Assembly (NCBI GenBank): GCA_963641445.1
Contig: CAVIBR010000001.1
Location: 244,920-308,919, forward strand
DNA length: 64,000 nucleotides
Source of the DNA: Bacteroides uniformis
GTDB lineage: Bacteria > Bacillota_I > Bacilli_A > RFN20 > CAG-826
Direction: 5' to 3'
In this document: piece after piece, positions 1 to 64,000 of the stretch
How positions within the stretch are numbered: the first letter of the stretch is position 1
Layout of the letters: the number at the start of each line of letters is the position of its first letter
Notes under the pieces: generated by a model
Database searches by the model: none
Told to the model about the DNA's origin: nothing
Seen by the model: the letters and a program-made list of their open reading frames with translations, nothing else
Program-made: the position numbers and the translations under genes

Positions 1-77
1 ATGATTCAAATAGATGCAAAAGGAAGATTAAAAAAGAACTTCCAACAGAAATATTTAAGAAAGGAGAAGAAGCAAAT

Positions 78-278
78 ATGAAAAAGACAGTGAAAATTAA
101 AGGGATGATGTGTCAACATTGCGTTATGCATGTTAAAGACGCTCTCTCAAAAATCAACGGAATTTCCAACGTCGAAGTGTCCTTAAAAGAAAAACAAGCG
201 ACTTTTGATGCAAAAGATGTTTCCGATGAAGAAATCTCTAAAGCAATCGAAAATGCTGGTTATAAAGTAATCAAATAA
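78..278 (+). CDS. copZ: Copper chaperone CopZ (heavy-metal-associated domain protein)
   Basis: 66 aa; N-terminal GMMCQHC metal-binding motif (MxCxxC) typical of HMA/CopZ ferredoxin-like fold; RBS AAGGAGAAG upstream. Confidence 0.85.
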   Translation: MKKTVKIKGMMCQHCVMHVKDALSKINGISNVEVSLKEKQATFDAKDVSDEEISKAIENAGYKVIK

Positions 279-282
279 AGAA

Positions 283-345
283 AAAGGTCTTGTTTTCCAT
301 CGTTAATTGAAAGAAAACAAGATCTTTTTGTTTTCTTCAATTATT
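283..345. terminator. Rho-independent terminator hairpin after copZ (possibly bidirectional)
   Basis: Stem aaggtcttgttttc / gaaaacaagatctt with T-run following. Confidence 0.6.
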
Positions 346-423
346 TCCTATTTGGAATGAGTAACGCCAAAAGAAAAAACGATGATCGAAATGGTCACCG
401 TTATTTTTTCTCAGAATAGATTT

Positions 424-912
424 TTATTGCCTTTTGATAAGAATCATCAAACCATCGATGAATAATAAGACACCAGCAACGATGTAAATGATTTCAACGA
501 CAATTGCAGCCCATTGGAACTTGAATCCCATAGATAACAAGATGATTGCTAATCCAACGACCAAATCAAGAATGTTTGTTAAGATCCATCCGGAATGATA
601 AGCAAGGTTTCTTATGCCATATGCAAATAAGCAAATACCTAAGAATAGGAATGCTATCCAGTAGAAGAGCCAAGCAAATACAACCATCAGGACGCCAAAC
701 AAGATCTGAATGATTCCTGTCGTCACAAATCCTGCAGCAGCATTAAGCACGCCAAAGACAATAAGAACAATACCAATGATTGTAACCATCCATTGAGAGA
801 TGTTTTGGGCGGCTGTTGAGCCACCAACAATCAACAATGCACCGACAATCATCAAAACTATTGCATACCATATTGGAGTAGTGCGGATTTTCTTCGCCTT
901 ATATTTCGCCAT
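424..912 (-). CDS. Integral membrane protein with repeated Gly-rich TM segments (HdeD/DUF308-like)
   Basis: 162 aa, ~6 hydrophobic helices with repeated G-x-x-x-x-x-x-G patterns; no catalytic motifs. Confidence 0.55.
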   Translation of the reverse strand: MAKYKAKKIRTTPIWYAIVLMIVGALLIVGGSTAAQNISQWMVTIIGIVLIVFGVLNAAAGFVTTGIIQILFGVLMVVFAWLFYWIAFLFLGICLFAYGIRNLAYHSGWILTNILDLVVGLAIILLSMGFKFQWAAIVVEIIYIVAGVLLFIDGLMILIKRQ

Positions 913-1155
913 TTCGTTTTTTCCTCCTTTTTTCGCGTTAATTATTTTAGGAGAAAATAATCACATTTAAAGAAAAATTAACTTCATTTCAAAAATAAGA
1001 GGGTTTCGCGGTAGATTTTTGCTTTTTTTTGAAATCCTTACTTCGTTTTCGTCTCATGAATTAAAAGAAGAAAGCACTCATCATTAATTTAGACGTACTA
1101 AGAAACCCAATTTCGGTAAAAATAAGATTGAACTAGATGATTTTTGAACGTGAAA

Positions 1156-1202
1156 ATGTCAATTCACGCACGAATTATGTCAATTCACGCACAATTTGTG
1201 CC
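1156..1202 (+). promoter_or_regulatory. Candidate operator: 16-bp direct repeat x2 (ATGTCAATTCACGCAC) with internal inverted repeats, upstream of sugar-transporter/GH3 operon
   Basis: Exact 16-bp repeat at 1156-1171 and 1177-1192 (21-bp periodicity); GAATT-n5-AATTC and GTGAA-n8-TTCAC inverted arms; followed by near-palindrome GCACAATTTGTGC. Confidence 0.45.
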
Positions 1203-1283
1203 ATTTTTCGGTGTTGGCGTGTTTTTGTTTTGCAAAACGTTTATCATATATGTAAAGGCTTACATTATATTAAGGAGCATTTT

Positions 1284-3281
1284 ATGTCGAAGAACAATTC
1301 AAAAAAATCGATCTTCACGAACCCCCTCTTGTCCACCAAAATCAAGAGCAGTAGCGTGAAGCTCTTCCCAGAAGCAGCCCTTGGCTATCTTCTAGGGCCA
1401 ATCCTCGCCCTGATCTCGAATGGCGTTGTAAACATCTGGCTTATCCAATATTGGGATAAAGTCTTGATGCTTGGAGATTGGAATCCTTTATTCGAGACCC
1501 TTTTGCCAATTCTCTCTGCCATACTTATCGTTATAGGCAACCTCTTTGTTGGCAAATTGATGGAAAAGAAACCTACAATCGCAGGTAAAGCAAGACCATT
1601 CATTCTATTAGGAATGCCTCTTGTTGCTATTGCCCTTTTGGTTTTATTCATCGTTCCTCTCCCAACTGGAAACGGAACTGCTGCCGATATTGGTGGAACG
1701 GGCGGAAGTTTCTCTAATCTTTGGGCTAGTATCATCATTGCAATTGGCTATAACCTCTATTACGCCTTTGCTTGGCCAATCTATTACACATCACATTCAG
1801 CATTAGTTAACCTTTCAACAAGAGATGGTGGATCCCGTGGTCTTCTTTCTACTTGTATCATGGCCGCTCAGCTTGGCGCTGCCGGACTCTCTGGCATGGC
1901 TGGCGGTATCTTAGTCGACCTTATTGGCTTACTACCTGTCTATCACGTCAATAGCCTTGATAAAAACTTCTCAACCTATAAAGAAGCACTTACTGCAGCA
2001 GGCGGAAATGCTTCAGATATTCTTACGAAAATCACCCCTGCCGAAGCTAATAGCAAATGGACGATTCTTATGATCATCATGATTGTCTGCTTAGTCATCG
2101 GCTGCTTACTTGAATATTATTTCACCCGTGAAAGAATCACCGAAGAAAACGTCAAGACCCTTGAAATGAAAGAAGTTAACGGACAAGCAGATGCAACTCC
2201 AGTTTCAAAAGGCGTCACGATGAGCGAACAAATCTATATTTGTATGCATGACAAATATTGGTGGATCATCATGATATTCTTCTTCCTCTATCAATTTGGC
2301 GGACAGATGAAAAACAACGACCTTTCATTCTATTCCCAAGCCTTCACTGGCGGAACTTCACTCTCTTCATTTATCAATACCTTAGGCGCTATCCCAACGG
2401 CATTAGGCATGTTACTTGTATGGCCTCTTGCTAATAAATTCACCAAATCAAAGACGATTATTGGCGGATGTGCGGTTGCCTTCCTTGCTTCCCTTCTCTC
2501 ATTCATTTGCTTAATTCCTAACGCAGGAGAAGCAACAATCTGGTCTGTTTCTATCGTTTCCTTCATGATTAAGGCTTTAGGAACTGCCCCAGCTATGTAT
2601 ATCTCTTTAGCCCTTCTTGCTAACGTTCTTGATCACCAAGAAGCATTATATGGTAAGAGAACAGATGGCTTCACGATGTCCATCTATGGTTCCATCATGG
2701 TTGCCATGTCTGGTGTTTGTAATGGCATCATCGCTGGTCTTAATTCCGCTTTCCCTGAAGGAGGAAAAATGCTCCACACAATCCTTGGCTATATCGTCGA
2801 GGGTGGTTGCTACCTCATCATGGGACTTATGTTCTTGGCAATGAACGTTGAAAAATTCACAAAGATTGATAATGCGACAATCATCGCCGATCAAAAAGCT
2901 AAGACTTTAGCCGAAGGAAAAGAATGGCTTGAGTCAGAAGAAAGAGCCGCTAAAGAAGAAGCTGAAAACGCTCGCTTAGTCGAAGAAGCTCGTATCGCCC
3001 AATTAAAAGCTGATTGCGAGAAGAAACGTCTTAGCTTCGATGAAGAAAATGCAAAATTCCTTGCTGAAAAAGCAAAGAAAGATGCAGCTGCAGCTCAAAA
3101 GAAAGCTCAATCTGAAGAAAAGAAAGCTGCAAAAGAAGCACTTAAGAAAGCAAGATTCGATGCTCTTCCAGAGGATAAGAAAGCTAAGATTATTGCAAAA
3201 CAAGAGCAAAACGAAGAAAAGATTGCTTCGGAATTTGCCGTCCTTAAAGAAAAAGCCAAAGAAACAGGCTTGGCTGCTTAA
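1284..3281 (+). CDS. Glycoside-pentoside-hexuronide (GPH)/MFS-type sugar:cation symporter with long C-terminal Lys/Glu/Ala-rich coiled-coil tail
   Basis: Start chosen at ATG 1284 (RBS AAGGAG 8 nt upstream; the 1137 ORF extension has no RBS); ~12 TM helices with MelB/GPH-like layout; last ~140 aa are low-complexity KEAA-rich (EEAENARLVEEARIAQLKAD...KKAAKEALKKARFD). Confidence 0.7.
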   Translation: MSKNNSKKSIFTNPLLSTKIKSSSVKLFPEAALGYLLGPILALISNGVVNIWLIQYWDKVLMLGDWNPLFETLLPILSAILIVIGNLFVGKLMEKKPTIAGKARPFILLGMPLVAIALLVLFIVPLPTGNGTAADIGGTGGSFSNLWASIIIAIGYNLYYAFAWPIYYTSHSALVNLSTRDGGSRGLLSTCIMAAQLGAAGLSGMAGGILVDLIGLLPVYHVNSLDKNFSTYKEALTAAGGNASDILTKITPAEANSKWTILMIIMIVCLVIGCLLEYYFTRERITEENVKTLEMKEVNGQADATPVSKGVTMSEQIYICMHDKYWWIIMIFFFLYQFGGQMKNNDLSFYSQAFTGGTSLSSFINTLGAIPTALGMLLVWPLANKFTKSKTIIGGCAVAFLASLLSFICLIPNAGEATIWSVSIVSFMIKALGTAPAMYISLALLANVLDHQEALYGKRTDGFTMSIYGSIMVAMSGVCNGIIAGLNSAFPEGGKMLHTILGYIVEGGCYLIMGLMFLAMNVEKFTKIDNATIIADQKAKTLAEGKEWLESEERAAKEEAENARLVEEARIAQLKADCEKKRLSFDEENAKFLAEKAKKDAAAAQKKAQSEEKKAAKEALKKARFDALPEDKKAKIIAKQEQNEEKIASEFAVLKEKAKETGLAA

Positions 3282-3297
3282 TTCTAGGAGAAACGAA

Positions 3298-5745
3298 ATG
3301 AAACATCAAGATATCTTAGATAAGCTTTCCCTCGAAGAAAAAGCCTCCTTGCTTTCAGGAAAAAACTTCTGGGAAACGCAAGAAATTCCTTCCGCTAACG
3401 TTCCTAGTATGTTTCTCTCTGATGGTCCTAACGGCCTTAGAAAACAGGCTAAGGCCGCTGACCATTTGGGATTAAACCCATCAATTCCAGCTGTTTGTAT
3501 GCCAACAAGTGCTACATCAGCATGTTCTTGGGATCCTGAACTCTTACATTTAGTTGGTAAGACAATCGGAGAAGAAGCGGCTGCTGCTGATGTCTCGCTC
3601 CTTTTAGGACCTGGCATAAACATGAAAAGAAACCCACGCTGTGGAAGAAACTTCGAATATTTCTCTGAAGACCCATATCTTGCTGGCAAACTTGCCGTTG
3701 GATATACAAATGGCGTTCAAGAAAATGGCATAGGCGTTTGTTTAAAACACTTTGCTGCCAATAACCAAGAAATTAGAAGAATCACATCAAACTCCGTTGT
3801 TGATGAAAGAACCCTTAGAGAAATATATCTCACTGCTTTTGAAATAACCGTCAAAGAAGCAAAGCCATTATCGGTCATGTCTTCTTACAACAAAGTCAAT
3901 GGCATATATGCCAACGAGAATCCCCACCTGTTAAAAGAAATCCTCCGCGATGATTGGGGATTTGATGGAATTGTCGTTTCAGACTGGGGTGGCGATAACG
4001 ATCGTATTGAAGCAGTTAAAGCCCAATCTGAGCTTGAAATGCCTACAACCGATGGTGAAACAAATAGAGAAGTTGTCCAAGCCGTTAAGGATGGTCGCTT
4101 AAAAGAAGAAGATGTTGATATTCTTGCTGATGGCATCATCGATGTTGTCTTAAAAACCACCGAGAACCTTAAGAAGGCCCCAAAAGAATTTAACAAAGAA
4201 GAACATCACTCCATCGCTCAAAAAGTCGCAGAAGAATCTCTCGTTCTCTTAAAGAATAAAGACAACATCCTTCCATTAAAAGAAGGAAGCAAGATTGCCA
4301 TCGTTGGTGATTTTGCAGAAAATATGCGTTACCAAGGCGCAGGATCTTCCGTTGTTAATCCTTTGAAGGTTGATCAAATCAACGATGTTCTAAAAGAATA
4401 CAAACTCAACGTCGTTGGATACGAGCCAGGTTTCAAACGTTATGGCAAGAAGAACCAACGTTTAATCGATAAAGCCCTTAAGCTTGTAGAAAAATGCGAT
4501 ACCGTACTTCTCTTCTGCGGATTAGATGAAGTCACTGAAGCAGAAGGCATAGATAGAGCAAATATCCGTCTTCCGGGAAATCAAAGAGAATTAATTTCCG
4601 CTTTGTATCACACGGGAAAGAAAATCGTTCTCATCATTGAATGCGGTGCGCCAATCGAAATGCCATTTGCTGATAGAGTTGACGCTATCTTACATGCATA
4701 TTTAGCTGGTGAAGCAGGCGCTAGAGCAATCATCAACATCCTTGTTGGAAAAGTAAATCCATCAGGAAAATTGGCTGAATCATATCCATATGGCTATGCA
4801 GATTGTCCATCCGCTGACCACTTTGGAAAAAACGATAAGAACATCGAATATCGTGAAGGCCTCTATATCGGTTACCGTTATTACAATGGTGATAAGATCG
4901 GTGGAGCACGTTTCCCGTTCGGTTATGGCTTAAGCTATACTACATATAAATACGATAATCTTGTTGTTAGCAAAGATGGCGTTAAATTCTCCATCACTAA
5001 CACTGGAAAAGTCGATGGAAAAGAAATTGCTCAGATGTATATTGGCATGAAAGATTCAAAGATCTTCCGTCCAATCTATGAATTAAAAGGTTTCAAGAAA
5101 GTCTTTATTAAGGCTGGAGAAACCGTTGAAGTAAGCATTCCATTTGATGAATATTCATTCCGTTACTGGGATACAAAAGAAAATAAATTTGAAACTGAAG
5201 GTGGAACATATCAAATATATGTTGGACCTTCATCTAAAGAACTCCCATTAACCGGAGAAATCAAGGTTGAAGGAAAAGATGCCTCTGGAGTATACGATAA
5301 GGAAAAACTTTCACATTACTTCTCAGGAGACGTCAGACAAATCGGCGATGATGAATTCAAAGAGCTTCTTGGTGGAGAACTTCCTCCAAAAGATGAAGCA
5401 TTCGTCAAGAAACACCGTATTGTCGTTGACTACAATTCTTCGATATCTGATTTACATTATGCGAAGGGCTTTGCGGGCAGGCTTTTTGCCGGGTCAATCC
5501 GCTTTGCGATTAAATTTTTACGCAAGATTGGCAAAAGAACTACTGCAAATACCCTCGTAATGGGTGTATACTACAACCCAGTTCGTGCCTTATCTAGAAT
5601 GACAGGCGGAGCAATGAGCATGGCCCAGCTCGATGGTCTCATCATCATGTTCAATGGGCATTTCTGGAAAGGACTTCACCATTTTAACAAAATGGGACGT
5701 GCTAGAAAGAAAGAAAAAAAGGCCAAGGGGAAGAAAGAGAAATAA
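3298..5745 (+). CDS. Glycoside hydrolase family 3 beta-glucosidase (BglX-like) with C-terminal basic extension
   Basis: Start at ATG 3298 (RBS AGGAGAAACGAA). GH3 signatures: KHF(A)ANNQE, VVSDWGG (catalytic Asp), FPFGYGLSYTTY, FnIII-like domain; extra ~170 aa basic tail ending RARKKEKKAKGKKEK. Confidence 0.85.
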   Translation: MKHQDILDKLSLEEKASLLSGKNFWETQEIPSANVPSMFLSDGPNGLRKQAKAADHLGLNPSIPAVCMPTSATSACSWDPELLHLVGKTIGEEAAAADVSLLLGPGINMKRNPRCGRNFEYFSEDPYLAGKLAVGYTNGVQENGIGVCLKHFAANNQEIRRITSNSVVDERTLREIYLTAFEITVKEAKPLSVMSSYNKVNGIYANENPHLLKEILRDDWGFDGIVVSDWGGDNDRIEAVKAQSELEMPTTDGETNREVVQAVKDGRLKEEDVDILADGIIDVVLKTTENLKKAPKEFNKEEHHSIAQKVAEESLVLLKNKDNILPLKEGSKIAIVGDFAENMRYQGAGSSVVNPLKVDQINDVLKEYKLNVVGYEPGFKRYGKKNQRLIDKALKLVEKCDTVLLFCGLDEVTEAEGIDRANIRLPGNQRELISALYHTGKKIVLIIECGAPIEMPFADRVDAILHAYLAGEAGARAIINILVGKVNPSGKLAESYPYGYADCPSADHFGKNDKNIEYREGLYIGYRYYNGDKIGGARFPFGYGLSYTTYKYDNLVVSKDGVKFSITNTGKVDGKEIAQMYIGMKDSKIFRPIYELKGFKKVFIKAGETVEVSIPFDEYSFRYWDTKENKFETEGGTYQIYVGPSSKELPLTGEIKVEGKDASGVYDKEKLSHYFSGDVRQIGDDEFKELLGGELPPKDEAFVKKHRIVVDYNSSISDLHYAKGFAGRLFAGSIRFAIKFLRKIGKRTTANTLVMGVYYNPVRALSRMTGGAMSMAQLDGLIIMFNGHFWKGLHHFNKMGRARKKEKKAKGKKEK

Positions 5746-5751
5746 CCTTAA

Positions 5752-6783
5752 ATGTCGGATAAATTAATAACATTCTGTATCCCATCATATAACTCTGAGG
5801 CATATCTTCATTATGCTTTGGATTCTTTAATCCCTGCTGGCGATAAGATTGAAGTTTTAATAATTGATGACGGATCTAAGGACAATACTTTGAAAATTGC
5901 TAAGGAATATGAGGAGAAATATCCAAATATTTTCAAAGCAATTCATCAAGAAAATAAAGGGCACGGTGGAGCAATAAACACTGGCCTTTCATTTGCTAAT
6001 GGAAAATTCTTCAAAGTCTTAGATTCAGATGACTGGGTCGATCAAAAAGGTCTTGAGACTCTTCTTGAATATGTTGAATGCCTCAAACAAGGGTATGATG
6101 TCGATATGATTTTGATGCCATATCGTTATGTGCATTCATATGGAGAAGACGGAAAAGGCAAATTAATTAAATATGACTCATTCATAACTCCAAACAAAGT
6201 CATTGATTGGAGTGGAGTCACTAGATTTGACTATGGTCACAACTTCACTTTGCATTCCGTTATTTATAAAACAGCAATGCTAAAGGAAAGTGGCATCGTT
6301 CTTCCTGAACATTGTTTCTACGAAGATAACTATTTTATATATGCACCTCTCCCTCACGTGAAGCATCTTATCTATCTCAATCAAGAACTTTATCAATACC
6401 TTCTTGGAAGAGATGGACAAAGTATGCAAACAGCAAATTTGATTAAACGCACAGAAAACCTCGAAAGAGTTGCTAAACTTGCCTTCGATAGCGTGGATTT
6501 AGAAACCATAAGAAAGAAAGATAAGCATCTCTTCCATATTCTTAGACATCAGCTTTGTATGATGGTAACTGCTCCTTTGATGTATGTTACCTATAAAGAA
6601 AAAGCAGTAGCTAGGAAAGAAAAGAAAGAGTTTAAAAACTCATTAAAAAAGAGCAATCCAAAGCAATATAAGATGATCATCCGCCGTTTCCAAGTTCATG
6701 GGCCTTCCTTGAATAACGGAATCGGAACGGCATATTCGAGATTCTTCCTTTGGACTGCTAGAAAATACGGTTCAATCAATTAA
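5752..6783 (+). CDS. Glycosyltransferase family 2 protein
   Basis: N-terminal FCIPSYNSEAYL...IDDGSKDNT...LDSDDW (GT-A fold, DxD motif); 7 nt after GH3 stop, so likely co-transcribed. Confidence 0.8.
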   Translation: MSDKLITFCIPSYNSEAYLHYALDSLIPAGDKIEVLIIDDGSKDNTLKIAKEYEEKYPNIFKAIHQENKGHGGAINTGLSFANGKFFKVLDSDDWVDQKGLETLLEYVECLKQGYDVDMILMPYRYVHSYGEDGKGKLIKYDSFITPNKVIDWSGVTRFDYGHNFTLHSVIYKTAMLKESGIVLPEHCFYEDNYFIYAPLPHVKHLIYLNQELYQYLLGRDGQSMQTANLIKRTENLERVAKLAFDSVDLETIRKKDKHLFHILRHQLCMMVTAPLMYVTYKEKAVARKEKKEFKNSLKKSNPKQYKMIIRRFQVHGPSLNNGIGTAYSRFFLWTARKYGSIN

Positions 6784-6804
6784 TTAAAGAAAGGAAACAC
6801 AATT

Positions 6805-7158
6805 ATGAAAAAAGCTTCAAAAGTAATGTACATCATTGCCTTAGTCCTCACCATCATTGGTCTTGTTGCTGCCGTTATTATGGACATCTCTGGCATTCTT
6901 GCCATGACTGGCCAAACAAGTGGCCAAGCACCTGACGCTGGAATGACTTGGGCACAAGCCGGAGCGACAACTCTTGGATTCGGTATCTATTTAACAATCG
7001 TTTGCATCGTTTCAATTATCTTCCTTGTTTGGGCAAAGAAATCCGTTGGAAAAGGCAATACCCTTCCACATATACTTGCCATTGTCATTGGCGTTATTGG
7101 TGGAGACATATTTCTTATCCTTGGCGGTATTTTCGGAATTCTCGCCATTAAGCAATAA
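6805..7158 (+). CDS. Small membrane protein (3 TM), hypothetical
   Basis: 117 aa, hydrophobic helices, RBS AAAGGAAAC upstream. Confidence 0.5.
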   Translation: MKKASKVMYIIALVLTIIGLVAAVIMDISGILAMTGQTSGQAPDAGMTWAQAGATTLGFGIYLTIVCIVSIIFLVWAKKSVGKGNTLPHILAIVIGVIGGDIFLILGGIFGILAIKQ

Positions 7159-7196
7159 CATTTAACAATCCTCATATATCATTTATAATTAAGGAC

Positions 7197-8861
7197 ATGT
7201 TGAACCGTCTTGTAATTAACAACCTAGCCATCTTTGAAAACATTGATATTTCTTTCAAGGATGGCTTTTCTGTTTTAATGGGAGAGACTGGCGCAGGTAA
7301 AAGCCTTATGATTGATTCCTTGTCTCTTCTTTTAGGCGCAAGAGCATCCTCTGAGTTAATCCGTCAAGGAACAAACAAAGCAACAGTAACAGGTTATTTT
7401 TCTATTTCACGTCCAGAAATAAACGCCTACCTTAGTAAAATAAACGTTCCTATTAATAACGAAGAAATTGTTATTGAACGTATCATTTCCCAAAACAAGA
7501 ATCTCGTTAAGATAAATGGGGTTAATTGCTCCCTAAATGATTTACTATATATCTCTAAATATCTTGCAAACATTCATTCCCAATTCGATTTCGAAAAAAT
7601 CCTAAATCCCGAAAATTACCTAGATATCCTTGATGGATTTTCTTCTGAACTCACAAAAAGATTGAAAGATGAATATGTTATTTTGCTAAATGAATACAAA
7701 AAAGCAAAATCGGAATATCAAGACTTGCAAAATAAGAAAGCAAAATTCCTTGAAGCAAGGGATTTCTACGAATATCAATACAAAGAACTGAAAGGAATGA
7801 ATCTAAATCCAAACGAGGAAGAAGAAATCTCTTCAGAGTTAGCTTTATTAAAGAATTACGACAAGATTTATTCTCTCATCAATGAGTCGAATGAAATAAT
7901 TGATGGGACTTTCATGGATGATTTTTACGTTTTGAAAGAAAATCTCTCTAAATTATCTTCCTTTCAAAAACAATACGAAGAGACGTATAAAAACCTTGAT
8001 GAACATTACTACGCAGTAGAAGACCTTCTATCTTCCTTGAAAAAAGAATTCAGAAACATCGATTACGATCCAAATAGATTAGATGAATTAGAACAAAGAG
8101 ATTCTGATCTTTCTTCATTAAAAAGAAAATACAAGAAAAGCATTCCTGAACTCATATCTTATCTTGATGATCTAGAAAAGATGATTGGAAAAGATTCCTC
8201 CTTTGAAGATTCGATAAAAGAAAAAGAAGAGGAATGCAAAACTCTTTTAGAAAAAACCCTCTCAAAAGCCAATGAATTAACAATTGTCCGTGAAAGAAAT
8301 GCCAAACTAATCGAAAAAGAATTGATCGATACATTAAAAGACCTTCTTTTGAATGTTAGATTCTCCGTTCTTTTCAAAGAACATAAAAACAATGAATCTT
8401 CCTTAAAAGATAATGGGGTTGATGAAATTGATTTCCTTATTGAAACAAATATCGGTGAAGGATTAAAGCCTCTTGCAAAAGTCATCTCAGGCGGAGAGGC
8501 ATCAAGAATCATGCTTGCATTCAAGACCTTATTTGTCAAAGCCAATAAGATTCCAACCGTAATCTTTGATGAAATCGATACAGGAATATCTGGAGAAACA
8601 GCTCAAGCAGTCGCTAAAAAGATCAAAGAACTATCCTTAAGCACCCAAGTTATTTCCATCACCCATATGCCTCAAGTCGCTTCTATTTCTGACCATCATA
8701 TTTTGATTTCTAAAGAAGTAAAAGATGGACGCACCTATTCAAAAGCAAAAGAATTAAGTATCGAAGAAAAGATAAGGCAGATTGCTTATCTTATTTCCGG
8801 AGGGAAAGTAACCGAGAAACAACTCGAATATGCTAAAGAAATGGTTTTAGGCTCCAATTAA
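7197..8861 (+). CDS. recN: DNA repair protein RecN
   Basis: N-terminus MLNRLVINNLAIFENIDISF...GETGAGKSLMIDSLSLLLGARAS matches RecN Walker A region; SMC-like coiled-coil middle; C-terminal signature/Walker B (VIFDEIDTGISG). Confidence 0.85.
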   Translation: MLNRLVINNLAIFENIDISFKDGFSVLMGETGAGKSLMIDSLSLLLGARASSELIRQGTNKATVTGYFSISRPEINAYLSKINVPINNEEIVIERIISQNKNLVKINGVNCSLNDLLYISKYLANIHSQFDFEKILNPENYLDILDGFSSELTKRLKDEYVILLNEYKKAKSEYQDLQNKKAKFLEARDFYEYQYKELKGMNLNPNEEEEISSELALLKNYDKIYSLINESNEIIDGTFMDDFYVLKENLSKLSSFQKQYEETYKNLDEHYYAVEDLLSSLKKEFRNIDYDPNRLDELEQRDSDLSSLKRKYKKSIPELISYLDDLEKMIGKDSSFEDSIKEKEEECKTLLEKTLSKANELTIVRERNAKLIEKELIDTLKDLLLNVRFSVLFKEHKNNESSLKDNGVDEIDFLIETNIGEGLKPLAKVISGGEASRIMLAFKTLFVKANKIPTVIFDEIDTGISGETAQAVAKKIKELSLSTQVISITHMPQVASISDHHILISKEVKDGRTYSKAKELSIEEKIRQIAYLISGGKVTEKQLEYAKEMVLGSN

Positions 8862-9104
8862 AGCCTTAACATCATCAATCGTGAAATTAGAGATCAAGCG
8901 TTTGGCCTCTTTTTCATTTTCATAGGCAATTAATGTCGGAAGAGAAAACACGTTATTATCAAGTGCCATATTGAATCCATTTTTTCTATCCGTCTCAGCT
9001 AAAACAAATTCAATATCATTTCTGTTTGCTAATAATTCTTTTATCTGAGGCGATATAATTTTGCATTTCCCACATGTTTTTGATGTATACAAGACTATTT
9101 TCAT
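8847..9104 (-). CDS. Thioredoxin-like small redox protein
   Basis: 85 aa with CGKC (CxxC) active-site motif near N-terminus; thioredoxin-fold length; 3' end overlaps recN stop by 15 nt (convergent). Confidence 0.65.
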   Translation of the reverse strand: MKIVLYTSKTCGKCKIISPQIKELLANRNDIEFVLAETDRKNGFNMALDNNVFSLPTLIAYENEKEAKRLISNFTIDDVKALIGA

Positions 9105-9169
9105 ATAGAGGTATTTTGCATGTTACATTTTTGCTTATCAATGATTATTTATTTTGCTAGAATTATTGA

Positions 9170-9260
9170 TGTTAAGGAGAGTAGCGTTAAGCCTAGTATT
9201 CGTCAACACGCCTTCGGGCCGGAACTAGGCGGCAATTGCCTCGCAAGACCTTACCGATGT
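9170..9260 (+). ncRNA. yybP-ykoY family Mn2+-sensing riboswitch (5' leader of P-type ATPase)
   Basis: Leader contains the conserved GGAGAGUAGCG 5' element, GUCAACAC internal element and CGCAAGACCUU 3' element in correct order/spacing; sits 20-110 nt upstream of ATG 9280. Confidence 0.7.
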
Positions 9261-9279
9261 TTTCGATAAGGAGAAAAAT

Positions 9280-11985
9280 ATGTTTGAAAACAAGAATGCA
9301 AAAGAAACTCTTTCATCTTTTTCCGTTGATGAAAATGAAGGCTTGAAAACAAGCGAAGTCGAAGAAAGAAGAAAAAGAGATGGCTTGAATAAGCTTAAGG
9401 AAAAGCAAGCCGACCCATGGTATAAAATATTCTGGGGAAACATTGCTGACCCAATGACTTTGATTTTAGCTATTGCAGCGATAATTTCATTAGTCCTAGC
9501 AATCATCAATTGGGAAAAAGAAGGGCCAGAAGGACTTGCTGATGTATTCATCATCTTTGGTGTTGTTATCATCAATGCTCTTATTGGGACAATTCAAGAG
9601 ATGAAAGCGGAAAAAGCCCTTGAAGCATTAAAGAAGTTATCCGCACCAACTGCAACAGTAAGAAGAGATGGAAAAACAATTGAAATCCCTGCGGAAGAAT
9701 TAGTTGTTGGAGATATCGTAATTCTTGAAGAAGGACGTACTGTTCCAGCTGATTTGCGTTTAATTAAGGCCTTCTCCTTAAAAGCTGATGAAGCATCCTT
9801 AACTGGTGAATCAGTTCCAGCCGAGAAAGACCCAGATATCGTTCTTAGCGAAGAGTCTGGCGTTGGTGACCGCGTTAACGAAGTGTTCATGTCCACGCCT
9901 ATTGTTTATGGCCATGGCGAAGGCGTTGTAATTGCCACAGGAATGAATACGGAAATTGGTAAGATTGCATCAATGCTTTCCGATGAAGGAGAAGAAGACA
10001 CACCTTTGCAAAAGAAACTTGCAGGCTTATCTAAGTTCTTAGGAATCCTCACCGTTGTTATTGTCGTTCTTATGCTTGGCGTAAAGATAATCTGGGCATT
10101 AATTAATAACAATATCGGCGAGGCCTGGTCAAATGCTTTACTTGATTCAGTTGCCTTAGCTGTTGCAGCCATCCCTGAAGGCTTAACAGCAGTAGTTACA
10201 ATCGTTCTTGCGATGGGCATGACGAAGATGGTCAAGGTCAATACGATCGTTCGTCGTTTAGCCTCCGTTGAAACCTTAGGCGCAGTATCGGTTATTTGCT
10301 CTGATAAGACCGGCACATTAACCCAAAACAAGATGACGGTTGTTCGTGCTTATGAAGATGAAACAATTTATGAACAAAGCGAATTCTCCAAAGAAAAACT
10401 CTCCTTATTAGCAAGAGGCATGTCTCTTTGCTCTGATGCTAAAGTTGATGGAGGAATATATGGCGATCCAACAGAAGTGGCGTTGATTGAATTTGCCAAT
10501 TCCTTTGATATGCATAAGGGAGACCTTGAAAAAGAAACTCCTCGTATTGATGAAATGCCGTTTGACTCAGTTAGAAAAATGATGTCAACCATGCATCAAG
10601 ATAAAGATAAGACCATTTCTTATACCAAAGGTGCGATGGATCAAATCTTAAAACACACGACACATATATTAATTAATGGTGAAGTTAGGCCAATTGCAAA
10701 AGAAGATATAACAAAGATTGAAGACGCTGCTTCAAAGATGTCTGGCGATGCTCTTCGTGTCCTTGCCTTAGCTATTTCTTATAACAAGCAGCTTGAAGAA
10801 AACAATCTTATCTTCGTTGGCTTAGTTGGCATGGTCGACCCTCCAAGAGAAGCCGCTAAACCCGCTGTTGCAACTCTTAAAAAAGCAGGCATCACAACAA
10901 TCATGATTACTGGTGACCATAAGGATACGGCCTTTGCCATCGCTAAAGAGCTTGGTATTGCTGAGGATATTTCTCAAACGATGTCAGGTGATCAAATCGA
11001 TGCATGTTCCGAAGAAGAATTAAGAGAAAAAGTTGAGCATGTCCGTGTATTTGCTCGTGTCTCTCCAGAAAATAAAGTATCTATCGTTAAAGCAATTAAA
11101 GCCAATGGTCATATTGCTGCAATGACTGGTGATGGAGTTAATGATGCGCCATCCTTAAAGAGCGCTGACATTGGCATTGCTATGGGAATCACCGGAACCG
11201 ATGTTGCTAAAGGTGCAGCAGATATGGTTCTAACAGATGATAACTTTGCTTCAATTGAAAAAGCGGTTGAAGAAGGAAGAGGCATCTACGCCAATATCAA
11301 GAAGACGATTCTCTTCTTGCTTTCAAGCAATATCGGTGAAGTAGTTTGCATGCTTCTGACAGCTATTATGGGTCTTCCTTCGCCGCTAATTGCTATTCAT
11401 CTTCTTTGGGTTAATTTAATAACAGACTCTTTGCCTGCTATCGCTTTAGGCGCTGATCGAAAACCCGAAGACATCATGAACGATAAGCCTCGTGATCCAA
11501 AGGAATCTCTCTTTAGCCATGGAGGCTATGGAATAACGTTTGGTTATGGCGCATGGATTGGCTTAATAACTTTAATTGCCTTCCTTTCTGAAGTTTGGAT
11601 GAAACAAGGATTCACCCTTAACCCAAGCGTTATAAAAGCTTTCTATGATAATGCATCTTTAGCAGTTCTAGAAGAAGCGCAAGCGATGGCATTCTGCGTT
11701 CTTTCAATGAGCGAACTCTTCCACATGCTTGGAATGACAAATACCAAAAAGAGCTTCGTTCATGTCTTTAAAGATAAGAATTACCTCTTATGGGCATCAT
11801 TCATTATTGGCTTAGCCCTTCAATTCTTCGTTATTTTCGTTCCAGGAGTCAATGATGTCTTCCAAGTCGTTCCTCTTGAAGGATGGGACTTCGCCTGGGT
11901 ATTTGGCTTAGGCGTTAGCCCTCTTATTATCCATGAGATAATAGTTTTCATCCTTTGGATAAAGAAAAAAACAGGAAACAAATAA
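9280..11985 (+). CDS. Cation-transporting P-type ATPase (P2A, PMR1/SERCA-like Ca2+/Mn2+ pump)
   Basis: 901 aa; DKTGTLT phosphorylation motif, TGDGVNDAPSL, KGAxD, 10 TM layout; Mn riboswitch upstream suggests Mn2+/Ca2+ export. Confidence 0.9.
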   Translation: MFENKNAKETLSSFSVDENEGLKTSEVEERRKRDGLNKLKEKQADPWYKIFWGNIADPMTLILAIAAIISLVLAIINWEKEGPEGLADVFIIFGVVIINALIGTIQEMKAEKALEALKKLSAPTATVRRDGKTIEIPAEELVVGDIVILEEGRTVPADLRLIKAFSLKADEASLTGESVPAEKDPDIVLSEESGVGDRVNEVFMSTPIVYGHGEGVVIATGMNTEIGKIASMLSDEGEEDTPLQKKLAGLSKFLGILTVVIVVLMLGVKIIWALINNNIGEAWSNALLDSVALAVAAIPEGLTAVVTIVLAMGMTKMVKVNTIVRRLASVETLGAVSVICSDKTGTLTQNKMTVVRAYEDETIYEQSEFSKEKLSLLARGMSLCSDAKVDGGIYGDPTEVALIEFANSFDMHKGDLEKETPRIDEMPFDSVRKMMSTMHQDKDKTISYTKGAMDQILKHTTHILINGEVRPIAKEDITKIEDAASKMSGDALRVLALAISYNKQLEENNLIFVGLVGMVDPPREAAKPAVATLKKAGITTIMITGDHKDTAFAIAKELGIAEDISQTMSGDQIDACSEEELREKVEHVRVFARVSPENKVSIVKAIKANGHIAAMTGDGVNDAPSLKSADIGIAMGITGTDVAKGAADMVLTDDNFASIEKAVEEGRGIYANIKKTILFLLSSNIGEVVCMLLTAIMGLPSPLIAIHLLWVNLITDSLPAIALGADRKPEDIMNDKPRDPKESLFSHGGYGITFGYGAWIGLITLIAFLSEVWMKQGFTLNPSVIKAFYDNASLAVLEEAQAMAFCVLSMSELFHMLGMTNTKKSFVHVFKDKNYLLWASFIIGLALQFFVIFVPGVNDVFQVVPLEGWDFAWVFGLGVSPLIIHEIIVFILWIKKKTGNK

Positions 11986-11989
11986 AAAC

Positions 11990-12022
11990 AAAAGGAGGCC
12001 TTAATCGGCCTCCTTATTTTCT
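11990..12022. terminator. Bidirectional Rho-independent terminator
   Basis: aaggaggcc-ttaatc-ggcctcctt perfect 9-bp stem between convergent genes, T-run after. Confidence 0.75.
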
Positions 12023-13168
12023 TATCTTGCCTTTCACCGAATGTATTCTTATTGATCCACCTTGTGAATCTGAAAGAGATTTTGCATAAGCAATTGCTTC
12101 TTTTTGAGTTGGGAAATATTTAATCGCTTTCTTGCCAGTTGCTAATTTGACCTGCCATCCTTTGTCTTGAACTTTAGAGATGTGGTAGGTTCTGCTTTTG
12201 CCATTATAGGCGTTTGTTTTAACTGCAGGTATCTTTGTTGAAGTTTCTTTACTTGGAGAAGGTTCAATTTCCACGTCGATTTCTTCATCGTTGTTTTCTT
12301 CTTTAGAATCAGAGATATCGCTTGGAACATTATCAACTAAGACTAGGCTTTCATCATTTTTGCTGCGATATGAGATTGCATCAATGTTTTCTTCGGGACT
12401 TATTGGATCTAGATTCAATGGTTCATCGTTATTACTAGTGTCTTTTGTGATATGAGAATTCTTTTCAATAGGCATTATTTTCTTCCCTAAGGTGAAACCT
12501 ACAAACAAACGATGAAGGAAATAAAGACAAACGCATATCAAATATGAGGCAAGTAACATTATCAATGCAACAAACCATGTCGACCTTTTAGGATCACTAA
12601 GGAAACCATACCAATCATAGGAACCATTTCCATCACTAATCAAATGACAATAGTAATTGATTATATAGAAGATTCCATAAAGAAATACGCTAATAAGTCC
12701 TAATGGAGTGTAGCCAATTTTGAAATTGATATTTAGCTCCATCAAGTCGAAAGAAATAATTGCAAGTAAAGGAACAATCAAATGATAATAAAGATTTGGT
12801 CCTTGAAATAATGACCAATATCCTTGCCCTCTTTTTGCTGCAGCAGGAGCTAAAAAACAAATAACTGTGAGGAATGTAACAGAGACGCTTGCAACGCCAA
12901 TATACTTAAGAAGGCCAATCCATGTTGGACATTCATACTTCTTTGTTTTAAGAGTGATGATATTCATTACTAATAAAGGCAAAGAAAATAACGCTAATAA
13001 AAGGTTGGATAATACTGTGTAGAAACGTAAAGAATTAAAGCCTTTCGCCATCAATGTAGAATTAGCAGATACGAAAAAAGAATATATAAATGCGGTAACA
13101 ACAAAGCCAACAATCGCTATATTGCATATAAGTGATATAACAGTAAGGATTTTCTGCTTTTTCGTCAT
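12014..13168 (-). CDS. Polytopic membrane protein fused to acidic linker and C-terminal DUF2188-like small domain
   Basis: RBS GGAGG before ATG; ~7 TM helices in first 230 aa, D/E/S-rich linker, C-terminal ~60 aa (WQVKLATGKKAIKYFPTQKEAIAYAKSLSDSQGGSIRIHSVKGKI) resembling DUF2188. Confidence 0.5.
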   Translation of the reverse strand: MTKKQKILTVISLICNIAIVGFVVTAFIYSFFVSANSTLMAKGFNSLRFYTVLSNLLLALFSLPLLVMNIITLKTKKYECPTWIGLLKYIGVASVSVTFLTVICFLAPAAAKRGQGYWSLFQGPNLYYHLIVPLLAIISFDLMELNINFKIGYTPLGLISVFLYGIFYIINYYCHLISDGNGSYDWYGFLSDPKRSTWFVALIMLLASYLICVCLYFLHRLFVGFTLGKKIMPIEKNSHITKDTSNNDEPLNLDPISPEENIDAISYRSKNDESLVLVDNVPSDISDSKEENNDEEIDVEIEPSPSKETSTKIPAVKTNAYNGKSRTYHISKVQDKGWQVKLATGKKAIKYFPTQKEAIAYAKSLSDSQGGSIRIHSVKGKIRK

Positions 13169-13319
13169 GCTAATACCTCCAAAAAATACTTAACAACGTT
13201 AAAACAACGGAACTCAATTAGCAAGAAAATTAGATATTAATGTTTCTCTTAAAAATCCAATTTTCCAAAAATTGTATGCAAAACCCGTCTATTTTGAAAA
13301 ATAACAAGTTATTTCCTAT

Positions 13320-13362
13320 TAAAAAGCCACCTATACCATTAAAACGATAATCGGTGGCTGTA
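13320..13362 (-). terminator. Rho-independent terminator downstream of degV (minus strand)
   Basis: agccacc / ggtggct stem with T-run on minus strand. Confidence 0.6.
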
Positions 13363-13378
13363 GATTTATTTGATTAGC

Positions 13379-14266
13379 TTATTGTCTTTCATCACCATGG
13401 AAATATACTGCGACAGTTCCTGGACCTGTATGCGAAGCAATGATCGTACCAATATTGAAGATACGTACCTTTCCTATAAGATTAGGGAATCTCTTTTCGA
13501 TCTCGTCTTTCGTCTTGTTTGCATCGTCTAAGGCATTAGAATGAGAAATGAAGATTTTTCCGTTATAGTCTTTGCCATTGTCAGCATGATTTTCCATCCA
13601 ATCAAGAGTTGCTTTTAAGGCATTCTTCTTGCCCATTACTTTTGAATACGCAATGATTTTTCCGGCATGATTCAAATGCATAAGTGGGCAAATTTTCAAA
13701 ACTGCTCCGATTGATGCAGCTGGACCAGAAACTCTTCCGGTGCGTTTGAAATATTTAAGATCAGTCGTATAGAACTGATGATGAATATGATATTTGTTAT
13801 CTTCGACGTATTTAGCGATTTCTTCTATGGATTTTCCTTCTTCGTATAAATCTGCCGCATCATCAACAATCAATCCGTATCCGGATGAAGAGCAGGTCGT
13901 ATCAATAACAACTATTTTTCTGTCTGGATATTTTTCTTTTAATGCTTCGACGGCATTAACTGCTTGGGAATAGGATTGGGTCATGCCTGTTCCAAAGCAT
14001 AAATGAAGAATGTCTTTTCCTTCATCGAGGAATTTCTTAAAGAATTCTTCGTAAGCGAATTGATTTATTTGCGATGTGGTTGGAATATACCCTAACTTCA
14101 ATCTTTCATAGAATTGAGGAAGAGAATTTGGATCTCTTTCCATATCGTCTGGATAAGTTTCTCCATTGACTGTATAAGAATAAAACAAAACTTCAAGGCC
14201 TCTTCCAGAAATGTAGGAATAAGGCATATCGATGGTGGATTCACAAGATAAGATGAAATTGTTCAT
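13379..14266 (-). CDS. DegV family fatty-acid-binding protein
   Basis: Start chosen at MNNFIL (RBS AAGAGG upstream); DegV hallmarks: S-x-S cluster TTCSSSGYG, C-terminal FK domain HTGPG. Confidence 0.85.
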   Translation of the reverse strand: MNNFILSCESTIDMPYSYISGRGLEVLFYSYTVNGETYPDDMERDPNSLPQFYERLKLGYIPTTSQINQFAYEEFFKKFLDEGKDILHLCFGTGMTQSYSQAVNAVEALKEKYPDRKIVVIDTTCSSSGYGLIVDDAADLYEEGKSIEEIAKYVEDNKYHIHHQFYTTDLKYFKRTGRVSGPAASIGAVLKICPLMHLNHAGKIIAYSKVMGKKNALKATLDWMENHADNGKDYNGKIFISHSNALDDANKTKDEIEKRFPNLIGKVRIFNIGTIIASHTGPGTVAVYFHGDERQ

Positions 14267-14361
14267 AACTTTAACCTCTTTACGAGAATTAGTATATCTA
14301 GTATTCAATACTATGTCACTAAAAATTTAATTTCTTTTCTAATCCTTATATAATTATTCAT

Positions 14362-14715
14362 ATGAAAATAGAAATTAAAAACAAAGCGGCTAAATTAAAA
14401 AACATCAAGATAGGAGAAGTCCTAACATTAAAGGATCAAATCTCTTACCAAGAAGGACAAGTCGTTTCCAAAACGCTTGTTCAAAATCAATCTGTCAGCA
14501 TGACTCTTTTTTCTTTTGAAAAGGATGAAGAAATAAGCACGCATGAATCTAGCGGAGACGCTTTCGTTATATGCCTTGATGGAAAAGGCAAGATAACGAT
14601 TGATGGAATTGAGCATGAAATAAATGAAGGTGAAAGCATCATTATGCCTGCAAATCACCCTCATGCCGTATATGCCCTAGAAAGATTCAAAATGCTTCTT
14701 GTCGTTGTTTTCTAA
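14362..14715 (+). CDS. Cupin domain protein
   Basis: 117 aa; two-His cupin motif region (HESSGDAFVICLDGKG...PANHPHAVYA). Confidence 0.6.
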   Translation: MKIEIKNKAAKLKNIKIGEVLTLKDQISYQEGQVVSKTLVQNQSVSMTLFSFEKDEEISTHESSGDAFVICLDGKGKITIDGIEHEINEGESIIMPANHPHAVYALERFKMLLVVVF

Positions 14716-14866
14716 AAACAATAAAGAAAAAATTTAATGCAATATATTAGAATTTATATTGCATTTTTTGTTTTTACTTTGCGAAACCTTTCATATCGGT
14801 ATCATTTTTTTGAAATAGTCGTTAATTAATGTAAAAATGTTAGCGGTTTCATTTAAGGAGGATTAT

Positions 14867-17800
14867 ATGGCCAAACTTAAAAATGTAAGCAGAGGTCTCA
14901 CATTCGTATTCGCCTCAACTTTGGTATTCGGTATTGCTGCCGCTAATATCATGGAAGCGAATGCTGGAACGCTTGATGGTTTCTTTGGAACACACTCCAC
15001 AAAGTTAGTTCAAAAAGGAGAAGGTGAATTATTTAACACTTTCACGCCGGATGAAGATTTATTAACAAACGGGAAAGGTGATTCAGCGAAGCTTGTCAAA
15101 GCACATGAAGATCTTGCAAAGAAAATACAAGGCGAAGGAACGGTTCTATTAAAGAATGATGGAACTCTTCCATTAGCTACTTCAGAATCTAACAAATGCA
15201 AGGTATCCCTTTTCGGTATCCGCTCATCCTACACAATCACCGGCGCATTCATCGGACATAAAGCAGCTGGCAACAATCAAACGGTTCATTTCCGCGATGC
15301 TTTAAAAGAAGCAGGTTTCCAAGTAAACGAAACGCTTGCTGATGCCTATGACGCATATTGCAAGGATAATGGTATTCTTGAAAACGATTATCCTGCTCAG
15401 GGCACATATGCAAAAGTGCCTTTCGATCCAAAAGAAGCAACTATTGATGATTTGATTGCAAGAGATGCTCAAGCCGCAGATTCGATTCTAACTCATAATG
15501 ACGCAGGTATTGTTGTTATCGGTAGAGCGGCCACAGAAGGCATCGACTGGCAAAAAGATAATGTCGATACAACAACTGGCATGAGCAATCCAATGCAGCT
15601 TTCAAATAATGAGAAAGCAATCATTGAATATGCAAAATCCAAATGCAAAAAGGTCATCGTCATCATCAATGCCGTTAACCAAATGGAAATTGATGATTTA
15701 AAGAAGGATGAAGGAATTGATGCAATCCTTTGGATGGGTATTGGTGGAAACTATGGCACAAGAGGAGTTGCTGAAATTCTTAACGGCACGATAAATCCAT
15801 CTGGCCACTTACCAGATACCTATGCTTCATATAGCCTTTCTGCCCCTGCAACAATCAATATGGGTGAATATAAATACACAAACCCAGATTCAGATTTCGC
15901 TAAACGTTTAAAAGGCAGTGCTTCCGGACAATATTATGTTATCGAAGCAGAAGGCATCTACACCGGTTATCACTATTACGAGACTCGTTTTGCCGATGCT
16001 ATTGCAAATAGATGGAACGCTAATACAAGTGCAGGTTCCTCATACGAAGGAAACTGGGACTATGACAAAGAAGTCTCTTACCCATTTGGCTATGGTCTCT
16101 CCTATACCACATTTGATGAAGAAATCGTTGGCTCGCCAAAAATCACCCATAAGGCTCATGAATTCAAAATGGAATTCAAAGTCAAGGTGACAAATACCGG
16201 CGATAAAGCGGGAAAACACGTCGTTCAAATCTATGGTCAAGCGCCATATGATGCAAATACGAAAGTTGAAAAGAGTGCTATTCAATTATTAGCATATGAT
16301 AAAACGGATATTCTTGAACCAGGAAAGAGTGAAACTCTAACCATCGAAGTAGATATGCAAAACATCGCCTCATGGGATTCATCCGCAAAAGGTGGAAACG
16401 GTTCTTACATCCTTGATCCAGGAAAATACTATTTCTCTCTCGGCAATGGAGCTCACGATGCCTTATGCAACGTTCTTGCTGAACAAAACTTCACTTCCGT
16501 AACAGGAAACAAAGAAAAAGTCTTCACATACGATTACGAAGTAAGTGAGACTGACGAAGACACATTCAACGTCACTAAAGCAGGAGTTCAAGTCAAAAAC
16601 AATCTCTCTGGCGCAGATTTCAATACTTATTCTGAAAACACCGTAACATATCTTTCTCGTAAAGATTGGGAAGGAACCTGGCCAAAAGAATATAAAGATT
16701 TAGAAGCAACCCCTGAGATGCTTAGCATCATCAACGGTATGATGTATGAACCATCAACAAGCGACGATGTTTCTTCCATCAAATTCGATGCACAAGGTGA
16801 TCTTAGCTATGTTAACCTCAAAGGTGCGGACTATGACTATTCCGATTGGTCAAAGCTTCTTGATCAATTGAATCTTGAAGACGCCTTGAACTTCATTGTT
16901 CACGGTAACAGAGATTTCTTAGAAATGAAGTCCGTTGGATTCTTAGGCGGAAAATTCACCGAGAATGGTCCTAATGGCGTTGGCGACCAAGCCTTCCAAA
17001 CAATCTCTTATAGCAATTTTGGCGATAATACTTCCGAATGCCCATGGCATATTTCAGAAGATGATCAAAATGCTAGCTATGAAATGAGAGTATTTACTTC
17101 CGGACCAGTTCTTGCTGCAACCTTCTCTCATGATTTAGCTTATGAAGAAGGAAGACTCATTGGTAATGATGCTCTCTTCGTTGGCCTTCCAATTCTTTGG
17201 GGTCCATCAATGAATACCCATCGTCATGGATATAACGGCCGTAACATTGAATATTATTCAGAAGATGCCATTCTTACTGGCAACACCGGTATGGAATATT
17301 CCATTGGCGCTCTTGATAAAGGCTTAATCGCTGCTCCAAAGCATTTTGCCTTCAACGATCAAGAAACTCACCGTGATGGTGTTGCCCCATATCTTACCGA
17401 ACAACGTGGTCGTGAAATCGAGCTTAGAGCCTTCCAAATCGCTTTTGAGGCCGATAAATATGATACTGATGAAAAAGATGTTGGACTCTTAGGTGTCATG
17501 ACAAGTTTCTCGAAGATTGGCCCATGCGAAGTCACTTGCTCCGAAGGACTCTTAACAAACATCCTTAGAGGAGAATGGGCATATAACGGCTACATCGTTT
17601 CTGACTTAAATGATGATGAGGACTATCTCCCTCAAGCCTTAGCCGCAGGAATCACCTCCTTCGACTCCAAAGACACAATCGACAAGATTTCTGGATTTGA
17701 TATCGAAGACGTAAAACACGATAAGAAGATTCTTAATAATGTTAAAGAAGCAATTCATCGTGATTTATGGGTCATCACAAAGAGCAACTATATGAATACC

Positions 17801-17950
17801 GTTAATGCTAATACGGAAATGGTTTCAAATATGACTTGGTGGAGAGCAGCCTATATTGCCATTATCGCTGCATCTAGCGCATTAATTGCAGTAGGACTTG
17901 CTGGCAGCGTATTCTTCACAATCAAAGAAAACAAAAAGGAGGCCAAATAA
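14867..17950 (+). CDS. Glycoside hydrolase family 3 exo-glycosidase, domain-permuted, signal peptide plus C-terminal TM anchor
   Basis: Start ATG 14867 after TAAGGAGG. GH3 sandwich-domain signature YPFGYGLSYTTF at ~aa 415 precedes the barrel-domain motifs KHFAFNDQE...GVMTSFSKI...IVSDLN (reverse of canonical order); C-terminal hydrophobic helix IAIIAASSALIAVGLAGSVFF. Confidence 0.8.
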   Translation: MAKLKNVSRGLTFVFASTLVFGIAAANIMEANAGTLDGFFGTHSTKLVQKGEGELFNTFTPDEDLLTNGKGDSAKLVKAHEDLAKKIQGEGTVLLKNDGTLPLATSESNKCKVSLFGIRSSYTITGAFIGHKAAGNNQTVHFRDALKEAGFQVNETLADAYDAYCKDNGILENDYPAQGTYAKVPFDPKEATIDDLIARDAQAADSILTHNDAGIVVIGRAATEGIDWQKDNVDTTTGMSNPMQLSNNEKAIIEYAKSKCKKVIVIINAVNQMEIDDLKKDEGIDAILWMGIGGNYGTRGVAEILNGTINPSGHLPDTYASYSLSAPATINMGEYKYTNPDSDFAKRLKGSASGQYYVIEAEGIYTGYHYYETRFADAIANRWNANTSAGSSYEGNWDYDKEVSYPFGYGLSYTTFDEEIVGSPKITHKAHEFKMEFKVKVTNTGDKAGKHVVQIYGQAPYDANTKVEKSAIQLLAYDKTDILEPGKSETLTIEVDMQNIASWDSSAKGGNGSYILDPGKYYFSLGNGAHDALCNVLAEQNFTSVTGNKEKVFTYDYEVSETDEDTFNVTKAGVQVKNNLSGADFNTYSENTVTYLSRKDWEGTWPKEYKDLEATPEMLSIINGMMYEPSTSDDVSSIKFDAQGDLSYVNLKGADYDYSDWSKLLDQLNLEDALNFIVHGNRDFLEMKSVGFLGGKFTENGPNGVGDQAFQTISYSNFGDNTSECPWHISEDDQNASYEMRVFTSGPVLAATFSHDLAYEEGRLIGNDALFVGLPILWGPSMNTHRHGYNGRNIEYYSEDAILTGNTGMEYSIGALDKGLIAAPKHFAFNDQETHRDGVAPYLTEQRGREIELRAFQIAFEADKYDTDEKDVGLLGVMTSFSKIGPCEVTCSEGLLTNILRGEWAYNGYIVSDLNDDEDYLPQALAAGITSFDSKDTIDKISGFDIEDVKHDKKILNNVKEAIHRDLWVITKSNYMNTVNANTEMVSNMTWWRAAYIAIIAASSALIAVGLAGSVFFTIKENKKEAK

Positions 17951-17951
17951 T

Positions 17952-18410
17952 ATGAAATTCATCAAAAAATTAAACGTTGGCTCGTTTATTGATTTAGGCG
18001 CGGCAATACTCCTATTGATTTCAATGATCTTTACGATCTGCTCCTCATCTTGTTTAGGCTATGAAATTCCTCACTTAGGAATTGTCGTTGTCTTCTCTAT
18101 AATTGCCATCATTTGTTTGCTTGGTTCCGTTCTTCTTTCCTTGAAATTCGGCAATAAGCTATACGCCTATCTTCCAATGCTTATTGCAACCGTCTTATCA
18201 GGTCTTTGTTTCTACTTTGTTATCAATTCTAGAACTTACCTTATTGGTACGGTTTGGGCAACAAGCTTAGATAGAACGAATGAATATGCGGTTAAAGCCA
18301 TGTCAACTGGTGCGCCAGCATTCATCATCTATTGCGCAACAATGTTATTGATTGCTGTGGCTTCCTTCTTTAGCCTCGTAAAAGAAGATAAAAAAGAAGA
18401 AGCAAAATAA
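17952..18410 (+). CDS. Membrane protein, hypothetical (4 TM)
   Basis: Start at ATG 17952 after AAGGAGG; hydrophobic helices throughout; stop overlaps/abuts GH3 gene so likely co-transcribed. Confidence 0.5.
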   Translation: MKFIKKLNVGSFIDLGAAILLLISMIFTICSSSCLGYEIPHLGIVVVFSIIAIICLLGSVLLSLKFGNKLYAYLPMLIATVLSGLCFYFVINSRTYLIGTVWATSLDRTNEYAVKAMSTGAPAFIIYCATMLLIAVASFFSLVKEDKKEEAK

Positions 18411-18430
18411 ATGTTTCAAAACAACAAAAT

Positions 18431-18456
18431 AAGGCACTTTCGCGGTGCCTTTTTTG
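18431..18456 (+). terminator. Rho-independent terminator
   Basis: aaggcac-tttcgcg-gtgcctt + T6. Confidence 0.7.
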
Positions 18457-18526
18457 ATTTTTACTGCAAAGAAGTTGTAGTCGTTGAATCTAATTTAATT
18501 CTTATTTGATTAACTAACTAGGCATC

Positions 18527-18592
18527 ATGACGCGATCATATCACTATCATGTCACATCATATCACTATCATGTCACATCATATCATTTTCAC
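18527..18592. repeat. 21-bp tandem repeat (~3 copies) GTCACATCATATCACTATCAT
   Basis: Directly visible: ...catatcactatcat gtcacatcatatcactatcat gtcacatcatatcattttcac... Confidence 0.8.
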
Positions 18593-18649
18593 TTCATTAG
18601 GAAGATTAAAATCATCATTGAAAAAACTTTTATTTGAATTTTTGATCAT

Positions 18650-18770
18650 ATTTTTAATGAATAAATGAATAAATTAATGAATAAATGAATTAAATAATGA
18701 AAAAACGAATAAAATAACGAAAAAATTAATAATTTAATGAATAAATGTTTATTTTAATGAATCACGTGAT
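18650..18770. repeat. Degenerate short tandem array (~10 units of AATGAATAAAT / ACGAATAAAAT) immediately upstream of 18782 gene
   Basis: taatgaataaatgaataaattaatgaataaatgaattaaataatgaaaaaacgaataaaataacgaaaaaatt...aatgaataaatg...taatgaatcacgtg; unit resembles the first codons of the downstream gene (ATGATGAATGAAATAAAT). Confidence 0.75.
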
Positions 18771-18781
18771 AAAATAGTGTC

Positions 18782-20209
18782 ATGATGAATGAAATAAATT
18801 ACTTAAAAATAAAAGAAAGCCAAACGGTTGAGCTAAAAACATCTGAGCAAAAATTACCATCCAGCCTGTTTGAAACATACTCTAGTTTTGCAAACACAAG
18901 AGGCGGTACCATATTTTTAGGAATCAAAGAAGGCAATAACGAAAATATAATAGTAGGAGTAAACAATCCTCAATCATTAAAAACGGATTTCTTCAATGCT
19001 ATTTCAAATAATACGAAAGTCTCAGTCTGTTTAGGTGGAGATGAATTATGGAAAGAAATTGATGTTGATGGAAAAAATGTAATTGAAATTACGATTCCTG
19101 AAGCACCAAGAAGCTTGAAACCAGTCTACTTAAATTCAAATCCTGCATTAACCTATATAAGAAGAAATGATGGAGATTATTTAGCAAGCGAGCAAGAAAG
19201 ACGTGCAATGGAATTGGATTCATTTCCATTTAAAATGGATATGCAACCTAATTCAAGCGATATAACGCTTTACGACCTAAATCAAGAAAGCTTGGATACA
19301 TACCGTTCATTATTTAATGAAAGAAATCCAGGAAATTTGTTTAGGAGTCTAGACAATATTACTTTTTATAAAACGATTGGCGCTTTAGCGTACAAAGGTA
19401 GGACGCTTTTAGCGACTAACGCTGGGGTTTTACTTTTTGGAAATTATTTGCAAATAAAACGCTTATTTCCTGAATATAATCTTGATTACCGTGAAAACGC
19501 CAGTCATTCAACACGTTGGGATTATCGTTTAGATGCTAGTGACCTTTCTTGGAGCGGCAACGCTTTTGACTTTATCATGAAAACATTTGCACATATCAAG
19601 CCATTGCTCCCTAACCCATTTCATATATCAGATGATGGAATAACGGAAAATGGCGGACAATTGCTTGCAGAATGTGTTAGAGAAGGAATCGTTAATGCAA
19701 TTTGTAATTGCGATTATCTTTTAAGCGGAGGAGTTTCCGTTCTTTACGAAGGTAACAAAATCATTTTTAGAAATGCAGGTTGCATGCGCTTGCCTCTTGA
19801 AAGAGCGTTGCAAGGCGGTAATAGCGATTCAAGAAATGAAGGAGTTATGAACTTGCTTCATTTAGCTAAAATCGGCGATAAAGCAGGGACTGGAATACCA
19901 AACATCGTTCTAAAAATGAAAGAATTAGGATATCCTGAACCAATATGGCAGGAAGAAACGTTCCCTAACAAAACAACATTAACATTCTTGCTCCCCCAAA
20001 TAAGCGCAGTTAAAGGAATGAACACACTTGATAAACAAATCGTTTCTTTCCTAGCTAGAGAAGGAGAATCTAATGTCACATCCATTGCTCAATATTTAAA
20101 TGTTAGCAATGCAACAATTAGCCTTTCTCTCAAAGAATTAGTAAAGAAAAACATTGTTTCAGATAACGGCAAACCAACAAAGGGTAAAATGTTCTTTCTT
20201 AAAAAGTAG
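18782..20209 (+). CDS. AlbA_2/Schlafen-like divergent-AAA domain protein with HATPase_c_4-like and C-terminal winged-helix (putative DNA-binding ATP-dependent regulator)
   Basis: N-terminal ESQTVELK...LPSSLFETYSSFANTRGGTIFLGI matches AlbA_2 (PF04326) core; C-terminal DKQIVSFLAREGESNVTSIAQYLNVSNATISLSLKELVKKNIV is a wHTH. Confidence 0.6.
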   Translation: MMNEINYLKIKESQTVELKTSEQKLPSSLFETYSSFANTRGGTIFLGIKEGNNENIIVGVNNPQSLKTDFFNAISNNTKVSVCLGGDELWKEIDVDGKNVIEITIPEAPRSLKPVYLNSNPALTYIRRNDGDYLASEQERRAMELDSFPFKMDMQPNSSDITLYDLNQESLDTYRSLFNERNPGNLFRSLDNITFYKTIGALAYKGRTLLATNAGVLLFGNYLQIKRLFPEYNLDYRENASHSTRWDYRLDASDLSWSGNAFDFIMKTFAHIKPLLPNPFHISDDGITENGGQLLAECVREGIVNAICNCDYLLSGGVSVLYEGNKIIFRNAGCMRLPLERALQGGNSDSRNEGVMNLLHLAKIGDKAGTGIPNIVLKMKELGYPEPIWQEETFPNKTTLTFLLPQISAVKGMNTLDKQIVSFLAREGESNVTSIAQYLNVSNATISLSLKELVKKNIVSDNGKPTKGKMFFLKK

Positions 20210-20228
20210 AACAACATCAAATATTATG

Positions 20229-20256
20229 AAAAAAACGCTCGTTGAGCGTTTTTTCG
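20229..20256. terminator. Bidirectional terminator between convergent genes
   Basis: aaaaaacgctc-gtt-gagcgtttttt. Confidence 0.75.
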
Positions 20257-20303
20257 TTTCGTTTTTAAAATTCAAATATCCAAATATTGGCAACAAAAAC
20301 CTA

Positions 20304-22217
20304 TTATTTTTGCCAAGAGAGATTATTTCCACCTTTTGGCAAGATATAGGATTTATCTTTCTCTTTGACTCTAATTATTGTCGCAGAATCTTCTAGATTT
20401 CCTGAAACGACTTTGATTTCATTCTTCATTTCTAGATCGATTTTGAATTTAAAGATCTTATCGCCTTTCTTTGTCGCGATTAATTTTCCATTGTTATAGA
20501 GAGAAACTGTATCTTGATTTGAATATACTTTGATCGTTGCTTTTTTATCTGTTCTATTTACGTATCTCTTTGAACAGATATGAACGAATGGATCTTTTGA
20601 CCAGTATGCCTTATAAACATAGAATGCATCCTTTTTCGTCTTTCTATCAAAGGTGACTAATCCTTTATGGTTAATGCCTTTTTCTCCACCTTGGTTACGG
20701 CCATCCGAGCCAAAGTCGAACATGTTCCAGACATGCGTCGCCCAAAGATACGGTCTATCGTTAATTTGCTTAATCATTCTTTCATGATAGATAGCTTGAT
20801 ATTCTTCCGTGTTATCAAATCTCTTAGGCTTTGACGAATGAAGATTTGGCATGCCTTCCGCTCCATATTCACTTAAACCGATTGGACCATGCGGGTAGAA
20901 GAAGTGCCACCAAGAAAGAATCCAGCCTGTCATAGGAGTAAATGGAACATACCATCCCCAATAAAGGTTATATGATGCAACATCGGTAATATGAGCAACC
21001 CTATTAAAGATGTTCATAACAGAGAAACAAGCAATTCCTGTTACTCTATTTGGATCTTCCTCATGACAGAATTTATTCAATTTATGATGATCTTCACGGC
21101 ATTTCTTTCCGAATTGCTTTCTAAACATCGTAATTTCATTAGAAACTCCCCAGCAAACAATTGATGGATGGTTATAACATTGATGAATTAATTCTCTTAA
21201 TTGATTCTTTGCATTTTCTTCCGCATCAAAAGAATATTTGGAGATATAAGGAATTTCCGTCCATACGATTATTCCGTTTTTATCGCATAAGTCGTAGAAA
21301 TATTGATCGTGTTGGTAATGAGATAATCTTACTGTTGTCGCGCCAATCTCTTTGATCAAAGCCATGTCTTCATCCATGTCTTCTTTAGAGATAGCATTTC
21401 CTAGGCTAGGTCTATCTTGATGCTTAGCAACTCCTCTTAATGGATATGATTTTCCGTTAAGGAAGAAACCTTTCTTGGGGTCAACTTTGAATGATCTAAA
21501 ACCGATGCTTGTAGTAATTTCATCAAGGATTTGCCCATGATTTTCTAATTTTCCCTTAACTGTATATAGATATGGATCATTTAATCCATCCCATAAATGA
21601 GGATTAGAAAGAATGATATCTTCATTTGGTTTTCCTTTTGCAACGACATTTCCTTCCATATCGATTAATTCAATGACAATTTCATCGTTTGTGTTTGCTT
21701 TTGCTTTAACGCTAAGAACACCTTTTCCGTCTTTAACTGTAACCGTGCATTTAAGAGGAGAAGACATATCTTCATTGAATTCAAAATGAGATTTTGGCAA
21801 AGAGAGCAATTTCACATCACGATAGATTCCACCATAGAAAGTGAAATCTGCAGCAAGAGGATAAATTCTTGAATATTCTTTGTTATCAGCCTCAACGACT
21901 AATTCGTTTTCATCTTTTAATTTGTCCGTGACTAATGCGCCAAAAATAGAATATCCACCTTCATGATGAATGATATGTTCACCATTAAGATAAACATCGC
22001 AAAGAGAGTTAACGGCATTGAAAATCAAATACACATCTTCGTCGTTTTTCTTTTTGTAGGAGAAGCTCCTTTTATAGGTTCCAACATCACGAAGATAATC
22101 ATTACCTCCATCTTGCCCATCTTTTCCGTTCCAAGAATGAGGCAAATTAACTTTTTCTTCTTGCTTATTTGCAATCTTAAAAAGCCAACCTTCATTTAGT
22201 AAGACTTCTTCACGCAT
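20304..22217 (-). CDS. Glycoside hydrolase family 2 (beta-glucuronidase/beta-galactosidase type); beta-glucuronidase likely from context
   Basis: Start at MREEV (RBS AGGAGGG). Similarity to E. coli UidA motifs: NHPSIVCWGVSNE (acid/base region), EYGAEGMPNLHS (nucleophile Glu), WNMFDFGSD...GEKGINHKGLVTFDRKTKKDAF (cf. WNFADFATS...GNKKGIFTRDRKPKSAAF); adjacent glucuronate catabolic genes. Confidence 0.8.
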   Translation of the reverse strand: MREEVLLNEGWLFKIANKQEEKVNLPHSWNGKDGQDGGNDYLRDVGTYKRSFSYKKKNDEDVYLIFNAVNSLCDVYLNGEHIIHHEGGYSIFGALVTDKLKDENELVVEADNKEYSRIYPLAADFTFYGGIYRDVKLLSLPKSHFEFNEDMSSPLKCTVTVKDGKGVLSVKAKANTNDEIVIELIDMEGNVVAKGKPNEDIILSNPHLWDGLNDPYLYTVKGKLENHGQILDEITTSIGFRSFKVDPKKGFFLNGKSYPLRGVAKHQDRPSLGNAISKEDMDEDMALIKEIGATTVRLSHYQHDQYFYDLCDKNGIIVWTEIPYISKYSFDAEENAKNQLRELIHQCYNHPSIVCWGVSNEITMFRKQFGKKCREDHHKLNKFCHEEDPNRVTGIACFSVMNIFNRVAHITDVASYNLYWGWYVPFTPMTGWILSWWHFFYPHGPIGLSEYGAEGMPNLHSSKPKRFDNTEEYQAIYHERMIKQINDRPYLWATHVWNMFDFGSDGRNQGGEKGINHKGLVTFDRKTKKDAFYVYKAYWSKDPFVHICSKRYVNRTDKKATIKVYSNQDTVSLYNNGKLIATKKGDKIFKFKIDLEMKNEIKVVSGNLEDSATIIRVKEKDKSYILPKGGNNLSWQK

Positions 22218-22336
22218 ATTTTTCCCTCCTGCATTCATCTATTTTTATATATGAAATAAAAACAAGTAAATTGATTTTAAAATATAAAGTAAGCGCTTTT
22301 AATTGCAATAACAATCGCTAAATATTGCAAAAACAA

Positions 22337-23125
22337 TTAATTTCTTTTGCTTCTACGATCACAATTAGGATTAACCGATGCTACCTTCTTATAGCTTCTA
22401 TAGAAGGTTGAATAATCAGAGAAAGACAATTCTTCGGCAACATCAACGGCCTTCATTCCGTCTCTAATCATTTCCTGAGCAAGAATTATCTTTTTTGAAC
22501 GGATATATTTCATCAATGGACATTTCATTGCTTTTTTAAATTGATTTGAAAGGTATGATTCTGAATAATGGAGTTTTTCTGCGATTGATTCAAGAGTTAA
22601 ATCTTCTTTGATATGTTCCTCGATATAATCAACTAAGTCACGAATCACATCATTTTTCTGATACTCTGGCGCTGATTCGCGGGAATTTGCTAGATAGACA
22701 AGGATCTCTCTAATTTTTGATTCCGAAAGAAGATAAAGATCATCGTCGTTATATAGATCGTAAAATGTATCAAAAGATCTTACGCATGTTTCAACATTCC
22801 TTTTTGCCATATAAAAAGGCAAGTTGTTTTTTAAACGTTCCTGAATACTTGGAGGAACCATCGTTGAAGGAAATTTAAAAACGTATCTTTCATAAGAGAC
22901 GTCCTTATTGACTGTCGCAAAATGGAATTTTCCTGCGGCCATAAGAATGATGTCACCCGGTTCAAGATGGCGCGATTCTGATTCAACGTGATATGTCACA
23001 TCTCCACGGATGAACAAAAGAAGTTCATAAAACGTGTGCATGTGCTTGTTATATTCGTCTTTTGGTGATGAGGCATAATCGAGCTTGTGAGCAATGTCGA
23101 TGTCTTTGCAAGTGAATGAGAACAT
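22337..23125 (-). CDS. AraC family transcriptional regulator (cupin sensor + HTH_AraC)
   Basis: N-terminal cupin-like; C-terminal dual HTH LTLESIAEKLHYSESYLSNQFKK...VAEELSFSDYSTFYRSYKK. Confidence 0.85.
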   Translation of the reverse strand: MFSFTCKDIDIAHKLDYASSPKDEYNKHMHTFYELLLFIRGDVTYHVESESRHLEPGDIILMAAGKFHFATVNKDVSYERYVFKFPSTMVPPSIQERLKNNLPFYMAKRNVETCVRSFDTFYDLYNDDDLYLLSESKIREILVYLANSRESAPEYQKNDVIRDLVDYIEEHIKEDLTLESIAEKLHYSESYLSNQFKKAMKCPLMKYIRSKKIILAQEMIRDGMKAVDVAEELSFSDYSTFYRSYKKVASVNPNCDRRSKRN

Positions 23126-23369
23126 AAATTTTCTCCGTATTTAATTATTGATTAAAATATAAAGTCAAAAAGAATAAAATGCAATATTAATAAAGCTATA
23201 TTGCAAAAATAGTTAAATATTAATGTAACTTTTCACTAATTCTATGACTGAAAATTAATGTAAGCGTTATCAAAAAACAAAATATGCAAACATATAGATT
23301 AATTATTGCAATTTAAGTATCAAATTTAAGGACTAAAATAATATTTGTTAGCAATAGGAGAAGAAAATT

Positions 23370-24416
23370 ATGAAACTCTCATTTCGCTGGTATGGCTTAA
23401 ATGACTCCATACCACTAGAACACATTCGACAAATTCCGAATATGTCAACAATTGTTACCTCCGTCTATGACAAAAAGGCTGGCGAGGTTTGGGAAGAGTC
23501 CTCTCTTCTTAAATTAAAAGACGCCTGTGAGAAAAACGGTCTTAAGATGGAAGTTATCGAATCCATTCCAGTATCAGAAGATATCAAGATGGGCTCCGCA
23601 AAAAGAGATGAACACATCGAAGCATTCAAAAAGAATCTTGAATTATGTGCAAAAAACGGTGTCAAAGTTGTTTGCTATAACTTCATGCCTGTATTTGATT
23701 GGCTTAGAACCGATATGCATCACGTCTTATTTGATGGCTCAAATGCTCTTTCATATTCCCGTGATGACTTCGATAAGGTCGATCCACATAACCTTCACTT
23801 ACCTGGCTGGGATGAATCATATTCACCAGATGAGCTTCAAAACTTATTAGAGACATATAAACATATTTCTCATGAGCAATTATTTGAGAACCTTGTTTAT
23901 TTCCTTAAACAAATAATGCCAATCTGCGATGAGTACGGTATCAATATGGCCATTCACCCAGACGATCCGCCATGGGATGTTTTCGGTCTTCCAAGAATCA
24001 TTTCAAATGAAGAAGACCTCGATAAGCTCTTTGCAGCCGTTCCAGATATTCATAACGGCTTAACCCTTTGCACTGGCTCATTTGGCGCAGGAAGAAATAA
24101 CGATCTTCCACATATGGCCGCTAAATATGCCAAAGCCGGAAGGATCTACTTCGCTCACTTAAGAAACATCAAATATACCGATGACAAAGATTCCTTCACT
24201 GAAGTTGGACATTTCTCCGGATATGGCTCACTTGATATGGCTCTTATCGTCAAAAATCTCGTTGAAAATGGATTTGACGGATATGTTAGACCAGATCATG
24301 GAAGAAACATCTGGGGCGAAGATCAAAAACCGGGCTATGGCTTATATGATCGTGCCTTAGGATGCGCTTATATCAATGGCTTATTTGAAGCAGTCACACA
24401 TTTCCAAAATAAATAA
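23370..24416 (+). CDS. uxuA: Mannonate dehydratase UxuA
   Basis: N-terminus MKLSFRWYGLNDSIPLEHIRQIP (cf. UxuA MEQTWRWYGPNDPVSL); xylose-isomerase-like TIM barrel length 348 aa. Confidence 0.85.
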   Translation: MKLSFRWYGLNDSIPLEHIRQIPNMSTIVTSVYDKKAGEVWEESSLLKLKDACEKNGLKMEVIESIPVSEDIKMGSAKRDEHIEAFKKNLELCAKNGVKVVCYNFMPVFDWLRTDMHHVLFDGSNALSYSRDDFDKVDPHNLHLPGWDESYSPDELQNLLETYKHISHEQLFENLVYFLKQIMPICDEYGINMAIHPDDPPWDVFGLPRIISNEEDLDKLFAAVPDIHNGLTLCTGSFGAGRNNDLPHMAAKYAKAGRIYFAHLRNIKYTDDKDSFTEVGHFSGYGSLDMALIVKNLVENGFDGYVRPDHGRNIWGEDQKPGYGLYDRALGCAYINGLFEAVTHFQNK

Positions 24417-24435
24417 TTAATAAGGAGTTAAATAA

Positions 24436-25287
24436 ATGGAAAAGAATTTACCTTTATACGTTGATTACACCGATAAGGTCGTAGTTATCACTGGAGCAGG
24501 CGGAGTCCTTTGCTCTGAAATGGCTAGAGCATTTGCTCTTTGTCATGCCAAAATTGCCTTACTTGATTTACATTTAAGCGCAGCTGAAGCAAAAGCCGAA
24601 GAAATCAGAAAACTTGGTGGAAATGCAAAAGGATATGAAGCAAATGTCCTTGATAAGGATTCGCTCGAAAAAGCACATCAACAAATCCTTACTGATTTCG
24701 GCAAATGCGACATCCTCATCAATGGCGCTGGCGGAAACTCTCCAAAAGCTTCCACGACTCAAGAATTCTATGAGCCAAAAGTTTCTGATGAGACAATTTC
24801 CTTCTTCGATTTAAAGAGCGAAGGATTCCAATTCGTTTTCAATCTCAATATCTTAGGAACTCTTCTCCCAACACAAATCTTTGCTGTTGATATGATTGGC
24901 AAAGAAGGATGCTCAATTCTTAACATCTCTTCGATGAATGCCTTCACCCCATTAACGAAGATCCCAGCTTATAGCTCTGCCAAAGCAGGTGTTTCTAATT
25001 TCACAAAATGGTTAGCAACCCACTTTGCAAAAACCGGAATCAGAGTCAATGCAATCGCTCCTGGATTCTTCTCCACAGCCCAAAACGCTGCCTTATTATG
25101 GAACCCAGATGGCACTCCAACAGAAAGAACCCACAAGATTCTTAACAATACCCCAATGGGAAGATTTGGCACACCAGACGAACTCTTAGGCGCAGTCTTA
25201 TTCCTTTCTAATAGCGAAGCTGCTTCCTTCATCACTGGCGTTGTTCTCCCAATCGATGGTGGTTTCAGCGCTTATAGCGGAGTTTGA
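24436..25287 (+). CDS. SDR family oxidoreductase, probable D-mannonate/fructuronate oxidoreductase (short-chain UxuB-like)
   Basis: TGAGGVLC Rossmann motif, catalytic YSSAK; positioned between uxuA and uxaC. Confidence 0.7.
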   Translation: MEKNLPLYVDYTDKVVVITGAGGVLCSEMARAFALCHAKIALLDLHLSAAEAKAEEIRKLGGNAKGYEANVLDKDSLEKAHQQILTDFGKCDILINGAGGNSPKASTTQEFYEPKVSDETISFFDLKSEGFQFVFNLNILGTLLPTQIFAVDMIGKEGCSILNISSMNAFTPLTKIPAYSSAKAGVSNFTKWLATHFAKTGIRVNAIAPGFFSTAQNAALLWNPDGTPTERTHKILNNTPMGRFGTPDELLGAVLFLSNSEAASFITGVVLPIDGGFSAYSGV

Positions 25288-25290
25288 TCT

Positions 25291-26616
25291 ATGGAATTCT
25301 TTAGCAATGATGTTCTCCTTAAAGGGGACGCAAGCAAAGAAATATATAAAGAGATTAAAGACCTTCCAATAATCGATTACCATTGCCATCTTGACCAACA
25401 TGCAATAAAGGTGGATGGAAAATTCGAAGATATCGGTGAACTTTGGCTAGCCGGAGATCACTATAAATGGAGAGCCATGAGAATGGCTGGCATCCCTGAA
25501 GAATATATCACTGGGAACGCTTCCTTCCATGAGAAGTTCCTCAAATACGCTTCGATCATGCCTTTATTGGTTGGAAATCCTCTCTATTACTGGACTCATT
25601 TTGAACTCAAGCAAGTCTTTGGAATCGAAAAAGAACTTAATTCCGAAACTGCCGAAGAGATATATTCCGAAGCAAACAAAGCTTTAAAATCCTTATCTGT
25701 CCAAAAGCTCTTAAAACTCTTCAACGTTGAATTTGTTGCAACCACAAACGATCCAACAGAAGACTTAAAAGATCACGGAATAGTTGGAAATACAAACGTT
25801 ACTCCAACCTTCAGACCTGATAAGCTCTATAACTTTGATTCTAAATATCTTGAAGAATTAGGGAAAGTCGTCGGATATGAATTATCTGACTTGGATCTCT
25901 TAGAAAAAGCCCTTCAAGAAAGACTCGATTTCTTCAAGAGCAAAGGTTGCAAGATCACCGATCACGGATTTAGAAACTTCCCTAAGAAATATGCTTCTTA
26001 TGAAGAAGCTAAATCTTTCTATCTAAGAAGAGATTCTCTTAATGAAGAAGAAAGAGACTCCCTCTTTGGCTATCTTCTTGTCTTCTTGATGAAGGAATAT
26101 AAAAAGAGAAATCTTGTTGTTCAAATGCATTTCTCCGTCACAAGAAACATCAACACCCCAATGTATAAAAAAGTTGGTGTCGATGCAGGATTTGATGTCA
26201 TCTCCGAAGGTGTCAATCTTCAAGATTTGATTAATTTCCTTGATAAATTACCTGATGAAGAAAGACCGATGATCATTCTCTACTCCTTAAACCCTGAGAT
26301 GTTAAGAGAAGTGGCAACAATTACCGGCGCCTTCAGAAATGTTCGTGTCGGAGCGGCTTGGTGGTTCAACGATACTCTCTTAGGGATAAGAAGAAATCTT
26401 GAAATCATCTCTGAATATTCTCTCTTTGGAACAAATCTTGGCATGTTAACTGACTCAAGATCATTCTCATCCTATTCAAGATTCGACTTCTTCAGAAGAA
26501 TCCTTTCCACCTTCTTAGGAGAGAAAGTTGACGCAGGCGAGTATTCCTTAAAAAATGCTATAATGCTCGCGAAGAATATAAGTTATTACAACATTAAGAA
26601 CTTATTTGGAGAATAA
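25291..26616 (+). CDS. uxaC: Glucuronate isomerase UxaC
   Basis: N-terminal region ...LPIIDYHCHLDQH (UxaC DYHCHL motif), 441 aa. Confidence 0.85.
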   Translation: MEFFSNDVLLKGDASKEIYKEIKDLPIIDYHCHLDQHAIKVDGKFEDIGELWLAGDHYKWRAMRMAGIPEEYITGNASFHEKFLKYASIMPLLVGNPLYYWTHFELKQVFGIEKELNSETAEEIYSEANKALKSLSVQKLLKLFNVEFVATTNDPTEDLKDHGIVGNTNVTPTFRPDKLYNFDSKYLEELGKVVGYELSDLDLLEKALQERLDFFKSKGCKITDHGFRNFPKKYASYEEAKSFYLRRDSLNEEERDSLFGYLLVFLMKEYKKRNLVVQMHFSVTRNINTPMYKKVGVDAGFDVISEGVNLQDLINFLDKLPDEERPMIILYSLNPEMLREVATITGAFRNVRVGAAWWFNDTLLGIRRNLEIISEYSLFGTNLGMLTDSRSFSSYSRFDFFRRILSTFLGEKVDAGEYSLKNAIMLAKNISYYNIKNLFGE

Positions 26617-26619
26617 AGT

Positions 26620-27234
26620 ATGGAAAACATATTAGATGAAATTAGAAAATACCGCATCGTTCCGGTCGTGGCAATCAATAAAATTGAAGATGCCATTCCA
26701 ACAATGGAAGCCTTAGTCAAAGGCGGTTTGCCAGTAGCAGAGATCACCTTCCGCACAGCATGCGCAAAAGATGCAATAAAGCTTGCTATTGAGAAATTCC
26801 CTGAGGCGTTAATCGGCGCAGGAACAGTAATCAATGCCAAACAAGCAGAAGAAGCAATCTCTGTCGGAGCAAAATTCATTGTTTCCCCAGGATTATCCTC
26901 TTCAGTATTTGAAGTTTGCAAAGCCCACAACGTTCCTTATCTTCCTGGCTGCGTTACTCCAACAGAAATCATGGAAGCACTTGAACTTGGCTTAACAACT
27001 CTCAAATTCTTCCCTGCATCAAATTACGGTGGATTAAAAACAATCAAAGCCCTTAATGGACCATTCCCACAAATCACCTTTATGCCTACAGGCGGAGTCA
27101 ATGAAGAAAACATTCTTGAATACCTTGCCTATCCCCACATCATTGCCTGTGGAGGTTCATGGATGATGAAAGGAAGCTTCGAAGAAATCGAAGAAAAAAC
27201 CAAAAAAGCCGTTGAGCTTGTAAGAGGAAAATAA
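26620..27234 (+). CDS. eda: 2-dehydro-3-deoxy-phosphogluconate (KDPG) aldolase Eda
   Basis: 204 aa; KDPG/KHG aldolase motifs VVAIN...GLPVAEITFRT...GAGTV...FIVSPG; catalytic Lys region KFFPA. Confidence 0.8.
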   Translation: MENILDEIRKYRIVPVVAINKIEDAIPTMEALVKGGLPVAEITFRTACAKDAIKLAIEKFPEALIGAGTVINAKQAEEAISVGAKFIVSPGLSSSVFEVCKAHNVPYLPGCVTPTEIMEALELGLTTLKFFPASNYGGLKTIKALNGPFPQITFMPTGGVNEENILEYLAYPHIIACGGSWMMKGSFEEIEEKTKKAVELVRGK

Positions 27235-27235
27235 A

Positions 27236-28252
27236 ATGAAAGCAGTTACTTTAGGCGAATTAATGTTACGCCTTCAACCAGACAATTATCTCCGTTTCGT
27301 TCAATGCGACCATCTTGAAGCCACATTCGGCGGAGGAGAAGCAAACGTTGCTGTTTCCTTGGCCAATTATGGCATCGATGCAGCATTTGTTAGCAAACTC
27401 CCATCTCACGAAATCGGTCAAGCCGCTTTAAATTCTTTAAGAAGATATGGTGTTGATACATCAAAGATCGTTCGTGGCGGAGATCGCTTAGGAATCTATT
27501 TCCTTGAAAAAGGCGCTTCCCAAAGGCCTTCAAAGGTTATTTATGATCGTGCTAACAGTGCTTTCGCTCTTTCGAATCCTGACGAATATGATTGGGATAA
27601 AATCTTTGAAGGAGTCAACTGGTTCCATTTCTCTGGCATCACACCAGCATTAGGTGATAATGTCGTTGAAATAACTCGCCAAGCACTCAAAGCTTGCAAG
27701 AAACATGGCGTTACAGTCTCTTGCGATCTTAACTACCGTAGCAAACTTTGGTCTAAGCAAAAAGCCAAAGAAGTCATGAGTGAATTCATGCAATATGTCG
27801 ATGTCCTTATCGGAAACGAAGATGATGCAAACGATGTCTTCGGAATCAAAGCCGAAGCCACTGATACATCTTCTGGAAAGCTCAATAAAGACGGATATGT
27901 CTCAGTTGCAAAACAACTCAAAGACAAATTCGGATTCAAATATGTTTGCATCACGATGAGAACATCAATCTCTGCAACCGACAATAAGTGGTGCGGAATG
28001 ATCTATGATGGCGAAGCACATATGTCAAAAGAATATAACCTTCACATTGTTGATCGTGTTGGTGGGGGAGATTCCTTTGCTGGTGGATTAATCTATGCCT
28101 TATTAAATGATTATCAACCACAAGCCGCTATCGAATTTGCCGTTGCAGCCTCGGCCTTAAAACATTCCATCGAAGGCGATTACAACTTTGTCAGCGTCGA
28201 TGAAGTTAACAAACTCGCCGGTGGAGATGGCTCTGGCCGTGTTCAAAGATAA
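27236..28252 (+). CDS. kdgK: 2-dehydro-3-deoxygluconokinase KdgK (PfkB family)
   Basis: PfkB motifs GGGEANVAVSLA (N-term) and DRVGGGDSFAGGLIYAL (C-term anion hole). Confidence 0.8.
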   Translation: MKAVTLGELMLRLQPDNYLRFVQCDHLEATFGGGEANVAVSLANYGIDAAFVSKLPSHEIGQAALNSLRRYGVDTSKIVRGGDRLGIYFLEKGASQRPSKVIYDRANSAFALSNPDEYDWDKIFEGVNWFHFSGITPALGDNVVEITRQALKACKKHGVTVSCDLNYRSKLWSKQKAKEVMSEFMQYVDVLIGNEDDANDVFGIKAEATDTSSGKLNKDGYVSVAKQLKDKFGFKYVCITMRTSISATDNKWCGMIYDGEAHMSKEYNLHIVDRVGGGDSFAGGLIYALLNDYQPQAAIEFAVAASALKHSIEGDYNFVSVDEVNKLAGGDGSGRVQR

Positions 28253-28276
28253 TTAGTCTTATCCTCCTTTACATAC

Positions 28277-28311
28277 AGCCTTAGGGATTGTGCCTCCTTA
28301 AGGCTTTTTTC
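28277..28311 (+). terminator. Rho-independent terminator after kdgK
   Basis: agcctta-gggattgtgcctcct-taaggct + T7. Confidence 0.7.
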
Positions 28312-28770
28312 TTTATCAAAAAATTGAAATTTCCAAATATTCCCAGCAAAACTCAAATGTTTTTCTTCTTTTAACCTAATGACCGTATTTAGAAAGCGGA
28401 ATATTTAAAATCTAGACGCTTTTCTATAACATTGTTTAAAAAACGCCTTCATTTAAAGGCCAATTGAAAAAATTATGAATAAACGTATATTAATAACAAA
28501 TGCGCAGCAGTCACCCATATTTTTATGTAAATTTAAGAAATATCTATCTTTTGTTAAAGGCAATCATTTTATGTAAGCGATTTCATAAATTCAAAATATA
28601 AAAAGAAGAAATCTTTACAATTTTTCAAATAATTCGACAATTTAGGAATGTTTGATAATCTTTGATTTATGTTTGCAATTTAAAGATTTCCTTAAATAAG
28701 CATTTCGGTAATTTATTACTTTTTTAAGGGTTATTTTTCAAATATATAATAATGACACGGAGGGCAATTA

Positions 28771-31272
28771 ATGAAAAAACAATCCGTAATACTGCTCATA
28801 TCATCTATCTTCTTACTTGGATGTTCGACAAACAATAGTTCTGAATCTTCCATTGATTCTTCTAATGAAACTATTTCCTCGTCAGTCGAAGAAGGCCAAT
28901 CAAGCAATTCCCAGCCTTCTTCAAGTTCTGAAGAAACAAAGAAAAAGGAGTTAACCATTGATAATATCTATAATGATTTCCTTGCTTTAGCAAAGGATGG
29001 AAACTTCACTATCGAATTTAACAAGACCATTAAAGATATCTATACCGATAATTATGTTCTTCAAAATTCATCTTCGACATATTATTTCAAAGGCGAAACT
29101 ATTTATGAAGAAAATAAGATAGGCGTTTATTCTGCAAGAAAAGAAAATAATTCCTATGAATTAGGCTATCTTCTTGAAGGAGAAGACGACGAAGGTTTTT
29201 CCGATAGTTCTCCTTTAGCAGATTTCCATACGATCAATTTATTCTGTTACTTGAATAATCCTAACTACGGTGCAAGCAAAGATGACCTTTCTTTTTCCTC
29301 TTCAGGTGAAGAAATTGTAACTGATTATAATTCATCTTCCCCAAGGAATATGTTTACAATTCTTGCTTTGATGTTTGGCAATTACACCAACGTTTCAACT
29401 GGCTTGGTTAACCATGTTTCAATCAAATATGATGAAGAAAATAATATTGTCGTGGAATTCTCAAAATTAGAAGAAAACACATACACGTATCCATCCAATT
29501 ACGCAAAAGGTGTTATCAAAAATATCAATAAGACAAGTGATGAAACTGCTGAATCCTTCCTAAAAACAATCAAAGGTAAAATAAGTAATAACACTTTCAC
29601 TTATTACAACACTTATAGCATTCGTAACACCTATTTATCTAGTACAACATCAGCTCATCTAGATTATGAAAATGGAACTAGCTCTTACGATTTAGGCACC
29701 TATGAATTAGACTACAATCCTAACAAGATTCATATTAAAAATCCTAATGGAGAAACTTTCATTCATCGCTCAGCTGATGGGGCAGCATATATTCAAGGGA
29801 TAAATGCCCTAAATGAGGTTTATGATGATACATACTATGCTCAAAATTTCTCTAACATGGATTTCGGATACAAAGATTTTGACTTCGAAGGATTTCGTTA
29901 CGACGAAGAAGAGAAAGCATATATCTATTATGGCCTTAATGGAGGAGATTCACTTAATTCAATCACTTATTTAGGAATAAGTTCAATGAAGTTTGATTCC
30001 ATTAAGTTATACGTGGATGAAGAAAGCGAGCAAATTAGCAAAATCATCGCTAGAAGTGCCTCCTTTTTAACTGAATGGTTCCCAAATAAGTATACCTATG
30101 CTTACTATACTTTCACAATTGATCTTGTTGATTATCGCACGATTGGCGAACCTTCAATCTATGATGTAACTTCCTCCACAGCTAAAATCCAATCAGTTTT
30201 CAATAAGATAAACGATTATGAAAATACCTCCTTTAAAACCGTTTCTAGAGAATGGTATGAAGGAAAAGACTCTAAGAACGTTCAGCCTAAGGTAACAACC
30301 TATTACACAAAGGATTATGTATATAAAGAAACAACCAACTACGTTCTTGATGGCAATTCGTATAACCCTGTTACAACTGGAAGAGGCCAATACGCAATTA
30401 AAGATAGCGAAGGAAATGTTATCGGAGTCAAAGAGTTCCGTGTCACAAGCGATGGCATAGTTGAACCTCGTTCTGAAATAATCTATGGCAAAACCCTTAA
30501 AGATTACTGGATTAACATTCAAGCATCTCCACTCGTTTTTGTATTAAACGATAACGTCATTTCTCCAATAAGTGGAATGGACACAAATAAATATAAGGAT
30601 TATCTTCCTATCACCCATTCAAGATTTGAAGCCCAAGAAGGCAGCATGCAAAATGGCGGGGATTATGGCGGAATGACATTCACCCTTAAAAAAGATGGAG
30701 AAGAAGTAACTGATGAAATTAGCGAATTTAACTACACCTATGGCGTCGAAGGAATATTCGAAAGTGATTATTCCGGCAAAGGAGTAATGACATTCACTTA
30801 TTCAACCGACTCTAATCCAATCAAGATATCTGATTCCTTGCTATCTCAACTTGAAAACATGGGAACATTCAAGATTCCAAGTAAGTGGAGCGAATCTCAA
30901 TCAAGCAATATCTATACTCTCTTATCTTCTTTCTATGAAGGAAAGAAAAATAGATATGGCAACGATGTTGATGTGGATAGAGATATTCCATTCTTATTTG
31001 ATGATGATTTAGACTCATCATGGAAATATTCATCTGGGCAATATACCAACACCAAAACGTTAAACATCAATCACTCCGTATCAAGCTTCGATGATGGCGA
31101 TATAAACAACTACAACGCCAAGTACGAAAGCCTCTTAAAAAATGATCCTGATTACACCTATAAAACAGAAAATGGTTTAGGCTATTACATAAACGGCGAT
31201 ATTGTAATTGCCATGACTAATTCTGCTATGGGCGGAATATACTTCTATACCGCAATACCACTATATAATTAA
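28771..31272 (+). CDS. Large surface lipoprotein with Ser-rich linker, hypothetical
   Basis: Signal peptide + lipobox LLGC|S; Ser/Glu-rich low-complexity linker then ~780 aa beta-rich Tyr/Asn/Thr-rich body; RBS GGAGGG. Confidence 0.6.
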   Translation: MKKQSVILLISSIFLLGCSTNNSSESSIDSSNETISSSVEEGQSSNSQPSSSSEETKKKELTIDNIYNDFLALAKDGNFTIEFNKTIKDIYTDNYVLQNSSSTYYFKGETIYEENKIGVYSARKENNSYELGYLLEGEDDEGFSDSSPLADFHTINLFCYLNNPNYGASKDDLSFSSSGEEIVTDYNSSSPRNMFTILALMFGNYTNVSTGLVNHVSIKYDEENNIVVEFSKLEENTYTYPSNYAKGVIKNINKTSDETAESFLKTIKGKISNNTFTYYNTYSIRNTYLSSTTSAHLDYENGTSSYDLGTYELDYNPNKIHIKNPNGETFIHRSADGAAYIQGINALNEVYDDTYYAQNFSNMDFGYKDFDFEGFRYDEEEKAYIYYGLNGGDSLNSITYLGISSMKFDSIKLYVDEESEQISKIIARSASFLTEWFPNKYTYAYYTFTIDLVDYRTIGEPSIYDVTSSTAKIQSVFNKINDYENTSFKTVSREWYEGKDSKNVQPKVTTYYTKDYVYKETTNYVLDGNSYNPVTTGRGQYAIKDSEGNVIGVKEFRVTSDGIVEPRSEIIYGKTLKDYWINIQASPLVFVLNDNVISPISGMDTNKYKDYLPITHSRFEAQEGSMQNGGDYGGMTFTLKKDGEEVTDEISEFNYTYGVEGIFESDYSGKGVMTFTYSTDSNPIKISDSLLSQLENMGTFKIPSKWSESQSSNIYTLLSSFYEGKKNRYGNDVDVDRDIPFLFDDDLDSSWKYSSGQYTNTKTLNINHSVSSFDDGDINNYNAKYESLLKNDPDYTYKTENGLGYYINGDIVIAMTNSAMGGIYFYTAIPLYN

Positions 31273-31286
31273 TGAAAGGAAAAAAT

Positions 31287-33722
31287 ATGAAAAAATCAAA
31301 ATTATTAGTTTTCTCCCTTGCCTCAGTCTTAATGCTTGCTGGCTGTGGAGATAACCAAACCTCATCCTCTACTGAAGGAGCTTCTTCCTCAAACACAAGT
31401 GAAGTAGTTTCTTCCTCCGAAGAATCTTCAACAAGCAGTTCTTCCTCCGAAAGCTCTTCGAGCGAATCTTCTTCTGAAGTAGTAATCGAAACTGCAACAA
31501 TCAAGAAAATCACCAACTATGTTACTGAAGGAACATTAAACGTTACCGAAGGTGACAAAGTTGAATTGAATTCAAAAATCACTTTAACCTTCACCGAAGC
31601 CGTTTCAGACAAGGAATATCAAATTCTTGTTAACCAAACAATCGCCGATATGGAATGGGCCGAAGATAACCTTTCTTGCTTCTACACCTTAAATGCAAGC
31701 AAAGACGAAGAAATCTCAATTGCCCTCATAGAAAAGAATCCTACTTCCGAAAATGGACAGACAATCACCTTCGAACAAGGCGAACACTACAAAGTCCTTG
31801 GCATCGTCTCCGGCCAAAAATATGAGCCACTTGATGACTATTCTGAAGAATTAGAAGATTGGGTCACGGTCTCGATCGATTTTGCAATCATCGTCGATGA
31901 AGGATATATTCTTGCTAAACCAATTTTAACTGTTGATGGGATTGACCAATCTCTTTCTAAAAATGATCAAGGTCTCTATTCAATTGGTAAATGGGATTTG
32001 ACTGGCGCAGGCGCTTTGACAATCAATGTTAACAAAGCAGTTGAACACACGATCACATATACTGGTGCAGAAAATCTTGATACAGCGGCATCTAACATCC
32101 CAACAACCTTCATGGGTGGAGATACGATCACCTTCAAGTTCATTGCCAAGGGGGGATTCTCTGTCACGGCCGTTTCTGTCCAACCATATGATAATTCTTA
32201 CTATTATCAAAAAGATTATTCCAACTACACAATCACTCTTCCAAATGAAGATGTGCAAATTGCCATAACTACAGTCGCATCATATGCAATTAAATTGTCT
32301 TCAACCGAGCATCTTTCTAATATCGGATTCTATTCAACGGCTGAGTATGGTTCCGATTCCGAAGGCAATACCGCTCTTAAATTATCAGACGAAATAACAA
32401 CTGCTCCTTCTAACCAACGTTTCTATGTCGCATTCAACGTTGAAGATGGGTACAAAGTTAGTGAAATTGTTGGTGCAGAAGTTGCAGGACTTGCCGAAGG
32501 CGCTCAATCATGGTGTGGTTCAACGGACGGCAGAATCGTCTTCAATTGCACTCTCTATGGTGAAACGGAATTAAAACCAGTCTTTGTCACAAAGAAGAGC
32601 GTTACATTAGACTCTTCAACCGACTCTGATAAAGTCTCTCTTGTCTTTACTGGTGATGTTAACACGTTCTTCCCTGAAGATGACGTTAAATTCAACTTCT
32701 TACTTGAAGACACAAAAAATACAAGAATTGGCCAAGTCTATTATTGCTATACTGATGAAAATGGTGAAGCAGTTGAAAAAGAAGTCAACTATTCAAAATA
32801 CTACAGCAGTTATACCTTTGTTATGCCAAATGCAGACGTTACCATCAAAGCAGAAGTTATCGATATTGTTAAAACAACAGTATCTTATTCAAATACGGCT
32901 GGAAGCCTTGTTGGATCAGTCAATATAGTTGGTGCAACAAGCGGAACCAAACTAGATGACTCAACAAGCACATCAGACTCATTCGAAGAAAAAGAATCTC
33001 TTAATATTACAATCAAAGCCGGGCCTGAACATTTTAAGAAGGTCGCGGCAAACCTTGTTACCGCTACTGAAACAACTGCTATTGAATTAACACTCAACAT
33101 TGCAAAAGGAACCTACACCGGTAGCGTTTCCGTTCCAGTTGGTGGAGCAACAATTCAAATCGTTGAAGGCGAATATGCCACTGTTAGAACATTAACCGCT
33201 TCTGAAACAAGCACGATTGAATATTACGAAAGCACTGATGTATCATCCAAAGTTAATATATTAGGAAATCTCTACGACATGGATGTCTTCTATTTCGTTG
33301 TTAAGGATACACCAGCTGAAGGATATTCACTTTCCGTTTCCGTTAAGATTGATGGAGAAGAAGTACCATCCTTAAGTACAGTCACAATCGGTGATGAAAC
33401 TGCTTATAAGGTTATCGTTTCTGGCAATGTTGAAATCTCTGTTGAACAAGTTCAAGCCGTTTCATTCGGTGTCTCTGGCGCTGACTACGAAGGAGATGGA
33501 TCTGATATTTTCATTGACTTTGATACAAATGATTATATCCAAGTTAACAATGGAACAATCAAATACGGCACAAGATTCTATTTAGATGATCCTGATTATG
33601 GTAGAGAAATAGAAACAATAACAATTGGCGGAGAAACCGTTAAGCCTGACTATATTGATGGATTCCATGGCGTTTATACAGCTACAGGTGATGTAGTTAT
33701 CACTCTCATCGAAGCGTATTAA
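31287..33722 (+). CDS. Large surface lipoprotein with poly-Ser linker, hypothetical
   Basis: Start at MKKSKLL (RBS GAAAGGA); lipobox LAGC|G; SSSEESSTSSSSSESSSSESSSE linker; repeated T/V/G-rich beta modules. Confidence 0.6.
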   Translation: MKKSKLLVFSLASVLMLAGCGDNQTSSSTEGASSSNTSEVVSSSEESSTSSSSSESSSSESSSEVVIETATIKKITNYVTEGTLNVTEGDKVELNSKITLTFTEAVSDKEYQILVNQTIADMEWAEDNLSCFYTLNASKDEEISIALIEKNPTSENGQTITFEQGEHYKVLGIVSGQKYEPLDDYSEELEDWVTVSIDFAIIVDEGYILAKPILTVDGIDQSLSKNDQGLYSIGKWDLTGAGALTINVNKAVEHTITYTGAENLDTAASNIPTTFMGGDTITFKFIAKGGFSVTAVSVQPYDNSYYYQKDYSNYTITLPNEDVQIAITTVASYAIKLSSTEHLSNIGFYSTAEYGSDSEGNTALKLSDEITTAPSNQRFYVAFNVEDGYKVSEIVGAEVAGLAEGAQSWCGSTDGRIVFNCTLYGETELKPVFVTKKSVTLDSSTDSDKVSLVFTGDVNTFFPEDDVKFNFLLEDTKNTRIGQVYYCYTDENGEAVEKEVNYSKYYSSYTFVMPNADVTIKAEVIDIVKTTVSYSNTAGSLVGSVNIVGATSGTKLDDSTSTSDSFEEKESLNITIKAGPEHFKKVAANLVTATETTAIELTLNIAKGTYTGSVSVPVGGATIQIVEGEYATVRTLTASETSTIEYYESTDVSSKVNILGNLYDMDVFYFVVKDTPAEGYSLSVSVKIDGEEVPSLSTVTIGDETAYKVIVSGNVEISVEQVQAVSFGVSGADYEGDGSDIFIDFDTNDYIQVNNGTIKYGTRFYLDDPDYGREIETITIGGETVKPDYIDGFHGVYTATGDVVITLIEAY

Positions 33723-33931
33723 TATCAACTCTCAGCAGAAAACGAAAGCTGTCCATTAAGGATGGCTTTTTTCTTTTATCGCAAATCTGATTGAGTTTTA
33801 CCTATGATTTTTCAATTTTTAATTGTTTTCCTTTACTAATAATTTGGAGATGGTTCATTATTCAAACTTGTTTTTAGAACTGCCTTAACGTAAAATTAAT
33901 TAAATTTTAGAAAAAGTAAAGGACAATAATT

Positions 33932-34711
33932 ATGAAAAAGACTCTAAAAATACTTTCAATAGTCCCTTTATTCGTTTTATGTTCGTGTGGAAATGAAACG
34001 AATTCAAGCGAGGCAAATGTATTAAACGAGGCTGATGCTAAAGCACAAGTCGCTTCAATGAAAGCGGAAGTTGAAAAAGAAGACTTCAAAGTGCCAACGT
34101 CTGGCCAAATATTAACCGATCTTGTTACCTCAAGCGCTTCACTCTCTTTTAGTGTGACTTCAGATGTTAGATTCAACACGGAAGCAGGTTCAAGATACTT
34201 TTATTCAAATTCAAATTTACTTGGAACAACGATTGTTTGCTATTATGAAAAAGACGGGAAGTATTATGGATATGTTTCTTCTGCTTATGGTGAAGATAAA
34301 ACAGAATTAACCGAGGATGAATTCACCAACACTTTCGAAAGCACTATTACAGAATCCGGCATTGATGCAACATCATTGAAAACGAATGTTGTTGAAGGAT
34401 TAGATACCATTACTAATTTGTATGATAACTTTGAAAACACTTCTAGCTCAGTGGATGTTACTACTGATCTTGAAGTTACTTTCACTAAAATCAACGAATC
34501 ATCGTTTAAAGTTGAGGCTAACGGTAAAGTAAAACAATCTTCATTGGGGACGGCAGACGCTGTTATCAAAATCGAATATGAAAACTACCTTCCTAAGAGC
34601 AGGTTTATGGATGTTACTGCTACCGAATCCGGGCAAGAAGTTAAAACTAAAACAACTCAAACTTACACCTGGGGCAGTGTTGAGTACATCTATCCTGAAA
34701 TAAACAAATAA
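33932..34711 (+). CDS. Lipoprotein, member 1 of tandem paralog family (ends ...YTWGSVEYIYPE)
   Basis: Lipobox VLCS|C; shares VRFNTEAGSRYFY and C-terminal Y-x-WGSVEYIYPE with next two genes. Confidence 0.6.
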   Translation: MKKTLKILSIVPLFVLCSCGNETNSSEANVLNEADAKAQVASMKAEVEKEDFKVPTSGQILTDLVTSSASLSFSVTSDVRFNTEAGSRYFYSNSNLLGTTIVCYYEKDGKYYGYVSSAYGEDKTELTEDEFTNTFESTITESGIDATSLKTNVVEGLDTITNLYDNFENTSSSVDVTTDLEVTFTKINESSFKVEANGKVKQSSLGTADAVIKIEYENYLPKSRFMDVTATESGQEVKTKTTQTYTWGSVEYIYPEINK

Positions 34712-34713
34712 GG

Positions 34714-34745
34714 GCAGCAGCCATTAATTGGCTGCTTTTTATTTT
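34714..34745 (+). terminator. Rho-independent terminator (duplicated with the one at 35745)
   Basis: gcagcagcca-ttaat-tggctgc + T5. Confidence 0.7.
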
Positions 34746-34901
34746 GCTAAATCGATTGAGATTTATGGGCGATTTTTGAATTTTCTACAAATATATTTCG
34801 CTTGATGATCCTAAATAGTTTATTTTTCAAACTTGTTTTCATAATGATTGAGACGTAGAATTAACTAAATTTTAGATAAAAAACAAAGGTAATTAGTAAT
34901 T

Positions 34902-35723
34902 ATGAAAAAGGCTCTTAAAACACTCTCGATGATTCCTCTATTCGTTTTAGGCTCATGTGGGAATGAAACGAAAATATTAAATGAGGCTGAAGCTAAAGAC
35001 CAAATCGCTTCAATGAAAGCAGAGATTCAAAAAGATGATTTTGCAATCCCTAGTTTAGGAATGGTGAAAACTACTATGGTATCAAATGAGCAAAACTCAT
35101 CTTTTACTATCTCTCTAGACGTTAGATTTAATACCAACGTTGGCTCTAGATATGTTTATTGCAATATAACTTCGGAGAATTCTAGCAACAATTCTATTGC
35201 ATCTTCCGTGATTAATTATAGTAGTGATTCAGATGAAGTTGCTTGCTTGTACGAAAAAGATGGAAAGTATTTTGATTACGGCAAAAGAGGCTCAAAGGTA
35301 ACGTTTTCTGAAATAAAAGAAGAAGCGGAATTTAAAACGCTTTTCGATAATAAACTTATCCAAATTAGTGCAGATTCAGCTACGCTAAAAACTAGTTTCG
35401 TAACAGTTTTAGATAGAATTTGCGAAACATATGATTACACTGATGGATCTTCTAATGCAGAAAACAATATCGGTGTTGCCTATGAAATAACATTTACAAA
35501 AATAAATGCGTTTTCATTTAAATTTGAATCTAAAGCTAAAGCAACTGATTCCGCTAGCATGCTTAAAAATTCTGAAACGACAATGATATTTGAGAATTAT
35601 TTGCCTAAAAGTTCTTATTCTACTAGTTTATTAGGTGTTTCTGGCACTGAAATTACGAGCTCATCTTCTCGAACTTATGCCTGGGGCAGTGTTGAATACA
35701 TCTATCCTGAAGCAAGCAAGTAG
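34902..35723 (+). CDS. Lipoprotein, member 2 of tandem paralog family
   Basis: Lipobox VLGS|C; N-terminus near-identical to member 1 (ILNEAEAKDQIASMKAEIQK vs VLNEADAKAQVASMKAEVEK); 3' end retains remnant of member-1 terminus. Confidence 0.6.
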   Translation: MKKALKTLSMIPLFVLGSCGNETKILNEAEAKDQIASMKAEIQKDDFAIPSLGMVKTTMVSNEQNSSFTISLDVRFNTNVGSRYVYCNITSENSSNNSIASSVINYSSDSDEVACLYEKDGKYFDYGKRGSKVTFSEIKEEAEFKTLFDNKLIQISADSATLKTSFVTVLDRICETYDYTDGSSNAENNIGVAYEITFTKINAFSFKFESKAKATDSASMLKNSETTMIFENYLPKSSYSTSLLGVSGTEITSSSSRTYAWGSVEYIYPEASK

Positions 35724-35744
35724 CATTTGAAATAAACAAATAAG

Positions 35745-35772
35745 GGCAGCAGCCACTAATTTGGCTGTTTTT
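35745..35772 (+). terminator. Rho-independent terminator
   Basis: cagcca-ctaattt-ggctg + T5; sequence homologous to terminator at 34714. Confidence 0.6.
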
Positions 35773-35904
35773 AATACAAAAGAAAATATCCTTTTAATGA
35801 CTGTTACTTTGAGAATCGTATTTATTCCAATTTTTTCTCATAGTATTTCACATTGACAACAATACCTTTTTTAAGTAAAATTTAAGCGCAAAGGGGATTA
35901 CAAA

Positions 35905-36675
35905 ATGAAAAAGAAGACTAAGTTATTGGCTTTGATGCCGCTATTATTTTGCTTATCAAGTTGTGATAAACAGCTTGGCGCAAAGGAAGCCGTTAAATTT
36001 GTTGATGCTATAGGAGAAGAGCTCTGCAAAGATGAGTCTTTCTCTCCGACCGTTGGAACAGTTCATTCACATAAAACAAGGTTGGAAGATGGCTTAACAA
36101 CCACAACGGAAACTGAAGTACGATTCAACGCTGAAGAAGGCTCTAGATATTTTTACGAGAAGAGCGTTGTTACTAGTCAATCTCAATCTGAGAGCGAATT
36201 CTATTTATATGAGAAAGACGATAAATATTATAGAGTCGATTTAGATGGCGAAGAAAAAAGTTCTAAAGAATACACAACCGAAAAAGAATTTGCAAAAGAT
36301 TTCAATAGCGCATTGAGATCTAACGAATTAAATTCTGAAGCGATTAATTATAAAGCTAGATGGTATCTTTTTTACATATCATATTGCTTTGATAACAAAG
36401 ATAAAGAGGAAAAACTATCCTTAAAACTTGACCAAAAACTTGTTAAATTTAACGATTATTCATTTAAATTTGATCAAACAACTACTTATTACGACTCTAA
36501 TTCAGAAGAAAAAAATAGAGCAGAATTTCATGTTGAATTTAAGGATAAATTTCCCATAACTTTAAATACTGTTTCTCCAATGACGGATACTGATGGCAAA
36601 ATGATAACGCTATCTGAAGACGCTACTTATGCTTGGGGTAAGACCACGTATTTATATCCGACAATTACCATATGA
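35905..36675 (+). CDS. Lipoprotein, divergent member 3 of paralog family
   Basis: Lipobox CLSS|C; conserved VRFNAEEGSRYFY and C-terminal YAWGKTTYLYP. Confidence 0.55.
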   Translation: MKKKTKLLALMPLLFCLSSCDKQLGAKEAVKFVDAIGEELCKDESFSPTVGTVHSHKTRLEDGLTTTTETEVRFNAEEGSRYFYEKSVVTSQSQSESEFYLYEKDDKYYRVDLDGEEKSSKEYTTEKEFAKDFNSALRSNELNSEAINYKARWYLFYISYCFDNKDKEEKLSLKLDQKLVKFNDYSFKFDQTTTYYDSNSEEKNRAEFHVEFKDKFPITLNTVSPMTDTDGKMITLSEDATYAWGKTTYLYPTITI

Positions 36676-36706
36676 GGAGAAACATCATTATCGAAAGGGG
36701 ATAACT

Positions 36707-38065
36707 ATGAAAGAAACTATAAAATTTATTCTTAAAGGACTTAGTAAAAACGTTTTCTCATTGATACTTTCAGCAATTCTTTTAACTGCATCAACCTTTT
36801 CAATCAGTTCATCCTTTGTGTTAAAAGAATACAACCTAACAGAATTTGTCTTAAGAAACAGAACAGTTGGAGATGAATATGCTTATTTGCGATTTAATAT
36901 GCACAAAGAGGATGGCGAGTACAAACAACGTCAATTTGATGATGAATCGCTCGAAAAAATAAGGGAATATACTTCAGGCAGTGCCGTTGAATGTTACGAC
37001 TTTTCTTATCAGAAACCAATAAATTTAACGCCTGCAAGAGGAAAGGGGTATAAAGATATTAATAATTTCCTTTATAAGCACAATTGCGTAATGAAACTTG
37101 ATCAAGATACAGGTGAAGAAAAAGCACAAATCCATAGATGTGAAAGATTATCTAGCCAAACTCCATGCAGATTGCCAAACAAAAGTGACGAAATAGCTAT
37201 AAACGCTTTATCTGCTTATACAATGCTTGCCTATGGCATTGTTACTGAACTCCTTCCGGATTCTGAATTACCGGCAGTAGTTTACAAGCCAAAGAGCCTT
37301 GATGAATTAATAGGCTTCAAACTATATAACGGATTAACAATAACTGGAATCTATTCTTCCAATGATGGGTATTCTGAACTTTTTGAACCATATCTTCTTT
37401 CTGGGTTAGATGAAAAAGAAGATTACATAACAAAATACTATTTGTATGGAGGCTTTTCTTCAGCTGGTGCCGCATATGTAAGCAAAGAATTCATAGAAGA
37501 AAAAGGTCTAACGACTCCGAAGTTTGTTTTTGCTAAATTAAGTGGTAATTATCGTTCAGATTTAAATTTTGTTAAATCTTTTAATGAAGAAAATGGCTCT
37601 TTTCTCTTTCCTCTCAACAAATATACCGGCTACGCTAGTTATTTTGATACCGTACCTATCTATTATGATTGCTACCCGGTAACTACAGATCAGTTTTGGA
37701 GAAACTACTGGTATTGCACTATCGCGCCTATAGTACTTAGTTTTGCATTTGCTTTGTTCCATTTCTTCAGAATTTTCAAGAAAGTAGATGAAGAAAAAGT
37801 TATTGTTGAAATAGATGTAAAAAAACGTTGTTTGAATGCAATTTCCCAAATGCTTGTTCCGACTTTGCTTTCGTGGGCGTTTGCATTGATTGCAATACAA
37901 ATCATTTTGACCGTGTTTAATGCCCATTTTGGAGTAGCAATGTTTATCATAACTCCAGGCATTGCATTTGCTGCTTTAGCTGTTTCCTTCATTGAATGTG
38001 GAATAACAATGCTTTGCGGGCTTGGCATTTCTAAGATCCCTTTCAAAAAGAAGAAAGAGTCCTAA
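36707..38065 (+). CDS. FtsX-like/MacB-type permease-fold membrane protein (N-terminal TM, large extracytoplasmic domain, 3 C-terminal TMs), orphan
   Basis: Start ATG 36707 (RBS AAAGGGG); topology 1 TM + ~300 aa ECD + 3 TM at C-terminus characteristic of FtsX-like ABC permeases; no cognate ATPase nearby. Confidence 0.45.
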   Translation: MKETIKFILKGLSKNVFSLILSAILLTASTFSISSSFVLKEYNLTEFVLRNRTVGDEYAYLRFNMHKEDGEYKQRQFDDESLEKIREYTSGSAVECYDFSYQKPINLTPARGKGYKDINNFLYKHNCVMKLDQDTGEEKAQIHRCERLSSQTPCRLPNKSDEIAINALSAYTMLAYGIVTELLPDSELPAVVYKPKSLDELIGFKLYNGLTITGIYSSNDGYSELFEPYLLSGLDEKEDYITKYYLYGGFSSAGAAYVSKEFIEEKGLTTPKFVFAKLSGNYRSDLNFVKSFNEENGSFLFPLNKYTGYASYFDTVPIYYDCYPVTTDQFWRNYWYCTIAPIVLSFAFALFHFFRIFKKVDEEKVIVEIDVKKRCLNAISQMLVPTLLSWAFALIAIQIILTVFNAHFGVAMFIITPGIAFAALAVSFIECGITMLCGLGISKIPFKKKKES

Positions 38066-38071
38066 AAAGCA

Positions 38072-38118
38072 AAAGATCCTAATTATCATATTTCTATGAT
38101 TCCTTAGGATCTTTTTAA
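38072..38118. terminator. Bidirectional terminator between permease and tdk
   Basis: aaagatcctaa...ttaggatcttt 10-bp perfect stem flanked by A/T runs. Confidence 0.75.
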
Positions 38119-38122
38119 ATTG

Positions 38123-38698
38123 TTATTTCTTAACGATGTGATGTTTCCTGCATCTAGCTTCGTAATTTTCTTTTGCCCCAACTTGAATAATTGGCTCATT
38201 ATAACTAGCAGGTTCACCATTGATTAATCTTTGGGTTCTTGTCGCAGCACACCCGCAAACAACGCACACAGCAGATAATTTAGTAACGAATTCGGCTCTC
38301 GCTAATAATTCTGGCATAGGCCCAAATGGTTCCCCTCTGAAATCTAAATCTAATCCTGCAGCAATAACACGAATCCCTCTATTAGCTAAGGTTTCACAAA
38401 TATTGATTATCGACATATCAAAGAATTGAATTTCATCAATTGCTACGACTTGAGTGTCTTCCTTAACTAAATCCATGATTGAGGAAGCATCTTTTATGGC
38501 ATACGCTTCATATTTAGCCCCATCATGAGAAGAAATAGCTGTCTTGTCATAGCGATCATCGATTGCGGGTTTAAACGCGATGATTTTCATTTTCGTATAT
38601 GACAAAGTTTTCACTCTGCGAATTAATTCTTCGCTTTTACCAGCAAACATTGGACCTACAATCAATTCAATCCATCCTTTTTGAAGTTCTTGATACAT
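38123..38698 (-). CDS. tdk: Thymidine kinase
   Basis: GPMFAGKSEELIRR Walker A, C-terminal zinc ribbon CVVCG...; 191 aa. Confidence 0.9.
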   Translation of the reverse strand: MYQELQKGWIELIVGPMFAGKSEELIRRVKTLSYTKMKIIAFKPAIDDRYDKTAISSHDGAKYEAYAIKDASSIMDLVKEDTQVVAIDEIQFFDMSIINICETLANRGIRVIAAGLDLDFRGEPFGPMPELLARAEFVTKLSAVCVVCGCAATRTQRLINGEPASYNEPIIQVGAKENYEARCRKHHIVKK

Positions 38699-38754
38699 CT
38701 TTTCTCTCCCTCAAATACAAACTGCATAATTATATATGTTTAGTGAAACAAAAG

Positions 38755-40305
38755 TTAATACCATCTACGTCTTTTCTTCGTGATTATTCGCTCATGTTTT
38801 TCGACAATTGTTTGAATACCATTTGGTGTTATTAAGTAATTAGCTAAGGAATAATCGTTAGTAACGATTTTTCTTTCCATTTTCAATTTATTCAATATGG
38901 ATTGAATTTCATTTTTGTCCATTGCAATACATTTCTTTGAGAAGATGTATTTTCGTCCATCGAAGGCGCCCATATGCGCTTTATCGTAGTCGTAAGTGGC
39001 TGCTTCTTTGATTAATCTATCGCTTTCATTTAAAGCATATATGCCGGTATAAAGTCTTTCTGGGACGGCAAGTTCAATCTTACGGAACCGATCAGGAACA
39101 GGGAATTTATATGGATTTCCTAATCTATCAACTAAATCCGCATCATCGACTATCTTTAAAAGAGTTGGCCTGCTTTTGATTAATTCGATAATGTTAGTTC
39201 CGCTTTTTTCTAACATTTCTTTAGCGATTCGCATTGTCATCTTTGAATCATCTAAAGAATTATGATGATCGTATTTTTCTAATTCTTCTTCGCCACAAAG
39301 AGAAACCAATGCTTTATGCAAGGCAATAGAAACTGAAGATTCATCAACTAAAAGGCGATACATCATTTGAGTATCAACGGCTAAAACGTTTAATTGCTCT
39401 AAACTATTTCTCTTTAAGTCACTTGCTAAGAACCATAAATCATTTTCAACCGCATGGCCGAATTTCAATGAATGCTCATCTTCAAGTAATTCCTTGAAAA
39501 AATCATAGAAATGCTCAAGCTTAGGCGCTTCCTTATATGCTTGATAATCGTTGTCATCCCAATACAAGTGAATACGTTTAACTCCATCCCTATCTGTAAG
39601 ACAAAATGGTGCGTTAGGATTTATCGGGAAATGATGCTCTTTTATGATATTGAAATCTAAATCAGTTTCTATGGCACCAAGCTCGCAAATCTTGCCTGAT
39701 CCGTTATAGCAATTTGCACATTCAAAATCGAAAAATACATAGTGATTCATGCCTATTTTCTCTAAATTAGCAATATAATTCTCTCTAATTTCGTTAGGAG
39801 TAGTTGGTTTTTCCGCTTTTGCATAGAAAACATCCAAAGAATAGTAAAAACAACTGTCAAAGTCCCTTCGATTTAAGAAAACATCAATTGAATTTCCTAA
39901 ACAAAACAAAAGATTCTTAAGAGCAAGCAAAATCAAGAAAGGCTCATTCTCTAATTGAGGATCACCTTTATCTTTTTGCAAATACAAAGGGATATACTTT
40001 CTTAAATCATACAGATCCCTATCAGCTAAAATAACATTCAGCATATATTTGACATCAAATACTTGGAAATCAAAAGGCTCGATACCCTTAGAAGAAAACG
40101 CATCAAGAATCTTCGTGCAATCTTCATAAGCCGTCCAGCCGAATATTCCGTTATCGGGATTAGTTAATATGTCATATATTTCATCTTGGTCAGAAGAGAA
40201 AGATAACTTATTCTGCTTAATTGGCCTTAGATCATCATCCGCTTCAAGATAAGCAAAATCTAAATCTTCTTCATTTTTCTTCGTGGAAATAAAAACATAA
40301 CTCAT
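38755..40305 (-). CDS. DEDDh-family 3'-5' exonuclease domain protein with uncharacterised N- and C-terminal domains
   Basis: Exo motifs: I FFDFE(C), II HAVENDLWFL, III Y-x-HHNSLDDS (H-x4-D => DEDDh); ~175 aa N-terminal and ~120 aa C-terminal regions without recognisable motifs (C-terminus faintly BRCT-like). Confidence 0.6.
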   Translation of the reverse strand: MSYVFISTKKNEEDLDFAYLEADDDLRPIKQNKLSFSSDQDEIYDILTNPDNGIFGWTAYEDCTKILDAFSSKGIEPFDFQVFDVKYMLNVILADRDLYDLRKYIPLYLQKDKGDPQLENEPFLILLALKNLLFCLGNSIDVFLNRRDFDSCFYYSLDVFYAKAEKPTTPNEIRENYIANLEKIGMNHYVFFDFECANCYNGSGKICELGAIETDLDFNIIKEHHFPINPNAPFCLTDRDGVKRIHLYWDDNDYQAYKEAPKLEHFYDFFKELLEDEHSLKFGHAVENDLWFLASDLKRNSLEQLNVLAVDTQMMYRLLVDESSVSIALHKALVSLCGEEELEKYDHHNSLDDSKMTMRIAKEMLEKSGTNIIELIKSRPTLLKIVDDADLVDRLGNPYKFPVPDRFRKIELAVPERLYTGIYALNESDRLIKEAATYDYDKAHMGAFDGRKYIFSKKCIAMDKNEIQSILNKLKMERKIVTNDYSLANYLITPNGIQTIVEKHERIITKKRRRWY

Positions 40306-40416
40306 ATCTTTGAAATTCTATCATTCCATAAGCGTTTTATAAATCCTAACATCGATTATTTCTTCTTTCATAAAAGCGCTTACATTGCTATAATGATTTT
40401 GCAAGAAACATAACTT

Positions 40417-41814
40417 ATGAAACGTAAAAGGAAGAAAGTTTTAATTATTTCTTTATTTGTTTTTGGCGCTTTGATTTTATTGCCTGCGTCCTTTTTAGGA
40501 GTAGTCGCAGGTATGGCAAATACAAGACATATCGTTATTGACTCAAATCCGAAAATGAGATCTAGCAATAGATCTGGTTTAGTCCATGCAATCGGAAATT
40601 CTTTATACGATAAAGATGGAAATAGATTGGTTCTTCAAGGAGTTAATGCTGGAAACCTTTTGATTTACGAAGGTTGGATATCTCCATTTTCCGTTGGTGA
40701 ATCTAGAGATGAATATGGGAATCTCATTCTTGATAAAGACGGCTTGACAACATATCCAGAAATGCCAATGGAAGAAGCGTTAGCTGGTTTCAATTCCAAT
40801 CCAAATTTGAATGATTCCCAAAGAAAAGAGTTAATTGATATTTACCGTTCAAATTGGTTTTCCGAAGTAGATTTCAAAAACGTTAAAGAATTAGGATTAA
40901 ACACCATACGCCTCCCATTCTATTGGCGTGATATTCTTGATGAAAAGGATGGTGTATTCACCCGCAAAAGTGAAGAAGATGCGTTCTCTTATATCGATTC
41001 ATTTATAACTAATTGCAAGAAATACGATCTTTATTGCGTTCTCGATCTTCATGGCGCGCCCGGTTCCCAAAATGGTTATGAACATTGTGGCGATATGACT
41101 AAAGCTGATCTTTGGACGAATGAAACATATCAAGATGCAACAGTAGATATTTGGAAATTCATCGCAGAGCACTATACCTATACCAATTCAGAATTAGGCA
41201 AGAGTATTGCAACATACGATCTTCTAAATGAACCATGTGCTTATTATGATGATAAGAACGCAGGAACAGTTCAAAAAGTATGTGCGCCAGTTTTTGACAA
41301 ACTATATCAAGCAATTCGTGATGTAGGAGATGAACACGTCATCAATATTGAAGGAGTTTGGTCTTATGATTGTTTCTCCAACCCAGATGATTATGGTTGG
41401 GAAAGCATTCAATACGACACTCATCTATATAATTGGAAACACGAAGTAATCCCTTATTGGCTATTTAACTCCTATCATGAAATTCATAACTGGGGTCATG
41501 AATATGATGTACCTTATTCTGTTTCGGAATTCACTTTCTTTGATGATGCAAACGCTTGGCAAAGTCAACTAGATATGTTTGAAAGAAGAGGCTATTCTTG
41601 GACGATGTGGACATATAAAGCGGCAGTTACCGGTTGGTGGGATACGACCTGGTCGCTATATACTCAATGCCTTGATTTATGGGATAACAAAGTGAAGGCA
41701 AATCTTGCAACATCAACCTTTGATGAGCTTAAAACTGCATTTGAAGAAACTAATACATCAAACTGCATCCAATCTAAAGCATATGAATATGTGTCAAATT
41801 ACTTAAACAAGTAA
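40417..41814 (+). CDS. Glycoside hydrolase family 5, exo-1,3-beta-glucanase-like (signal-anchored)
   Basis: NTIRLPFYW, LDLHGAPGSQNGYEHCGD (cf. fungal Exg1 HGAPGSQNGFDNSG), catalytic acid/base in LLNEP; N-terminal signal anchor. Confidence 0.75.
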   Translation: MKRKRKKVLIISLFVFGALILLPASFLGVVAGMANTRHIVIDSNPKMRSSNRSGLVHAIGNSLYDKDGNRLVLQGVNAGNLLIYEGWISPFSVGESRDEYGNLILDKDGLTTYPEMPMEEALAGFNSNPNLNDSQRKELIDIYRSNWFSEVDFKNVKELGLNTIRLPFYWRDILDEKDGVFTRKSEEDAFSYIDSFITNCKKYDLYCVLDLHGAPGSQNGYEHCGDMTKADLWTNETYQDATVDIWKFIAEHYTYTNSELGKSIATYDLLNEPCAYYDDKNAGTVQKVCAPVFDKLYQAIRDVGDEHVINIEGVWSYDCFSNPDDYGWESIQYDTHLYNWKHEVIPYWLFNSYHEIHNWGHEYDVPYSVSEFTFFDDANAWQSQLDMFERRGYSWTMWTYKAAVTGWWDTTWSLYTQCLDLWDNKVKANLATSTFDELKTAFEETNTSNCIQSKAYEYVSNYLNK

Positions 41815-41876
41815 AATATGGGTCTTTTATATAGTATTTTTTGATTTTTTACTTACAATAATAAAGGGTATTTAAT

Positions 41877-42869
41877 ATGAAAATATGTGTTTTAGGAAGT
41901 GGAACTTGGGGAAGTGCAATATCAAATCATCTAGCCAATAAAGGGTATGAAGTATTTTGCTATTCTCACCGCGAAGAAGAAGCGCGTCGTCTAAATGAAA
42001 CCCACATTCAAAAGAATCTTCCTAACGTAATACTTTCTAAATCAATCATCTTTTCTTCAAATATCGAAGATTGCTTAAAAGATTCCGAAGTAATAGTCTT
42101 CGGCGTTCCATCTTCATATATTAGAAAAACTTCAGAATTGATAAAGCCATTCTATAAAGGCCAGCTCATCATAGATTTAGCAAAAGGAATTGAAGAAAAC
42201 TCCTTACTTACAACCTCCGAAATAATAGAAGATGTCTTAGGAATCAAGGATGAAGTCGTCGCATTAACCGGTCCAAGCCACGCTGAAGAAGTATCACTTT
42301 CTCTTCCAACGTGTATTGTTGCTGCATCAAAAAATAAAGAAAACGCTAAAGAGGCACAACTCATTTTTCATTCAGATAAATTTAGAGTTTATACCAATGA
42401 AGATCGCAAAGGCTGCGAACTTTGTGGAGCCTTTAAGAATATCATTGCCATAGCTTGTGGTATTTCCGATGGTTTAGGATATGGAGATAACGCTAAAGCG
42501 GCAATAATAACTCGTGGAGTTCACGAACTTGGCAAATTAGGAATGGCGATGGGCTGTTCTCCAACAACGTTCTCTGGCTTAGCGGGTATAGGCGATTTGA
42601 TTGTCACATGCACTAGCAAGCATTCTAGAAACAACCAATGTGGCCATTATATTGGCGAAGGATATTCTGTATCTGAAGCGATAGAAAAAGTGGGGATGGT
42701 TGTTGAAGGAATCAATTCCCTAAAAGCAGCAACCCAACTATGTCAAAAACATGATCTTGATATGCCAATTGTTTTTGGTGTTAACGAAATAGTAAACAAT
42801 GGCAAATCCGCCAAAGAAATTTCCTTTTCCCTTCTTCAAAGAGAGAAAAAAGATGAATTTTTGAAATAA
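41877..42869 (+). CDS. gpsA: NAD(P)H-dependent glycerol-3-phosphate dehydrogenase
   Basis: MKICVLGSGTWGSA Rossmann, GAFKNIIAIACG, typical 330 aa. Confidence 0.85.
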   Translation: MKICVLGSGTWGSAISNHLANKGYEVFCYSHREEEARRLNETHIQKNLPNVILSKSIIFSSNIEDCLKDSEVIVFGVPSSYIRKTSELIKPFYKGQLIIDLAKGIEENSLLTTSEIIEDVLGIKDEVVALTGPSHAEEVSLSLPTCIVAASKNKENAKEAQLIFHSDKFRVYTNEDRKGCELCGAFKNIIAIACGISDGLGYGDNAKAAIITRGVHELGKLGMAMGCSPTTFSGLAGIGDLIVTCTSKHSRNNQCGHYIGEGYSVSEAIEKVGMVVEGINSLKAATQLCQKHDLDMPIVFGVNEIVNNGKSAKEISFSLLQREKKDEFLK

Positions 42870-42982
42870 TTTGTAACAAATTCAAACATTGTATTAAAAG
42901 ATATATACATTGTTTTTAACTTATAGGAAAATAAAGAACCATGGATGTCTCATCCTAAAAACATAAAAAGGATAAAACTACT

Positions 42983-45094
42983 ATGGCAGAAAAAAAGATT
43001 GATACTTCGAAAAAAGAAGATGTTCTTAGCATATTTGGCTCAAACGTATTTAATGAAAAAGCTAGGAAGGAATATCTCTCTCCTGACGCATATAACGCTT
43101 TAAATGAAGCAATATACACTCATAAACAACTACCAAAACAATATGCTGATGCTGTAGCAAAAGGAATGCTTGAATGGGCACTTTCTAAAGGAGCAACTCA
43201 TTATACTCATTGGTTCCAACCTTTAAATGGTCTTTCGGCAGAAAAACATGACGCATTTATTGGCAAGCCTGATGAAAAAGGCAACACTAAATATGACTTT
43301 TTTGGAAATGAATTAATCAAAGGAGAACCCGATGCTTCATCTTTTCCTTCAGGTGGTTTACGTGCCACTTTTGAAGCAAGGGGTTACACCGTTTGGGACG
43401 CTTCCTCACCCGCTTTTGTTTTAGAAGATGATGAAGATGGAGCAGTCTTATATATTCCAACTGCTTTTTGTTCATACAATGGCGAAGCGCTTGATGGAAA
43501 AACCCCTCTTTTACGTTCAGAAGAACTTCTTTCAGAAACTGCCATACGTGTTTTACGTCTTTTAGGAGATAACGAAAGTAAACGTGTTTTCTCTTATGCT
43601 GGAGCAGAGCAAGAATACTTCCTTATTGATAAAGAAGAATACCTAAAAAGAAAGGATATCGTATACACGGGTCGCACGCTTTTTGGTGCAAGTGCTCCAA
43701 AAGGCCAAGAATTAGAAGACCATTATTTTGGTCCAATAAGAGAAAAAATCTCCTCATACATGAAAGAAGTAAATGACACTCTTTGGCGTTTAGGGATAGC
43801 AGCTAAGACCGAACATAACGAAGTAGCACAATCTCAACACGAACTTGCATGTATCTATGAAATATCTTCCTTAGCAGCTGATCAAAACCAACTCGTAATG
43901 AGAATTTTAAAAAGAGTCGCAAAACGTCATGGAATGGTATGCCTTTTAGCGGAAAAACCATTTGAAGGAATAAACGGATCTGGCAAGCATAATAACTGGT
44001 CGGTCGGAACTGATACGGGAATAAACCTTTTCAAGCCAGGCAAAGATCCTAAAAATAATGTTAGATTCATGGTTTTCTTAGCTTCTGTTATTAGAGGAGT
44101 AGATTTATATGCCGATCTTCTTAGAGAATCCGTTTCCTCTTATGGCAATGATTTCCGTTTAGGCGCCAATGAAGCGCCTCCAGCAATCGTCTCAATCTAT
44201 CTTGGCGATTACTTAACAAAACTCGTAACTGGCGAAGATAATATCGAACAATCATTTAAGACGATAAATGGTTCAAAATCCCTTCCAACTCTTCTAAAAG
44301 ATGACGCGGATAGAAATAGAACATCACCTTTTGCCTTCACTGGGAATCGTTTTGAGTTCCGTATGGTTGGATCCGAGCAAAACATTTCTGAACCAAACAC
44401 TTATTTGAATACAATCCTTGCTGATGGACTTAACGAAATTGCTGCAATCCTTGAAAAATCAACAAACAAAGAAGAAGATGCCTTAGCTTGGGCTAAAGAA
44501 ACAATCAAGAACCATCAACGCATCATCTTCAACGGCAACGGATATTCAAAAGAATGGGAAGAAGAAGCAAAAACACGCGGTCTTCCAAACCTAAAAACTA
44601 CTCCTGAAGCAATCTCTGCACTAAGCAGAAAAGAGAACAGAGCTCTCTTAGTTAACAACAATATTCTTTCTGAAACGGAGATTGATTCAAGAGAGGCAAT
44701 CAAATATCAAGACTACCATTCAAAAGCAGTAATCGAAGCGAAAACGATGTCACGCATGGCACATAAATTGTATTTGCCTTCTATAAACTCTGCTTTAGAG
44801 GAGATAACAAAACTCAATTCATATTACAAAAATCCTTTGCCAGAATTAAGCGAAGAACAAACTGAATTAGAAAAAACTTTGTCTAAAACGTATTCATCAT
44901 TGAAACGTCTTGATATTCTTATCAAGGAAAACAATGAGATGCAAGTAAGTGAAGAAGAACATGCTTTCTTTGCTTCGAAGAAATTAAAAGAAGAAATGGT
45001 TATCCTTCGTAAAGCAATTGATGAAGCAGAGCTTCTTGTCGCTAAAAAAGATTGGCCTGTCCCAACATATGGCGATCTTCTTTTCCATTGCTAG
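42983..45094 (+). CDS. glnN: Glutamine synthetase type III
   Basis: 703 aa length characteristic of GSIII; conserved GS catalytic region (NGSGKHNNWS, ...RNRTSPFAFTGNRFEFR). Confidence 0.8.
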   Translation: MAEKKIDTSKKEDVLSIFGSNVFNEKARKEYLSPDAYNALNEAIYTHKQLPKQYADAVAKGMLEWALSKGATHYTHWFQPLNGLSAEKHDAFIGKPDEKGNTKYDFFGNELIKGEPDASSFPSGGLRATFEARGYTVWDASSPAFVLEDDEDGAVLYIPTAFCSYNGEALDGKTPLLRSEELLSETAIRVLRLLGDNESKRVFSYAGAEQEYFLIDKEEYLKRKDIVYTGRTLFGASAPKGQELEDHYFGPIREKISSYMKEVNDTLWRLGIAAKTEHNEVAQSQHELACIYEISSLAADQNQLVMRILKRVAKRHGMVCLLAEKPFEGINGSGKHNNWSVGTDTGINLFKPGKDPKNNVRFMVFLASVIRGVDLYADLLRESVSSYGNDFRLGANEAPPAIVSIYLGDYLTKLVTGEDNIEQSFKTINGSKSLPTLLKDDADRNRTSPFAFTGNRFEFRMVGSEQNISEPNTYLNTILADGLNEIAAILEKSTNKEEDALAWAKETIKNHQRIIFNGNGYSKEWEEEAKTRGLPNLKTTPEAISALSRKENRALLVNNNILSETEIDSREAIKYQDYHSKAVIEAKTMSRMAHKLYLPSINSALEEITKLNSYYKNPLPELSEEQTELEKTLSKTYSSLKRLDILIKENNEMQVSEEEHAFFASKKLKEEMVILRKAIDEAELLVAKKDWPVPTYGDLLFHC

Positions 45095-45147
45095 CAAAAA
45101 ATATTCATTCGCTATAAAATACTTCTCACGCACTAGGAGGAGAAGGC

Positions 45148-47298
45148 ATGGAAATAATCTCTTATTTATCGGAACGTTTGCAAATAAAGGAATGGCAAAC
45201 GAAGAATGTTCTTAAATTATTAGCTGATGGAGCGTCAGTTCCTTTCATCGCTCGTTATAAAAAAGAAGAAACAGGAAATCTTTCTGATATTCTTTTACGT
45301 TCATTCGAAGAAGAAAAAGAAAAATTCGAAAAACTCGAAGAAAGAAAAAAGACCGTCCTATCTTCAATTGAAGAACAAGGGAAACTTACTCCAGAATTAA
45401 AAGAGCAAATCGAGAATTGTGACAACATCACTCTCTTAGAAACAATCTATCGTCCATATAAACCAAAAAGAAAAACTAGAGGTTCAATAGCTAAAGAAAA
45501 AGGCTTAGAAGAACTCGCTAGGTATATTCTTAAACAAAATGGAACGATTTCTTCTTTAGAAGAATATGCAAAAACCTTCATCAACGAAGAAAAAGGCGTT
45601 AAAAACGAAGATGAAGCAATCTCCGGTGCTTTAGATATAATTGCTGAAGAAATTTCCGATAACGCTGATTTCTATCTTTTTGCTAAAAGCTACATCTATA
45701 AAACAGGCCATATAAAAGCAAAAGAAACAAAAGAAGACGTAGATAAGAAATACGAGAACTATGATAACTTCGACACTCCTGTAAATAGAATAAAGCCATA
45801 TCAAACTCTAGCCCTTCTCCGCGGCAAGAAAGAAAAGAAGATCTCCTATTCTTTTTCTTACGACGAAATAACGATCCATAGCCAAATCGCTAGAAAAATC
45901 ATTCATAGGAATTCCCCGTATGAGAAGATTCTTAGAGAAACAATCGCAGATGCTTATAAGCGTTTGATGGGACCGTCATTAGAGAATGAAATAACAAAAG
46001 AACTCTTCCTCAAGGCGGAAGATTCCTCCTTAATTCTCTTCTCGAAAAACCTCAAACAATTATTGCTTGCTTCTCCATTAAAAGGAAAACAAATACTTGG
46101 CTTTGACCCTGGATATAAGAATGGTTGCAAGCTTGCTCTCATCAATAAAAATGGCGATGTAATTGAGACATGTATCATTTATCCGACAATTGGCAAAGAA
46201 AAAGAAGCGGAAACAAAGCTCCTTTATCTCTATAAAAAATATGGCTATGACGCGATTGCCTTAGGAAACGGAACAGCCTCAAGAGAATCCGAATCATTCA
46301 TCAATTTATTCCTCAAGAAAAACGACCTAAGCAATGTTACTTTAACAATTGTTAATGAATCTGGCGCCTCTGTATATTCCGCTTCACCTTTAGCAATAAA
46401 AGAATTCCCTAACATGGATATTGATGAAAGAAGTGCAGTATCTCTTGCAAGACGTCTTCTTGATCCAATGGCTGAACTAGTTAAGATTCCACCTGAAGCA
46501 ATAGGCGTTGGCCAATACCAACACGATATGGATGAAACTAGACTCAAACAAACTCTTTCTTCAACGACAATCGATGCCGTAAATGAAGTAGGAGTATTGT
46601 TAAATACCGCCTCCTCATCCCTCTTAAAATATGTATCAGGATTAAATGAAAGAATTGCATCTTCAATCGTCTCTTATCGTGAAGAAAACGGTCCATTCAA
46701 AGAAAGAAAGGATCTAATGAAAGTCAAAGGCTTTGGGGAGAAAACCTTCCTTGAAGCAGCAGGCTTCCTTCGTTTAGAAAACGAGAATCCATTAGAGAAA
46801 ACGGCAGTTCATCCAAAGGATTATCAAACAACGATGAAACTTCTTGAAAAAGAAAACATCTCCTTAAACAAACTAGGAACGCCTGAAGCAAATCTTCATT
46901 TAGATTCAATAAAAGATGTCTCCTCTCTTGCAAAGGAATTAGATATTGGTGAATATACTTTAAAAGATATCATCGAAGAACTTAAAAAACCTGGAAGAGA
47001 TCCACGTGAGAAGATAGTCTCTGCAACGCTTGATAATAATGTTAAAGATATCAAAGATCTTCAAGTCGGTTTGATACTTAACGGCACGGTTAGAAATCTT
47101 TCTGATTTTGGCGCATTCGTTGATATTGGCGTTCATCAAGACGGGCTTGTTCATATATCCGAAATCGCCGATCATTTTGTTTCTCATCCGTCAAATGAAT
47201 TAGAATTAGGACAAATAGTTAAGGTAAAAGTAATTGGCGTAGATATTCCAAGAAAAAGAATCTCCTTATCCATCAAACAAGTTCCTTCGGGAGAATAA
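45148..47298 (+). CDS. tex: Transcription accessory protein Tex (YqgF/HhH/S1 domains)
   Basis: N-terminus ...VPFIARYRKE-like (VPFIARYKKEETGNL), central YqgF RNase-H-like, C-terminal S1 domain (GTVRNLSDFGAFVDIG...DGLVHISE). Confidence 0.85.
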   Translation: MEIISYLSERLQIKEWQTKNVLKLLADGASVPFIARYKKEETGNLSDILLRSFEEEKEKFEKLEERKKTVLSSIEEQGKLTPELKEQIENCDNITLLETIYRPYKPKRKTRGSIAKEKGLEELARYILKQNGTISSLEEYAKTFINEEKGVKNEDEAISGALDIIAEEISDNADFYLFAKSYIYKTGHIKAKETKEDVDKKYENYDNFDTPVNRIKPYQTLALLRGKKEKKISYSFSYDEITIHSQIARKIIHRNSPYEKILRETIADAYKRLMGPSLENEITKELFLKAEDSSLILFSKNLKQLLLASPLKGKQILGFDPGYKNGCKLALINKNGDVIETCIIYPTIGKEKEAETKLLYLYKKYGYDAIALGNGTASRESESFINLFLKKNDLSNVTLTIVNESGASVYSASPLAIKEFPNMDIDERSAVSLARRLLDPMAELVKIPPEAIGVGQYQHDMDETRLKQTLSSTTIDAVNEVGVLLNTASSSLLKYVSGLNERIASSIVSYREENGPFKERKDLMKVKGFGEKTFLEAAGFLRLENENPLEKTAVHPKDYQTTMKLLEKENISLNKLGTPEANLHLDSIKDVSSLAKELDIGEYTLKDIIEELKKPGRDPREKIVSATLDNNVKDIKDLQVGLILNGTVRNLSDFGAFVDIGVHQDGLVHISEIADHFVSHPSNELELGQIVKVKVIGVDIPRKRISLSIKQVPSGE

Positions 47299-47325
47299 AA
47301 CACTGCAAAACCCCTATATTTAAGA

Positions 47326-47360
47326 AAAAACACTTGGTTTTACGCCAAGTGTTTTAAAAA
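47326..47360. terminator. Bidirectional terminator between tex and ABC permease
   Basis: aaacacttgg-ttttacg-ccaagtgttt flanked by A6/T5. Confidence 0.75.
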
Positions 47361-47381
47361 TCCAAAAATCCCTTATAAAAC

Positions 47382-48356
47382 CTACCTATCTTCTCTAAAA
47401 TACGGTAAGCCTAAGGCCTCTGGCGGTTGAACACTCTTCTTTCCAACGATACTAGTAATAATAAGTACAACGATTGTAACAATATATGGAATCATCTTGA
47501 AAGCTTGCATGCTTGTAAAATCAACCCCTGAAACCATATTCGGCAAGATGAATAAGACGCCAAAGACAATGGATCCTAGAATTGCAAGCAAAGGTCTCCA
47601 AACAGTGAAGATAACCAAAGCGATAGCTAACCAACCAAAAGCTTGAATGGTTGAAGAGTTCTCCCAAGATCCTCCAACATAGTCCATGACGTAGAATAAA
47701 CCGCCTAAACCTGCAATCACTGAACCAGAAAGAATCGCGCCATACTTGTAGGCATTAACGTTAATTCCTGCCGCATCAGCCGCGCCTGGATTTTCTCCAA
47801 CCGAGCGAAGATTAAGACCTATTCTTGTCTTTTTCAAAACTATTGCGGCAATTATTGCAACCGCAATAGCAAGATAAACTAAGAAACCATGGGCAAAGAA
47901 TATTTTTCCGAATGCGCCAAGATTATCAGCCCATGCTGGGTAAGAAGAAATAATCTTACTTGCACTTGAGAAATACGTCTTATCGATATTTCCCATGAAG
48001 TAATCTACAACTCCTCCACCAAAGGTAGTTAACACCAATCCGGTGACATTTTGATTACAACGGAATGTGACAGTCAAAACACCATAGATAAGCCCTGCAA
48101 TAAGTGAAAAGAGGGCACTAAAGAGAATTGCTACAAGTATAAGTAAGAAATACGGCGCGCTAGAAGGTGAAGAAGAATGGCCGCTCATAAAAATCGAAAT
48201 ACCTAAACATCCGCCTAATGTGCCAAAACACATAACACCAGGAACGCCTAAATTAAGATGGCCGCCTTTTTCCATGATTATTTCACCAATACAGCCAAAT
48301 AAGAAGACTGTTGCAATGGATATAGCAGATGGCAATAAAGTATCAAAAAACATCAT
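47382..48356 (-). CDS. ABC transporter permease (BMP/nucleoside uptake family, NupQ/YufQ-like)
   Basis: 8-10 TM, Gly-rich; overlaps upstream permease stop (ATGA). Confidence 0.8.
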   Translation of the reverse strand: MMFFDTLLPSAISIATVFLFGCIGEIIMEKGGHLNLGVPGVMCFGTLGGCLGISIFMSGHSSSPSSAPYFLLILVAILFSALFSLIAGLIYGVLTVTFRCNQNVTGLVLTTFGGGVVDYFMGNIDKTYFSSASKIISSYPAWADNLGAFGKIFFAHGFLVYLAIAVAIIAAIVLKKTRIGLNLRSVGENPGAADAAGINVNAYKYGAILSGSVIAGLGGLFYVMDYVGGSWENSSTIQAFGWLAIALVIFTVWRPLLAILGSIVFGVLFILPNMVSGVDFTSMQAFKMIPYIVTIVVLIITSIVGKKSVQPPEALGLPYFREDR

Positions 48357-49516
48357 TATTCTTTTCCTCCTTCTTTGTTTTCGTTCACTGAAGCAATGGC
48401 TTTTGCAGTAGTTAATGAACTCCTATCTACGTGTTTTCTTACAATTTTGTAAGAGATAAAGAATTCGATAGCGATAATCGAGAAATAAACTAATCCGATA
48501 GCAATATCAGTAATGGAGTCGTTTGTTATAGAGAAAGCAGTTTGCACCGCCGACATTCCGTTTTGCATGATTGCAACCAAGAAAGAAGTGCCTATCATCA
48601 AGAAAGGATCAAATTTAGCAAGCCAGGCGACCATAATTGCCGTAAAGCCTAAATTCCTTGCAGAATCCGCATTAATCGTGTGATCGATTGATCCGGCAAG
48701 TAAGAATCCAACAAGCCCACAAATCGCACCAGAGATAGCAAGAGTCCTAACCGTGACTAATTTAACGTTGATGCCAACGTATTTAGCCGTTCTTTGCGAT
48801 TCTCCGACAACTTCAAGCTCATAACCCGCTTTTCTAAAACGAAGATAAACGAATATAGCAACGAAAACCACTATAGCAGTAAGAATGGTAAATAAGGAAT
48901 CATTCTCTGCTAAGGAAGGAAGATTTCCTGCTTCTTGCAAAGGCAACGTTCCTGAACCTGAAGTAACAACTGCAGAAATAAAAACCGAGACCAATCCAGC
49001 GGCAATATAATTCATCATCAAGGTGAATAAAGATTCATTTGTATTGAAGAAAGATTTGAATATTGCCGGTATAACAGCCCAAACAGAACCAGCTGTTGTA
49101 GCAGAAAAGAACATCACAATAATTATCACCCAATCTGGACAGCCAGCTTTTCCCATATAGAACATACAAACTATTGCAGCTAAATCACCAATCAATATTT
49201 GACCATTTCCGCCTAAATTCCAGAATTTCATCTTAAATGACGGAACTAAGGCTAATGCAACAATCAAAACCAAAGCTAGTTCTCTAAAAGTTCTCCAAGT
49301 TCTTCTTTGGGAAGAAAAACAACCTGCAAAAAGATTTGAAATAACTTCTAATGGATTTGCATTCGCAAATATAAGTAGAAGAAGGCATAGAAGGATAAAG
49401 CCAAAAAGAATTGCTCCAGCCTTATAAAGAACTCTTTGCCATAAAGGTAAATCATTTCTTTTGGTGATATGGAATGGAGATTCTTTGAATTTAGCAAGGA
49501 ATTTATTCATTTGCAC
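48356..49516 (-). CDS. ABC transporter permease (NupP/YufP-like)
   Basis: Polytopic membrane protein; start overlaps ATPase gene end. Confidence 0.8.
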   Translation of the reverse strand: MQMNKFLAKFKESPFHITKRNDLPLWQRVLYKAGAILFGFILLCLLLLIFANANPLEVISNLFAGCFSSQRRTWRTFRELALVLIVALALVPSFKMKFWNLGGNGQILIGDLAAIVCMFYMGKAGCPDWVIIIVMFFSATTAGSVWAVIPAIFKSFFNTNESLFTLMMNYIAAGLVSVFISAVVTSGSGTLPLQEAGNLPSLAENDSLFTILTAIVVFVAIFVYLRFRKAGYELEVVGESQRTAKYVGINVKLVTVRTLAISGAICGLVGFLLAGSIDHTINADSARNLGFTAIMVAWLAKFDPFLMIGTSFLVAIMQNGMSAVQTAFSITNDSITDIAIGLVYFSIIAIEFFISYKIVRKHVDRSSLTTAKAIASVNENKEGGKE

Positions 49517-51119
49517 TTTCCTCCGTTTTCTTTGTCATAAGCAAGCCAATTTCAGATTTGCTTGTCTTTCTTCCATCAAGTATTCCTCTTACCTCGCCAT
49601 CCCCTAAAACAAGGATTCTATCTGAGATAGCAAGCAATACGTCAAGATCTTCGCCAACATAGATTATTGCCGCGCCATTTTCTTTTTGCTCATTCAGAAG
49701 GTTATAGATCATATAGGAGGAATTGATATCTAAGCCACGTGTTGGATAAGCGACCATCAAAACCTTTGGCAAGGAGGCAATTTCTCTTCCAACAAGAACC
49801 TTTTGAACATTTCCGCCGGACAATTTCCTAACTGATGTATGAATTGATGGAGTACTTACAGATAAATCATTAACAACCTTATCTGCTAACTTTGTTGGAG
49901 ACTTTCTATCAAGATAAGGATTCTTAACGTTCTTCGAATAAGAACGTAACATCATATTATCGATCAGGTCCATATTGCCTACTAGTCCCATGCCTAAACG
50001 ATCTTCTGGAACGAAGGCCAATCTAACGCCAAGCGCTCTGATTTGCCTTGCGCTTTTATCCTTTAAATTGATACACGTACCCTCCGGATTGACATAAACC
50101 ATCTCTCCAGAGTCTTCTTTAATTAAACCCGCGATTGCCTCAAGAAGTTCTTTTTGTCCAGAGCCAGAAATACCTGCAATGCCAAGAATTTCTCCACTTC
50201 GAGCAGTAAAGGAGACATCTTTGATTGCAATGTTTCCTTCCTCATTTTTACAACTGAGATTTTTAATGACGATTCTATCTTGAGGATCCTTTGGCAAAGG
50301 TCTCTTTATTTGTAATTCAACCTTCTCTCCGACCATCATTTCAGTTAATAGAGATTCATTTGCATCCTTAGTATCGATAACGCCAATGCATTCGCCTTTT
50401 CGTAGAACCGCAACTCTATCTGAAACGGATAAGACTTCTTGCATCTTATGCGTGATGATAATGATGGATTTTCCGTCGTTTCTCATATTTCTAATAACTG
50501 AGAAAAGACGTTCTGCTTCGATAGGAGTCAAAACGGCCGTTGGTTCATCAAGAATAAGAATATCCGCACCACGGTATAGGGTTTTGATAATTTCTAAGGT
50601 TTGTTTTTCGGAAACGGACATGTCATAGACTTTCTTGTTAAAATCGATCACAAATCCGTACTTATCACAGATTTCTTGAATCTTTTTCTTCGCATCTTTC
50701 TTTGATGCCTGATCAAATTCCTTAGGATCTCTGCTCTCTTTCTTCTTATAGAAGTTAGAAAAGAAGTACTTAGCCTTTTTCCAAAATGGAATAGAAGGCT
50801 TGATTCCAAGAAGAATATTTTCAAGAGAAGTAAATGCTTCAATAAGTTTGAAATGTTGGTGAATCATTCCGATCTTATGGTCGAAAGCATCTTTTGGAGA
50901 AGCGATATCAACCTTTTCGCCATCAACGAAAATCTCCCCTTGATCGGGGTAATAAATGCCTGAAAGCATGTTCATCAAAGTGGTTTTTCCTGAGCCATTC
51001 TCACCTAAAAGAGAAAGAATTTCCCCATGATAAACGCTTAGATTCACGTTTGTATTGGCTTTGACCTCTCCAAAAGACTTAGAGACGCCCTTCATTTCAA
51101 CGCATATTTTCTTTTCCAT
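49503..51119 (-). CDS. ABC transporter ATP-binding protein, tandem ATPase domains (NupO/RbsA-like)
   Basis: Start at MEKKICVEMKG (RBS GGAGAG); two Walker A (GENGSGKTT; GISGSGQKE), two LSGG signatures (SVSEKQ.., LSGGNVQK). Confidence 0.85.
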   Translation of the reverse strand: MEKKICVEMKGVSKSFGEVKANTNVNLSVYHGEILSLLGENGSGKTTLMNMLSGIYYPDQGEIFVDGEKVDIASPKDAFDHKIGMIHQHFKLIEAFTSLENILLGIKPSIPFWKKAKYFFSNFYKKKESRDPKEFDQASKKDAKKKIQEICDKYGFVIDFNKKVYDMSVSEKQTLEIIKTLYRGADILILDEPTAVLTPIEAERLFSVIRNMRNDGKSIIIITHKMQEVLSVSDRVAVLRKGECIGVIDTKDANESLLTEMMVGEKVELQIKRPLPKDPQDRIVIKNLSCKNEEGNIAIKDVSFTARSGEILGIAGISGSGQKELLEAIAGLIKEDSGEMVYVNPEGTCINLKDKSARQIRALGVRLAFVPEDRLGMGLVGNMDLIDNMMLRSYSKNVKNPYLDRKSPTKLADKVVNDLSVSTPSIHTSVRKLSGGNVQKVLVGREIASLPKVLMVAYPTRGLDINSSYMIYNLLNEQKENGAAIIYVGEDLDVLLAISDRILVLGDGEVRGILDGRKTSKSEIGLLMTKKTEESANE

Positions 51120-51129
51120 ATTTCTCTCC

Positions 51130-51157
51130 AAAAAGGGAAAGCCCAAGAGAATATCTC
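51130..51157 (-). terminator. Intra-operon attenuating terminator after BMP lipoprotein gene (minus strand)
   Basis: gcccaagag-aatatct-cccttgggc; T-run on minus strand side. Confidence 0.5.
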
Positions 51158-51177
51158 CCTTGGGCTAATAAGCAAAA

Positions 51178-52419
51178 TTAGAATTCGCTATTTAAGAGGG
51201 TGATACCATCAATGGTGATATCAAAATATGGAGCGGAACGCTTAGAACTTTCAGCAAAGAAAGTGATTCCGTCTTTAGTTTCAATAGCTTCTGTATCGCC
51301 AGTATAGGCTGCATCAGTATCAACATCTGCAAGATAAGAAGTAATATGACCCTCTCCATCAACTTTCATTGCTGATGTGATGTTCTTTCCAGAGACAGTG
51401 AAAGTAGAAGTATCGAATACTTTGAGGGTGCCGTTTCTAAGTTTGCCTGCAACTTCGTTAACTTTATCTTCTGTTCCGGCGACTGTTGCAACTTTACCAA
51501 ATTCGCTTAAAGCAACCGAACCATTGCTTAAAGTTGAACCTAAATCGCCAGTGTAATCAGTTTCGATTGATTCACCTTTTTTGAGTTGTTGGAAACAATA
51601 TTTGAAATATGGCTCCCAATCGATTTTTGAAGAAACTAAATACGTATTTGGGCATTTAGATTCTGTTGAGCCGTTATAGGAAACGTTAGGAACGTTCTTG
51701 CTTTCGCAAATAGTTGGAGCTCCCCATGAGTCAGCGTGTTGGGAGATAAGTGAGCAACCACCGGAGATCAATTTTTCTGCGGCTGTTTTTTCGGCTGTTT
51801 CATCATACCAAGATCCAGTGAATTGAACATCCATCGTAACGTCAGAAACAATTGATTTAACGCCAAGATAGAAAGAAGTATAGCCAGAGATAACTTCGGC
51901 ATATGTATAAGCACCGACATAGCCAATCTTCTTAGATGTGCTAGCATCTTTTGAAATCATATCTTGGAGTTTTAAACCTGCTGCAACACCGGCAAGATAT
52001 CTTCCTTCATAGATTGAAGCAAAAGCATTATGGAAATTAGAAACGTTTGCGGTATGCGCTTTGGTTCCGGAAGCGTGAGCGAATTGAACATTAGGTTCTT
52101 CTTTGGCTGCTTTGATGAGGTAATCTTCATGTCCGAACGAGTCAGCAAAGACGAATTTGCATCCAGATTCAACTAAATCGATGGATTTTTCGTAGGCATC
52201 ATTGGATTCTTTGACACTTGTTACGATTACTGGAGTGACGTTTTCTGCTTCAGAAGCTGCTTTGAAAGCGTCGATGAAGTTCTTGTCATAAGTAGAGCTT
52301 TCATCATGTAAAGCAATAAGGCCGACTTTGATTGTGTCGTCTTTCTTTGTTTCGCCGCAACTAGCTAAAGCGGTAATGGTGAGGATTGATAAGGCTGCTA
52401 ATTTAATACACTTTTTCAT
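51178..52419 (-). CDS. BMP-family (Med/TmpC/PnrA-like) nucleoside-binding lipoprotein, substrate-binding component
   Basis: Lipobox ALAS|C; BMP fold motifs (IKVGLIALHDESSTYDK...DAF); ~60 aa longer than typical at C-terminus. Confidence 0.8.
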   Translation of the reverse strand: MKKCIKLAALSILTITALASCGETKKDDTIKVGLIALHDESSTYDKNFIDAFKAASEAENVTPVIVTSVKESNDAYEKSIDLVESGCKFVFADSFGHEDYLIKAAKEEPNVQFAHASGTKAHTANVSNFHNAFASIYEGRYLAGVAAGLKLQDMISKDASTSKKIGYVGAYTYAEVISGYTSFYLGVKSIVSDVTMDVQFTGSWYDETAEKTAAEKLISGGCSLISQHADSWGAPTICESKNVPNVSYNGSTESKCPNTYLVSSKIDWEPYFKYCFQQLKKGESIETDYTGDLGSTLSNGSVALSEFGKVATVAGTEDKVNEVAGKLRNGTLKVFDTSTFTVSGKNITSAMKVDGEGHITSYLADVDTDAAYTGDTEAIETKDGITFFAESSKRSAPYFDITIDGITLLNSEF

Positions 52420-52511
52420 GTGTTCTCCTATTCTTGTCCGTAACCCTTGTTTGAGAATTGGAAAGAAAGCAAGTCTAACAAATGAAAAAGCTAGATACTG
52501 TTAAGATTTTG

Positions 52512-52580
52512 CTTGTTCATAGTGTTGGATTAAGGTCCAACGTAGAAACTTTCCGCCAATCCGGCAATTATACGAACAAT
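52512..52580 (-). ncRNA. Purine riboswitch, guanine class (C74), leader of nucleoside ABC transporter operon
   Basis: Minus-strand RNA GUUCGUAUAAUUGCCGGAUUGGCGGAAAGUUUCUACGUUGGACCUUAAUCCAACACUAUGAAC: P1 GUUCGUA/UAUGAAC, conserved UAUAAU, J2/3 AAGUUUCUAC (exact), P3 GUUGGA/UCCAAC, then A-C-UAUG with C at specificity position. Confidence 0.8.
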
Positions 52581-52746
52581 GTCTTTCGACAACATATTTT
52601 GAAACATATTCAGTCAATATAAAAGAGGAAATTACTCTGAAAACGGTTTCAAAAAAAATTTACAATCTTTTTCTAGCCAAATTGTAAAGACGGGTATAAC
52701 CTTAAAAAATAGAGCGATGTTTCTATAAATCCATAGGAGAACATTA

Positions 52747-53319
52747 ATGCGTAAAATAATCATGAACCAAGCTCAAATTGAAGCTTGTTACAAAAAAGTC
52801 GGTGAAGAAATTTCTTCTTCTCTTAGAAATGAAGAAAAAAGACCTATCTTACTTTGTGTCATGAAAGGAGCGATGACCTTCCTTATTGGTATGATGAAAT
52901 ATATCGATATTCCTGTGATCGTTGATTATATCCATATCTCTTCATATGACGGAACATCATCAACTGGAAAAGTAAACCTTCTTAAAGATATGACCTTCAA
53001 TCCAGAAGGGAGAACGATTGTCATTGTTGAAGATGTTGTTGATACTGGCATTGCAATTAATTACCTTCAAGAATATTTAAAGACAAAGAACCCAAAAGAT
53101 ATCAAAGTCGCGACATTCTTCAACAAAACAGCAAGACGTGAAGTAGAGGTTAAACTCGATTATGTTGGAGAAACATTCACCGAGAATCTCTTCTTATTGG
53201 GTAATGGATTTGACTATAACGAAATTGGAAGAAATATTCCTTATGTCTTTATCCCTGATGAAGAAGATTTCAAGAATTGGGATGAAATTTGTGAGAAAGA
53301 CCCAATACAAAAGTTATAA
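52747..53319 (+). CDS. hpt: Hypoxanthine(-guanine) phosphoribosyltransferase
   Basis: PRPP-binding motif VIVEDVVDTGIA, 190 aa; divergent from guanine-riboswitch-controlled transporter. Confidence 0.85.
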   Translation: MRKIIMNQAQIEACYKKVGEEISSSLRNEEKRPILLCVMKGAMTFLIGMMKYIDIPVIVDYIHISSYDGTSSTGKVNLLKDMTFNPEGRTIVIVEDVVDTGIAINYLQEYLKTKNPKDIKVATFFNKTARREVEVKLDYVGETFTENLFLLGNGFDYNEIGRNIPYVFIPDEEDFKNWDEICEKDPIQKL

Positions 53320-53329
53320 ATATTCAAAA

Positions 53330-53362
53330 ATCACCGGTAAAAGTCCGGTGTTTTTTAAAACT
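53330..53362 (+). terminator. Rho-independent terminator after hpt
   Basis: caccgg-taaaagt-ccggtg + T6. Confidence 0.7.
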
Positions 53363-53445
53363 AATGGGTTTGTATGTTTAAATTTCCTTCTTTAAACGTG
53401 TTTTTTCTTAAACGCAAATTAACTTCAATGTCTTTTCAACTCTTA

Positions 53446-53540
53446 AAAAGTTTTTACTGAAAAAGCAGAAAAACTTTCTAAAAATCAAAAGTTTTTACTG
53501 AATCTCCGGAAAAACTATTAAAAATAACAAAGTTTTTTGG
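53446..53540. repeat. ~49-bp imperfect tandem duplication, each unit an imperfect hairpin (AAAAGTTTTTACTG...CAGAAAAACTTT)
   Basis: aaaagtttttactgaaaaagcagaaaaactttctaaaaatc / aaaagtttttactgaatctccggaaaaactattaaaaataac / aaagtttttt. Confidence 0.7.
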
Positions 53541-53574
53541 TAATATTCTAATAAGAAGTAAGAAGGGACATTTT

Positions 53575-54774
53575 ATGATAATAAGACCAAATTATTTAGC
53601 GAAATTAAAACCATTCATTGATGTGAAATTAGTTAAAATCCTTGCTGGAGTCCGAAGAAGTGGGAAATCTACAATATTAGAAATGCTAAAAAATTACTTG
53701 CTTTCTAATGGGGTTGATCAAAAACACATAATAACAAGAAAGTATTCTAATGAAGATTTTGATACATCTTTTGATTCTAAAATGATGTATGAAGATTTAA
53801 AAAAATCAATAGTTGATGATGAAAGATACTATTTATTATTAGATGAGTTGCAGGAAATTAGCGGTTGGGAAAAAGTCATAAACACTTTGTTAGAAGACTA
53901 TAACACCGATATTTACGTAACTGGATCTAATTCTAAGCTTATGAGTTCTGAAATCTCTACCTATTTAACCGGTCGATACATCACTATCCCTGTTTATACG
54001 CTTTCTTTTAGGGAATATTTGGATTTTAAAAATAATCCTTCTAAATCAAACAAGGAACTTTTACAAGATTATATTAGATACGGGGGCTTCCCATTGGTTG
54101 CTAGCGGAAATTTTGATGAAGCATCCGCATATGCTATAGTCGAAGATATTTATAATTCAGTTGTTGTAAAAGACATTGTCAATAGACACTCTATTGCAAA
54201 TATCGATTTATTTAATCGCGTCGTAAGGTTTGTTATCGAAAACGTTGGCAAAACATTTTCTGCGAATTCAATCGTTAAATTCTTTAAAAATGAGCAAAGG
54301 TCAATATCAATTGAAGCAATTTATAATTATTTAGATTGGTTAGAAAAAGCTTTTGTCATATATCGTTGCAAAAGATATGACTTGCAGGGGAGAAACGTTT
54401 TAAAGACGCAAGAAAAATTCTATATAGCAGATCAGTCTATTAAATATTCTTTATATGGATTTAATCCAACTAGTATTGCTGCAATGATGGAGAATATTGT
54501 ATTTTTTGAACTTAAACGTCGTGGATATGATGTTTATATAGGGAAAAACGCTGATAAAGAGATAGATTTCGTCGCAACGCATCGCGATGAAAAACTATAC
54601 ATTCAAGTATGCCGTGAAATGCCGAAAGAATCAGAAAGAGAAATAGCCAATCTTATGGAGATAAATGACAATTATCCAAAAATCGTTGTCACTCTTGATG
54701 ATTATGCAAGCGGCAATATCAATGGAATAAAAATAGTGCATCTTGCAGACTTTTTGCTTAACGAAAACATTTAA
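53575..54774 (+). CDS. AAA family ATPase with C-terminal DUF4143 (AAA_14/DUF4143 'ATP-binding protein')
   Basis: Walker A GVRRSGKST, Walker B YYLLLDELQ; ~400 aa architecture typical of this family. Confidence 0.75.
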   Translation: MIIRPNYLAKLKPFIDVKLVKILAGVRRSGKSTILEMLKNYLLSNGVDQKHIITRKYSNEDFDTSFDSKMMYEDLKKSIVDDERYYLLLDELQEISGWEKVINTLLEDYNTDIYVTGSNSKLMSSEISTYLTGRYITIPVYTLSFREYLDFKNNPSKSNKELLQDYIRYGGFPLVASGNFDEASAYAIVEDIYNSVVVKDIVNRHSIANIDLFNRVVRFVIENVGKTFSANSIVKFFKNEQRSISIEAIYNYLDWLEKAFVIYRCKRYDLQGRNVLKTQEKFYIADQSIKYSLYGFNPTSIAAMMENIVFFELKRRGYDVYIGKNADKEIDFVATHRDEKLYIQVCREMPKESEREIANLMEINDNYPKIVVTLDDYASGNINGIKIVHLADFLLNENI

Positions 54775-54799
54775 TTATTAGAATCTTTTTACAATTTTA

Positions 54800-56236
54800 T
54801 CAATCTAACACGCTGCTAGATTGATTTTCCCTACGTTTAAGAATCTTTGGAAGAAGAATTAGATAAACGACAAGGGAAGTAAATGATGCAACAGTATCCG
54901 CAATAGGCTCTGCATAGAAAACCATAAAGGCATTAGCTGAACATAATGGCAATAATATCGTTAAAGGTAGAAGGAGGACAATCTTTCTAAATAAGGATAG
55001 CCAAATTGAATATTTAGCTTGTCCTAATCCCGTAATTCCATCCACGCATACGTATTGAAAAGATAAAGGAATAATTCCATACATATAGATGGAAATGACC
55101 TTTCCTGCTGTAGTAATAACATTTTCATTTGGGTTAGAAGAAGACAAGGAAATGAATAATCTAGCAAACGGTGATCCAATAAAAAACGAAAGAACAAATG
55201 ATATTGATGTAAATATCAAAGCAAAAACAATGAGTTGTCTCTCTGCTTTCTTAATCAAATCAATATTCTTCGCACCGTAATTGTATGAAAGCAATGGCTG
55301 AGTTCCTGTTGATATTCCAAGTAATGGACCAGTAAATAAAGAGAAGAAGGCCTGAGTTATTGTTGCAATCTCAATATAGAAATCCGCATCCGCTCCGCCA
55401 AAAGATTTGATTGATGTATTCAAAGCAATATAAATAATAGAGTCAGTCGCGAGAATAACAAATGGAGAAAAACCTAATTTGATAATCTTTTTAACAATCT
55501 TCCAATCCAATTTTTGGAAAGATAATTTGATATCCGTGACTCTCAATAGTAGTAGAAGAACAAATAAGAAAGAAACGAACTGCGATATAAGAGTTGCCCA
55601 TGCCGCACCTGCAACACCCATATTGAATACATAGATAAATATTGGATCTAGAATAACATTCAGTATTGCACCAACCAAGGTAACTAACATCCCAAGAAGA
55701 GACTTTCCTTGCGCAATGACGAATTGATTTAATCCTAAAGTCAAAATAGAAAAGAATGTTCCGCCTAGATATATAAGGAAATACTGATAGGCATATGGGA
55801 ATGATGCGTCAGAGGCACCAAATAAATATAAAAGAGGCTTCCCTAATGGATAGAAAATAGCCACAATCAACGCAGATAATCCAAGTAATAAGATGAATGA
55901 ATTGGATAATATCTTTTTAGCATTTCCTTCATTCTTTTCCCCTAACGACATCGAAAAGATAGGTGATCCACCATAGCCAATCCAATAAGCAAAAGAAGAT
56001 ATGAAGGTCGTAATAGGTGCCACAACACCAACTCCAATCAAAGCGATCTCTCCAACAGAAGGCATATTCCCAATGAATATACGATCAACAATGCTATATA
56101 GAACTGAAACTAGCTGAGCTAACATACTAGGCAAGGCTAGCTGCATGATGCTTTTAAGGGTATTTTTGTTTCCTAAATCCAATTTGCGCACGAGTAGGAT
56201 TTTAATCCTAAAAGAAAAGGAATTCATCAAAAACAC
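54800..56236 (-). CDS. MATE family efflux transporter
   Basis: 12 TM; N-terminal region ...LKSIMQLALPSMLAQLVSVLYSIVDRIFIG typical of MATE; annotated ORF begins with GTG, true start uncertain (ATG at 56227 or 56146 possible). Confidence 0.75.
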   Translation of the reverse strand: MFLMNSFSFRIKILLVRKLDLGNKNTLKSIMQLALPSMLAQLVSVLYSIVDRIFIGNMPSVGEIALIGVGVVAPITTFISSFAYWIGYGGSPIFSMSLGEKNEGNAKKILSNSFILLLGLSALIVAIFYPLGKPLLYLFGASDASFPYAYQYFLIYLGGTFFSILTLGLNQFVIAQGKSLLGMLVTLVGAILNVILDPIFIYVFNMGVAGAAWATLISQFVSFLFVLLLLLRVTDIKLSFQKLDWKIVKKIIKLGFSPFVILATDSIIYIALNTSIKSFGGADADFYIEIATITQAFFSLFTGPLLGISTGTQPLLSYNYGAKNIDLIKKAERQLIVFALIFTSISFVLSFFIGSPFARLFISLSSSNPNENVITTAGKVISIYMYGIIPLSFQYVCVDGITGLGQAKYSIWLSLFRKIVLLLPLTILLPLCSANAFMVFYAEPIADTVASFTSLVVYLILLPKILKRRENQSSSVLD

Positions 56237-56329
56237 ATCTATAATATAGGTATAGAGAATCTCTAAGTCGTATTTCTTGCGCCGATATTTCTCTATTTCT
56301 ATAATGTTGCAGTTCGAAAGGAAACCCTT

Positions 56330-57253
56330 ATGCCAATAAAAGATTATTCAATGCTAGATTTAATCGGAAATACTCCACTCATCCGTCTAAGAAAGATCGA
56401 AGAGAAATATTCTTCGTCTTCCCCAATATATGCCAAAGTTGAAAGATGCAATCCAACCGGATCTATCAAAGATAGAGCAGCAAAAGAAATGATTCTTGCC
56501 GCTTTAAAAGAAGGAAAAATCAATAAAGATACAACGATTATCGAACCAACTAGCGGAAATACTGGCATAGCCTTAGCAGCAATAGGCGCAACACTTGGAA
56601 TGAAAGTTGTTTTCTTCATGCCTGCTAATTGTTCAATCGAAAGAGTGAAAATGATGAAAGCATTTGGCGCAGAATGTCGTCTAGTTAAAGAAGGTGGCAT
56701 GGCTCAATGCATCAAAGAAGCAGAAACCCTTCACCAAGAAATAAAGAACTCTTTCATTCCTCTTCAATTTGATAATATAAACAATTCCTTAGCCCACTAT
56801 AAAACCACTGGACCAGAAATATATGTCCAAACTGCTGGGGAAATTGCGATTTTTGTTGCTGCTTTTGGAACAGGAGGAACGCTTTCTGGCACGACTAAAT
56901 ACCTTAAAGAAAAGAAACCTTCCTTAATATCTGTTGGAGTGGAACCTGCTGGCTCACCATTTGTTTCAACAGGTAATAAAGGCCCTCATAAGATTCAAGG
57001 CATTGGCGCAGGATTCAAACCTGAAATCCTTGATCTTAACTTAGTTGATAAAATCTTAACCATCACCGATGAAAAAGCATACGAACTAACAAGAGCCATC
57101 GCTAAAGAAGAAGGGCTCTTTGTTGGAATCTCTTCTGGCGCTAATGTTGCAGCATCTTTAGAAATGGCAAAAGAATACCCAGGAAAGATAATTGTAACCG
57201 TTCTTCCAGATAACGGAGAAAGATACCTTTCAGTCCCTGAATTATTTGAATAA
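56330..57253 (+). CDS. cysK: Cysteine synthase A (O-acetylserine sulfhydrylase)
   Basis: LIGNTPLIRL, PLP-lysine motif SIKDRAA, GTGGT loop; 307 aa. Confidence 0.85.
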   Translation: MPIKDYSMLDLIGNTPLIRLRKIEEKYSSSSPIYAKVERCNPTGSIKDRAAKEMILAALKEGKINKDTTIIEPTSGNTGIALAAIGATLGMKVVFFMPANCSIERVKMMKAFGAECRLVKEGGMAQCIKEAETLHQEIKNSFIPLQFDNINNSLAHYKTTGPEIYVQTAGEIAIFVAAFGTGGTLSGTTKYLKEKKPSLISVGVEPAGSPFVSTGNKGPHKIQGIGAGFKPEILDLNLVDKILTITDEKAYELTRAIAKEEGLFVGISSGANVAASLEMAKEYPGKIIVTVLPDNGERYLSVPELFE

Positions 57254-57254
57254 T

Positions 57255-58049
57255 ATGAACTTAATAGATTTAGAAAAGCAATTCGAAAAAAATCCTTCTA
57301 TTGAACCATTCAATAAAGAAGAAATTGATTCATTTTTAATACACGCATCCGCTCTTTTGATGTTTGAATACCAAGAAAAGCCATATTCAAAAGAGAAATT
57401 AGAAAGCCTCTACAACATCGTTTCAGATGAATTAGACATCCTCCTAAAGAATGAAGAAAAACATTTCTCATTCAAAGAAAAGTTTCTTTCCTCATTGCCT
57501 GATATAAGAAGAAGTCTTAACACATCCCTTGAAGCAATAATCGAAGGAGACCCTGCAAGCACATCTAAACAAGAAATCGTTTTAATGTATCCAGGATTTG
57601 AAGCAATCCTTAATTACCGCATTGCACATGAATTCTATCTAGAAGGCCTTTCCTTAATTGCTAGATATATCTCCGAGAAAGCGCATAAAGACACCGGAAT
57701 AGATATTAATCCTGGCGCTACAATAGGTGATTATTTCTTCATTGATCATGGAACAGGTATTGTTATTGGTGAAACTGCTATATTAGGAAATAATGTAAAA
57801 CTCTATCAAGGAGTAACTCTTGGTGCTTTATCTCTTTCAAAAGGAAGAGGACTAATCGGCAAGAAAAGGCATCCAACAGTTGAAGATAACGTTACCATCT
57901 ATTCCAATGCGGCAATCTTTGGCGGAGATACGATAATTGGTGAAGGATCAGTAATAGGAGGAGACGTATATCTCACTCACTCAGTAGATCCGAATAGCCT
58001 CGTCCTTCAAACTGATAAAAATTTAACAATCATTCATAAGGAAAAATAA
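57255..58049 (+). CDS. cysE: Serine O-acetyltransferase
   Basis: Left-handed beta-helix hexapeptide repeats GIDINPGATIGDYFFIDHGTGIVIGETAILGNNVKLYQGVTLG; ATG 57255 two nt after cysK stop (ORF track start is TTG 57246). Confidence 0.8.
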   Translation: MNLIDLEKQFEKNPSIEPFNKEEIDSFLIHASALLMFEYQEKPYSKEKLESLYNIVSDELDILLKNEEKHFSFKEKFLSSLPDIRRSLNTSLEAIIEGDPASTSKQEIVLMYPGFEAILNYRIAHEFYLEGLSLIARYISEKAHKDTGIDINPGATIGDYFFIDHGTGIVIGETAILGNNVKLYQGVTLGALSLSKGRGLIGKKRHPTVEDNVTIYSNAAIFGGDTIIGEGSVIGGDVYLTHSVDPNSLVLQTDKNLTIIHKEK

Positions 58050-58056
58050 GCAATAA

Positions 58057-58088
58057 GACCTGAATATCAAATGAGTTCAGGTTTTTTC
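58057..58088 (+). terminator. Rho-independent terminator after cysE
   Basis: acctgaa-tatcaaatgag-ttcaggt + T6. Confidence 0.7.
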
Positions 58089-58175
58089 TTCCGAAGAAAT
58101 TGCCATTAAAAACGCTTGGTTTTAGTCAGAAATGATTGTTTGAAAATAACAATATTTTTCCTAATCTTCTTTTTT

Positions 58176-58250
58176 ATAGAATTCTATATTTTTTGCTATT
58201 TGATTAATCAAATAGAGGCACCAATTTTCGACAATTTTATAGAATTCTAT
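58176..58250. promoter_or_regulatory. Twin 12-bp perfect palindromes ATAGAATTCTAT (58176-58187 and 58239-58250) within 31-bp direct repeats; candidate operator pair
   Basis: ttttatagaattctatatttttgctatttg and ttttatagaattctatatttttgtcgatttg; centre-to-centre 63 bp (6 helical turns). Confidence 0.5.
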
Positions 58251-58404
58251 ATTTTTGTCGATTTGTTAAAGAAAAATATCAATTATTATTGAAGAAGATC
58301 TAAATGCGTTGTTACAACTATGTCTTTTTTATAATGAAATTAGTCAATTCACCATATGAATGTTTCTAATTAATTAACTTGCTTAAAATTTTTACAAATA
58401 AATG

Positions 58405-58435
58405 TTGCAAATTAGAAGGGGGGGGTCTCTATAAT
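58405..58435 (+). promoter_or_regulatory. Candidate sigma-A promoter TTGCAA-19 nt-TATAAT with a G8 homopolymer inside the spacer (potential slipped-strand phase-variation switch)
   Basis: ttgcaa attagaa gggggggg tctc tataat; G-run 58418-58425; 60 nt upstream of ATG 58494; poly-G is compositionally anomalous in this AT-rich genome. Confidence 0.5.
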
Positions 58436-58493
58436 TTTGACATTGAAAGCGCTTACTTGCGCGAAATAAAAAATAAAAGGAAAGGTTATTTCT

Positions 58494-59075
58494 ATGAAAA
58501 AACATCAAAAGGTGTTATTAGGATTGATGGTCCTAGGCCTTGCTGGCGGTGTCGGCACGGCTGTAGCGTTGACCCGTAACGCGGCAACGGATTCAACCGG
58601 CGGTGGCTTAGATCAAGCTATCTATCTAAATTGGGGTAATGAGGTCCAAAATTCCGAAGCACAAGCAACAGTCGAAAACTTAGTTGCAAAAGCTCCTCAG
58701 TATCGTTATCTTGTTGTAACAACAAAGGCAACGAATTTATTAAAAGGAAATGTCACATTAACATTTACTGCGGCAACTGAAGAAGATACCGTCATGACTG
58801 GCTTAACGATTGACGTATATTCCGTTACAACTGAAAAAACTTCGACCTTCGTTACTTCAACTGAAGAAGGTATTGCACCAGACAAACTTGAAGGAACGAT
58901 TTCCGAAACGAACAAAACCGTAACATCAAAATTCGCTGTTGATGGAACAGCAGCAACGAGCTTAACTCATTACTACACGTTGGTCTTCACATGGGATGGC
59001 ACATCGCCTGAAGATGCAAACAAATCAATTGGCGCGAATCTAACAGTTTCACAGGATTTCGCTATTGCAGAATAA
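58494..59075 (+). CDS. Secreted protein with SipW-cognate-like signal peptide (TasA/TapA-like small subunit candidate)
   Basis: MKKHQKVLLGLMVLGLAGGVGTAVALT resembles TasA/camelysin signal (…GGGTWAAFND); mature part beta-rich T/V-rich ~160 aa; first gene of cluster with sipW. Confidence 0.45.
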   Translation: MKKHQKVLLGLMVLGLAGGVGTAVALTRNAATDSTGGGLDQAIYLNWGNEVQNSEAQATVENLVAKAPQYRYLVVTTKATNLLKGNVTLTFTAATEEDTVMTGLTIDVYSVTTEKTSTFVTSTEEGIAPDKLEGTISETNKTVTSKFAVDGTAATSLTHYYTLVFTWDGTSPEDANKSIGANLTVSQDFAIAE

Positions 59076-59089
59076 AGGAGCTATAGATT

Positions 59090-60187
59090 ATGAAAAAGAT
59101 GAATAAATTTATTGTCGCAGCTTCTTTAACTGCTGGTGTTGTTGGCTGCTTTGGAGCAGCGTTTGCTCTCTACAAAAAGGCCGAAAATCCATTAAATATT
59201 GGTATTGGCAAAGTCACCACCCACGGTGACTCGACTGCCGTAATCAATTACTCATTTGGCGATGGCGTTACTGCGTACAAAGATGAAGCTTTGGAAAATA
59301 CAATTAGTTTAAAAGATAACGTTATTTCACCTGAAATTAATAAAGTTTATCTTAAAGTTCCTCTTCAATTCAAATATACAACCGAAGATGCAAGCTTCAC
59401 TAGCCAAGGAACAACCGTTGGCCGTTTCTCAGTAACTGTTGATATTAATGAAAAAGTCAGAACTGCAGGCAACGTAGTAGTTGGAGCTAAACTTTGCGGG
59501 TATGAAAAAGTTACCATAACAGGCGACGACCAGCAGAACTACGATGTAGATACATATTTTACAGCCGAAAAAACAAAGAATTTCTTCGATACTACATTTA
59601 ATAATGAAACTACAACTAAAGTAACGAAGTATATAGATACAGCAGTTGATAAAACCAGCATTTATTGTGTTATCTCAATTGATATGAGTGCCGCTATGAC
59701 TGATGATAATTATAAATATTATGACTTAGTCAACGAACTTAAAGACGGAAATGCTTTCGATGTTTCTCTTAATTGGGAAGGCTATAAGAGCACTCTTGCG
59801 AACTTTGATACTAAACTTGTACCTAATGCATATGTCCGTGGCGACTATAGCGACTGGGGAATACGCGAAGGATATCAAATGGTTCCAAATATCAAAGGAC
59901 GTGTAAATATCGGTTCCGATGATAGCCATTGGGAATGGGGCGTTGAATGGACCTATAAGATCTTAAAGAACTTCAGTGTTATTAAGGTATACGACGAAAG
60001 TGATACTTTAGTTAATGACAGCGGCTGGGTTTATTGCAGAGGTGTAGCAGCAGGCTCTGGAGCTACTAAAGAAGACAATGGTAATGCCAAGCTTGATAGC
60101 GAAAAGACTTATGACATCTATTACAAGCGTAATTGCAAAACTGAAGCTGGCTTCTGGGTCGACCCTGGTTCTGAAAGCGTAGACTAG
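59090..60187 (+). CDS. Secreted TasA/camelysin-like protein candidate with C-terminal Trp-rich beta domain
   Basis: Signal ...GVVGCFGAAFALYKKAENPLNIGIGK (AAFA-Y motif as in SipW substrates; shares A-x-A-x-Y-(x4)-N-x-NIGI with 60903 gene); RBS AAGGAG. Confidence 0.45.
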   Translation: MKKMNKFIVAASLTAGVVGCFGAAFALYKKAENPLNIGIGKVTTHGDSTAVINYSFGDGVTAYKDEALENTISLKDNVISPEINKVYLKVPLQFKYTTEDASFTSQGTTVGRFSVTVDINEKVRTAGNVVVGAKLCGYEKVTITGDDQQNYDVDTYFTAEKTKNFFDTTFNNETTTKVTKYIDTAVDKTSIYCVISIDMSAAMTDDNYKYYDLVNELKDGNAFDVSLNWEGYKSTLANFDTKLVPNAYVRGDYSDWGIREGYQMVPNIKGRVNIGSDDSHWEWGVEWTYKILKNFSVIKVYDESDTLVNDSGWVYCRGVAAGSGATKEDNGNAKLDSEKTYDIYYKRNCKTEAGFWVDPGSESVD

Positions 60188-60208
60188 TTTCTTATTTTCC
60201 GCATCTTT

Positions 60209-60874
60209 ATGAAAAAGAAGCAAAAGAGAAAAAATAAAGTTATTTCGATAATTGGCGAGGTGCTCTTATGGGCTCTCGCTCTCTTTTGTGTTTCCGTTTC
60301 ACTTGTAAGCACGATTGACACACATACAAACTATTCGTGTTCTTACTTTGGATTAAGAACATCGGTCATTGTTTCTAATTCAATGGCTAATGCCAATCCA
60401 GAGAACACTTATTTAGATTCTTCGATGACTCGGATAAACAAATATGATGTTATAACCGCTAAAGAGGTCTCATATGATGATATATCTCTTTATGACGTCG
60501 TCCTTCATGTTGAGGGAAACAATCTTATTTGTCACCGAGTCATCGATAAGTATCAAGACAATGGAACATCGTATTTAGTCACCCGTGGTGATTCAAATAA
60601 CGTTAATGACGCTCCATTTGCTTACTCATCGTGTAGAGGCAAAGTCATCAATGTTATTCCAAATATAGGAGAAATGGTTCTCTTCCTTCAAAGTGGTTAT
60701 TTCTTCCTAGCCTTATTCTTCTCGATATTCCTTGTCGCTGGAACTCTCTTTACGATCTCTTTTGTTTCTGAAAAGAAAAAAGCTAAGGCAATAAGCCAAT
60801 CTAATACCAATGCTGATATAATTGACGTTGAGATAAATAAAGAAGATCCTTCAAAAGAAAACAAAGAAGAATAA
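60209..60874 (+). CDS. sipW: SipW-type (archaeal/ER-type) signal peptidase I, S26 family
   Basis: N-terminal TM, catalytic Ser box VSNSMAN (SxSMxP-like), conserved HRV...TRGDSNNVNDA (GDNN-x-D box), and a C-terminal TM as in B. subtilis SipW. Confidence 0.7.
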   Translation: MKKKQKRKNKVISIIGEVLLWALALFCVSVSLVSTIDTHTNYSCSYFGLRTSVIVSNSMANANPENTYLDSSMTRINKYDVITAKEVSYDDISLYDVVLHVEGNNLICHRVIDKYQDNGTSYLVTRGDSNNVNDAPFAYSSCRGKVINVIPNIGEMVLFLQSGYFFLALFFSIFLVAGTLFTISFVSEKKKAKAISQSNTNADIIDVEINKEDPSKENKEE

Positions 60875-60902
60875 CTCTCATTTTATTACAGAGGAAAACG
60901 TT

Positions 60903-62246
60903 ATGAAAAAATGCAATAGAATCATATTGCCGATTTCTGTCATATCTTTTTCCTTTGCCTTAATTTCTCTTAACCATGCTCTTGCAACATATATGAATAC
61001 TGCAAGTAACATCAATATAGGCATATCAGGAGTTACTCCAAGTTATTATCTTGAGTGGAATAGTGGCGAAAAAGAAACGTTAGCTAGTGATGGTTCAACC
61101 ACTCAATATAGCAAAACGGTTAATATATCTGAAACAGGCAGCTATTCATATAAAATAGTCGATATTAACAATAATGAAATATTCTCTCAATCATCGTTTG
61201 ACGTGGGTTTGACCGGGGATTTTTCAATTTCTTTTGATTCTGAAACAAAGAAATCATCCATAACTTATTCATTCTCAGTCCTAGATCATGGAAAAGTATT
61301 TGGCGAAGGGATGTATTGCTATGCAAGTGAAAACGATCCAACCGCAGTCGGGCATAAGATAATTGGAAGTTTCTGCAACTGGTCGTTAGGATCTTCTAGT
61401 GCTGTTCAAATGTCAAATAATCCTAATAATTCTGATGATAAAGGGATGGCGAGACATGTCTATCTTGCAAACGGAAACACATTTAAGCTCGTTGATTCAA
61501 ATGGAACTTATTATGGCTATTCGAAGTTAAAATCAGCAAATGATTTTGATGACTTTGGAAATTGCTTTAGCGAAGACACAAATTCAGATTCTAATATAAC
61601 TGTAACTAAATCCGGATATTATGATTTTTGCTATGCTTCAGATGGAAATTTATATGTTTCTAAGAGCGATGAAGCGGAATACATTCAAGGAACCACCGAT
61701 GGGATAATTACAACATTCACGCTAGATGCAACCAAATACGCTTCATCCAATACATATTTGTCTTTTTATGGAAACGAAACAGCTAAACATAGTGGAACAG
61801 CGGATATAGCATATTTATTCTCTTCAGAAACTAATGCTACATGTCTAATGACAAAGGATATCTATTTGAACCCTGGAAAATGGAATACCGCTAGTGCTTG
61901 GTTTATGGCTGGAGTTGGTTCAACAAACTCTTCAAAGACAAATTACGTTAAAATGGTACAAAACGGAGACACTTATTATTCTATGAGTTTGCTAACTTCG
62001 GATGCGTATGCTGATTTCTATCGCATGAATAGTGAGTATGATAAATCCGATCCAAAGTATAATGATCCATCTTATAAATGGAATATGGTTAGCTCATTAT
62101 CCGATGGAAAAGATATTGATGTTGCAAATTATTCCTGCTTCTCAATAATTGAAAATTCAGGTGGATCATGGACTGAAAATGATTGCTCAATAACATCCAT
62201 TCCAACAGGACTCCCTCAATATAGTCCTATTCCATATATTAACTAA
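60903..62246 (+). CDS. Secreted protein with SipW-cognate-like signal and two putative CBM25/26-like starch-binding modules
   Basis: Signal ...LNHALATYMNTASNINIGISG; motifs IGSFCNWS...YLANGNTFKLVDSNGTYYG and YLSFYGNE...AYLFS...LMTKD...GKWNTASAW...VQNGDTYYS resemble CBM25/26 (VYF..W..Y.YFW...MTKD..GW...NNG...YY). Confidence 0.45.
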   Translation: MKKCNRIILPISVISFSFALISLNHALATYMNTASNINIGISGVTPSYYLEWNSGEKETLASDGSTTQYSKTVNISETGSYSYKIVDINNNEIFSQSSFDVGLTGDFSISFDSETKKSSITYSFSVLDHGKVFGEGMYCYASENDPTAVGHKIIGSFCNWSLGSSSAVQMSNNPNNSDDKGMARHVYLANGNTFKLVDSNGTYYGYSKLKSANDFDDFGNCFSEDTNSDSNITVTKSGYYDFCYASDGNLYVSKSDEAEYIQGTTDGIITTFTLDATKYASSNTYLSFYGNETAKHSGTADIAYLFSSETNATCLMTKDIYLNPGKWNTASAWFMAGVGSTNSSKTNYVKMVQNGDTYYSMSLLTSDAYADFYRMNSEYDKSDPKYNDPSYKWNMVSSLSDGKDIDVANYSCFSIIENSGGSWTENDCSITSIPTGLPQYSPIPYIN

Positions 62247-62261
62247 AGGAGATAAACAAAT

Positions 62262-64000
62262 ATGAAGAAAAAGAATCTAAATATCTTATTATTCACAGGA
62301 TTATTGCTAAGCATTTTTTCCTGTTCTCCTTCGAATGATACTAGTAGCAATACTACCGACGAAACTATCTCCTCAAAAGAAGAAGGAACAAGTGAAAGCC
62401 CATTATCTTCATCAACTTCATCTAGTACAAGTTCTTCATTATCAAAGAAAGATGACGATCCAGATATTTCTGAAAAATTCACCGGAATAGTAAGAATTTA
62501 TTTCCATGATGATGGAGGAACAGAAAAAAACAAAGCAATCTATTGCTGGATTTCAGGCGTAGACGGAACAGAATATGCCTGGGATGGAGAAGAAGATGGT
62601 TATGGCACATACAAAGATATCGACCTTTCTGATCCTAAATTCATCGATAAAGTAACAGATGATTTCTATTTCATCATCAAATATCCCGCAACATGGGATG
62701 GGCAAAGCGATGATATCAAAATCGTTCTTTCTGATTATCTAAAGAATGGTGAAGTAGATACCCTAGAAAATGGTAAAAAAAGAATAAATGTTTTCGCTTG
62801 CGATGAAGGAGGAGGAAACTACGTTACCTATTACCATAAAGCAGACGCACTTGGTTTCCGTTTTGGCACAGCAACCATAGAAAAAGACTGGAAAACATTA
62901 AAGGTAACTTGCACTGGCAAATGTGTTTCCTATTCACTATATGCACTTGATGGAGCCTTTGCTGCTAAAAAGATAGCAGTAACCGATCCAGAAGCCAATC
63001 TAAGTTCATACCTCATAAAAGAAGACAAACCTAACGTTGATTCTTTTGAACTTGATCTGACTTCCTTAAGCTATCCAACAGGTAGAGCAGTAACAGTAAG
63101 ACCAAACCTTACTTTCATGCTTATTGGTCATTTTGAAGACGCTCCAGAGAAAACAAAAACCAAAGCAGTTTCTTTCGATAAGCTTTTTGATACCGATAAA
63201 TTCATCTCTGATTACACCTATTCCGGCGATGATTTAGGCGTGACATATAGCAAAGAACGTACCGAATGGAAGCTTTGGAGTCCACTTTCAGTTAAAGCTG
63301 ATTTAGTCCTCTATAGAGACGGAACCCCTAAAGCGCTTGTCACCGATAATTCCGGCGGATGGAATGATTTTGCCTATAAAGTAGAATCAATGAGATATGA
63401 CTCAAACGGAGTATACGTTGCTGCATTAAAAGGGGACTGGTCTGGATATTTCTATCAGTATCGTCTCTATTACAACGGAACGTATGTTGATACACCTGAC
63501 CCATATGCCACCTCGTGTGGGCTTAATGGAGTTCGCTCTGCTGTAACTGATTTCTCCTCCCTCAACCCAACTGGATGGGATGATATTTCCTATACAGCCT
63601 TATCTTCTCCAACGGAATTAACTCCTTATGAAGTTCATATTAGAGATCTGACATCTCACTCAACTTGGATCTCTAGAAAAGGAAATGAAAGAGGAGGATA
63701 TAACGCCTTCCACGAAAAAGGAACGGGGTTTAACGGGGTAAAAACGGGTTTTGACCATATAAAAGAGTTAGGAGTCAATGCAGTTCAACTCTTACCAGTC
63801 TTTGATCAAGATAATGATGAAAGAACATTGACCGATAAGAATGGCGTAGTCCATAAACCTAACTATAACTGGGGATATAATCCAGCTAACTATAACTGTG
63901 TGGAAGGATCCTATTCCTCAAACCCAAGCGATCCAAATGTCCGTGTCAAAGAATTCAAATCTCTAATTAAAGATTATGCTGATGAAGGAATAAGAGTAAT
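62262..64000 (+). CDS. Type I pullulanase (GH13) lipoprotein, 3'-truncated by window end; not present in supplied ORF track
   Basis: ATG 62262 after AAGGAG; signal+lipobox IFSC|S, Ser-rich linker; pullulanase signature YEVHIRDLT (YN/E-x-H-x-RD), GYNAFHEKGTG, NWGYNP; open through 64000. Confidence 0.8.
   Translation, partial: MKKKNLNILLFTGLLLSIFSCSPSNDTSSNTTDETISSKEEGTSESPLSSSTSSSTSSSLSKKDDDPDISEKFTGIVRIYFHDDGGTEKNKAIYCWISGVDGTEYAWDGEEDGYGTYKDIDLSDPKFIDKVTDDFYFIIKYPATWDGQSDDIKIVLSDYLKNGEVDTLENGKKRINVFACDEGGGNYVTYYHKADALGFRFGTATIEKDWKTLKVTCTGKCVSYSLYALDGAFAAKKIAVTDPEANLSSYLIKEDKPNVDSFELDLTSLSYPTGRAVTVRPNLTFMLIGHFEDAPEKTKTKAVSFDKLFDTDKFISDYTYSGDDLGVTYSKERTEWKLWSPLSVKADLVLYRDGTPKALVTDNSGGWNDFAYKVESMRYDSNGVYVAALKGDWSGYFYQYRLYYNGTYVDTPDPYATSCGLNGVRSAVTDFSSLNPTGWDDISYTALSSPTELTPYEVHIRDLTSHSTWISRKGNERGGYNAFHEKGTGFNGVKTGFDHIKELGVNAVQLLPVFDQDNDERTLTDKNGVVHKPNYNWGYNPANYNCVEGSYSSNPSDPNVRVKEFKSLIKDYADEGIRV

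Follow-up and report, generated by a model that had tools for sequence, protein, structure and literature searches.

A 64-kb stretch of DNA (the window, by which we mean all of the sequence analyzed) carries a tandem array of three paralogous lipoprotein genes, g1, g2, and g3, which belong to an unnamed, uncharacterized, and narrowly distributed family. The host, a gut bacterium of low GC content that resembles Bacillota, is known only through metagenome assemblies. In the reading that we favor, the array is old and diverged, its first two genes exchange sequence at their 3′ ends, and its products have a presumed accessory function at a neighboring ABC permease; we regard these three elements, taken jointly, as reasonably probable. 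A preliminary description had proposed three adjacent lipoprotein genes at this locus, and the open reading frames coincide exactly with the positions it assigned, all on one strand. The features discussed below are the following.

28771-33722, plus strand: two large lipoprotein genes (833 and 816 aa) with a 1-nt overlap, directly upstream of the array
33744-33770, plus strand: intrinsic terminator of the upstream large lipoprotein gene (-13.6 kcal/mol, z = -3.6)
33861-33911, plus strand: g1 upstream block (TTCAAACTTGTTTT ... ACGTAAAATTAATTAAATTTTAGA), with the same motif before g2
33868-33896, plus strand: g1 promoter-like site, TTGTTT-17-TAAAAT, a presumptive promoter
33932-34711, plus strand: g1, open reading frame for a 259-aa lipoprotein, lipobox LCSC
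34716-34736, plus strand: g1 intrinsic terminator, GCAGCAGCCA-TTAAT-TGGCTGCT and a U run (-16 kcal/mol)
34826-34876, plus strand: g2 upstream block, motif as for g1
34833-34861, plus strand: g2 promoter-like site, TTGTTT-17-TAGAAT, inside the g2 upstream block
34902-35723, plus strand: g2, open reading frame for a 273-aa lipoprotein, lipobox LGSC
35728-35744, plus strand: second unit of an old tandem repeat of about 20 nt, TGAAATAAACAAATAA, in the g2 3′ UTR
35748-35769, plus strand: g2 intrinsic terminator, a near-copy of that of g1 (-11 kcal/mol, 87% identity to g1)
35853-35881, plus strand: g3 promoter-like site, TTGACA-17-TAAAAT (11 of 12 matches)
35905-36675, plus strand: g3, open reading frame for a 256-aa lipoprotein, lipobox LSSC, with no 3′ terminator
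36707-38065, plus strand: homologue of MacB/FtsX-type (type VII) ABC permeases, 452 aa, with no ATPase domain

Each of the three proteins begins with MKK, followed by a hydrophobic stretch and a lipobox, and thus carries a lipoprotein signal peptide by the pattern that we used ([LVI][ASTVIGC][GAS]C after positive charges and a hydrophobic core). Leu16 and Cys19 were conserved in at least 90% of 58 family members. Using tblastn, we found the three genes to be homologous end to end. The match between g1 and g2 had an E value of 1e-59 (41% identity; the two proteins are 41 to 45% identical overall), that between g2 and g3 an E value of 3e-23 (30%), and that between g1 and g3 an E value of 1e-17 (27%), g3 being the most diverged paralogue of the array; the same search revealed no fourth family copy within the 64-kb window. 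Compared to g1, g2 contains a Ser/Asn-rich insertion. Three sequence blocks had been reported as common to all of the proteins. Two of them, VRFN..GSRY.Y and Y.WG...Y.YP, are indeed present, as is a further block, YEKD.KY, but the N-terminal NEAxAK block occurs in g1 and g2 only.

Promoter regions and terminators had been described as duplicated together with the genes. This holds for the g1 and g2 units but not for g3, which lacks both the upstream block and the shared terminator. Upstream of g1 and g2 alike we found GATTGAG(T/A)TTTA, TTCAAACTTGTTTT, and ACGTA(A/G)AATTAA(T/C)TAAATTTTAGA, in agreement with the upstream sequence that the two genes were said to share. The 24-nt upstream motif has two sites in the 64 kb, one before each of these genes, where the expected number is zero. 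The block is conserved before g1 in L007 and L008 and before the g2 orthologue of L003, and the promoter-like site of g3 is conserved in L007, L008, and L015. A hairpin with a U run follows both g1 and g2. The two terminators are near-identical (87% over a 46-nt alignment) rather than identical as previously stated, and of their differences the loop accounts for one substitution and a 1-nt insertion and the stem for one changed base. The terminator of g1 is conserved in L007, L008, and L015 and after the gene at position 1 in L003. Upstream, the terminator at 33744-33770 sets g1 apart as its own transcription unit. These signals indicate that g1 and g2 each constitute a single-gene unit in which a conserved upstream block precedes the gene and an intrinsic terminator follows it. 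Conversely, g3 is predicted to be read from its own promoter-like site in a terminator-free run into the permease gene.

The array had also been taken for a recent expansion, a view that our comparisons contradict. Synonymous divergence (dS) was 1.47 between g1 and g2 and 3.1 between g1 and g3, and the gene bodies of g1 and g2 share only about 47% of their nucleotides. In a neighbor-joining tree, g1, g2, and g3 formed separate clades, each with orthologues in other metagenome-assembled genomes (MAGs). Orthologues of g2 and g3 in L003 were 63% and 64% identical, respectively, and the flanking genes of L003 have a dS of 1.4 to 1.6 to the window. Since each copy has an orthologue of its own in this distant relative, both duplications are old, and the comparisons indicate that they predate the split from distant relatives. 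The dN/dS values point to purifying selection and were, against L003, 0.28 for g2 and 0.21 for g3. The fastest-evolving copy is g1, with dN/dS values of 0.19 to 0.31 in the comparisons other than that with L007 (0.19 against L008). Between the window and L007, g1 differs by 10 nonsynonymous and 3 synonymous changes, compared to 34 and 95 in the flanking genes (Fisher p = 5e-4). The g1 dN/dS of 1.1 obtained with L007 was not accepted at face value, as 2 of 12 nonsynonymous differences derive from a 20-nt deletion and the remaining comparisons gave the lower values stated above.

That deletion lies at the 3′ end of g1, a region for which the preliminary description had suggested that g2 keeps a fossil of the g1 stop region inside its own 3′ end. 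Two observations speak against this interpretation. First, TGAAATAAACAAATAA begins 4 nt past the stop codon of g2, outside the open reading frame. Second, the polarity is reversed: the repeat represents ancestral 3′ UTR sequence, and the g1 of the window is the derived form, from which a 20-nt unit has been deleted. The long 3′ form, consisting of the stop codon, CATT, and TGAAATAAACAAATAA, is found after g1 in L007, L008, and L015, and in L003 it follows the gene at position 1. The last codons of g1 in the window, encoding EINK, arose from the 20-nt deletion of the ancestral stop region. In one g1 allele (P0083), the repeat unit serves as a backup stop for a read-through form ending in ETSKQHLK, and the C terminus of g1 differs between strains.

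Over an 88-nt block at the 3′ end, the paralogues showed 5 mismatches and the orthologues 11. The gene bodies displayed the opposite relationship, with 83% nucleotide identity between orthologues compared to the value of about 47% between paralogues. That paralogues resemble each other more closely than orthologues do in this block of about 90 nt points to local gene conversion. The data indicate that the 3′ end and terminator shared by g1 and g2 (about 90 to 100 nt) undergo homologous exchange and are homogenized between the copies. Six of the eight substitutions that are derived in the g1 of the window correspond to the g2 base (p about 0.02), but these are interspersed with unconverted differences, and we therefore recognize no conversion tract in the gene body. 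One candidate tract in the 5′ part of g1, defined by changes at 34026 and 34053 that match g2, was rejected, as five unconverted g1/g2 differences lie between the two positions.

Variation in copy number among strains had been predicted for this locus and was found; all of the variation that we observed, this and the variable C terminus of g1, was between strains. The g2 gene is missing from L015, a conspecific assembly (dS of 0.08 to 0.14 to the window), and from L008, which represents a sister lineage, and the repeated ends offer a substrate for recombination. The spacers of both assemblies are collinear with the spacer between g2 and g3 in the window. In L015, the junction falls within the shared 3′ terminator block, where a g1-type terminator is joined to a g2-type downstream spacer. 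This arrangement indicates that recombination in the shared block deleted g2 in the conspecific strain. Given the old age of the copies, the polymorphism reflects the loss of an old copy and not the gain of a new one. The array is a clean natural case of two processes driven by one short repeat across a 3′ end and terminator, namely, local gene conversion and the exact removal of an entire gene unit in some strains of a species but not in others.

The Vlp, Vsp, and Vsa systems of Mycoplasma are multigene families of variable lipoproteins. By analogy with multigene lipoprotein families of Mollicutes and Erysipelotrichia, the array had been read as a surface-antigen family that expanded recently by unequal crossover and that is a potential substrate for recombinational antigenic variation. 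Like the Mycoplasma families, it consists of clustered lipoprotein paralogues in which the 5′ ends and signal peptides are conserved (83% identity over the first 76 nt of g1 and g2) and the mature part has diverged (about 47%), and in both cases recombination between repeats alters the copy number among strains. The homogenized 3′ block, the presence or absence of g2 in conspecific strains, the variable C terminus of g1, the excess of nonsynonymous changes in g1 relative to L007, and the g2-like bases among its derived substitutions would all fit such a system. However, the devices that switch the Mycoplasma genes (promoter homopolymers, an invertase, and silent cassettes) are absent from the array. 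Our searches found no homopolymer or simple-sequence tracts in the array, where the only repeat of this class was a 15-nt ATTCAA x2.5, no inverted repeats or invertible promoter around the promoter-like sites, and no recombinase genes in the neighborhood. As all three copies are complete and have their own expression signals, there are no silent cassettes. The coding regions, unlike those of the Mycoplasma variable lipoproteins, contain no internal tandem repeats, and they have no sequence similarity to the Mycoplasma families. The copies are ancient (dS of 1.5 to 3), with orthologues in other lineages, the gene body of g1 shows no conversion tract and is constrained in the comparisons other than that with L007, and the arrangement of three genes has remained stable in at least two MAGs. 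Antigenic variation is, in our judgment, an unlikely function of the locus. Low-GC, lipoprotein-rich bacteria often carry surface lipoprotein genes in tandem families, and the existence of the array is in itself unsurprising.

We return to the favored reading and to what the proteins may do. At a threshold of 50% identity, the family falls into about 64 clusters. Neither Pfam nor NCBIfam gave a consistent match when scanned with the three proteins, with 10 members, or with 58 members, and the Pfam models LolA, LolB, LppX_LprAFG, MucB_RseB, and related ones did not match 10 or 58 members at E values of up to 5 or 1. Searches of PDB sequences with two family profiles produced only noise, a scan of JGI metagenomes found no relative, collections of phages and plasmids contained no homologues, and a Foldseek comparison with viral structures was uninformative. 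No true members were gained from a word-indexed profile search based on the 58-member alignment. Its hit P0062, a repeat protein of high GC content, proved to be a false positive, and the MacB genes near P0062 in L014 were consequently discarded as evidence. The array defines an unnamed lipoprotein family without a relative in Pfam, NCBIfam, or the PDB.

The AF2 model of g1 (pLDDT 84, pTM 0.78) contains 11 strands and 3 helices. Its best Foldseek matches were 3bk5, LolB (9tpm, 8cm1, and 8orn_B), RseB, and 4egd, with probabilities of 0.87 to 0.99; by protein name, the best PDB matches were LolB, a lipoprotein-sorting protein, RseB, and S. aureus SAOUHSC_02783. These were weak matches (TM scores of 0.20 to 0.33, root mean square deviation of >10 Å, best E value of 9e-4), and GerS was not among the top 50. 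The predicted fold weakly resembles the half-barrels of the LolA/LolB type: the strand and helix counts of the model recall the LolA-like half-barrel, which has about 11 antiparallel strands and helices against its concave face, but the TM scores remain low, the Pfam matches are absent, and the array proteins are lipoproteins of another sequence family. Moreover, the LolA/LolB-LolCDE system serves lipoprotein trafficking in Gram-negative bacteria, whereas the host has gene signals of a Gram-positive type and no evident outer membrane. A Bacillota protein offers a second comparison. In two bioRxiv reports (10.1101/2025.01.13.632879 and 10.1101/2021.06.21.449279), GerS of C. difficile is presented as a lipoprotein with a LolA-like fold that allosterically activates the amidase CwlD, that is, as a protein cofactor and not a carrier. 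Similarly, a lipoprotein of our family adjoins the gene for an extracytoplasmic, amidase-like Peptidase_C92 protein in L009, L004, L008, and L003. The comparison is limited by the fact that CwlD is not a papain-like C92 protein and that the window itself has no C92 gene.

The start of the permease gene is preceded by an AAAGGGG ribosome-binding site and lies 31 nt from the end of g3; the two genes are probably cotranscribed. In the model of the permease, a helix (residues 16 to 40) is followed by an alpha/beta domain (58 to 314) and three helices (327 to 362, 371 to 408, and 417 to 442), corresponding to TM1, a large extracytoplasmic domain, and the three C-terminal transmembrane helices of an FtsX domain. 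The top 18 PDB matches (E ≤ 1e-3, probability of 0.99 to 1.00) were all of the MacB type, among them 5xu1_M, LolE/C, MacB, HrtB, and YtrF. Its homologues P0076 and P0077 carry PF02687, and a fused ATPase (PF00005) is present in P0074, P0076, and P0077. The 452-aa protein itself has no ATPase domain, and no gene for a MacB-type ATPase was found in the 64-kb window, where the only ABC ATPase belongs to a Bmp-type nucleoside transporter operon. In this respect the permease also differs from LolCDE, even though its model matches LolC/LolE as well as MacB. The permease is nevertheless under purifying selection (dN/dS of 0.09), which is a minor puzzle in the biology of type VII ABC systems. Within the array, physical coupling to the permease is confined to g3.

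In L009 and L004, the locus forms a conserved module of kdgK, one lipoprotein gene, a C92 gene, an ABC gene, and tdk, and in L009 the C92 gene lies 3 nt upstream of a gene for an ABC ATPase-permease fusion. FtsEX-type systems control cell wall hydrolases such as PcsB, CwlO, RipC, and EnvC, and they resemble the L009 arrangement, an ancestral-like form of the module, in placing a type VII permease beside a papain-like or NlpC/P60-like extracytoplasmic enzyme. The permease described here is nearer to MacB, LolE, and Spr0695 than to FtsX, the module includes a lipoprotein in addition, and both the enzyme and the ATPase are missing from the window. In mycobacteria, LprG is a lipid-binding lipoprotein encoded in one operon with the transporter Rv1410c, a pairing of a half-barrel lipoprotein with a transporter that recalls g3 and the permease. 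Rv1410c is an MFS protein and not a type VII ABC permease, and LprG has no sequence relation to our family. The linkage between lipoprotein and permease occurs at one syntenic locus of one lineage and could therefore reflect inherited gene order and not function; family members in L001, L005, and L013 stand alone, in unrelated contexts.

According to our model, the array proteins would carry an acyl anchor that holds them to the outer face of the membrane, and each would fold as a curved sheet of 11 strands with three helices, roughly a half-barrel of the LolA/LolB/GerS type. Each would bind either a partner protein or a hydrophobic ligand and would serve as an accessory component of a type VII ABC machine, which relatives would encode as a lipoprotein, a C92 papain-like amidase, and an ATPase-permease fusion. 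In this scheme g1 and g2 may be dispensable, less constrained spare paralogues of altered specificity. The conserved neighbors, namely, the MacB-type permease and, in relatives, the C92 amidase-like protein, provide a testable functional lead. More speculatively, the locus might derive from an undescribed three-part envelope module of wall-poor or monoderm gut Bacillota, composed of a LolA/GerS-like lipoprotein, a C92 papain-like amidase, and a MacB-type ABC machine, from which this lineage lost both the ATPase domain and the amidase while the lipoprotein multiplied, with g1 under episodic diversifying selection and the terminator-embedded repeat acting as a device for copy gain and loss. This extended version is tentative, and we would not expect it to hold in full.

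The genomic setting suggests another function. The array is situated between a hexuronate operon (uxuA-uxuB-uxaC-eda-kdgK) and a GH5 cellulase gene, a position that is conserved in L004, L009, L003, L007, L008, and L015, and glycoside hydrolase genes (GH2, GH3, and GH5) abound in the window. The lipoproteins could accordingly be nutrient- or glycan-binding surface proteins tied to the neighboring carbohydrate-use genes, the two large upstream lipoprotein genes included, and not to the permease, and the abundance of aromatic and charged residues (R, Y, W, E, and K) among the conserved positions of the family would suit that role. However, the proteins have no similarity to any solute- or carbohydrate-binding family, terminators part the array from the upstream genes, and the stand-alone members mentioned above have no such surroundings. 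In addition, MacB-type (type VII ABC) permeases are not known to act as importers. A glycan-binding role thus seems improbable to us.

Still less probable is that g1 and g2 are redundant and drifting toward loss, leaving g3 and the permease as the sole working unit. L015 and L008 show that g2 is dispensable in nature, g1 combines relaxed constraint with a 3′-end deletion, and both the C92 gene and the ATPase domain have already disappeared from the locus. Nevertheless, wherever g1 and g2 occur, they are intact, their dN/dS values are well below 1 over longer distances (g2 against L003, g1 against L008), and the promoter block and terminator that they have in common are conserved between species. 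Finally, the chance that the three copies are an assembly artifact of a single-copy gene is negligible, as proteins only 27 to 45% identical are too diverged for an assembler to collapse or expand, L006, an independent Logan assembly, is 100% identical across 12.6 kb, and the three genes recur in the same arrangement in L007, a second MAG that derives from a different sample.

The two large lipoprotein genes directly upstream of the array encode proteins with no Pfam match. Their orthologues (70 to 98% identity) are absent from L004 and L009 and present in L002, L003, L007, L008, and L015, and both proteins have Ser-rich linkers after the lipobox.

We examined three neighbouring lipoprotein genes, here called g1, g2 and g3, together with the two large lipoprotein genes directly upstream (big1 and big2):

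28771-33722: big1 and big2, 833 and 816 aa, overlapping by 1 nt, with Ser-rich linkers
33932-34711, plus strand: g1, 259 aa, lipobox LCSC
34902-35723, plus strand: g2, 273 aa, lipobox LGSC
35905-36675, plus strand: g3, 256 aa, lipobox LSSC

The g1-g3 coordinates in the preliminary description proved exact, and the genes lie head-to-tail. Each of the three proteins begins with MKK and a hydrophobic stretch that leads into the lipobox, and all align over their full length, with identities of 41-45% between g1 and g2 and of 27-30% between g3 and either. In tblastn searches, g1 matched g2 with an E-value of 1e-59, g2 matched g3 with 3e-23 and g1 matched g3 with 1e-17; no additional family copy was detected in the 64-kb window. 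These lipoboxes and the full-length homology of three same-strand genes bear out the proposal of a paralogous lipoprotein family. An assembly artefact was ruled out, as a Logan assembly of SRR13434599 matches the window with 100% identity along 12.6 kb, and the same three genes recur in a second MAG (L007, GCA_963653265.1).

Three upstream blocks are common to g1 and g2: GATTGAG(T/A)TTTA, TTCAAACTTGTTTT and the 24-nt ACGTA(A/G)AATTAA(T/C)TAAATTTTAGA. The 24-nt block occurs at two sites only, ahead of g1 and g2, against a chance expectation of 0. Read as TTGTTT-17-TA(A/G)AAT, these blocks would form a putative promoter with a weak -35 element. Downstream, g1 and g2 are each closed by a hairpin-plus-U terminator (-16 and -11 kcal/mol, respectively), and the gene upstream of g1 has a terminator as well (-13.6 kcal/mol). 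Unlike g1 and g2, g3 is preceded by a strong TTGACA-17-TAAAAT site. No terminator was found after g3, from which 31 nt containing an AAAGGGG ribosome-binding site lead to a gene for a 452-aa membrane protein (36707-38065).

The array had been described as a recent expansion, which its divergence contradicts. At the nucleotide level, the g1 and g2 units resemble each other in a mosaic fashion: the first 76 nt, a 67-nt N-terminal block and the final ~100 nt, which take in the terminator, are about 80-87% identical, the gene body about 47%. Whole-gene dS was 1.47 for g1/g2, 3.1 for g1/g3 and 1.7 for g2/g3. We compared the window with related loci from GTDB genomes, NCBI, ENA and Logan, and a neighbour-joining tree of all copies placed g1, g2 and g3 in separate clades. 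The flanking genes of one such locus, L003, are only 71-75% identical to those of the window (dS 1.4-1.6), yet L003 carries orthologues of both g2 (63%) and g3 (64%), and thus both duplications are older than that split. In L003, the promoter block is retained ahead of the g2 orthologue and the terminator behind the position-1 gene; in another relative, L008, g1 retains both. Sharing of these blocks by g1 and g2 is therefore no evidence of recency; on this comparative evidence, the promoter block and terminator are maintained by constraint.

The same comparison reversed the polarity of a "fossil" stop region of g1 reported inside the 3' end of g2. The element actually lies 4 nt past the g2 stop. 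In L007, L008, L003 and the Logan assembly L015 (run SRR19415678), the g1-type gene ends ...CCTGAA-ACAAGCAAATAG-CATT-TGAAATAAACAAATAA, followed by the terminator, an arrangement that g2 shares. Two similar ~20-nt units, reading E-[TA]-S-K-stop and E-I-N-K-stop, were thus present in the ancestral 3' end. It is g1 of the window that has lost one unit, through a 20-nt deletion between TGAA repeats, so that its ORF now ends in EINK. The 90% cluster includes further g1 alleles, with the endings ETSK, EADK and ETSKQHLK. For ETSKQHLK, the protein sequence suggests that the first stop has mutated from TAG to CAG, with the stop supplied by the second unit.

Two further expectations, that the array is a substrate for recombination and that it varies in copy number, held up, the latter between strains. 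Within one genome, g1 and g2 differ at 5 positions and by 1 indel over their final ~90 nt (TGGGGCAG... through the terminator), whereas the orthologous g1 genes of L007 and L008 differ at 11 and by 1 indel. The gene body behaves in the opposite way (47% identity between paralogues, 83% between orthologues). Paralogues that are closer than orthologues within one short 3' block are the signature of local gene conversion. In L015, conspecific with the window by divergence (dS 0.08-0.14), the gene order is big1-big2-g1-g3-permease, and g2 is absent. There, the g1 3' end and terminator carry g1-type markers, and the g2-type downstream spacer takes over immediately past the terminator stem. In L008, too, g2 is missing, and the spacer between g1 and g3 is collinear with the g2-g3 spacer of the window. 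Because g2 is ancient, its absence from L015 and L008 reflects deletion by unequal recombination in the shared 3' block. More distant relatives carry one copy (L001, L004, L005 and L009), at least two (L002) or three (L003).

Antigenic variation, by contrast with copy-number variation, gained no support, as searches for simple-sequence tracts, invertible elements, recombinases and silent cassettes found none. Between the window and L007, dS was 0.006-0.018 over the whole g1-g3 segment and 0.05-0.12 in neighbouring genes, which suggests recent recombinational exchange or a sweep over the lipoprotein array. Synonymous divergence from L007 across 27236-38065 is itself a mosaic, with big1 at 0.067 and kdgK at 0.122. 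The g1 genes of the two differ by 10 true nonsynonymous and 3 synonymous changes, compared to 34:95 in flanking genes (Fisher p=5e-4), and these changes cluster in the three helices of the AlphaFold2 model. The g1 dN/dS was 0.30 against L015 and 0.19 against L008, compared to 0.06-0.16 for the neighbours, indicating that g1 is under less constraint than they are. Perhaps g1 has been episodically selected; judged by these substitution patterns, it is not a hypervariable antigen. Among eight g1 substitutions derived in the window, six agree with the base found in g2 (p about 0.02), a weak hint only, as they are interspersed with unconverted sites.

No family member had a match in Pfam, NCBIfam or PDB sequences. 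A word-indexed search of 5.8 billion proteins returned only 8 family clusters, and an exhaustive profile search of 1.84 billion representatives returned 64 at E<=1e-3, nearly all of 225-300 aa, with no homologue found among phages or plasmids. The Cys and Leu of the lipobox are near-invariant in the family. The AlphaFold2 model is confident (pLDDT 84, pTM 0.78) and runs from an N-terminal helix through six strands and two helices to five long strands. Its closest PDB structures were the "lipoprotein-sorting protein" 3bk5, LolB, RseB and S. aureus SAOUHSC_02783, at TM-scores of just 0.20-0.33, which make a LolA-like half-barrel a lead rather than a result.

The membrane protein downstream of g3 is a MacB/FtsX-type (type VII ABC) permease. 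All 18 of its PDB matches at E<=1e-3 were MacB-type permeases (Spr0695, LolE/C, MacB, HrtB and YtrF), and its AlphaFold2 model (pLDDT 75) has TM1 and a large extracytoplasmic domain, with three helices at the C-terminus. Its homologues P0074, P0076 and P0077 contain ABC_tran, the latter two also FtsX domains. The window permease lacks an ATPase domain, and no gene for a matching ATPase was found within the window, although a dN/dS of 0.09 (about 0.1) indicates purifying selection. The permeases of L007, L015, L008 and L004 likewise lack the domain. In the syntenic locus of L009, kdgK is followed by a single family lipoprotein, then by a Peptidase_C92 protein of 447 aa and by the permease orthologue, here a 711-aa ATPase-permease fusion (8001-10136; Walker A, signature and Walker B motifs intact), with tdk next. 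L004 has this module minus the ATPase domain, and the C92 gene is kept in L008 and L003. In L003, the stretch 9431-13563 holds the C92 gene, a second permease paralogue (43% identical to the window permease) and the g3 orthologue, after which only residues 259-446 of the true permease orthologue are left, as a truncated remnant of 73% identity; this locus is a hotspot of gain, loss and rearrangement.

In the simplest history, a single lipoprotein would have stood beside a C92-plus-type-VII-ABC module. It would then have been duplicated twice, with the two large lipoprotein genes inserted upstream, before the ATPase domain and, in the window lineage, the C92 gene were lost. Some type VII ABC systems are known to control wall hydrolases, e.g., FtsEX-EnvC. 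The lipoprotein may be functionally tied to this module; the linkage is seen in a single lineage and, there, at a single syntenic locus, while the rest of the family members stand by themselves, which keeps this model at the level of inference. The GerS-CwlD pair of C. difficile, as outlined in a preprint (bioRxiv 10.1101/2025.01.13.632879), is a precedent for a LolA-like lipoprotein paired with an amidase, and resembles the placement, in relatives, of the family lipoprotein, with its LolA-like lead, beside an amidase-like C92 gene.

The large lipoprotein genes, which had no Pfam match, form with g1-g3 a run of five consecutive lipoprotein genes. L002, L003, L007, L008 and L015 have them, whereas the simpler loci L004 and L009 do not. 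A conserved kdgK...tdk frame encloses the lipoprotein locus in L003, L004, L007 and L009, and L015 matches this order from the kdgK end as far as tdk. The wider neighbourhood contains the following:

within 20304-28252, minus strand: GH2 (beta-glucuronidase-like) gene and AraC-type regulator gene
within 20304-28252: uxuA-uxuB-uxaC-eda-kdgK hexuronate operon, directly upstream of the lipoprotein cluster
40417-41814: GH5 cellulase gene
47382-52419, minus strand: genes for a Bmp/PnrA-type lipoprotein, a double-ATPase and two permeases, downstream of the riboswitch
52500-52595, minus strand: purine riboswitch (Rfam RF00167, 52.8 bits)
58494-64000: ORFs of 193, 365 and 221 aa without Pfam match, then a 447-aa protein with a weak SusE/SusF-like domain
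59090-60187 and 62262 to window end: at least two further lipoprotein genes

The riboswitch and the Bmp/PnrA-type operon probably constitute a purine-regulated nucleoside ABC importer. The window is chromosomal, with sugar catabolism genes, glycoside hydrolases, glutamine synthetase III, Tex, tdk and gpsA at a GC content of 33-41%. Its DegV gene, strong Shine-Dalgarno sites, sigma-70-type promoters and intrinsic terminators, together with the riboswitch, are consistent with a lipoprotein-rich Bacillota-like organism, and a Mollicutes/Erysipelotrichia-like placement is plausible.

Follow-up and report, generated by a model that had tools for sequence, protein, structure and literature searches.

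The stretch of DNA that we analyzed (64,000 nucleotides, hereafter the window) ends in a unit of five genes, g1 – g5, with gaps of 14-28 nt between them; cysK (56330-57253) and cysE (57246-58049) are the upstream neighbours. The genes and the elements at the 5'-end of the unit are listed in Table 1. An earlier note on this DNA had counted four genes downstream of the promoter and described their products as secreted or surface proteins. The description holds for g1, g2 and g4, each of which encodes a secreted protein, but g3 encodes a membrane signal peptidase, and the fifth gene, g5, a lipoprotein pullulanase, had been overlooked. Elsewhere, glycoside hydrolases are numerous in the window (GH2 and two GH3). 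Two of its long open reading frames, 1137-3281 (an MFS_2 sugar transporter) and 3040-5745 (a GH3 glycosidase), share about 240 nt that are read in different frames, probably due to a mis-called start of the second.

Table 1. Features of the five-gene unit and its upstream region. Positions are those of the window unless a contig is named.
Feature	Position	Strand	Remarks
Intrinsic terminator of upstream cysE (stem-loop and T6)	58057..58087	+	MFE -12.5 kcal/mol, z = -3.2, then UUUUUU
Two 41-nt direct repeats, 63 nt apart	58172-58212, 58235-58275		perfect 14-bp palindrome TATAGAATTCTATA in each
AT-rich block CTTAAAATTTTTACAAATAAA	58382..58402	+	abuts the -35; AAATTT core invariant in 9 loci, several species
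-35 hexamer TTGCAA	58405..58410	+	TTG aligned here in all related loci
Promoter spacer ATTAGAAGGGGGGGGTCTC	58411..58429	+	19 nt in this strain; 18 nt in every other intact strain of the species
G8 homopolymer, length-polymorphic tract	58418..58425	+	G7 or G5/G6 in other strains
-10 hexamer TATAAT	58430..58435	+	perfect; invariant in most related loci
cre-like palindrome TGAAAGCGCTTACT	58444..58457		predicted +2 to +15; one mismatch to TGWAANCGNTNWCA
Ribosome-binding site AAAGGAAAGG	58476..58485	+	8 nt before ATG; GAAAGG invariant
g1, 193-aa secreted beta-sandwich protein, putative major fibre subunit	58494..59075	+	signal peptide
g2, 365-aa secreted two-domain beta-sandwich protein	59090..60187	+	signal peptide; no family match
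g3, SipW/Sec11-type (archaeal/ER-type) signal peptidase I	60209..60874	+	most conserved in the cluster
g4, 447-aa secreted protein with SusE/SusF-like (starch-binding type) domain	60903..62246	+	PF16411
g5, pullulanase-like lipoprotein, lipobox LSIFSC	62263..64000	+	runs off the window
IS110-family element	L007:1-1552, L008:1-25 (about window 58418)		right junction only recovered; one lineage

The product of g4 scored 31.2 bits against PF16411 (gathering score 27.5; E = 3.3e-7; residues 153-266); it is a SusE/SusF-like protein with a predicted starch-binding domain. The orthologue of g5 in L004, a contig from the same species, is 1014 aa in length and contains Alpha-amylase and CBM_48 domains. 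The g3 product matched TIGR02228 with E = 2.9e-11 and 43.5 bits, which is below the cut-off of 51.85, the SipW model NF046067 with E = 8.6e-7 and 28.7 bits against a cut-off of 190, and SEC11C in the PDB with E = 0.018. Its translation contains the motifs VSNSM, ICHRV and TRGDSNN in the expected order, which we take to be the catalytic Ser, His and GDNN-type boxes of the signal peptidase family.

Searches for TasA/camelysin (Peptidase_M73) produced no Pfam or NCBIfam match to g1, g2 or g4 at E ≤ 0.1, and a profile built from g1 homologues found no PDB chain at E ≤ 10. The structure model of g1 has modest fold similarity to TasA-type fibres (7ueg, 9h8b, 9bac, 7pnb and 8aur are among its best PDB matches), suggesting that g1 might be a beta-sandwich subunit with a weak resemblance to TasA and to archaeal fibre subunits. 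The g2 model (pLDDT 83) yielded weak PDB matches, to lectin- or CBM-like beta-sandwiches. The ‘SipW/TasA-like’ label that the earlier note attached to the cluster is thus borne out by the SipW/Sec11 motifs of g3, at a score below the NCBIfam cut-off, and by the modest fold similarity of g1, but not by any TasA/camelysin sequence match. With 20 clusters in a set of 5.8 billion sequences, g1 belongs to a small family, and the member lists of 10 of these clusters held no truncated or extended variants other than P0024 and P0005. An exact-pattern scan of genome contigs with the flanks of the G tract gave no match, and in two exact-pattern scans of metagenome contigs the clade was absent from the JGI metagenome collection. 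The lone metagenome match to the pattern (L026) sits in an unrelated gene and was set aside as a chance occurrence.

The eight-G homopolymer lies within the 19-nt spacer that separates TTGCAA from TATAAT, and our coordinates agree with those of the earlier note, which had called the run highly non-random. No other G/C run of at least 7 is present in the 64-kb window, where the runner-up is a single G6 (32150-32155), and Markov simulation of the window produced 0.18 (order 1) or 0.06 (order 3) G/C runs of at least 8 per 64 kb. A run of this length is unusual for the window, yet possible somewhere across a whole genome; we regard it as non-random because it is located inside a conserved promoter and recurs in relatives. 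A consensus promoter scan passed over this promoter, since it accepts only spacers of 16-18 nt. The spurious open reading frame that had been pointed out across the tract is also present (58379-58579, ‘...LEGGGL...’). Two other arrangements of the hexamers were considered and rejected. A perfect TTGACA at 58437-58442 lacks a usable -10 at a distance of 16-19 nt and is not kept in relatives, and TGCAAA as the -35, which would leave 18 nt of spacer in the G8 allele, fits at only 3/6 positions.

The proposal that the two hexamers form a real promoter was borne out by the comparison of orthologous loci, a check that had been suggested with it. Scanning genomes yielded 10 diverged loci (L012-L021), all with the gene order g1-g2-sipW-g4-pullulanase. 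These 10 syntenic loci keep in position an AT-rich block, a TTG-type -35, a spacer of 16-18 nt and TATAAT, and across the loci the -10 is followed by 8-11 nt, the palindrome TG(A/T)AAGCGCTT(A/T)C(A/T), about 35 nt, GAAAGG and the ATG. The layout is conserved although the g1 proteins of these loci are only 37-55% identical. Because the hexamers hold their positions relative to the AT-rich block, the cre-like operator and the ribosome-binding site in all 10 loci, we conclude from this conservation that TTGCAA/TATAAT is the promoter of the five-gene operon, and transcription is predicted to start near 58442. The terminator of cysE is in agreement with this conclusion: cysE is terminated well, so the downstream genes need a promoter of their own and the operon is insulated from read-through.

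Several conserved elements flank the promoter. The AT-rich block resembles an UP element. At the 3' side of the predicted start site lies a probable CcpA-type catabolite-repression operator (58444-58457): GAAAGCGCT is invariant in the aligned loci, and all loci of the clade have a cre-like palindrome at this place. The window contains 20 cre-like matches compared to 5.7 expected, mostly preceding genes; similar sites occur ahead of other genes at 14838, 23259, 28572, 40371 and 52638. The operon is probably catabolite-repressed, which would fit its content since it carries a pullulanase and a SusE/F-like protein, and for the same reasons the label ‘secreted-fibre cluster’ used in the earlier note is too narrow. 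The 41-nt direct repeats upstream of the AT-rich block are possibly an operator pair for some regulator. They were found in this species only, in all of its strains that cover the region: both copies are present in L001, L002, L004, L009 and L010, a single copy is present in L005 and L022, whose contigs start within the repeat region, and the repeats are absent from L012-L021. Folding of the 5' untranslated region gave nothing beyond a weak 4-bp hairpin (z = -1.6). An Rfam search found no match in the promoter or the 5' untranslated region, its sole match in the window being a purine riboswitch (RF00167, 52.8 bits) at 52500-52595 on the minus strand, upstream of a minus-strand operon that starts at 52419. 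An A6 run (58467-58472) between the cre site and the ribosome-binding site is A5 in L003, L007, L008 and L022.

We then compared the length of the tract among strains, using same-species contigs that were gathered by exact-protein look-ups and stem from several sequencing runs. L001 (Logan assembly, run SRR13434599) matches the window at 100% identity over 3193 nt, G8 included. Eight contigs (L002, L003, L004, L005, L006, L009, L010 and L022) have G7 and an 18-nt spacer. G7 is the allele of runs SRR13434598, SRR13434600, SRR19415656, SRR19415659, SRR19415677, SRR19415678 and SRR19415681. When near-identical contigs were grouped, they fell into approximately six lineages with G7 and one with G8, that of the window, at 2-9% nucleotide divergence. 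In the two remaining contigs, an IS110-family element inside the G tract replaces all upstream sequence, the -35 included; its product is a protein of 433 aa with DEDD_Tnp_IS110 and Transposase_20 domains (IS allele, run SRR13434671). Over 937 nt, L007 and L008 show zero substitutions, and their sole difference is G5 in L007 versus G6 in L008. The NCBI MAG and Logan contigs pair one to one (window/L001, L004/L005 and L007/L008), and the members of a pair are probably two assemblies of the same read set. Mixed reads or disagreement between assemblers would then account for the G5/G6 difference, which could be an assembler discrepancy or represent two registers of the IS insertion. The tract is thus polymorphic in length within the species. 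Its consensus length is fairly stable, and the tract not wildly unstable, because six lineages at 2-9% divergence share the same G7. The earlier note had proposed that the loss of one G would improve the spacer, and this is consistent with the common allele, G7 with 18 nt in six lineages, and with the 16-17 nt spacers of other species.

Homopolymers recur at the same gene across the clade. In L015, from a sister species whose cysE is 91% identical to that of the window, the promoter consists of TTGCTA, TTTTTTTCAGGGGGGGTC and TATAAT; the tract is again G7 and the spacer 18 nt, while the flanks of the tract differ. A locus 99.6% identical to L015 (L025, run SRR13434610) has the interrupted tract GGGGCGG (L025:~158-164, corresponding to L015:1087-1093) in a spacer of unchanged length, which may be a ‘locked’ allele; since the interrupted tract has the same length, an uninterrupted run is not strictly required. 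A different homopolymer, A16, begins within the predicted -35 (TTGAAA) and fills the spacer in L021 (5901-5916) and L023 (1401-1416); the run is the same in both contigs. The promoter tract is missing from L012-L020 except L015, and most of these loci have clear spacers of 16-17 nt. The GC content of one locus, L013, is 27%, far below that of the other related loci (36-39%).

A third position for homopolymers is inside g1 itself, where an intragenic G run at codons 47-49 (TGG GGG GGT, Trp-Gly-Gly) is found in three species. The run is an in-frame G7 in L012 (2924-2930) and L019 (6143-6149). In L020 it is G8 (666-673), which leads to a frameshift with a stop at codon 50, and one G fewer restores a full-length homologue; the frameshift could be an assembly error. 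The g1 of the window reads only TGGGGT at this position. All G/C runs of at least 7 and all A/T runs of at least 10 in the 197 kb made up of the window and the related loci are located at g1 or its promoter.

The operon also stands out by the variability of its secreted products. Across loci the identity of g3 is 58-81%, compared to 32-55% for g1, g2 and g4, whose N-terminal signal peptides are followed by hypervariable mature parts. In g1 the signal peptide (MKKHQKVLLGLM...) is nearly invariant. Within the species, L022 carries a different g1 allele (L022:257-856 versus window 58494-59075), and the encoded protein is 48% identical overall; its promoter, 5' untranslated region and signal peptide are almost identical to those of the window despite the swapped g1, and the strain's g2 (L027) has 89% identity. 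A conserved 5'-end followed by a hypervariable mature part is the pattern that would be expected of an exposed antigen or phage receptor. In g4, a 6-nt in-frame insertion distinguishes L004, L005 and L009 from the window (61689-61695).

Taken with the conserved promoter, these observations lead us to lean towards the interpretation that the tract is a simple-sequence contingency element, that is, a slipped-strand on/off switch of the operon promoter. The tract lies between the hexamers, its length differs among strains and the product is of the surface type, three of the features by which phase-variable simple-sequence repeats of promoter spacers are recognized. Candidate phase-variable tracts are usually called from G/C runs of at least 7 (PMC6321876), although 7-8 G is short, with mutability at the low end and rates that may be less than 1e-5 (PMC6321876). 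The comparisons support the core of the phase-variation reading put forward in the earlier note, in that the tract is polymorphic and homopolymers recur at g1, one of them frameshifted; the constancy of G7 counts against it.

The same constancy fits an ordinary inherited spacer with no switching role, in which G8 would be one fixed +1 indel, neutral or mildly down, and the other homopolymers at g1 unrelated accidents. We consider this explanation possible but rather unlikely. The difference between G7 and G8 needs only one mutational event, further 1-nt indels are present in the same intergenic region (the A6/A5 of the 5' untranslated region is an example), L025 tolerates an interrupted tract, and most species of the clade do without a tract in the spacer. 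However, a neutral G7 in intergenic DNA of about 25-35% GC should decay, yet it is kept in L015 amid a spacer that has otherwise changed. Accidents would also have to account for the confinement of all long homopolymers in 197 kb to three positions at g1 and its promoter, one of them in an OFF frame, and for a tract that changed between L007 and L008 over 937 nt without a single substitution.

An improbable alternative is that the G run has some other purpose, as a protein-binding or DNA-structure element or a preferred target of IS110-family elements, and that its variation in length is incidental. The insertion of an IS110-family element exactly in the tract of L007/L008 would fit a preferred target, and IS110 targets are chosen by sequence via a bridge RNA (PMC11208160). 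The insertion was found in one lineage only, however, and the promoters of related species, which share the architecture without the G run, argue that the promoter can function without the run. Neither a binding site nor an IS target would explain the intragenic G runs and the A16. It is very doubtful that the G8 is a sequencing or assembly artefact of a true G7: homopolymers are prone to error and at the tract the window departs from all other strains by just +1, but the independent Logan assembly (L001) also reads G8, eight other contigs from the same pipelines read a clean G7, and short reads are normally reliable at runs of 8 nt.

In the slipped-strand interpretation that we favor, a promoter of the housekeeping-sigma (sigma-A/sigma-70) type with the G tract in its spacer would drive the five genes, whose products are the secreted beta-sandwich proteins g1, g2 and g4, the dedicated SipW-type signal peptidase g3 and the surface pullulanase g5. 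Slipped-strand changes in the length of the G run would alter the spacing of the hexamers. The G7 allele, with its 18-nt spacer, would be the common, expressed state, and the G8 allele of the window strain, with 19 nt, would bind RNA polymerase more weakly and leave the whole operon low or OFF. With a perfect -10, the 19-nt spacer may lower transcription rather than abolish it. The cre operator just 3' of the start site would add catabolite (glucose) repression to this control. The comparisons show the identity of the promoter by its conservation, the polymorphism of the tract and the recurrence of homopolymers at g1; how a spacer of 18 or 19 nt affects transcription, and whether, how fast and how reversibly the tract slips, we infer. 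The promoter G8, the frameshift caused by the intragenic G8 of L020 and the IS110-family insertion of L007/L008 look like independent ways to shut off g1.

Phase variation through repeat tracts has been described chiefly in pathogens, among them Neisseria, Haemophilus, Campylobacter, Helicobacter, Treponema and Mycoplasma. The tracts of Neisseria are about 9-14 in length, and switching has been measured there. In contrast, the tract described here has 7-8 G, belongs to a low-GC, Gram-positive-type gut bacterium and would control a five-gene operon with a cre operator. It resembles porA and opc in that a G/C homopolymer (poly-G in porA, poly-C in the opc promoter) sits inside the promoter of a surface-protein gene. 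In N. meningitidis the poly-G between the -35 and -10 of porA sets expression, and in porA and opc, where the G/C homopolymer lies in a sigma-70-type promoter of a surface protein, one-base changes grade expression from high to none (PMC7864442). Poly-G tracts of about 7-11 in or beside the promoter are likewise described for tp0126 and the tpr genes of T. pallidum (PMC7864442). [quoted passage not shown] The pairing of poly-G and cre site in the window parallels the pairing of poly-G and CRP-type regulator in Treponema. Treponema differs in being a spirochaete pathogen in which heterogeneity of tract length within an isolate was seen by fragment analysis, whereas the alleles described here are known from consensus sequences.

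The other alleles of the clade have counterparts as well. The vlp promoters of Mycoplasma hyorhinis carry poly-A in the -35/-10 spacer of surface-protein genes, and this is exactly the layout of the A16 run in L021/L023; the vlp genes are single lipoprotein genes of a wall-less organism, and the tract in the window is itself poly-G. A well-known reversible OFF switch is provided by IS492, a member of the IS110 family, which inserts into and excises from the eps locus of Pseudoalteromonas atlantica. The IS110-family element in L007/L008 similarly interrupts a surface-structure locus, parting the -35 from the -10, but unlike IS492 it is represented by one lineage and by the right junction only. 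With respect to the genes, the operon is like tapA-sipW-tasA of B. subtilis in encoding a SipW/Sec11-type signal peptidase among secreted beta-sandwich substrates, and TasA-like fibres of archaea (bundling pili, cannulae and threads) have been described (PMC9245690, PMC9674648).

A broader reading, which we offer tentatively and hold to be doubtful, is that the clade, made up of uncultured low-GC gut bacteria, keeps a hitherto undescribed surface ‘starch-harvesting fibre’, made up of SipW-processed TasA-like subunits with starch-binding modules and a co-expressed pullulanase, under stochastic on/off control that arose three times or more at this one gene. The three origins would be the poly-G of the spacer, the poly-A of the promoter and the poly-G in codons 47-49, with the IS110 insertion into the tract as a fourth route to the OFF state and the window strain as a natural OFF or low variant. 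The alleles found here (G7, G8, the interrupted tract, the IS insertion, the intragenic G7/G8 and the A16) form a natural series for comparison.

The switch that we propose is of a known kind, but its host group is unusual and the operon is uncharacterized: a poly-G-type device would be located, in uncultured gut commensals, ahead of conserved, co-transcribed genes for surface proteins and a pullulanase. If the proposal is correct, the display of a surface structure would vary stochastically among the cells of one strain, which may be relevant to escape from phages and antibodies because the subunits are hypervariable, and also to the capture of starch.

Follow-up and report, generated by a model that had tools for sequence, protein, structure and literature searches.

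Positions 58494-62246 of the 64,000-nucleotide stretch of DNA analysed here (the window) encode a signal peptidase of the ER/archaeal, SipW-like type together with three exported proteins, p1, p2 and p4, which share an unusually conserved leader and two of which carry modules of a starch-binding type. We read the set as an export and assembly module within a starch locus, the host being an uncultured gut bacterium of Bacilli type, and for that explanation as a whole we would put the probability at about 0.5. Considerable confidence attaches to its core, which comprises the gene content, the type of peptidase, the common leader, the protein folds, the modules of starch-binding type and the linkage kept between loci, while the step in which p1 would polymerise, which is argued by analogy, stands at or slightly under even odds. 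What is new here points to a variant of the SipW-dependent export system that is coupled to starch capture, possibly by means of a fibre.

Starch attachment decides which gut bacteria use resistant starch, and to our knowledge the attachment architectures are few, namely Sus, amylosomes and sortase-anchored enzymes. The SipW-type dedicated peptidase system has hitherto been tied to biofilm matrix fibres; here it is combined with starch-binding modules, a combination that is fixed in the starch-utilisation loci of a set of uncultured gut Bacilli and for which the literature searched contained no paper linking SipW to starch binding. The locus also offers a first clue to the function of three protein families that are unannotated in Pfam, NCBIfam and PHROGs, and a small, chaperone-free candidate scaffold on which carbohydrate-binding modules might be displayed.

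Reading of the sequence finds the region filled by four open reading frames on the + strand, with coordinates and strand exactly as the first-pass annotation of this DNA had given them, followed by a pullulanase gene:

58494..59075, + strand: p1, exported protein of 193 aa, leader at residues 1-25 and jelly-roll core at about 60-193; candidate major subunit
59090..60187, + strand: p2, exported protein of 365 aa, with a leader, an N-terminal beta-sandwich at about 40-240 and a C-terminal module of starch-binding type
60209..60874, + strand: p3, SipW-like (ER/archaeal-type, S26B) signal peptidase of 221 aa, with N- and C-terminal transmembrane segments
60903..62246, + strand: p4, exported protein of 447 aa, with a leader, NIGISG, YYLEW (a p1-type first strand), a SusE/F-like module and a further C-terminal region
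62262..64000, + strand, cut by the window end: lipoprotein pullulanase, GH13 and CBM48, with the lipobox LLSIFSC and a CBM_48 match
58057..58088, + strand: hairpin and T-run, GACCTGAA...TTCAGGTTTTTT, 3′ of a serine acetyltransferase-like gene
58175..58188, no strand assigned: palindrome TATAGAATTCTATA, copy 1, perfect over 14 bp; candidate operator
58238..58251, no strand assigned: palindrome TATAGAATTCTATA, copy 2, overlapping a promoter-like site at 58228-58255

The spacers p1-p2, p2-p3, p3-p4 and p4-pullulanase measure 14, 21, 28 and 15 nt, and neither the terminator scan nor a reading of the sequence found a terminator-like site in those between p1 and the pullulanase, which starts 15 nt downstream of p4 and probably belongs to the same operon. 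That a pullulanase comes next had been claimed before and is borne out by the lipoprotein signal, by CBM48 and by the full-length orthologue (1014 aa; Pfam Alpha-amylase and CBM_48) in L001, a locus of about 97% DNA identity. The hairpin upstream of p1, which was read directly from the sequence and is unlisted by the terminator scan, is taken as the upstream limit of the transcription unit. The palindrome TATAGAATTCTATA occurs only twice in the whole 64 kb, against 0.03 expected; both copies lie here and both are kept in L001.

The type of the peptidase is given by three boxes:

60374..60385, + strand: SNSM box, residues 56-59, catalytic Ser58; S58 and M59 invariant in 10 orthologues
60527..60541, + strand: ICHRV box, residues 107-111, His109; LICHR invariant in 10 orthologues, aligned with IVHRV of SEC11
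60587..60610, + strand: GDSNNVND box, residues 127-134, Asp128 and Asp134; TRGD.NN..D invariant in 10 orthologues, aligned with TKGDNNxVDD of SEC11

In ER-type signal peptidases the general base is His, not Lys. The eukaryote/archaeal-type S26 boxes that had been claimed for this gene are thus present, the one quoted as GDNN-x-D being in fact GDSNNVND, and two hydrophobic stretches read from the sequence (residues 11-33 and 163-186) are conserved in the alignment. The closest PDB sequence matches of p3 are SEC11C and SEC11A (SEC11A/C). Against TIGR02228 it scores 43.5 bits (E 2.9e-11), under the curated cut-off of 51.85, and against NF046067 (SipW) 28.7 bits (E 8.6e-7), under the cut-off of 190; since these matches are significant yet sub-threshold, p3 is a divergent relative and no equivalog, so that the class assigned to it earlier holds for the type but falls short of the TIGR02228 cut-off. 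The LepB-type assignment that had been named as counting against that class did not occur, with no TIGR02227 match at E<=1 and no Pfam Peptidase_S24/S26 match. By its sequence, then, p3 is a peptidase of the ER/archaeal SipW type.

The three exported proteins begin with a common leader ending in A-x-A, and the leader motifs that the first-pass annotation had given are there as quoted: GGVGTAVALT in p1, AAFALYKK...NIGIG in p2 and HALATYMN...NIGISG in p4.

58494..58568, + strand: p1 leader MKKHQKVLLGLMVLGLAGGVGTAVA, residues 1-25; cleavage placed after A-V-A by the -3/-1 rule

Profile-profile comparison (hhalign) links p4 with p2 at 92% probability (E 5e-7), the p1 family with p2 at 85% (E 6e-6) and p4 with the p1 family at 83% (E 8e-6), in each case over the N-terminal 45-55 residues only, and on these comparisons the sharing exceeds chance. 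The mean pairwise identity of the leader is 78.6% in p1, 63.4% in p2 and 52.4% in p4, against 40.6%, 47.7% and 38.4% for the mature parts. We know of no such degree of conservation in ordinary Sec signals, which argues for specific recognition of this leader; the adjacent pullulanase, in contrast, has an ordinary lipoprotein signal. The likeness to the SipW-cognate signal class that had been noted was not borne out by its model, as neither the full proteins nor the isolated leaders, including the more TasA-like leaders of locus L015, match TIGR04088 at E<=10, while TasA, run as a positive control, matched with 38 bits. The exported families TIGR04089 and TIGR04090 gave no match at E<=10 either, again with full proteins and isolated leaders (TasA control: E 5.9e-3 and 1.9e-4, respectively).

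The proposed membership of p1, p2 and p4 in the TasA/camelysin family likewise found no support. The models of this family, PF12389 (Peptidase_M73) and NF046066, gave no match at E<=10 among 21 p1 and 15 p2 members, at E<=0.1 among 7 p4 members, or at E<=1 with the window's own p1, p2 and p4, whereas the TasA control scored 513.8 bits. When the p1 family was compared with 33 TasA/CalY sequences, the probability was 64.5% with leaders and 0.7% without; the p2 and p4 profiles reached 2% and 0.6%. At the level of sequence profiles, therefore, the similarity to TasA is confined to the leader. The earlier interpretation as a whole keeps its SipW-type peptidase, its common leader and its link to starch, and is not supported in its TasA family membership.

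That link rests on modules in p2 and p4:

59195..59209, + strand: p2 NIGIG segment, an extra N-terminal strand-like motif; I37, I39 and G40 invariant
59822..60166, + strand: p2 C-terminal module, residues 245-359, of the SusE/SusF/X25 starch-binding type
61359..61700, + strand: p4 SusF_SusE-like module, residues 153-266; PF16411 at 31.2 bits, cut-off 27.5

The C-terminal domain of p2, which had gone unnoticed, matches by fold the modules of SusE/SusF, X25 and pullulanases and gave no Pfam match as a starch-binding module by sequence. In p4 the PF16411 match is marginal, with 1 of the 7 orthologues in the alignment scoring at E<=0.1; the module shows a weak co-linear profile match to the C-terminal module of p2 (P 0.0065) and resembles, by blastp, domains in the Flg_new and amylase proteins encoded downstream. 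The CBM25/26-like motifs once proposed for p4 thus turn out to be a module of starch-binding type, but one of Pfam SusF_SusE and not of CBM25/26. We take p2 and p4 to carry SusE/SusF/X25-type modules, for which starch binding is predicted.

The role of p1 is the point at which the readings divide. Its family counts 124 cluster representatives, and its model is a generic single-domain jelly roll with seven confident core strands, preceded by a conserved strand:

58611..58637, + strand: p1 N-terminal strand DQAIYLNWG, candidate donor strand, corresponding to strand B of the jelly roll

In this strand D40, A42, Y44 and W47 are invariant (n=21 sequences), and it is modelled as a strand with pLDDT <50. 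The NIGIG segment of p2 aligns with NIGISG of p4 and is missing from p1, an insertion relative to p1. In the mechanism that we propose, p1, p2 and p4 would leave the cell via Sec through their common leader, p3 would cleave that leader after A-x-A, and the modules of p2 and p4, with the probably co-transcribed lipoprotein pullulanase, would hold starch at the cell surface. We further infer that p1 may supply the major subunit for a surface polymer like those of TasA/AbpA, in which the strand DQAIYLNW of one subunit would complete the jelly roll of the next; p2 and p4 might join or nucleate it via the extra NIGIG strand, in the way that TapA serves TasA, with their starch modules displayed, and a subunit with an uncleaved leader could keep the polymer at the membrane, as proposed for BsaA. 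In AbpA the donor strand is the first (B) jelly-roll strand, and in TasA filaments, too, a subunit passes a donor strand into the one that follows it (PMC9245690). By analogy with these, on the p1 model and with AbpA and CanX among the fold matches, a donor-strand fibre of p1 is plausible.

It may instead be that no polymer is formed and that p1, p2 and p4 act as individual surface or secreted starch-binding accessories, analogues of SusE/SusF or of R. bromii Sas, the SipW-type peptidase being needed only owing to the atypical leader, and retention at the surface being due to pullulanase binding or delayed leader cleavage. The well-supported modules and starch locus context speak for such an arrangement, which we consider quite possible though rather doubtful, as do the mature proteins in having no sequence or specific fold link to TasA, and the N-terminal strands of p2, for which the monomer model gives confident packing (pLDDT 84-87 at residues 41-60). 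It leaves p1 without a role, however, a protein that lacks a binding module, is encoded by the first gene and is kept in every locus; it also leaves unexplained why the most conserved mature segment of p1, its N-terminal strand, is ill satisfied in the monomer model. Moreover, the characterised SipW substrates all polymerise, their operons encoding the donor-strand polymers TasA (PMC9674648, PMC10151520) and BsaA (PMC11580942).

In the fold search with p1, viral capsid proteins and SID1 ectodomains score best; AbpA and CanX are also present, with scores no better than those of many unrelated jelly rolls. Taken with the strain-level hypervariability that is typical of S-layer proteins, these top matches might suggest that p1 forms a two-dimensional, S-layer-like coat to whose lattice the starch binders p2 and p4 attach. 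We think this improbable: no SLH, CWB2 or other anchoring domain was found, a single domain of 167 residues is small for an S-layer protein, and the SipW context favours linear donor-strand polymers (PMC9674648). The capsid-like jelly rolls could also mark a remnant of a phage or mobile element with no role in starch use. This is essentially refuted by current data, given that there are no PHROG matches, that synteny with cysK, cysE and the pullulanase on the chromosome is kept between species, that the GC content of the p1-p4 genes is that of their surroundings, and that leaders and starch-binding modules are present.

The polymer reading invites comparison with known systems, among them the biofilm fibre operon tapA-sipW-tasA of B. 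subtilis. There too the genes of the exported substrates flank that of an ER-type peptidase which has two transmembrane segments; the major protein is small, with a beta-sandwich or jelly roll, and is joined by a larger accessory with a distinctive N-terminal segment, and the leader has a small-residue end beside a G-rich stretch (GGGTWA|AF in TasA, GGVGTAVA|L here). Unlike that system, the mature proteins here have no detectable sequence relation to TasA/TapA and no TIGR04088 match; starch-binding modules occur in two of the three substrates; the peptidase follows p1 and p2 and precedes p4; and the setting is a starch catabolic locus, not a biofilm regulon. The sipW-bsaA-bsaB-bsaC genes of C. 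perfringens resemble ours as a non-Bacillus SipW system with several cognate substrates and no LPXTG, BsaA being a proposed membrane-anchored donor-strand polymer (PMC11580942), but BsaA is a biofilm matrix protein without carbohydrate-binding cargo, and here there is neither a TIGR04090 match nor a VWA protein. AbpA/AbpB bundling pili (7UEG) and CanA/CanX cannulae (9H8B), archaeal and TasA-like, differ in lacking a dedicated peptidase gene and starch-binding modules. SusE/SusF are outer-membrane lipoproteins of a diderm, whereas p1, p2 and p4 have no lipobox, and the X25 amylosome of R. bromii (Sas/Sca) is assembled through cohesin and dockerin, neither of which is present here; p1, p2 and p4 differ from both in their SipW-type leader and their jelly-roll or beta-sandwich N-domain. 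Across p1-p4 there are no LPXTG (LP.TG) sorting signals and no Pfam matches to cohesin, dockerin or Gram_pos_anchor. With chaperone-usher pili (FimA/FimH) the analogy is functional only, in that small donor-strand subunits carry a two-domain lectin-type subunit, as proposed here; the fold family is another, the host here is monoderm, and our locus has neither chaperone nor usher.

The order p1-p2-p3(-p4) is kept in 9 near loci and the p1-p2-p3 triad in all five distant loci with enough sequence. Most loci adjoin pullulanase, amylase or CBM26 genes, and a maltodextrin ABC transporter is also among the neighbours. Between loci p3 is 59-99% identical, far above its neighbours, as would be expected of a housekeeping gene, and one might suppose that it simply serves a reduced-genome lineage as housekeeping signal peptidase and that its position in the operon does not indicate a dedicated tie. 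Yet in 14/14 loci with enough sequence a p1-like gene precedes the peptidase by two genes, even in lineages where p1 identity has fallen to about 20-25%, and its neighbours share one leader class that the pullulanase lacks, so we give this supposition little credence.

Part of the locus varies between strains:

58637..60184, + strand: hypervariable cassette, mature p1 and all of p2, with no blastn similarity to L001

In L001 this segment is exchanged for a non-alignable allele within flanks of 97.6%, 91.6% and 95.4% DNA identity, the proteins being 48% (p1), 41% (p2), 99% (p3) and 90% (p4) identical. Hypervariable cassettes are usual for abundant exposed surface structures, so the cassette points to surface exposure, and p1 and p2 are probably dominant surface antigens or phage receptors. 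We tentatively suggest a fourth bacterial starch-capture architecture, in which a chaperone-free, SipW-processed fibre of the TasA/AbpA class, made from an unannotated family of jelly-roll proteins, would be decorated or capped by SusE/X25/CBM26-type subunits, with p1/p2 allelic cassettes swapped under phage or immune pressure. One distant protein joins a p1-like part to a bona fide CBM26 (42.7 bits).

Four genes on the plus strand, here called p1 to p4, make up the operon, and they are preceded by two copies of a perfect 14-bp palindrome:

Features of the p1–p4 operon and its upstream region
58175-58188, upstream of p1, palindrome TATAGAATTCTATA
58238-58251, upstream of p1, second copy of the palindrome, 63 bp from the first
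58494-59075, plus strand, ORF p1, 193 aa
59090-60187, plus strand, ORF p2, 365 aa
60209-60874, plus strand, ORF p3, 221 aa, the peptidase
60903-62246, plus strand, ORF p4, 447 aa

The successive genes are separated by 14, 21 and 28 nt, a scan found no terminator-like sites between them, and a hairpin with a T-run lies 3′ of the gene preceding p1, where the intergenic region 5′ of p1 spans 440 bp. The palindrome occurs twice in the 64-kb window, both times upstream of p1, against 0.03 copies expected, and both copies are kept in L001, a MAG locus of the same species group; the pair is probably an operator for some regulator. A fifth gene begins 15 nt 3′ of p4 and continues beyond the window end. 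Its product combines a lipoprotein lipobox (LLSIFSC) with CBM48, and because its full-length orthologue of 1014 aa has a GH13 catalytic domain, it can be assigned as a pullulanase-type enzyme, which bears out the pullulanase that the first-pass annotation had placed next to p4. The analysis shows, at a confidence of about 0.85, that a SipW-type peptidase is encoded here together with three substrates bearing cognate leaders, that two of the three substrates carry starch-binding modules, and that the set stands in fixed linkage to amylolytic genes.

The peptidase was described at first pass as having the boxes of the ER/archaeal type, and these hold up: ten p3 orthologues share without exception the SxSM serine S58, the histidine H109, the GD.NN..D box and the two hydrophobic segments. 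Against TIGR02228, the archaeal/ER-type signal peptidase model, p3 gives a significant match (E 2.9e-11) that nevertheless, at 43.5 bits, falls short of the cut-off of 51.85, and it also matches a Bacillus SipW model (E 8.6e-7). The bacterial LepB-type model, which the first-pass annotation had itself set against its proposal, gave no match, nor did any Pfam family, and among solved structures the only relatives of p3 are human SEC11C and SEC11A, aligned over ICHRV and TRGDSNNVND. Judged from its sequence, p3 is a SipW-like peptidase that has diverged, and by the curated thresholds it does not count as a strict equivalog. It had no exact counterpart in the contig index.

The three neighbours of the peptidase have no informative family matches, except for one of p4 to SusF_SusE. 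The latter is marginal. The starch binding initially ascribed to p4 stands in a modified form, the modules being assigned to both p2 and p4. Homologues are rare and without names: among 5.8 billion clusters searched, p2 has 14 and p1 has 20. In profile–profile comparisons the three families are related to one another (p4 with p2, 92% probability, E 5e-7; p1 family with p2, 85%, E 6e-6; p4 with the p1 family, 83%, E 8e-6), and the relatedness is confined to the first 45–55 residues. These follow a common plan in which an MKKxxK start leads into a hydrophobic, G-rich core and then an A-x-A motif with L or T after it, with putative cleavage, placed by the −3/−1 rule only, at AVA/LT in p1, AFA/LY in p2 and ALA/TY in p4. 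A conserved strand comes after the cleavage motif (DxAIYLxWG in p1, YYLxW in p4), and p2 and p4 have an extra (N)IGI(G/S) segment between the two; the common leader and NIGI segment already noticed in these two products are recovered by the profile match of p4 with p2. The leaders are more conserved than the mature parts in all three families (78.6 vs 40.6% in p1, 63.4 vs 47.7% in p2 and 52.4 vs 38.4% in p4). Such an excess is unusual among Sec signals, and it fits recognition by a dedicated enzyme.

The p1-p2-p3-p4 order is present in nine distinct MAG loci, where it is followed by a pullulanase, Flg_new-repeat proteins and an alpha-amylase, and in one lineage the four-gene set lies directly 3′ of a maltodextrin ABC transporter and GH13. 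Across the nine loci p3 is 59–99% identical, p4 28–90%, p2 35–54% and p1 37–55%, with the exception of the MAG fragment L013, which carries the same p1/p2 allele as the window (p1 96%). In L005 and L008 the p4 orthologue (9839-10985) appears as two ORFs split by N runs, translated as X, which is an assembly gap and not a real frameshift. When 1.84 billion representatives were searched by profile, the p1 family grew to 124 clusters, nearly all of 170–200 aa and sharing the signature of leader and first strand. P0087, a 1593-aa repeat protein that matched the p1 profile, was set aside because the match runs only through a low-complexity repeat (GTGAWTF..GTAVITTPTS).

Six distant p1 members were looked up, five of which had enough sequence for the triad check, and in all five the p1-like gene is directly followed by genes for a p2-like protein and a SipW-like peptidase. 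CBM26 proteins adjoin the triad in L015, and the p1-like domain is itself fused there to CBM26 (42.7 bits); at 5210-6442 and 8001-9209 the fusion is to starch-binding modules, among them a bona fide CBM26. The neighbours are pullulanases with PUD and CBM48 in L017, and in L020 an enzyme with CBM48 together with a CBM26/Flg_new protein; L021 and L023 are too short to judge starch context. In L022 (7001-9403) the p1-p2-peptidase triad lacks p4 and adjoins GH127 instead of starch genes. The system may have been retargeted or relocated in this case, and its p2-like protein retains the C-terminal module GxFNNW...M..N...EW, of starch-binding type. Since the distant loci keep the triad, mostly near starch genes, and L022 keeps the module, comparison of the loci indicates that the triad with its built-in starch-binding module is the conserved unit and that a starch locus is its usual home. 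Two minor alternatives may be named here. One is that a housekeeping peptidase was placed beside these genes by chance, to be set beside the peptidase's recurrence in all five distant triads. The other is that the operon is the remnant of a mobile element, against which stands the lack of any PHROG match; a phage origin was rejected on the same ground. No compositional break was seen at the operon relative to the rest of the window, a saccharolytic chromosome of 36% G+C with GH2, GH3 and GH5 enzymes, sugar transporters and a purine riboswitch. Two features of L015 may be added: its leaders read GGAFAAWAVTDN, much nearer the TasA sequence GGGTWAAFND, and its SipW-like peptidase (9277-10308) has an insertion of about 120 residues.

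The description of the substrates as TasA-like, with which the first-pass annotation began, is not supported at the level of sequence. B. subtilis TasA, used as the positive control for the NCBIfam library, matched NF046066 at 514 bits and TIGR04088 at 38 bits, as well as TIGR04090 and TIGR04089, whereas with the same library, TIGR04088, TIGR04089 and TIGR04090 included, nothing came up at E<=10 for p1, p2 and p4, for their leaders taken alone or for those of distant relatives, and Pfam PF12389 matched no member of the p1, p2 or p4 families. TasA and its archaeal counterparts AbpA and CanA were all absent from PDB sequence searches with p1, p2 and broad p1 profiles, and such matches as there were, for example to a phage coat protein or a de novo beta protein, were at chance level. 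The broad p1 family does align with 33 TasA/CalY sequences, at 64.5% probability (E 6e-5), in a stretch made up of the leader and some 40 mature residues; p2 and p4 reach 2% and 0.6%. With both leaders trimmed, mature p1 against mature TasA gives 0.7% in hhalign, within the range of 30 column-shuffled controls, and for this reason a co-linear C-terminal likeness (GGsLkISQSF in p1, GNSIKLQFSF in TasA) is without statistical support. At the level of sequence, then, the TasA-leader likeness is limited to the p1 leader, and homology to TasA cannot be demonstrated for the mature proteins.

Predicted structures leave more room. In the AlphaFold2 model of p2 (15-sequence alignment, pLDDT 83, pTM 0.81) a leader helix is followed by a beta-sandwich spanning residues ~40-240, and the C-terminal beta domain stands apart. 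The p1 model (21 sequences, pLDDT 67, core blocks 66–94) folds as a jelly roll, in which seven core strands are confident and the N-terminal strand (residues 40-45) falls below pLDDT 50 yet is the most conserved mature segment. Because Foldseek returned nothing significant for the p1 model, AbpA having the top query TM-score at 0.36, the modelled fold would suit a subunit of the TasA class and does not identify that class. A comparison by hhalign of the p1 core with the p2 N-domain found no likeness past the leader and first strand, so any common origin of the two beta-domains would be a matter of modelled fold only.

In the mechanism that we propose, p1, p2 and p4 would be exported via Sec and cut by p3 after A-x-A, and p2 and p4 would bind starch beside the membrane-tethered pullulanase. 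For p1, without a binding module, a polymer of the TasA/AbpA/BsaA type would be the best available model, in which its conserved N-terminal strand may serve as the missing eighth strand for the jelly roll of its neighbour. TapA donates a strand to the polymer subunit (PMC10151520), and in p2 and p4 the additional NIGIG strand could be donated to a p1 subunit in the same way, so that the polymer would carry starch-binding modules. It could be retained through a subunit whose leader stays uncleaved, a mode proposed for BsaA, a SipW substrate of C. perfringens, which like these proteins lacks LPXTG (PMC11580942). We hold the polymer step to be at best an even bet. Its main rival keeps the same export logic and dispenses with polymerisation; we regard the rival as the somewhat less probable of the two.

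As to strain variation, the window and L001 compare as follows:

DNA identity of the window to L001
52326-58090, 97.6%
58159-58636, 91.6%, to p1 codon 47, the p1 end comprising the leader and first strand
58637-60184, opposite L001 7547-9127, identity undetectable
60185-64000, 95.4%

Protein identity to L001 is correspondingly 48% for p1 and 41% for p2, against 99% for p3 and 90% for p4, and the breakpoint lies just past the conserved first strand of p1. On this comparison mature p1 and all of p2 form an allelic cassette replaced between strains, and a second p2 allele (P0002), 89% identical and differing in one internal block, suggests mosaic recombination. Abundant structures exposed on the cell surface, pilins, flagellins and S-layers among them, typically vary by such replacement of allelic cassettes, and by analogy the variation of p1 and p2 would point to a structure of this kind. 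An S-layer-like lattice, itself among the structures that vary in this manner, is a minor alternative to the polymer. L001 further contains an inserted AAA_14/DUF4143 ATPase gene (5762-7069, minus strand), with the serine acetyltransferase gene on one side and the operon on the other. It is absent from the window, where its site corresponds to ~58090-58159; a paralogous gene lies at 53575-54774 in the window.

Since SipW-dependent systems outside Bacillus are already known, from the C. perfringens bsa operon and the TIGR04088-04090 families, the principle is not new, and the first-pass claim of an undescribed gene content stands for the starch-coupled substrate families and not for SipW export as such. 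What is new is that the substrate families are unannotated and that no relation to TasA can be detected in their sequences, that starch-binding modules of SusE/X25/CBM26 type are built into substrates and the operon is set in starch-utilisation loci, and that p1 and p2 differ between strains as an allelic cassette. A literature search found no paper joining SipW with CBM26, pullulanase or the amylosome; papers with both SipW and starch were, among the matches listed, unrelated Bacillus work.

As to the host, the RpoC and MetK 90% clusters from two distant loci include ‘Erysipelotrichaceae bacterium’, ‘Bacilli bacterium’ and Ca. Alectryobacillus merdavium, which belongs to Bacilli incertae sedis, and these hints make an uncultured gut Bacillota of Bacilli type the best, if tentative, description. 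Because the ORFs read through without interruption under table 11, the genetic code is the standard one. Orthologous loci L006-L014 (67–98% DNA identity) are labelled Lachnospiraceae, Hallerella (Fibrobacterota), Sodaliphilus (Bacteroidota), Roseburia hominis, Wujia chipingensis and Staphylococcaceae; taxonomy by MAG labels was rejected because near-identical loci are named from three phyla, and the labels of the ‘cleanbin’ MAG series look unreliable.

Elsewhere in the window, the purine riboswitch (52500-52595, minus strand, 52.8 bits) lies upstream of an operon for a Bmp/PnrA-type binding protein and ABC transporter (51178-52419 and downstream), an ordinary nucleoside-uptake arrangement. Two adjacent large ORFs (28771-31272, 833 aa; 31272-33722, 816 aa) and a third ORF (36629-38065) have no Pfam match at E<=1e-5. 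The GH3 protein at 14837-17950 has a permuted order, with GH3_C and an Fn3-like domain ahead of the GH3 N-terminal domain. A second GH3 ORF, listed at 3040-5745, probably has its true start later, since as listed it overlaps the MFS_2 ORF at 1137-3281 by ~240 nt.

Follow-up and report, generated by a model that had tools for sequence, protein, structure and literature searches.

Surface starch capture is a key competitive trait of gut bacteria, and sortase-anchored multimodular enzymes are a starch-capture architecture of Lachnospiraceae. Several described systems are close to the locus reported here. SusE and SusF are non-catalytic, multidomain surface starch binders, in which an N-terminal non-binding domain is followed by tandem starch-specific modules (PMC4173775). 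They are outer-membrane lipoproteins of a diderm bacterium, work with SusC/D and are encoded beside the glycosidases that they serve. In monoderm gut bacteria, the amylosome and Sas proteins of Ruminococcus bromii and the Gram-positive PULs of Eubacterium rectale and Roseburia bring non-catalytic starch binders together with GH13 enzymes at the surface (PMC4611034, PMC9112005, PMC5320581), attachment being by cohesin-dockerin or sortase/LPXTG. The tapA-sipW-tasA genes of Bacillus subtilis, sipW-calY and the archaeal TasA-like AbpA, AbpX and cannulae have in common an ER/archaeal-type peptidase encoded between or beside its secreted substrates (PMC9245690, PMC10151520, 10.1101/2024.12.30.630787). 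These substrates share a characteristic signal region and, past the cleavage site, a conserved segment at the N-terminus, and they include a jelly-roll subunit; the cannula subunit 9h8b has been assigned to the TasA superfamily (10.1101/2024.12.30.630787).

The DNA analysed here (the window) is a stretch of 64,000 nucleotides from a genome of low-GC, monoderm, Bacillota-like type. Its last part, from 58.5 to 64 kb, together with about 6.5 kb past its end, holds one conserved starch operon of eight + strand genes: ORF-A, ORF-B, a SipW-type signal peptidase, ORF-C, a pullulanase, two lipoproteins of 536 and 254 aa and, as the last gene, a GH13 alpha-amylase lipoprotein (Table 1). The gaps between the first five genes are 14, 21, 28 and 15 bp, and no internal terminator-like site was found on the + strand within the operon, save one chance-level match. 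A first-pass annotation had described ORF-C and the pullulanase as a starch-capture/debranching unit and had suggested checking the neighbourhood for further amylolytic genes; such genes are found downstream, as the two binding lipoproteins and the amylase. The maltodextrin ABC transporter that it also named for this check is not adjacent, no transporter or regulator gene adjoining the operon. SusC/D genes were not found in the 64-kb window or in the related loci, and the window contains no rRNA or tRNA gene. The first-pass annotation had missed the eight-gene operon, ORF-A, ORF-B and the peptidase; the peptidase and the shared signal described below are the more unusual feature.

A 440-bp AT-rich region upstream of ORF-A contains a pair of copies of the palindrome TATAGAATTCTATA, which occurs twice in the 64 kb against 0.03 expected occurrences. 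A promoter-like site (58228-58255) overlaps the second copy, and the same pair is likewise located upstream of ORF-A in another locus (L006). The two copies are a candidate operator pair, a function that they might fulfil for the operon.

Table 1. Features of the operon and of its upstream region, in positions of the window.
Feature	Residues	Positions	Strand	Description and basis
Palindrome pair		58175-58188 and 58238-58251		perfect 14-bp TATAGAATTCTATA, copies 63 bp apart (repeat search)
ORF-A		58494..59075	+	193 aa; ORF call
ORF-B		59090..60187	+	365 aa; ORF call, 7-orthologue alignment
Signal peptidase I homologue, SipW/archaeal-ER-type		60209..60874	+	221 aa
ORF-C		60903..62246	+	447 aa, ATG start; ORF call, family alignment, AF2 model
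ORF-C signal peptide	1-28	60903-60986	+	A26-L-A28 then T29
ORF-C handle	~33-45	60999-61037	+	NINIGISGV; conserved, disordered in model
ORF-C D1	48-127	61044-61283	+	Ig-like
ORF-C D2	138-254	61314-61664	+	SusE/F-type module
ORF-C D3	264-447	61692-62243	+	beta-sandwich, three invariant Trp
Pullulanase, first 579 codons		62262..>64000	+	ATG start, no stop to window end

The AF2 model of ORF-C, a reading frame already delimited correctly by the first-pass annotation, comprised three beta domains (pLDDT 84.7) and a lone N-terminal hydrophobic helix (residues 11-33), residues 1-43 being modelled below 50. Foldseek with the whole model returned SusF (4fe9_A) as the top match (E=1.1e-6, prob 1.00, 248 columns), and this was the sole match at E<=1e-3. 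At the sequence level, residues 153-266 matched SusF_SusE (PF16411) with 31.2 bits for a gathering cutoff of 27.5; this was the only Pfam match above threshold, and it was reached by only 2 of the 13 members of the ORF-C family. Since the family profile did not find any SusE/F sequence in the PDB, the link to SusE/F rests mainly on the fold. D2 proved homologous to modules of the 536-aa and 254-aa downstream lipoproteins (98.5% and 97.1%), both of which contain a SusE/F-like module as in ORF-C. Weak matches of ORF-C siblings were all to starch modules (CBM_20, hGDE_N, X25), and the family alignment showed conserved aromatics in D2 (W160, Y239, Y240) and in D3 (W327, W393, W423).

Two segments of this protein had initially been read as CBM25/26 modules. 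Two beta-sandwich domains, D2 and D3, are indeed present in the model, but their assignment to CBM25/26 did not hold: neither PF03423 nor PF16738 matched the whole protein (E<=1), D3 alone (E<=10) or any of the 13 family members. No assignable family was found for D3 in the latter Pfam search, and its possible homology with the C-terminal part of a 278-aa cargo of locus L010 was dropped at a probability of 25%. An hhalign comparison of ORF-C with a true CBM26 protein, encoded in locus L008, aligned the signal only. These findings suggest that ORF-C belongs to the SusE/SusF-like module family rather than to CBM25/26, with marginal sequence similarity. ORF-C has no lipobox and would be a secreted, non-catalytic, three-domain protein predicted to bind alpha-glucans, presumably starch. 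The starch-capture/debranching unit thus stands as a secreted protein of starch-binding type encoded directly upstream of a pullulanase, with a module family other than the one first proposed.

The pullulanase frame is open to the end of the window and includes the sequences YEVHIRDLT and NYNWGYNP; a fresh ORF listing confirmed that it had been missing from the initial list only because it runs off the window. A public contig (L001), which matches the window without a single mismatch over 3649 bp, carries the frame on, without stop or frameshift past position 64000, to a full length of 1014 aa (gene end equivalent to window position 65306). This rules out a pseudogene or a truncation, and orthologues have a similar length (1000-1014 aa). 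The N-terminus, MKKKNLNILLFTGLLLSIFSCSPSND, contains a near-canonical lipobox (I-F-S-C) with Cys21, followed by a Ser/Thr-rich linker, a region of ~240 aa without family, a CBM48 (residues 325-416) and the GH13 catalytic domain, Pfam returning CBM_48 and Alpha-amylase. The L001 translation displays DVVYNH, GFRFDLMG, YGEGW and YISCHDN, so that the enzyme has the catalytic residues of GH13 regions I-IV as well as the YNWGY(D/N)P motif. Its score with NCBIfam TIGR02104 was 486.4 bits (E=8.9e-146), 18 bits under the equivalog cutoff of 504.5. The nearest solved structures were all type I pullulanases, from Paenibacillus barengoltzii (6jeq), R. bromii (Amy12, 7lsa/9qfa), B. acidopullulyticus (2wan), Anoxybacillus (3wdh) and B. 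subtilis (AmyX, 2e8y), with E values of 1e-101 to 1e-79 over residues ~310-838. The operon's enzyme shares with these the CBM48 and GH13 core, regions I-IV and the YNWGY(N/D)P motif, but differs from them by its lipoprotein anchor, its ~300-aa N-terminal extension without family and its score below the cutoff. The pullulanase is therefore an intact lipoprotein, as had been proposed, and is of type-I-like sequence, with a predicted alpha-1,6 debranching activity.

ORF-A, ORF-B and ORF-C have a conserved N-terminal signal in common, in which an A-x-A site is invariant: A23-V-A25 followed by L26 in ORF-A and A24-F-A26 followed by L27-Y28 in ORF-B. Like ORF-C, neither ORF-A nor ORF-B has a lipobox. 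Just past the A-x-A site, ORF-B (LNIGIGKV) and ORF-C display a segment of pattern x-[IF]-G-I-x, which we call the handle and which is not found in ORF-A. Comparison of ORF-B with ORF-C by hhalign gave 87%, confined to the N-terminal 45 residues, and the ~45 N-terminal residues of B- and C-type proteins are collinear across loci, in contrast to the unrelated mature parts. When a profile of these N-terminal residues was searched against 537 ORFs, it retrieved members of the cluster only, ORF-A proteins coming next (1e-5 to 2e-3); a weak match in L008 (ORF 2309) was set aside as a multi-pass membrane protein. The shared N-terminal module is thus restricted to neighbours of the peptidase. The model for SipW-cognate signals, TIGR04088, did not match ORF-A, ORF-B or ORF-C at E<=1. 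Their signals nevertheless resemble those of TasA in having a small-x-A site followed by a conserved strand, a likeness based on sequence reading alone.

In ORF-A, the signal is followed by a Gly/Ser/Thr linker and a putative beta jelly-roll of ~150 aa, modelled by AF2 as an all-beta, 9-strand sandwich (pLDDT 67). The family comprises 124 clusters among 1.84 billion representatives, and no Pfam domain was found in 20 homologues. With the ORF-A model, Foldseek gave weak jelly-roll matches, the highest TM being that of the cannula fibre subunit 9h8b (TMt 0.46, prob 0.99); TasA was absent from the top 50 matches, and the TasA/camelysin domain PF12389 was found in 0 of 91 family members. The mature part of ORF-B consists of an N-terminal domain weakly related to ORF-A (hhalign, 81% over the first ~90 residues) and of a C-terminal beta domain without family. 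ORF-B had no match in Pfam, NCBIfam or PDB sequences. With profiles of 21, 91 and 7 sequences, neither ORF-A nor ORF-B showed any sequence kinship to TasA/camelysin or solved structures. For the C-terminal domain of ORF-B, homology to the SusE/F-like modules was not detected, the likeness being at the level of pattern only.

The peptidase has membrane segments at its N- and C-termini and a subfamily-specific insertion behind the Ser box. It scored 43.5 bits with TIGR02228 (cutoff 51.85) and 28.7 bits with the SipW family NF046067 (cutoff 190), missing both curated cutoffs, and had no match in Pfam. It aligns with human SEC11C/A over the His and Asp boxes, and 32 homologues, with identities down to 26%, all retain residues S58, M59, H109, R110, G127, D128, N130 and D134. 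Its boxes, SxSM, HR and GDxNxxxD, are of the Ser-His(-Asp) type and not those of a Ser-Lys dyad. We propose that the enzyme represents a divergent subfamily of SipW/archaeal-ER-type signal peptidase I. A related genome (L016) also encodes a LepB-type S26 peptidase, 600 bp downstream of its A-B-peptidase module, which indicates that the SipW-like enzyme is an extra peptidase. Across the loci examined, the peptidase gene is always found between the genes of its presumed substrates. The genes are linked in 8 loci and the A-x-A sites do not vary, which suggests that ORF-A, ORF-B and ORF-C would be cleaved by the operon's own peptidase.

Four loci (L003, L005, L006 and L012) have all eight genes in identical order. 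In all, homologues and conserved gene order are found in at least six loci besides that of the window, which establishes ORF-C and the pullulanase as real genes. Genes for starch-binding or starch-degrading proteins adjoin the module in 7 of 8 distinct loci, in varied arrangements and with peptidases down to 42% identity. Distant relatives swap the cargo: in L008, the ORF-C slot is occupied by a 154-aa protein in which an ORF-C-type signal and handle are fused to a true CBM26 (PF16738, 8e-13), and in L010 the A-B-peptidase module is joined to a pullulanase and a giant CBM26 protein. In L016, the A-B-peptidase trio adjoins genes for ribosomal proteins, and the 10 kb seen there contain no starch genes; the core module may for this reason have a broader role.

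Taken as a whole, the locus is probably a monoderm, Sus-like operon for starch capture and debranching, with a dedicated peptidase for processing the binders that are not lipoproteins. ORF-C, with its SusE/SusF build (an N-terminal Ig-like domain, then beta-sandwich modules of starch-binding type), would be co-transcribed with four lipoproteins, i.e. the pullulanase, the two SusE/F-module proteins and the GH13 alpha-amylase. The SipW-type peptidase would cut ORF-A, ORF-B and ORF-C at the A-x-A site, and this cleavage would expose the handle strand on ORF-B and ORF-C. The handle might keep the binders on a cell-surface partner, most plausibly the putative jelly-roll ORF-A, and captured starch would thus be held beside the membrane-anchored enzymes.

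We considered whether ORF-C could instead be a tandem CBM25/CBM26 protein that takes the general Sec/SPase I export route and merely precedes the pullulanase. Its two beta-sandwich domains with conserved aromatics and the true CBM26 in the equivalent slot of L008 are in line with this, yet the CBM_25 and CBM26 HMMs match neither ORF-C nor D3 alone, only the signal aligns with the L008 protein, SusF is the best fold match, and the gene's surroundings conserve both a dedicated peptidase and a shared signal; this explanation is very improbable. Somewhat less improbable, though still quite unlikely, is that A-B-peptidase is an independent matrix or adhesion module, adjacent to starch genes by coincidence in one lineage. 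Such a module would account for the L016 trio, but not for the proximity of starch genes in seven distinct loci with different arrangements and divergent peptidases, nor for the nature of the C-type cargos, which share the signal and handle and are starch modules, either SusE/F-like or CBM26. The N-terminal segments might also be uncleaved signal-anchors, making ORF-A, ORF-B and ORF-C type II membrane proteins that the peptidase sheds conditionally or to which it is unrelated. The single hydrophobic helix modelled in ORF-C agrees with this, and surface retention beside lipoprotein enzymes would make functional sense. We nevertheless hold it to be unlikely, as none of the three families varies in the A-x-A triplet right behind the helix, the adjacent peptidase strictly retains its catalytic residues, and this enzyme is always encoded between its presumed substrates.

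A further possibility, which we regard as tentative, is that ORF-A builds a polymer or a short stalk by beta-strand complementation, ORF-B and ORF-C plugging in by their handle, like TapA in the case of TasA, to give a SipW-dependent fibre or tether displaying starch-binding modules. The substrate-peptidase-substrate layout is that of tapA-sipW-tasA (PMC9245690, PMC10151520). ORF-A is a putative jelly roll with a cannula subunit as its highest-TM PDB match, and the mature proteins are devoid of any other anchor. Furthermore, the handle shows high conservation although the monomer model leaves it unstructured (pLDDT <50 to residue 43), and a segment that is conserved but unstructured in the monomer is typical of donor strands. 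Against this stand the lack of PF12389 in the ORF-A family, the lack of PDB sequence matches for ORF-A profiles, the absence of TasA from the best fold matches of a model of moderate quality, and the lack of a handle in ORF-A, which leaves no obvious donor strand for self-polymerisation. It is similarly conceivable, though we would not expect it, that A-B-peptidase-C forms, in uncultured low-GC gut-type bacteria, a SipW-dependent surface assembly not described before, in which ORF-A would be the scaffold and interchangeable starch-binding cargos (the SusE/F-like ORF-C, CBM26 mini-proteins and ORF-B) would dock by a common N-terminal strand that the dedicated peptidase would expose.

The probable Sus-like operon thus differs in several respects from the systems that it resembles. 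ORF-C shares with SusE/F its layout, a PF16411 match, the best fold match and a gene position beside the glycosidases served, but it has no lipobox, comes together with a SipW-type peptidase and belongs to a low-GC genome of monoderm type. In contrast with the TasA systems, the ORF-A family lies outside PF12389 and TIGR04088 has no match; the cargos have predicted starch-binding modules and are encoded in an amylolytic operon, not in a biofilm-matrix operon. As in R. bromii, E. rectale and Roseburia, a monoderm gut bacterium would assemble starch binders and GH13 enzymes at its surface, but no cohesin, dockerin or sortase/LPXTG feature was found in the eight operon proteins (Pfam on seven; sequences read), and attachment appears to rely on lipoproteins and on the SipW-type signal module. 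A literature search found no paper joining SipW with starch modules, pullulanase or the amylosome, and a starch operon with its own SipW-type peptidase and three proteins sharing one unusual signal was not found described for starch use.

At present, Pfam annotation is lacking for the protein families A, B and C as well as for the peptidase subfamily, and naming them would improve the annotation of uncultured genomes. The operon suggests that, beside Sus in Bacteroidota, cohesin-dockerin amylosomes and sortase anchoring, there is another solution, which combines lipoprotein enzymes and binders with non-lipoprotein binders that have an export signal and a SipW-type peptidase of their own, a logic otherwise known from TasA biofilm fibres. 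If the SipW-dependent assembly did exist, it would represent a third monoderm route to a starch-capturing surface, besides cohesin-dockerin amylosomes and sortase anchoring. If the handle is an element of assembly or tethering, the TasA/SipW principle would reach from matrix building to nutrient acquisition, and signal plus handle would be a compact, modular display tag, naturally fused to different CBMs.

The 447-codon frame of ORF-C, the gene under study, starts with an ATG on the + strand and is followed after fifteen bases by a second frame of 579 codons, which runs from an ATG to the end of the window with 0 stops. Both frames agree with the first-pass annotation, as do the pullulanase signatures YEVHIRDLT and NYNWGYNP, both of which are present in the downstream frame. 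The latter is absent from the ORF listing because it runs past the window end. Its product begins with MKKKNLNILLFTGLLLSIFSCSPSND, a signal of the lipoprotein type whose lipobox is near-canonical. A stop or frameshift past position 64000 was sought on the public contig L001, which encodes exactly the same 447-aa protein as ORF-C and overlaps the window over 3649 bp, with 0 mismatches over the full length. None was found, and the frame continues to 1014 aa, indicating an intact enzyme. The annotation had also attributed CBM25/26 modules to ORF-C. This was not borne out, since Pfam gave no such match with the whole protein, with its third beta domain (D3) alone or with the 13 family members.

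Features of the window, of the starch operon and of its products (operon positions are window coordinates or window equivalents; protein positions are residues)
Feature	Position	Strand	Context or source
GH3 protein, 1037 aa	14837-17950		
GH3 C-terminal domain	102-423		1037-aa GH3 protein
Fn3-like domain	461-537		1037-aa GH3 protein
GH3 N-terminal domain	753-924		1037-aa GH3 protein
Bmp/PnrA-type ABC transporter operon	51178..52419 and downstream genes	-	
Purine riboswitch RF00167, 52.8 bits	52500-52595	-	upstream of the Bmp/PnrA-type ABC transporter operon
ORF-A, 193 aa	58494..59075	+	
ORF-B, 365 aa	59090..60187	+	
221-aa membrane protein (SipW-like peptidase)	60209..60874	+	
ORF-C, 447 aa	60903..62246	+	
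Pullulanase, 1014 aa	62262..65306	+	end read on L001
536-aa lipoprotein, Listeria-Bacteroides repeat and two modules	downstream of pullulanase		L001 and syntenic loci
254-aa lipoprotein, one module	downstream of pullulanase		L001 and syntenic loci
GH13 alpha-amylase lipoprotein, 909-918 aa	downstream of pullulanase		L001 and syntenic loci
Small-x-small site of ORF-A	A23-V-A25/L26		family alignment
Small-x-small site of ORF-B	A24-F-A26/L27-Y28		family alignment
Small-x-small site of ORF-C	A26-L-A28/T29		family alignment
Hydrophobic helix of ORF-C	11-33		AlphaFold2 model
Low-confidence stretch of ORF-C	up to 43		AlphaFold2 model
D1 of ORF-C, beta domain	48-127		AlphaFold2 model
D2 of ORF-C, beta domain	138-254		AlphaFold2 model
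D3 of ORF-C, beta domain	264-447		AlphaFold2 model

The pullulanase scored 486 bits (E = 9e-146) against TIGR02104, the NCBIfam type I pullulanase model, just below the equivalog cutoff of 504.5 bits. Pfam recognized CBM48 and the GH13 catalytic domain, and all four GH13 regions are legible in the translation (DVVYNH, GFRFDLMG, YGEGW and YISCHDN). The nearest solved structures were type I pullulanases in every case (E 1e-101 to 1e-79), namely Paenibacillus 6jeq, R. bromii Amy12 (7lsa/9qfa), 2wan, 3wdh and B. subtilis AmyX (2e8y). From the classification of these structures, the enzyme probably belongs to subfamily GH13_14. No Pfam match was obtained for an N-terminal region of ~240 aa (window 62262-63200, residues ~70-315), which opens with the motif IVRIYFHDDGG...AIYCWISG, resembling CBM41/PUD modules. 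A sub-threshold PUD match (E = 0.024) was seen in the downstream amylase (L003 16571-19327, residues ~147-217).

ORF-C is the fourth of eight genes. Those upstream encode ORF-A, ORF-B and the SipW-like peptidase, with gaps of 14, 21 and 28 bp up to ORF-C. The first-pass annotation had suggested a check for further amylolytic genes nearby; the amylase is one such gene, and neither a maltodextrin transporter nor an obvious regulator was found beside the operon. All eight genes occur in unchanged order in L003, L005, L006 and L012, with ORF-C identity falling from 90% to about 40%, and L004 carries a more divergent version. The ORF-C orthologue of L003 (10001-11147) is split into a 117-aa N-terminal piece and a 256-aa piece, the translation of which runs into unknown residues (X). 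The label of this contig, 'Sodaliphilus sp.' (Bacteroidales), is probably a binning error, because its gene content is low-GC and Bacillota-like, and the gene order in L016 is Bacillota-like as well.

Upstream of ORF-A, two 41-nt direct repeats lie 63 bp apart in an AT-rich region (58172-58275), with the perfect palindrome TATAGAATTCTATA in the middle of each. These two copies, compared with 0.03 expected, are the only ones in the window. The palindrome is also present upstream of ORF-A in L006 (7240 and 7304), and it is not conserved in the other loci. The two copies are likely an operator pair for some regulator. Ahead of the ORF-A start lie a TATAAT box (58430-58435) and a G8 run.

Otherwise the window is unremarkable chromosomal DNA of a saccharolytic, low-GC type (36.6% GC). 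The purine riboswitch and a phosphoribosyltransferase gene (52747..53319) are divergently oriented. In the 1037-aa GH3 protein the domain order is apparently permuted. A conventional GH3 gene (3040..5745) comes after an MFS_2 transporter, with an ORF overlap of about 240 nt that is probably a start-codon artefact. The region 28771-34711 contains two large ORFs, of 833 and 816 aa, which abut at 31272, together with one of 259 aa; none of the three had a Pfam match at 1e-5.

The AlphaFold2 model of ORF-C, built with an alignment of homologues, was confident (pLDDT 84.7). Twelve homologues were detectable among 5.8 billion protein clusters, 0 of them annotated. The sole Pfam match above threshold was SusF_SusE (PF16411) on D2, the second beta domain (31.2 bits for a threshold of 27.5), a model reached by just 2 of the 13 family members. 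The SusE/F-like fold was recovered by Foldseek, whose sole match at E ≤ 1e-3 was SusF (4fe9_A, E = 1.1e-6, prob 1.0). SusE and SusF bind starch but do not catalyse its breakdown; their N-terminal domain takes no part in binding, and after it come two or three starch-specific modules in tandem (PMC4173775). ORF-C has the same layout of an N-terminal domain and tandem beta modules. D2 is homologous to the modules of the 536-aa and 254-aa lipoproteins (hhalign probabilities of 98.5% and 97.1%), so that this module is shared within the operon. The remaining weak family matches were to the starch modules CBM_20, hGDE_N and pullulanase X25, each insignificant singly. D3, which contains three invariant tryptophans in the family alignment, was assigned to no Pfam family when searched alone.

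ORF-A, ORF-B and ORF-C begin alike, with MKK, one hydrophobic segment and an invariant small-x-small site, and have little or no mutual similarity beyond the N-terminal region. In ORF-B and ORF-C the site is followed by a short conserved strand, the handle (LNIGIGKV and INIGISGV, respectively), which is nearly invariant in each family, yet unstructured in the monomer model. Profile comparison aligned B with C over exactly the first 45 residues (87% probability) and A with B over the first ~90 (81%), which hints that the N-terminal domain of ORF-B may be A-like. This signal module is private to the cluster: a profile covering residues 1-52 of B- and C-type proteins, searched against every ORF of the window and of 13 loci (537 in all), retrieved only cluster members, then A proteins at 1e-5 to 2e-3, with nothing else credible and no lipoprotein. 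In P0152, a protein of 1593 aa, there are twelve matches to the part of the ORF-A profile that spans signal, linker and first strand (positions 14-61). This points either to an artefact of low complexity or to a protein composed of repeats of that segment.

Pfam recognized no family in the 221-aa peptidase. It scored 43.5 bits against the archaeal-type signal peptidase I model TIGR02228, under the cutoff of 51.85, also matched the B. subtilis SipW model NF046067, and aligned with human SEC11C/A over the catalytic His and Asp boxes. Across 32 homologues, with identities as low as 26%, S58-M59, H109-R110 and G127-D128-x-N130...D134 do not vary; judged from its sequence, the protein therefore appears to be an active enzyme of the Ser-His type, from a divergent subfamily. 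In L014, the stretch 7230-8999 contains a distant homologue, only ~33% identical to the peptidase of the window, which has 332 aa with long N- and C-terminal extensions. It is preceded there by a 246-aa protein whose signal, ending ...TGFAAWVMSKDASE...NVNVAI, comes nearer to the pattern of classical TasA/SipW-cognate signals, which suggests that pairing of peptidase and cognate substrate is general in this enzyme family. A gene pair adjoins such peptidase clusters in L003 (3272-7400), L005 (3238-7375) and L014 (9004-12188) and is absent from the window; the first member appears to be a membrane-anchored McrB-type AAA protein, and the second has a weak DUF2357 (McrC-like) match in L014. The association may be coincidence or reflect a mobile defence island.

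The core of A, B and peptidase also occurs with other cargo, in loci traced via the peptidase and not via ORF-C. In L008 it is followed by a 154-aa protein in which signal and handle (SAYSL...VSFGITQ) are fused to a bona fide CBM26 (PF16738, 8e-13). In L010 the order is pullulanase, a 1278-aa Big_2/CBM26 protein, A, B, a 278-aa protein carrying signal and handle, and the peptidase. L016 contains A, B and peptidase only; their neighbours are rplS and a canonical S26 peptidase of the LepB type, which indicates that the SipW-like enzyme is a further, dedicated peptidase. The core is therefore coupled to starch-binding or -degrading genes in 7 of 8 distinct loci, and, by sequence comparison, interchangeable cargo sits behind one N-terminal module.

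By analogy, the tapA-sipW-tasA operon may offer a natural model. There, a dedicated SipW processes its neighbours, new N-terminal strands drive donor-strand complementation, and TapA serves as the initiator or adhesin (PMC9245690, PMC10151520); genes for subunits of the TasA superfamily frequently neighbour signal peptidase genes (10.1101/2024.12.30.630787). We considered the possibility that A, B and C assemble in a TasA-like manner, and regard it as rather doubtful. ORF-A is a predicted jelly roll, the highest-TM PDB match being the cannula fibre subunit 9h8b (TMt 0.46), but its model is only moderate (pLDDT 67), TasA is missing from its top fold matches, and it is without a handle. Furthermore, 0 of 91 A-family proteins matched PF12389, and profile searches found no solved relative. 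Because of these points, we propose that A, B and C may work like the TasA superfamily, not that they are members of it.

Taken singly, the starch binder and the pullulanase belong to known kinds, of which they are new members. We found no earlier description of a starch operon that combines its own SipW-type peptidase with a signal and handle that are shared and carry exchangeable cargo. Among the papers searched, none linked SipW with pullulanase, CBM26, amylosome or SusE; those naming SipW and starch together concerned Bacillus biofilms or secretion. All four families, those of A, B, C and the peptidase, are small and lack annotation; at 50% identity, the family of A comprises 124 clusters out of 1.84 billion representatives. 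We propose that the operon would build a cell-surface unit for starch capture and debranching, in which the pullulanase, the amylase and the two binder lipoproteins would be held in the membrane, and ORF-A, ORF-B and ORF-C would be exported and then cleaved at A-x-A by the operon's own peptidase. The exposed handle would keep ORF-B and ORF-C attached to a partner, and bound starch would thereby stay beside the enzymes.
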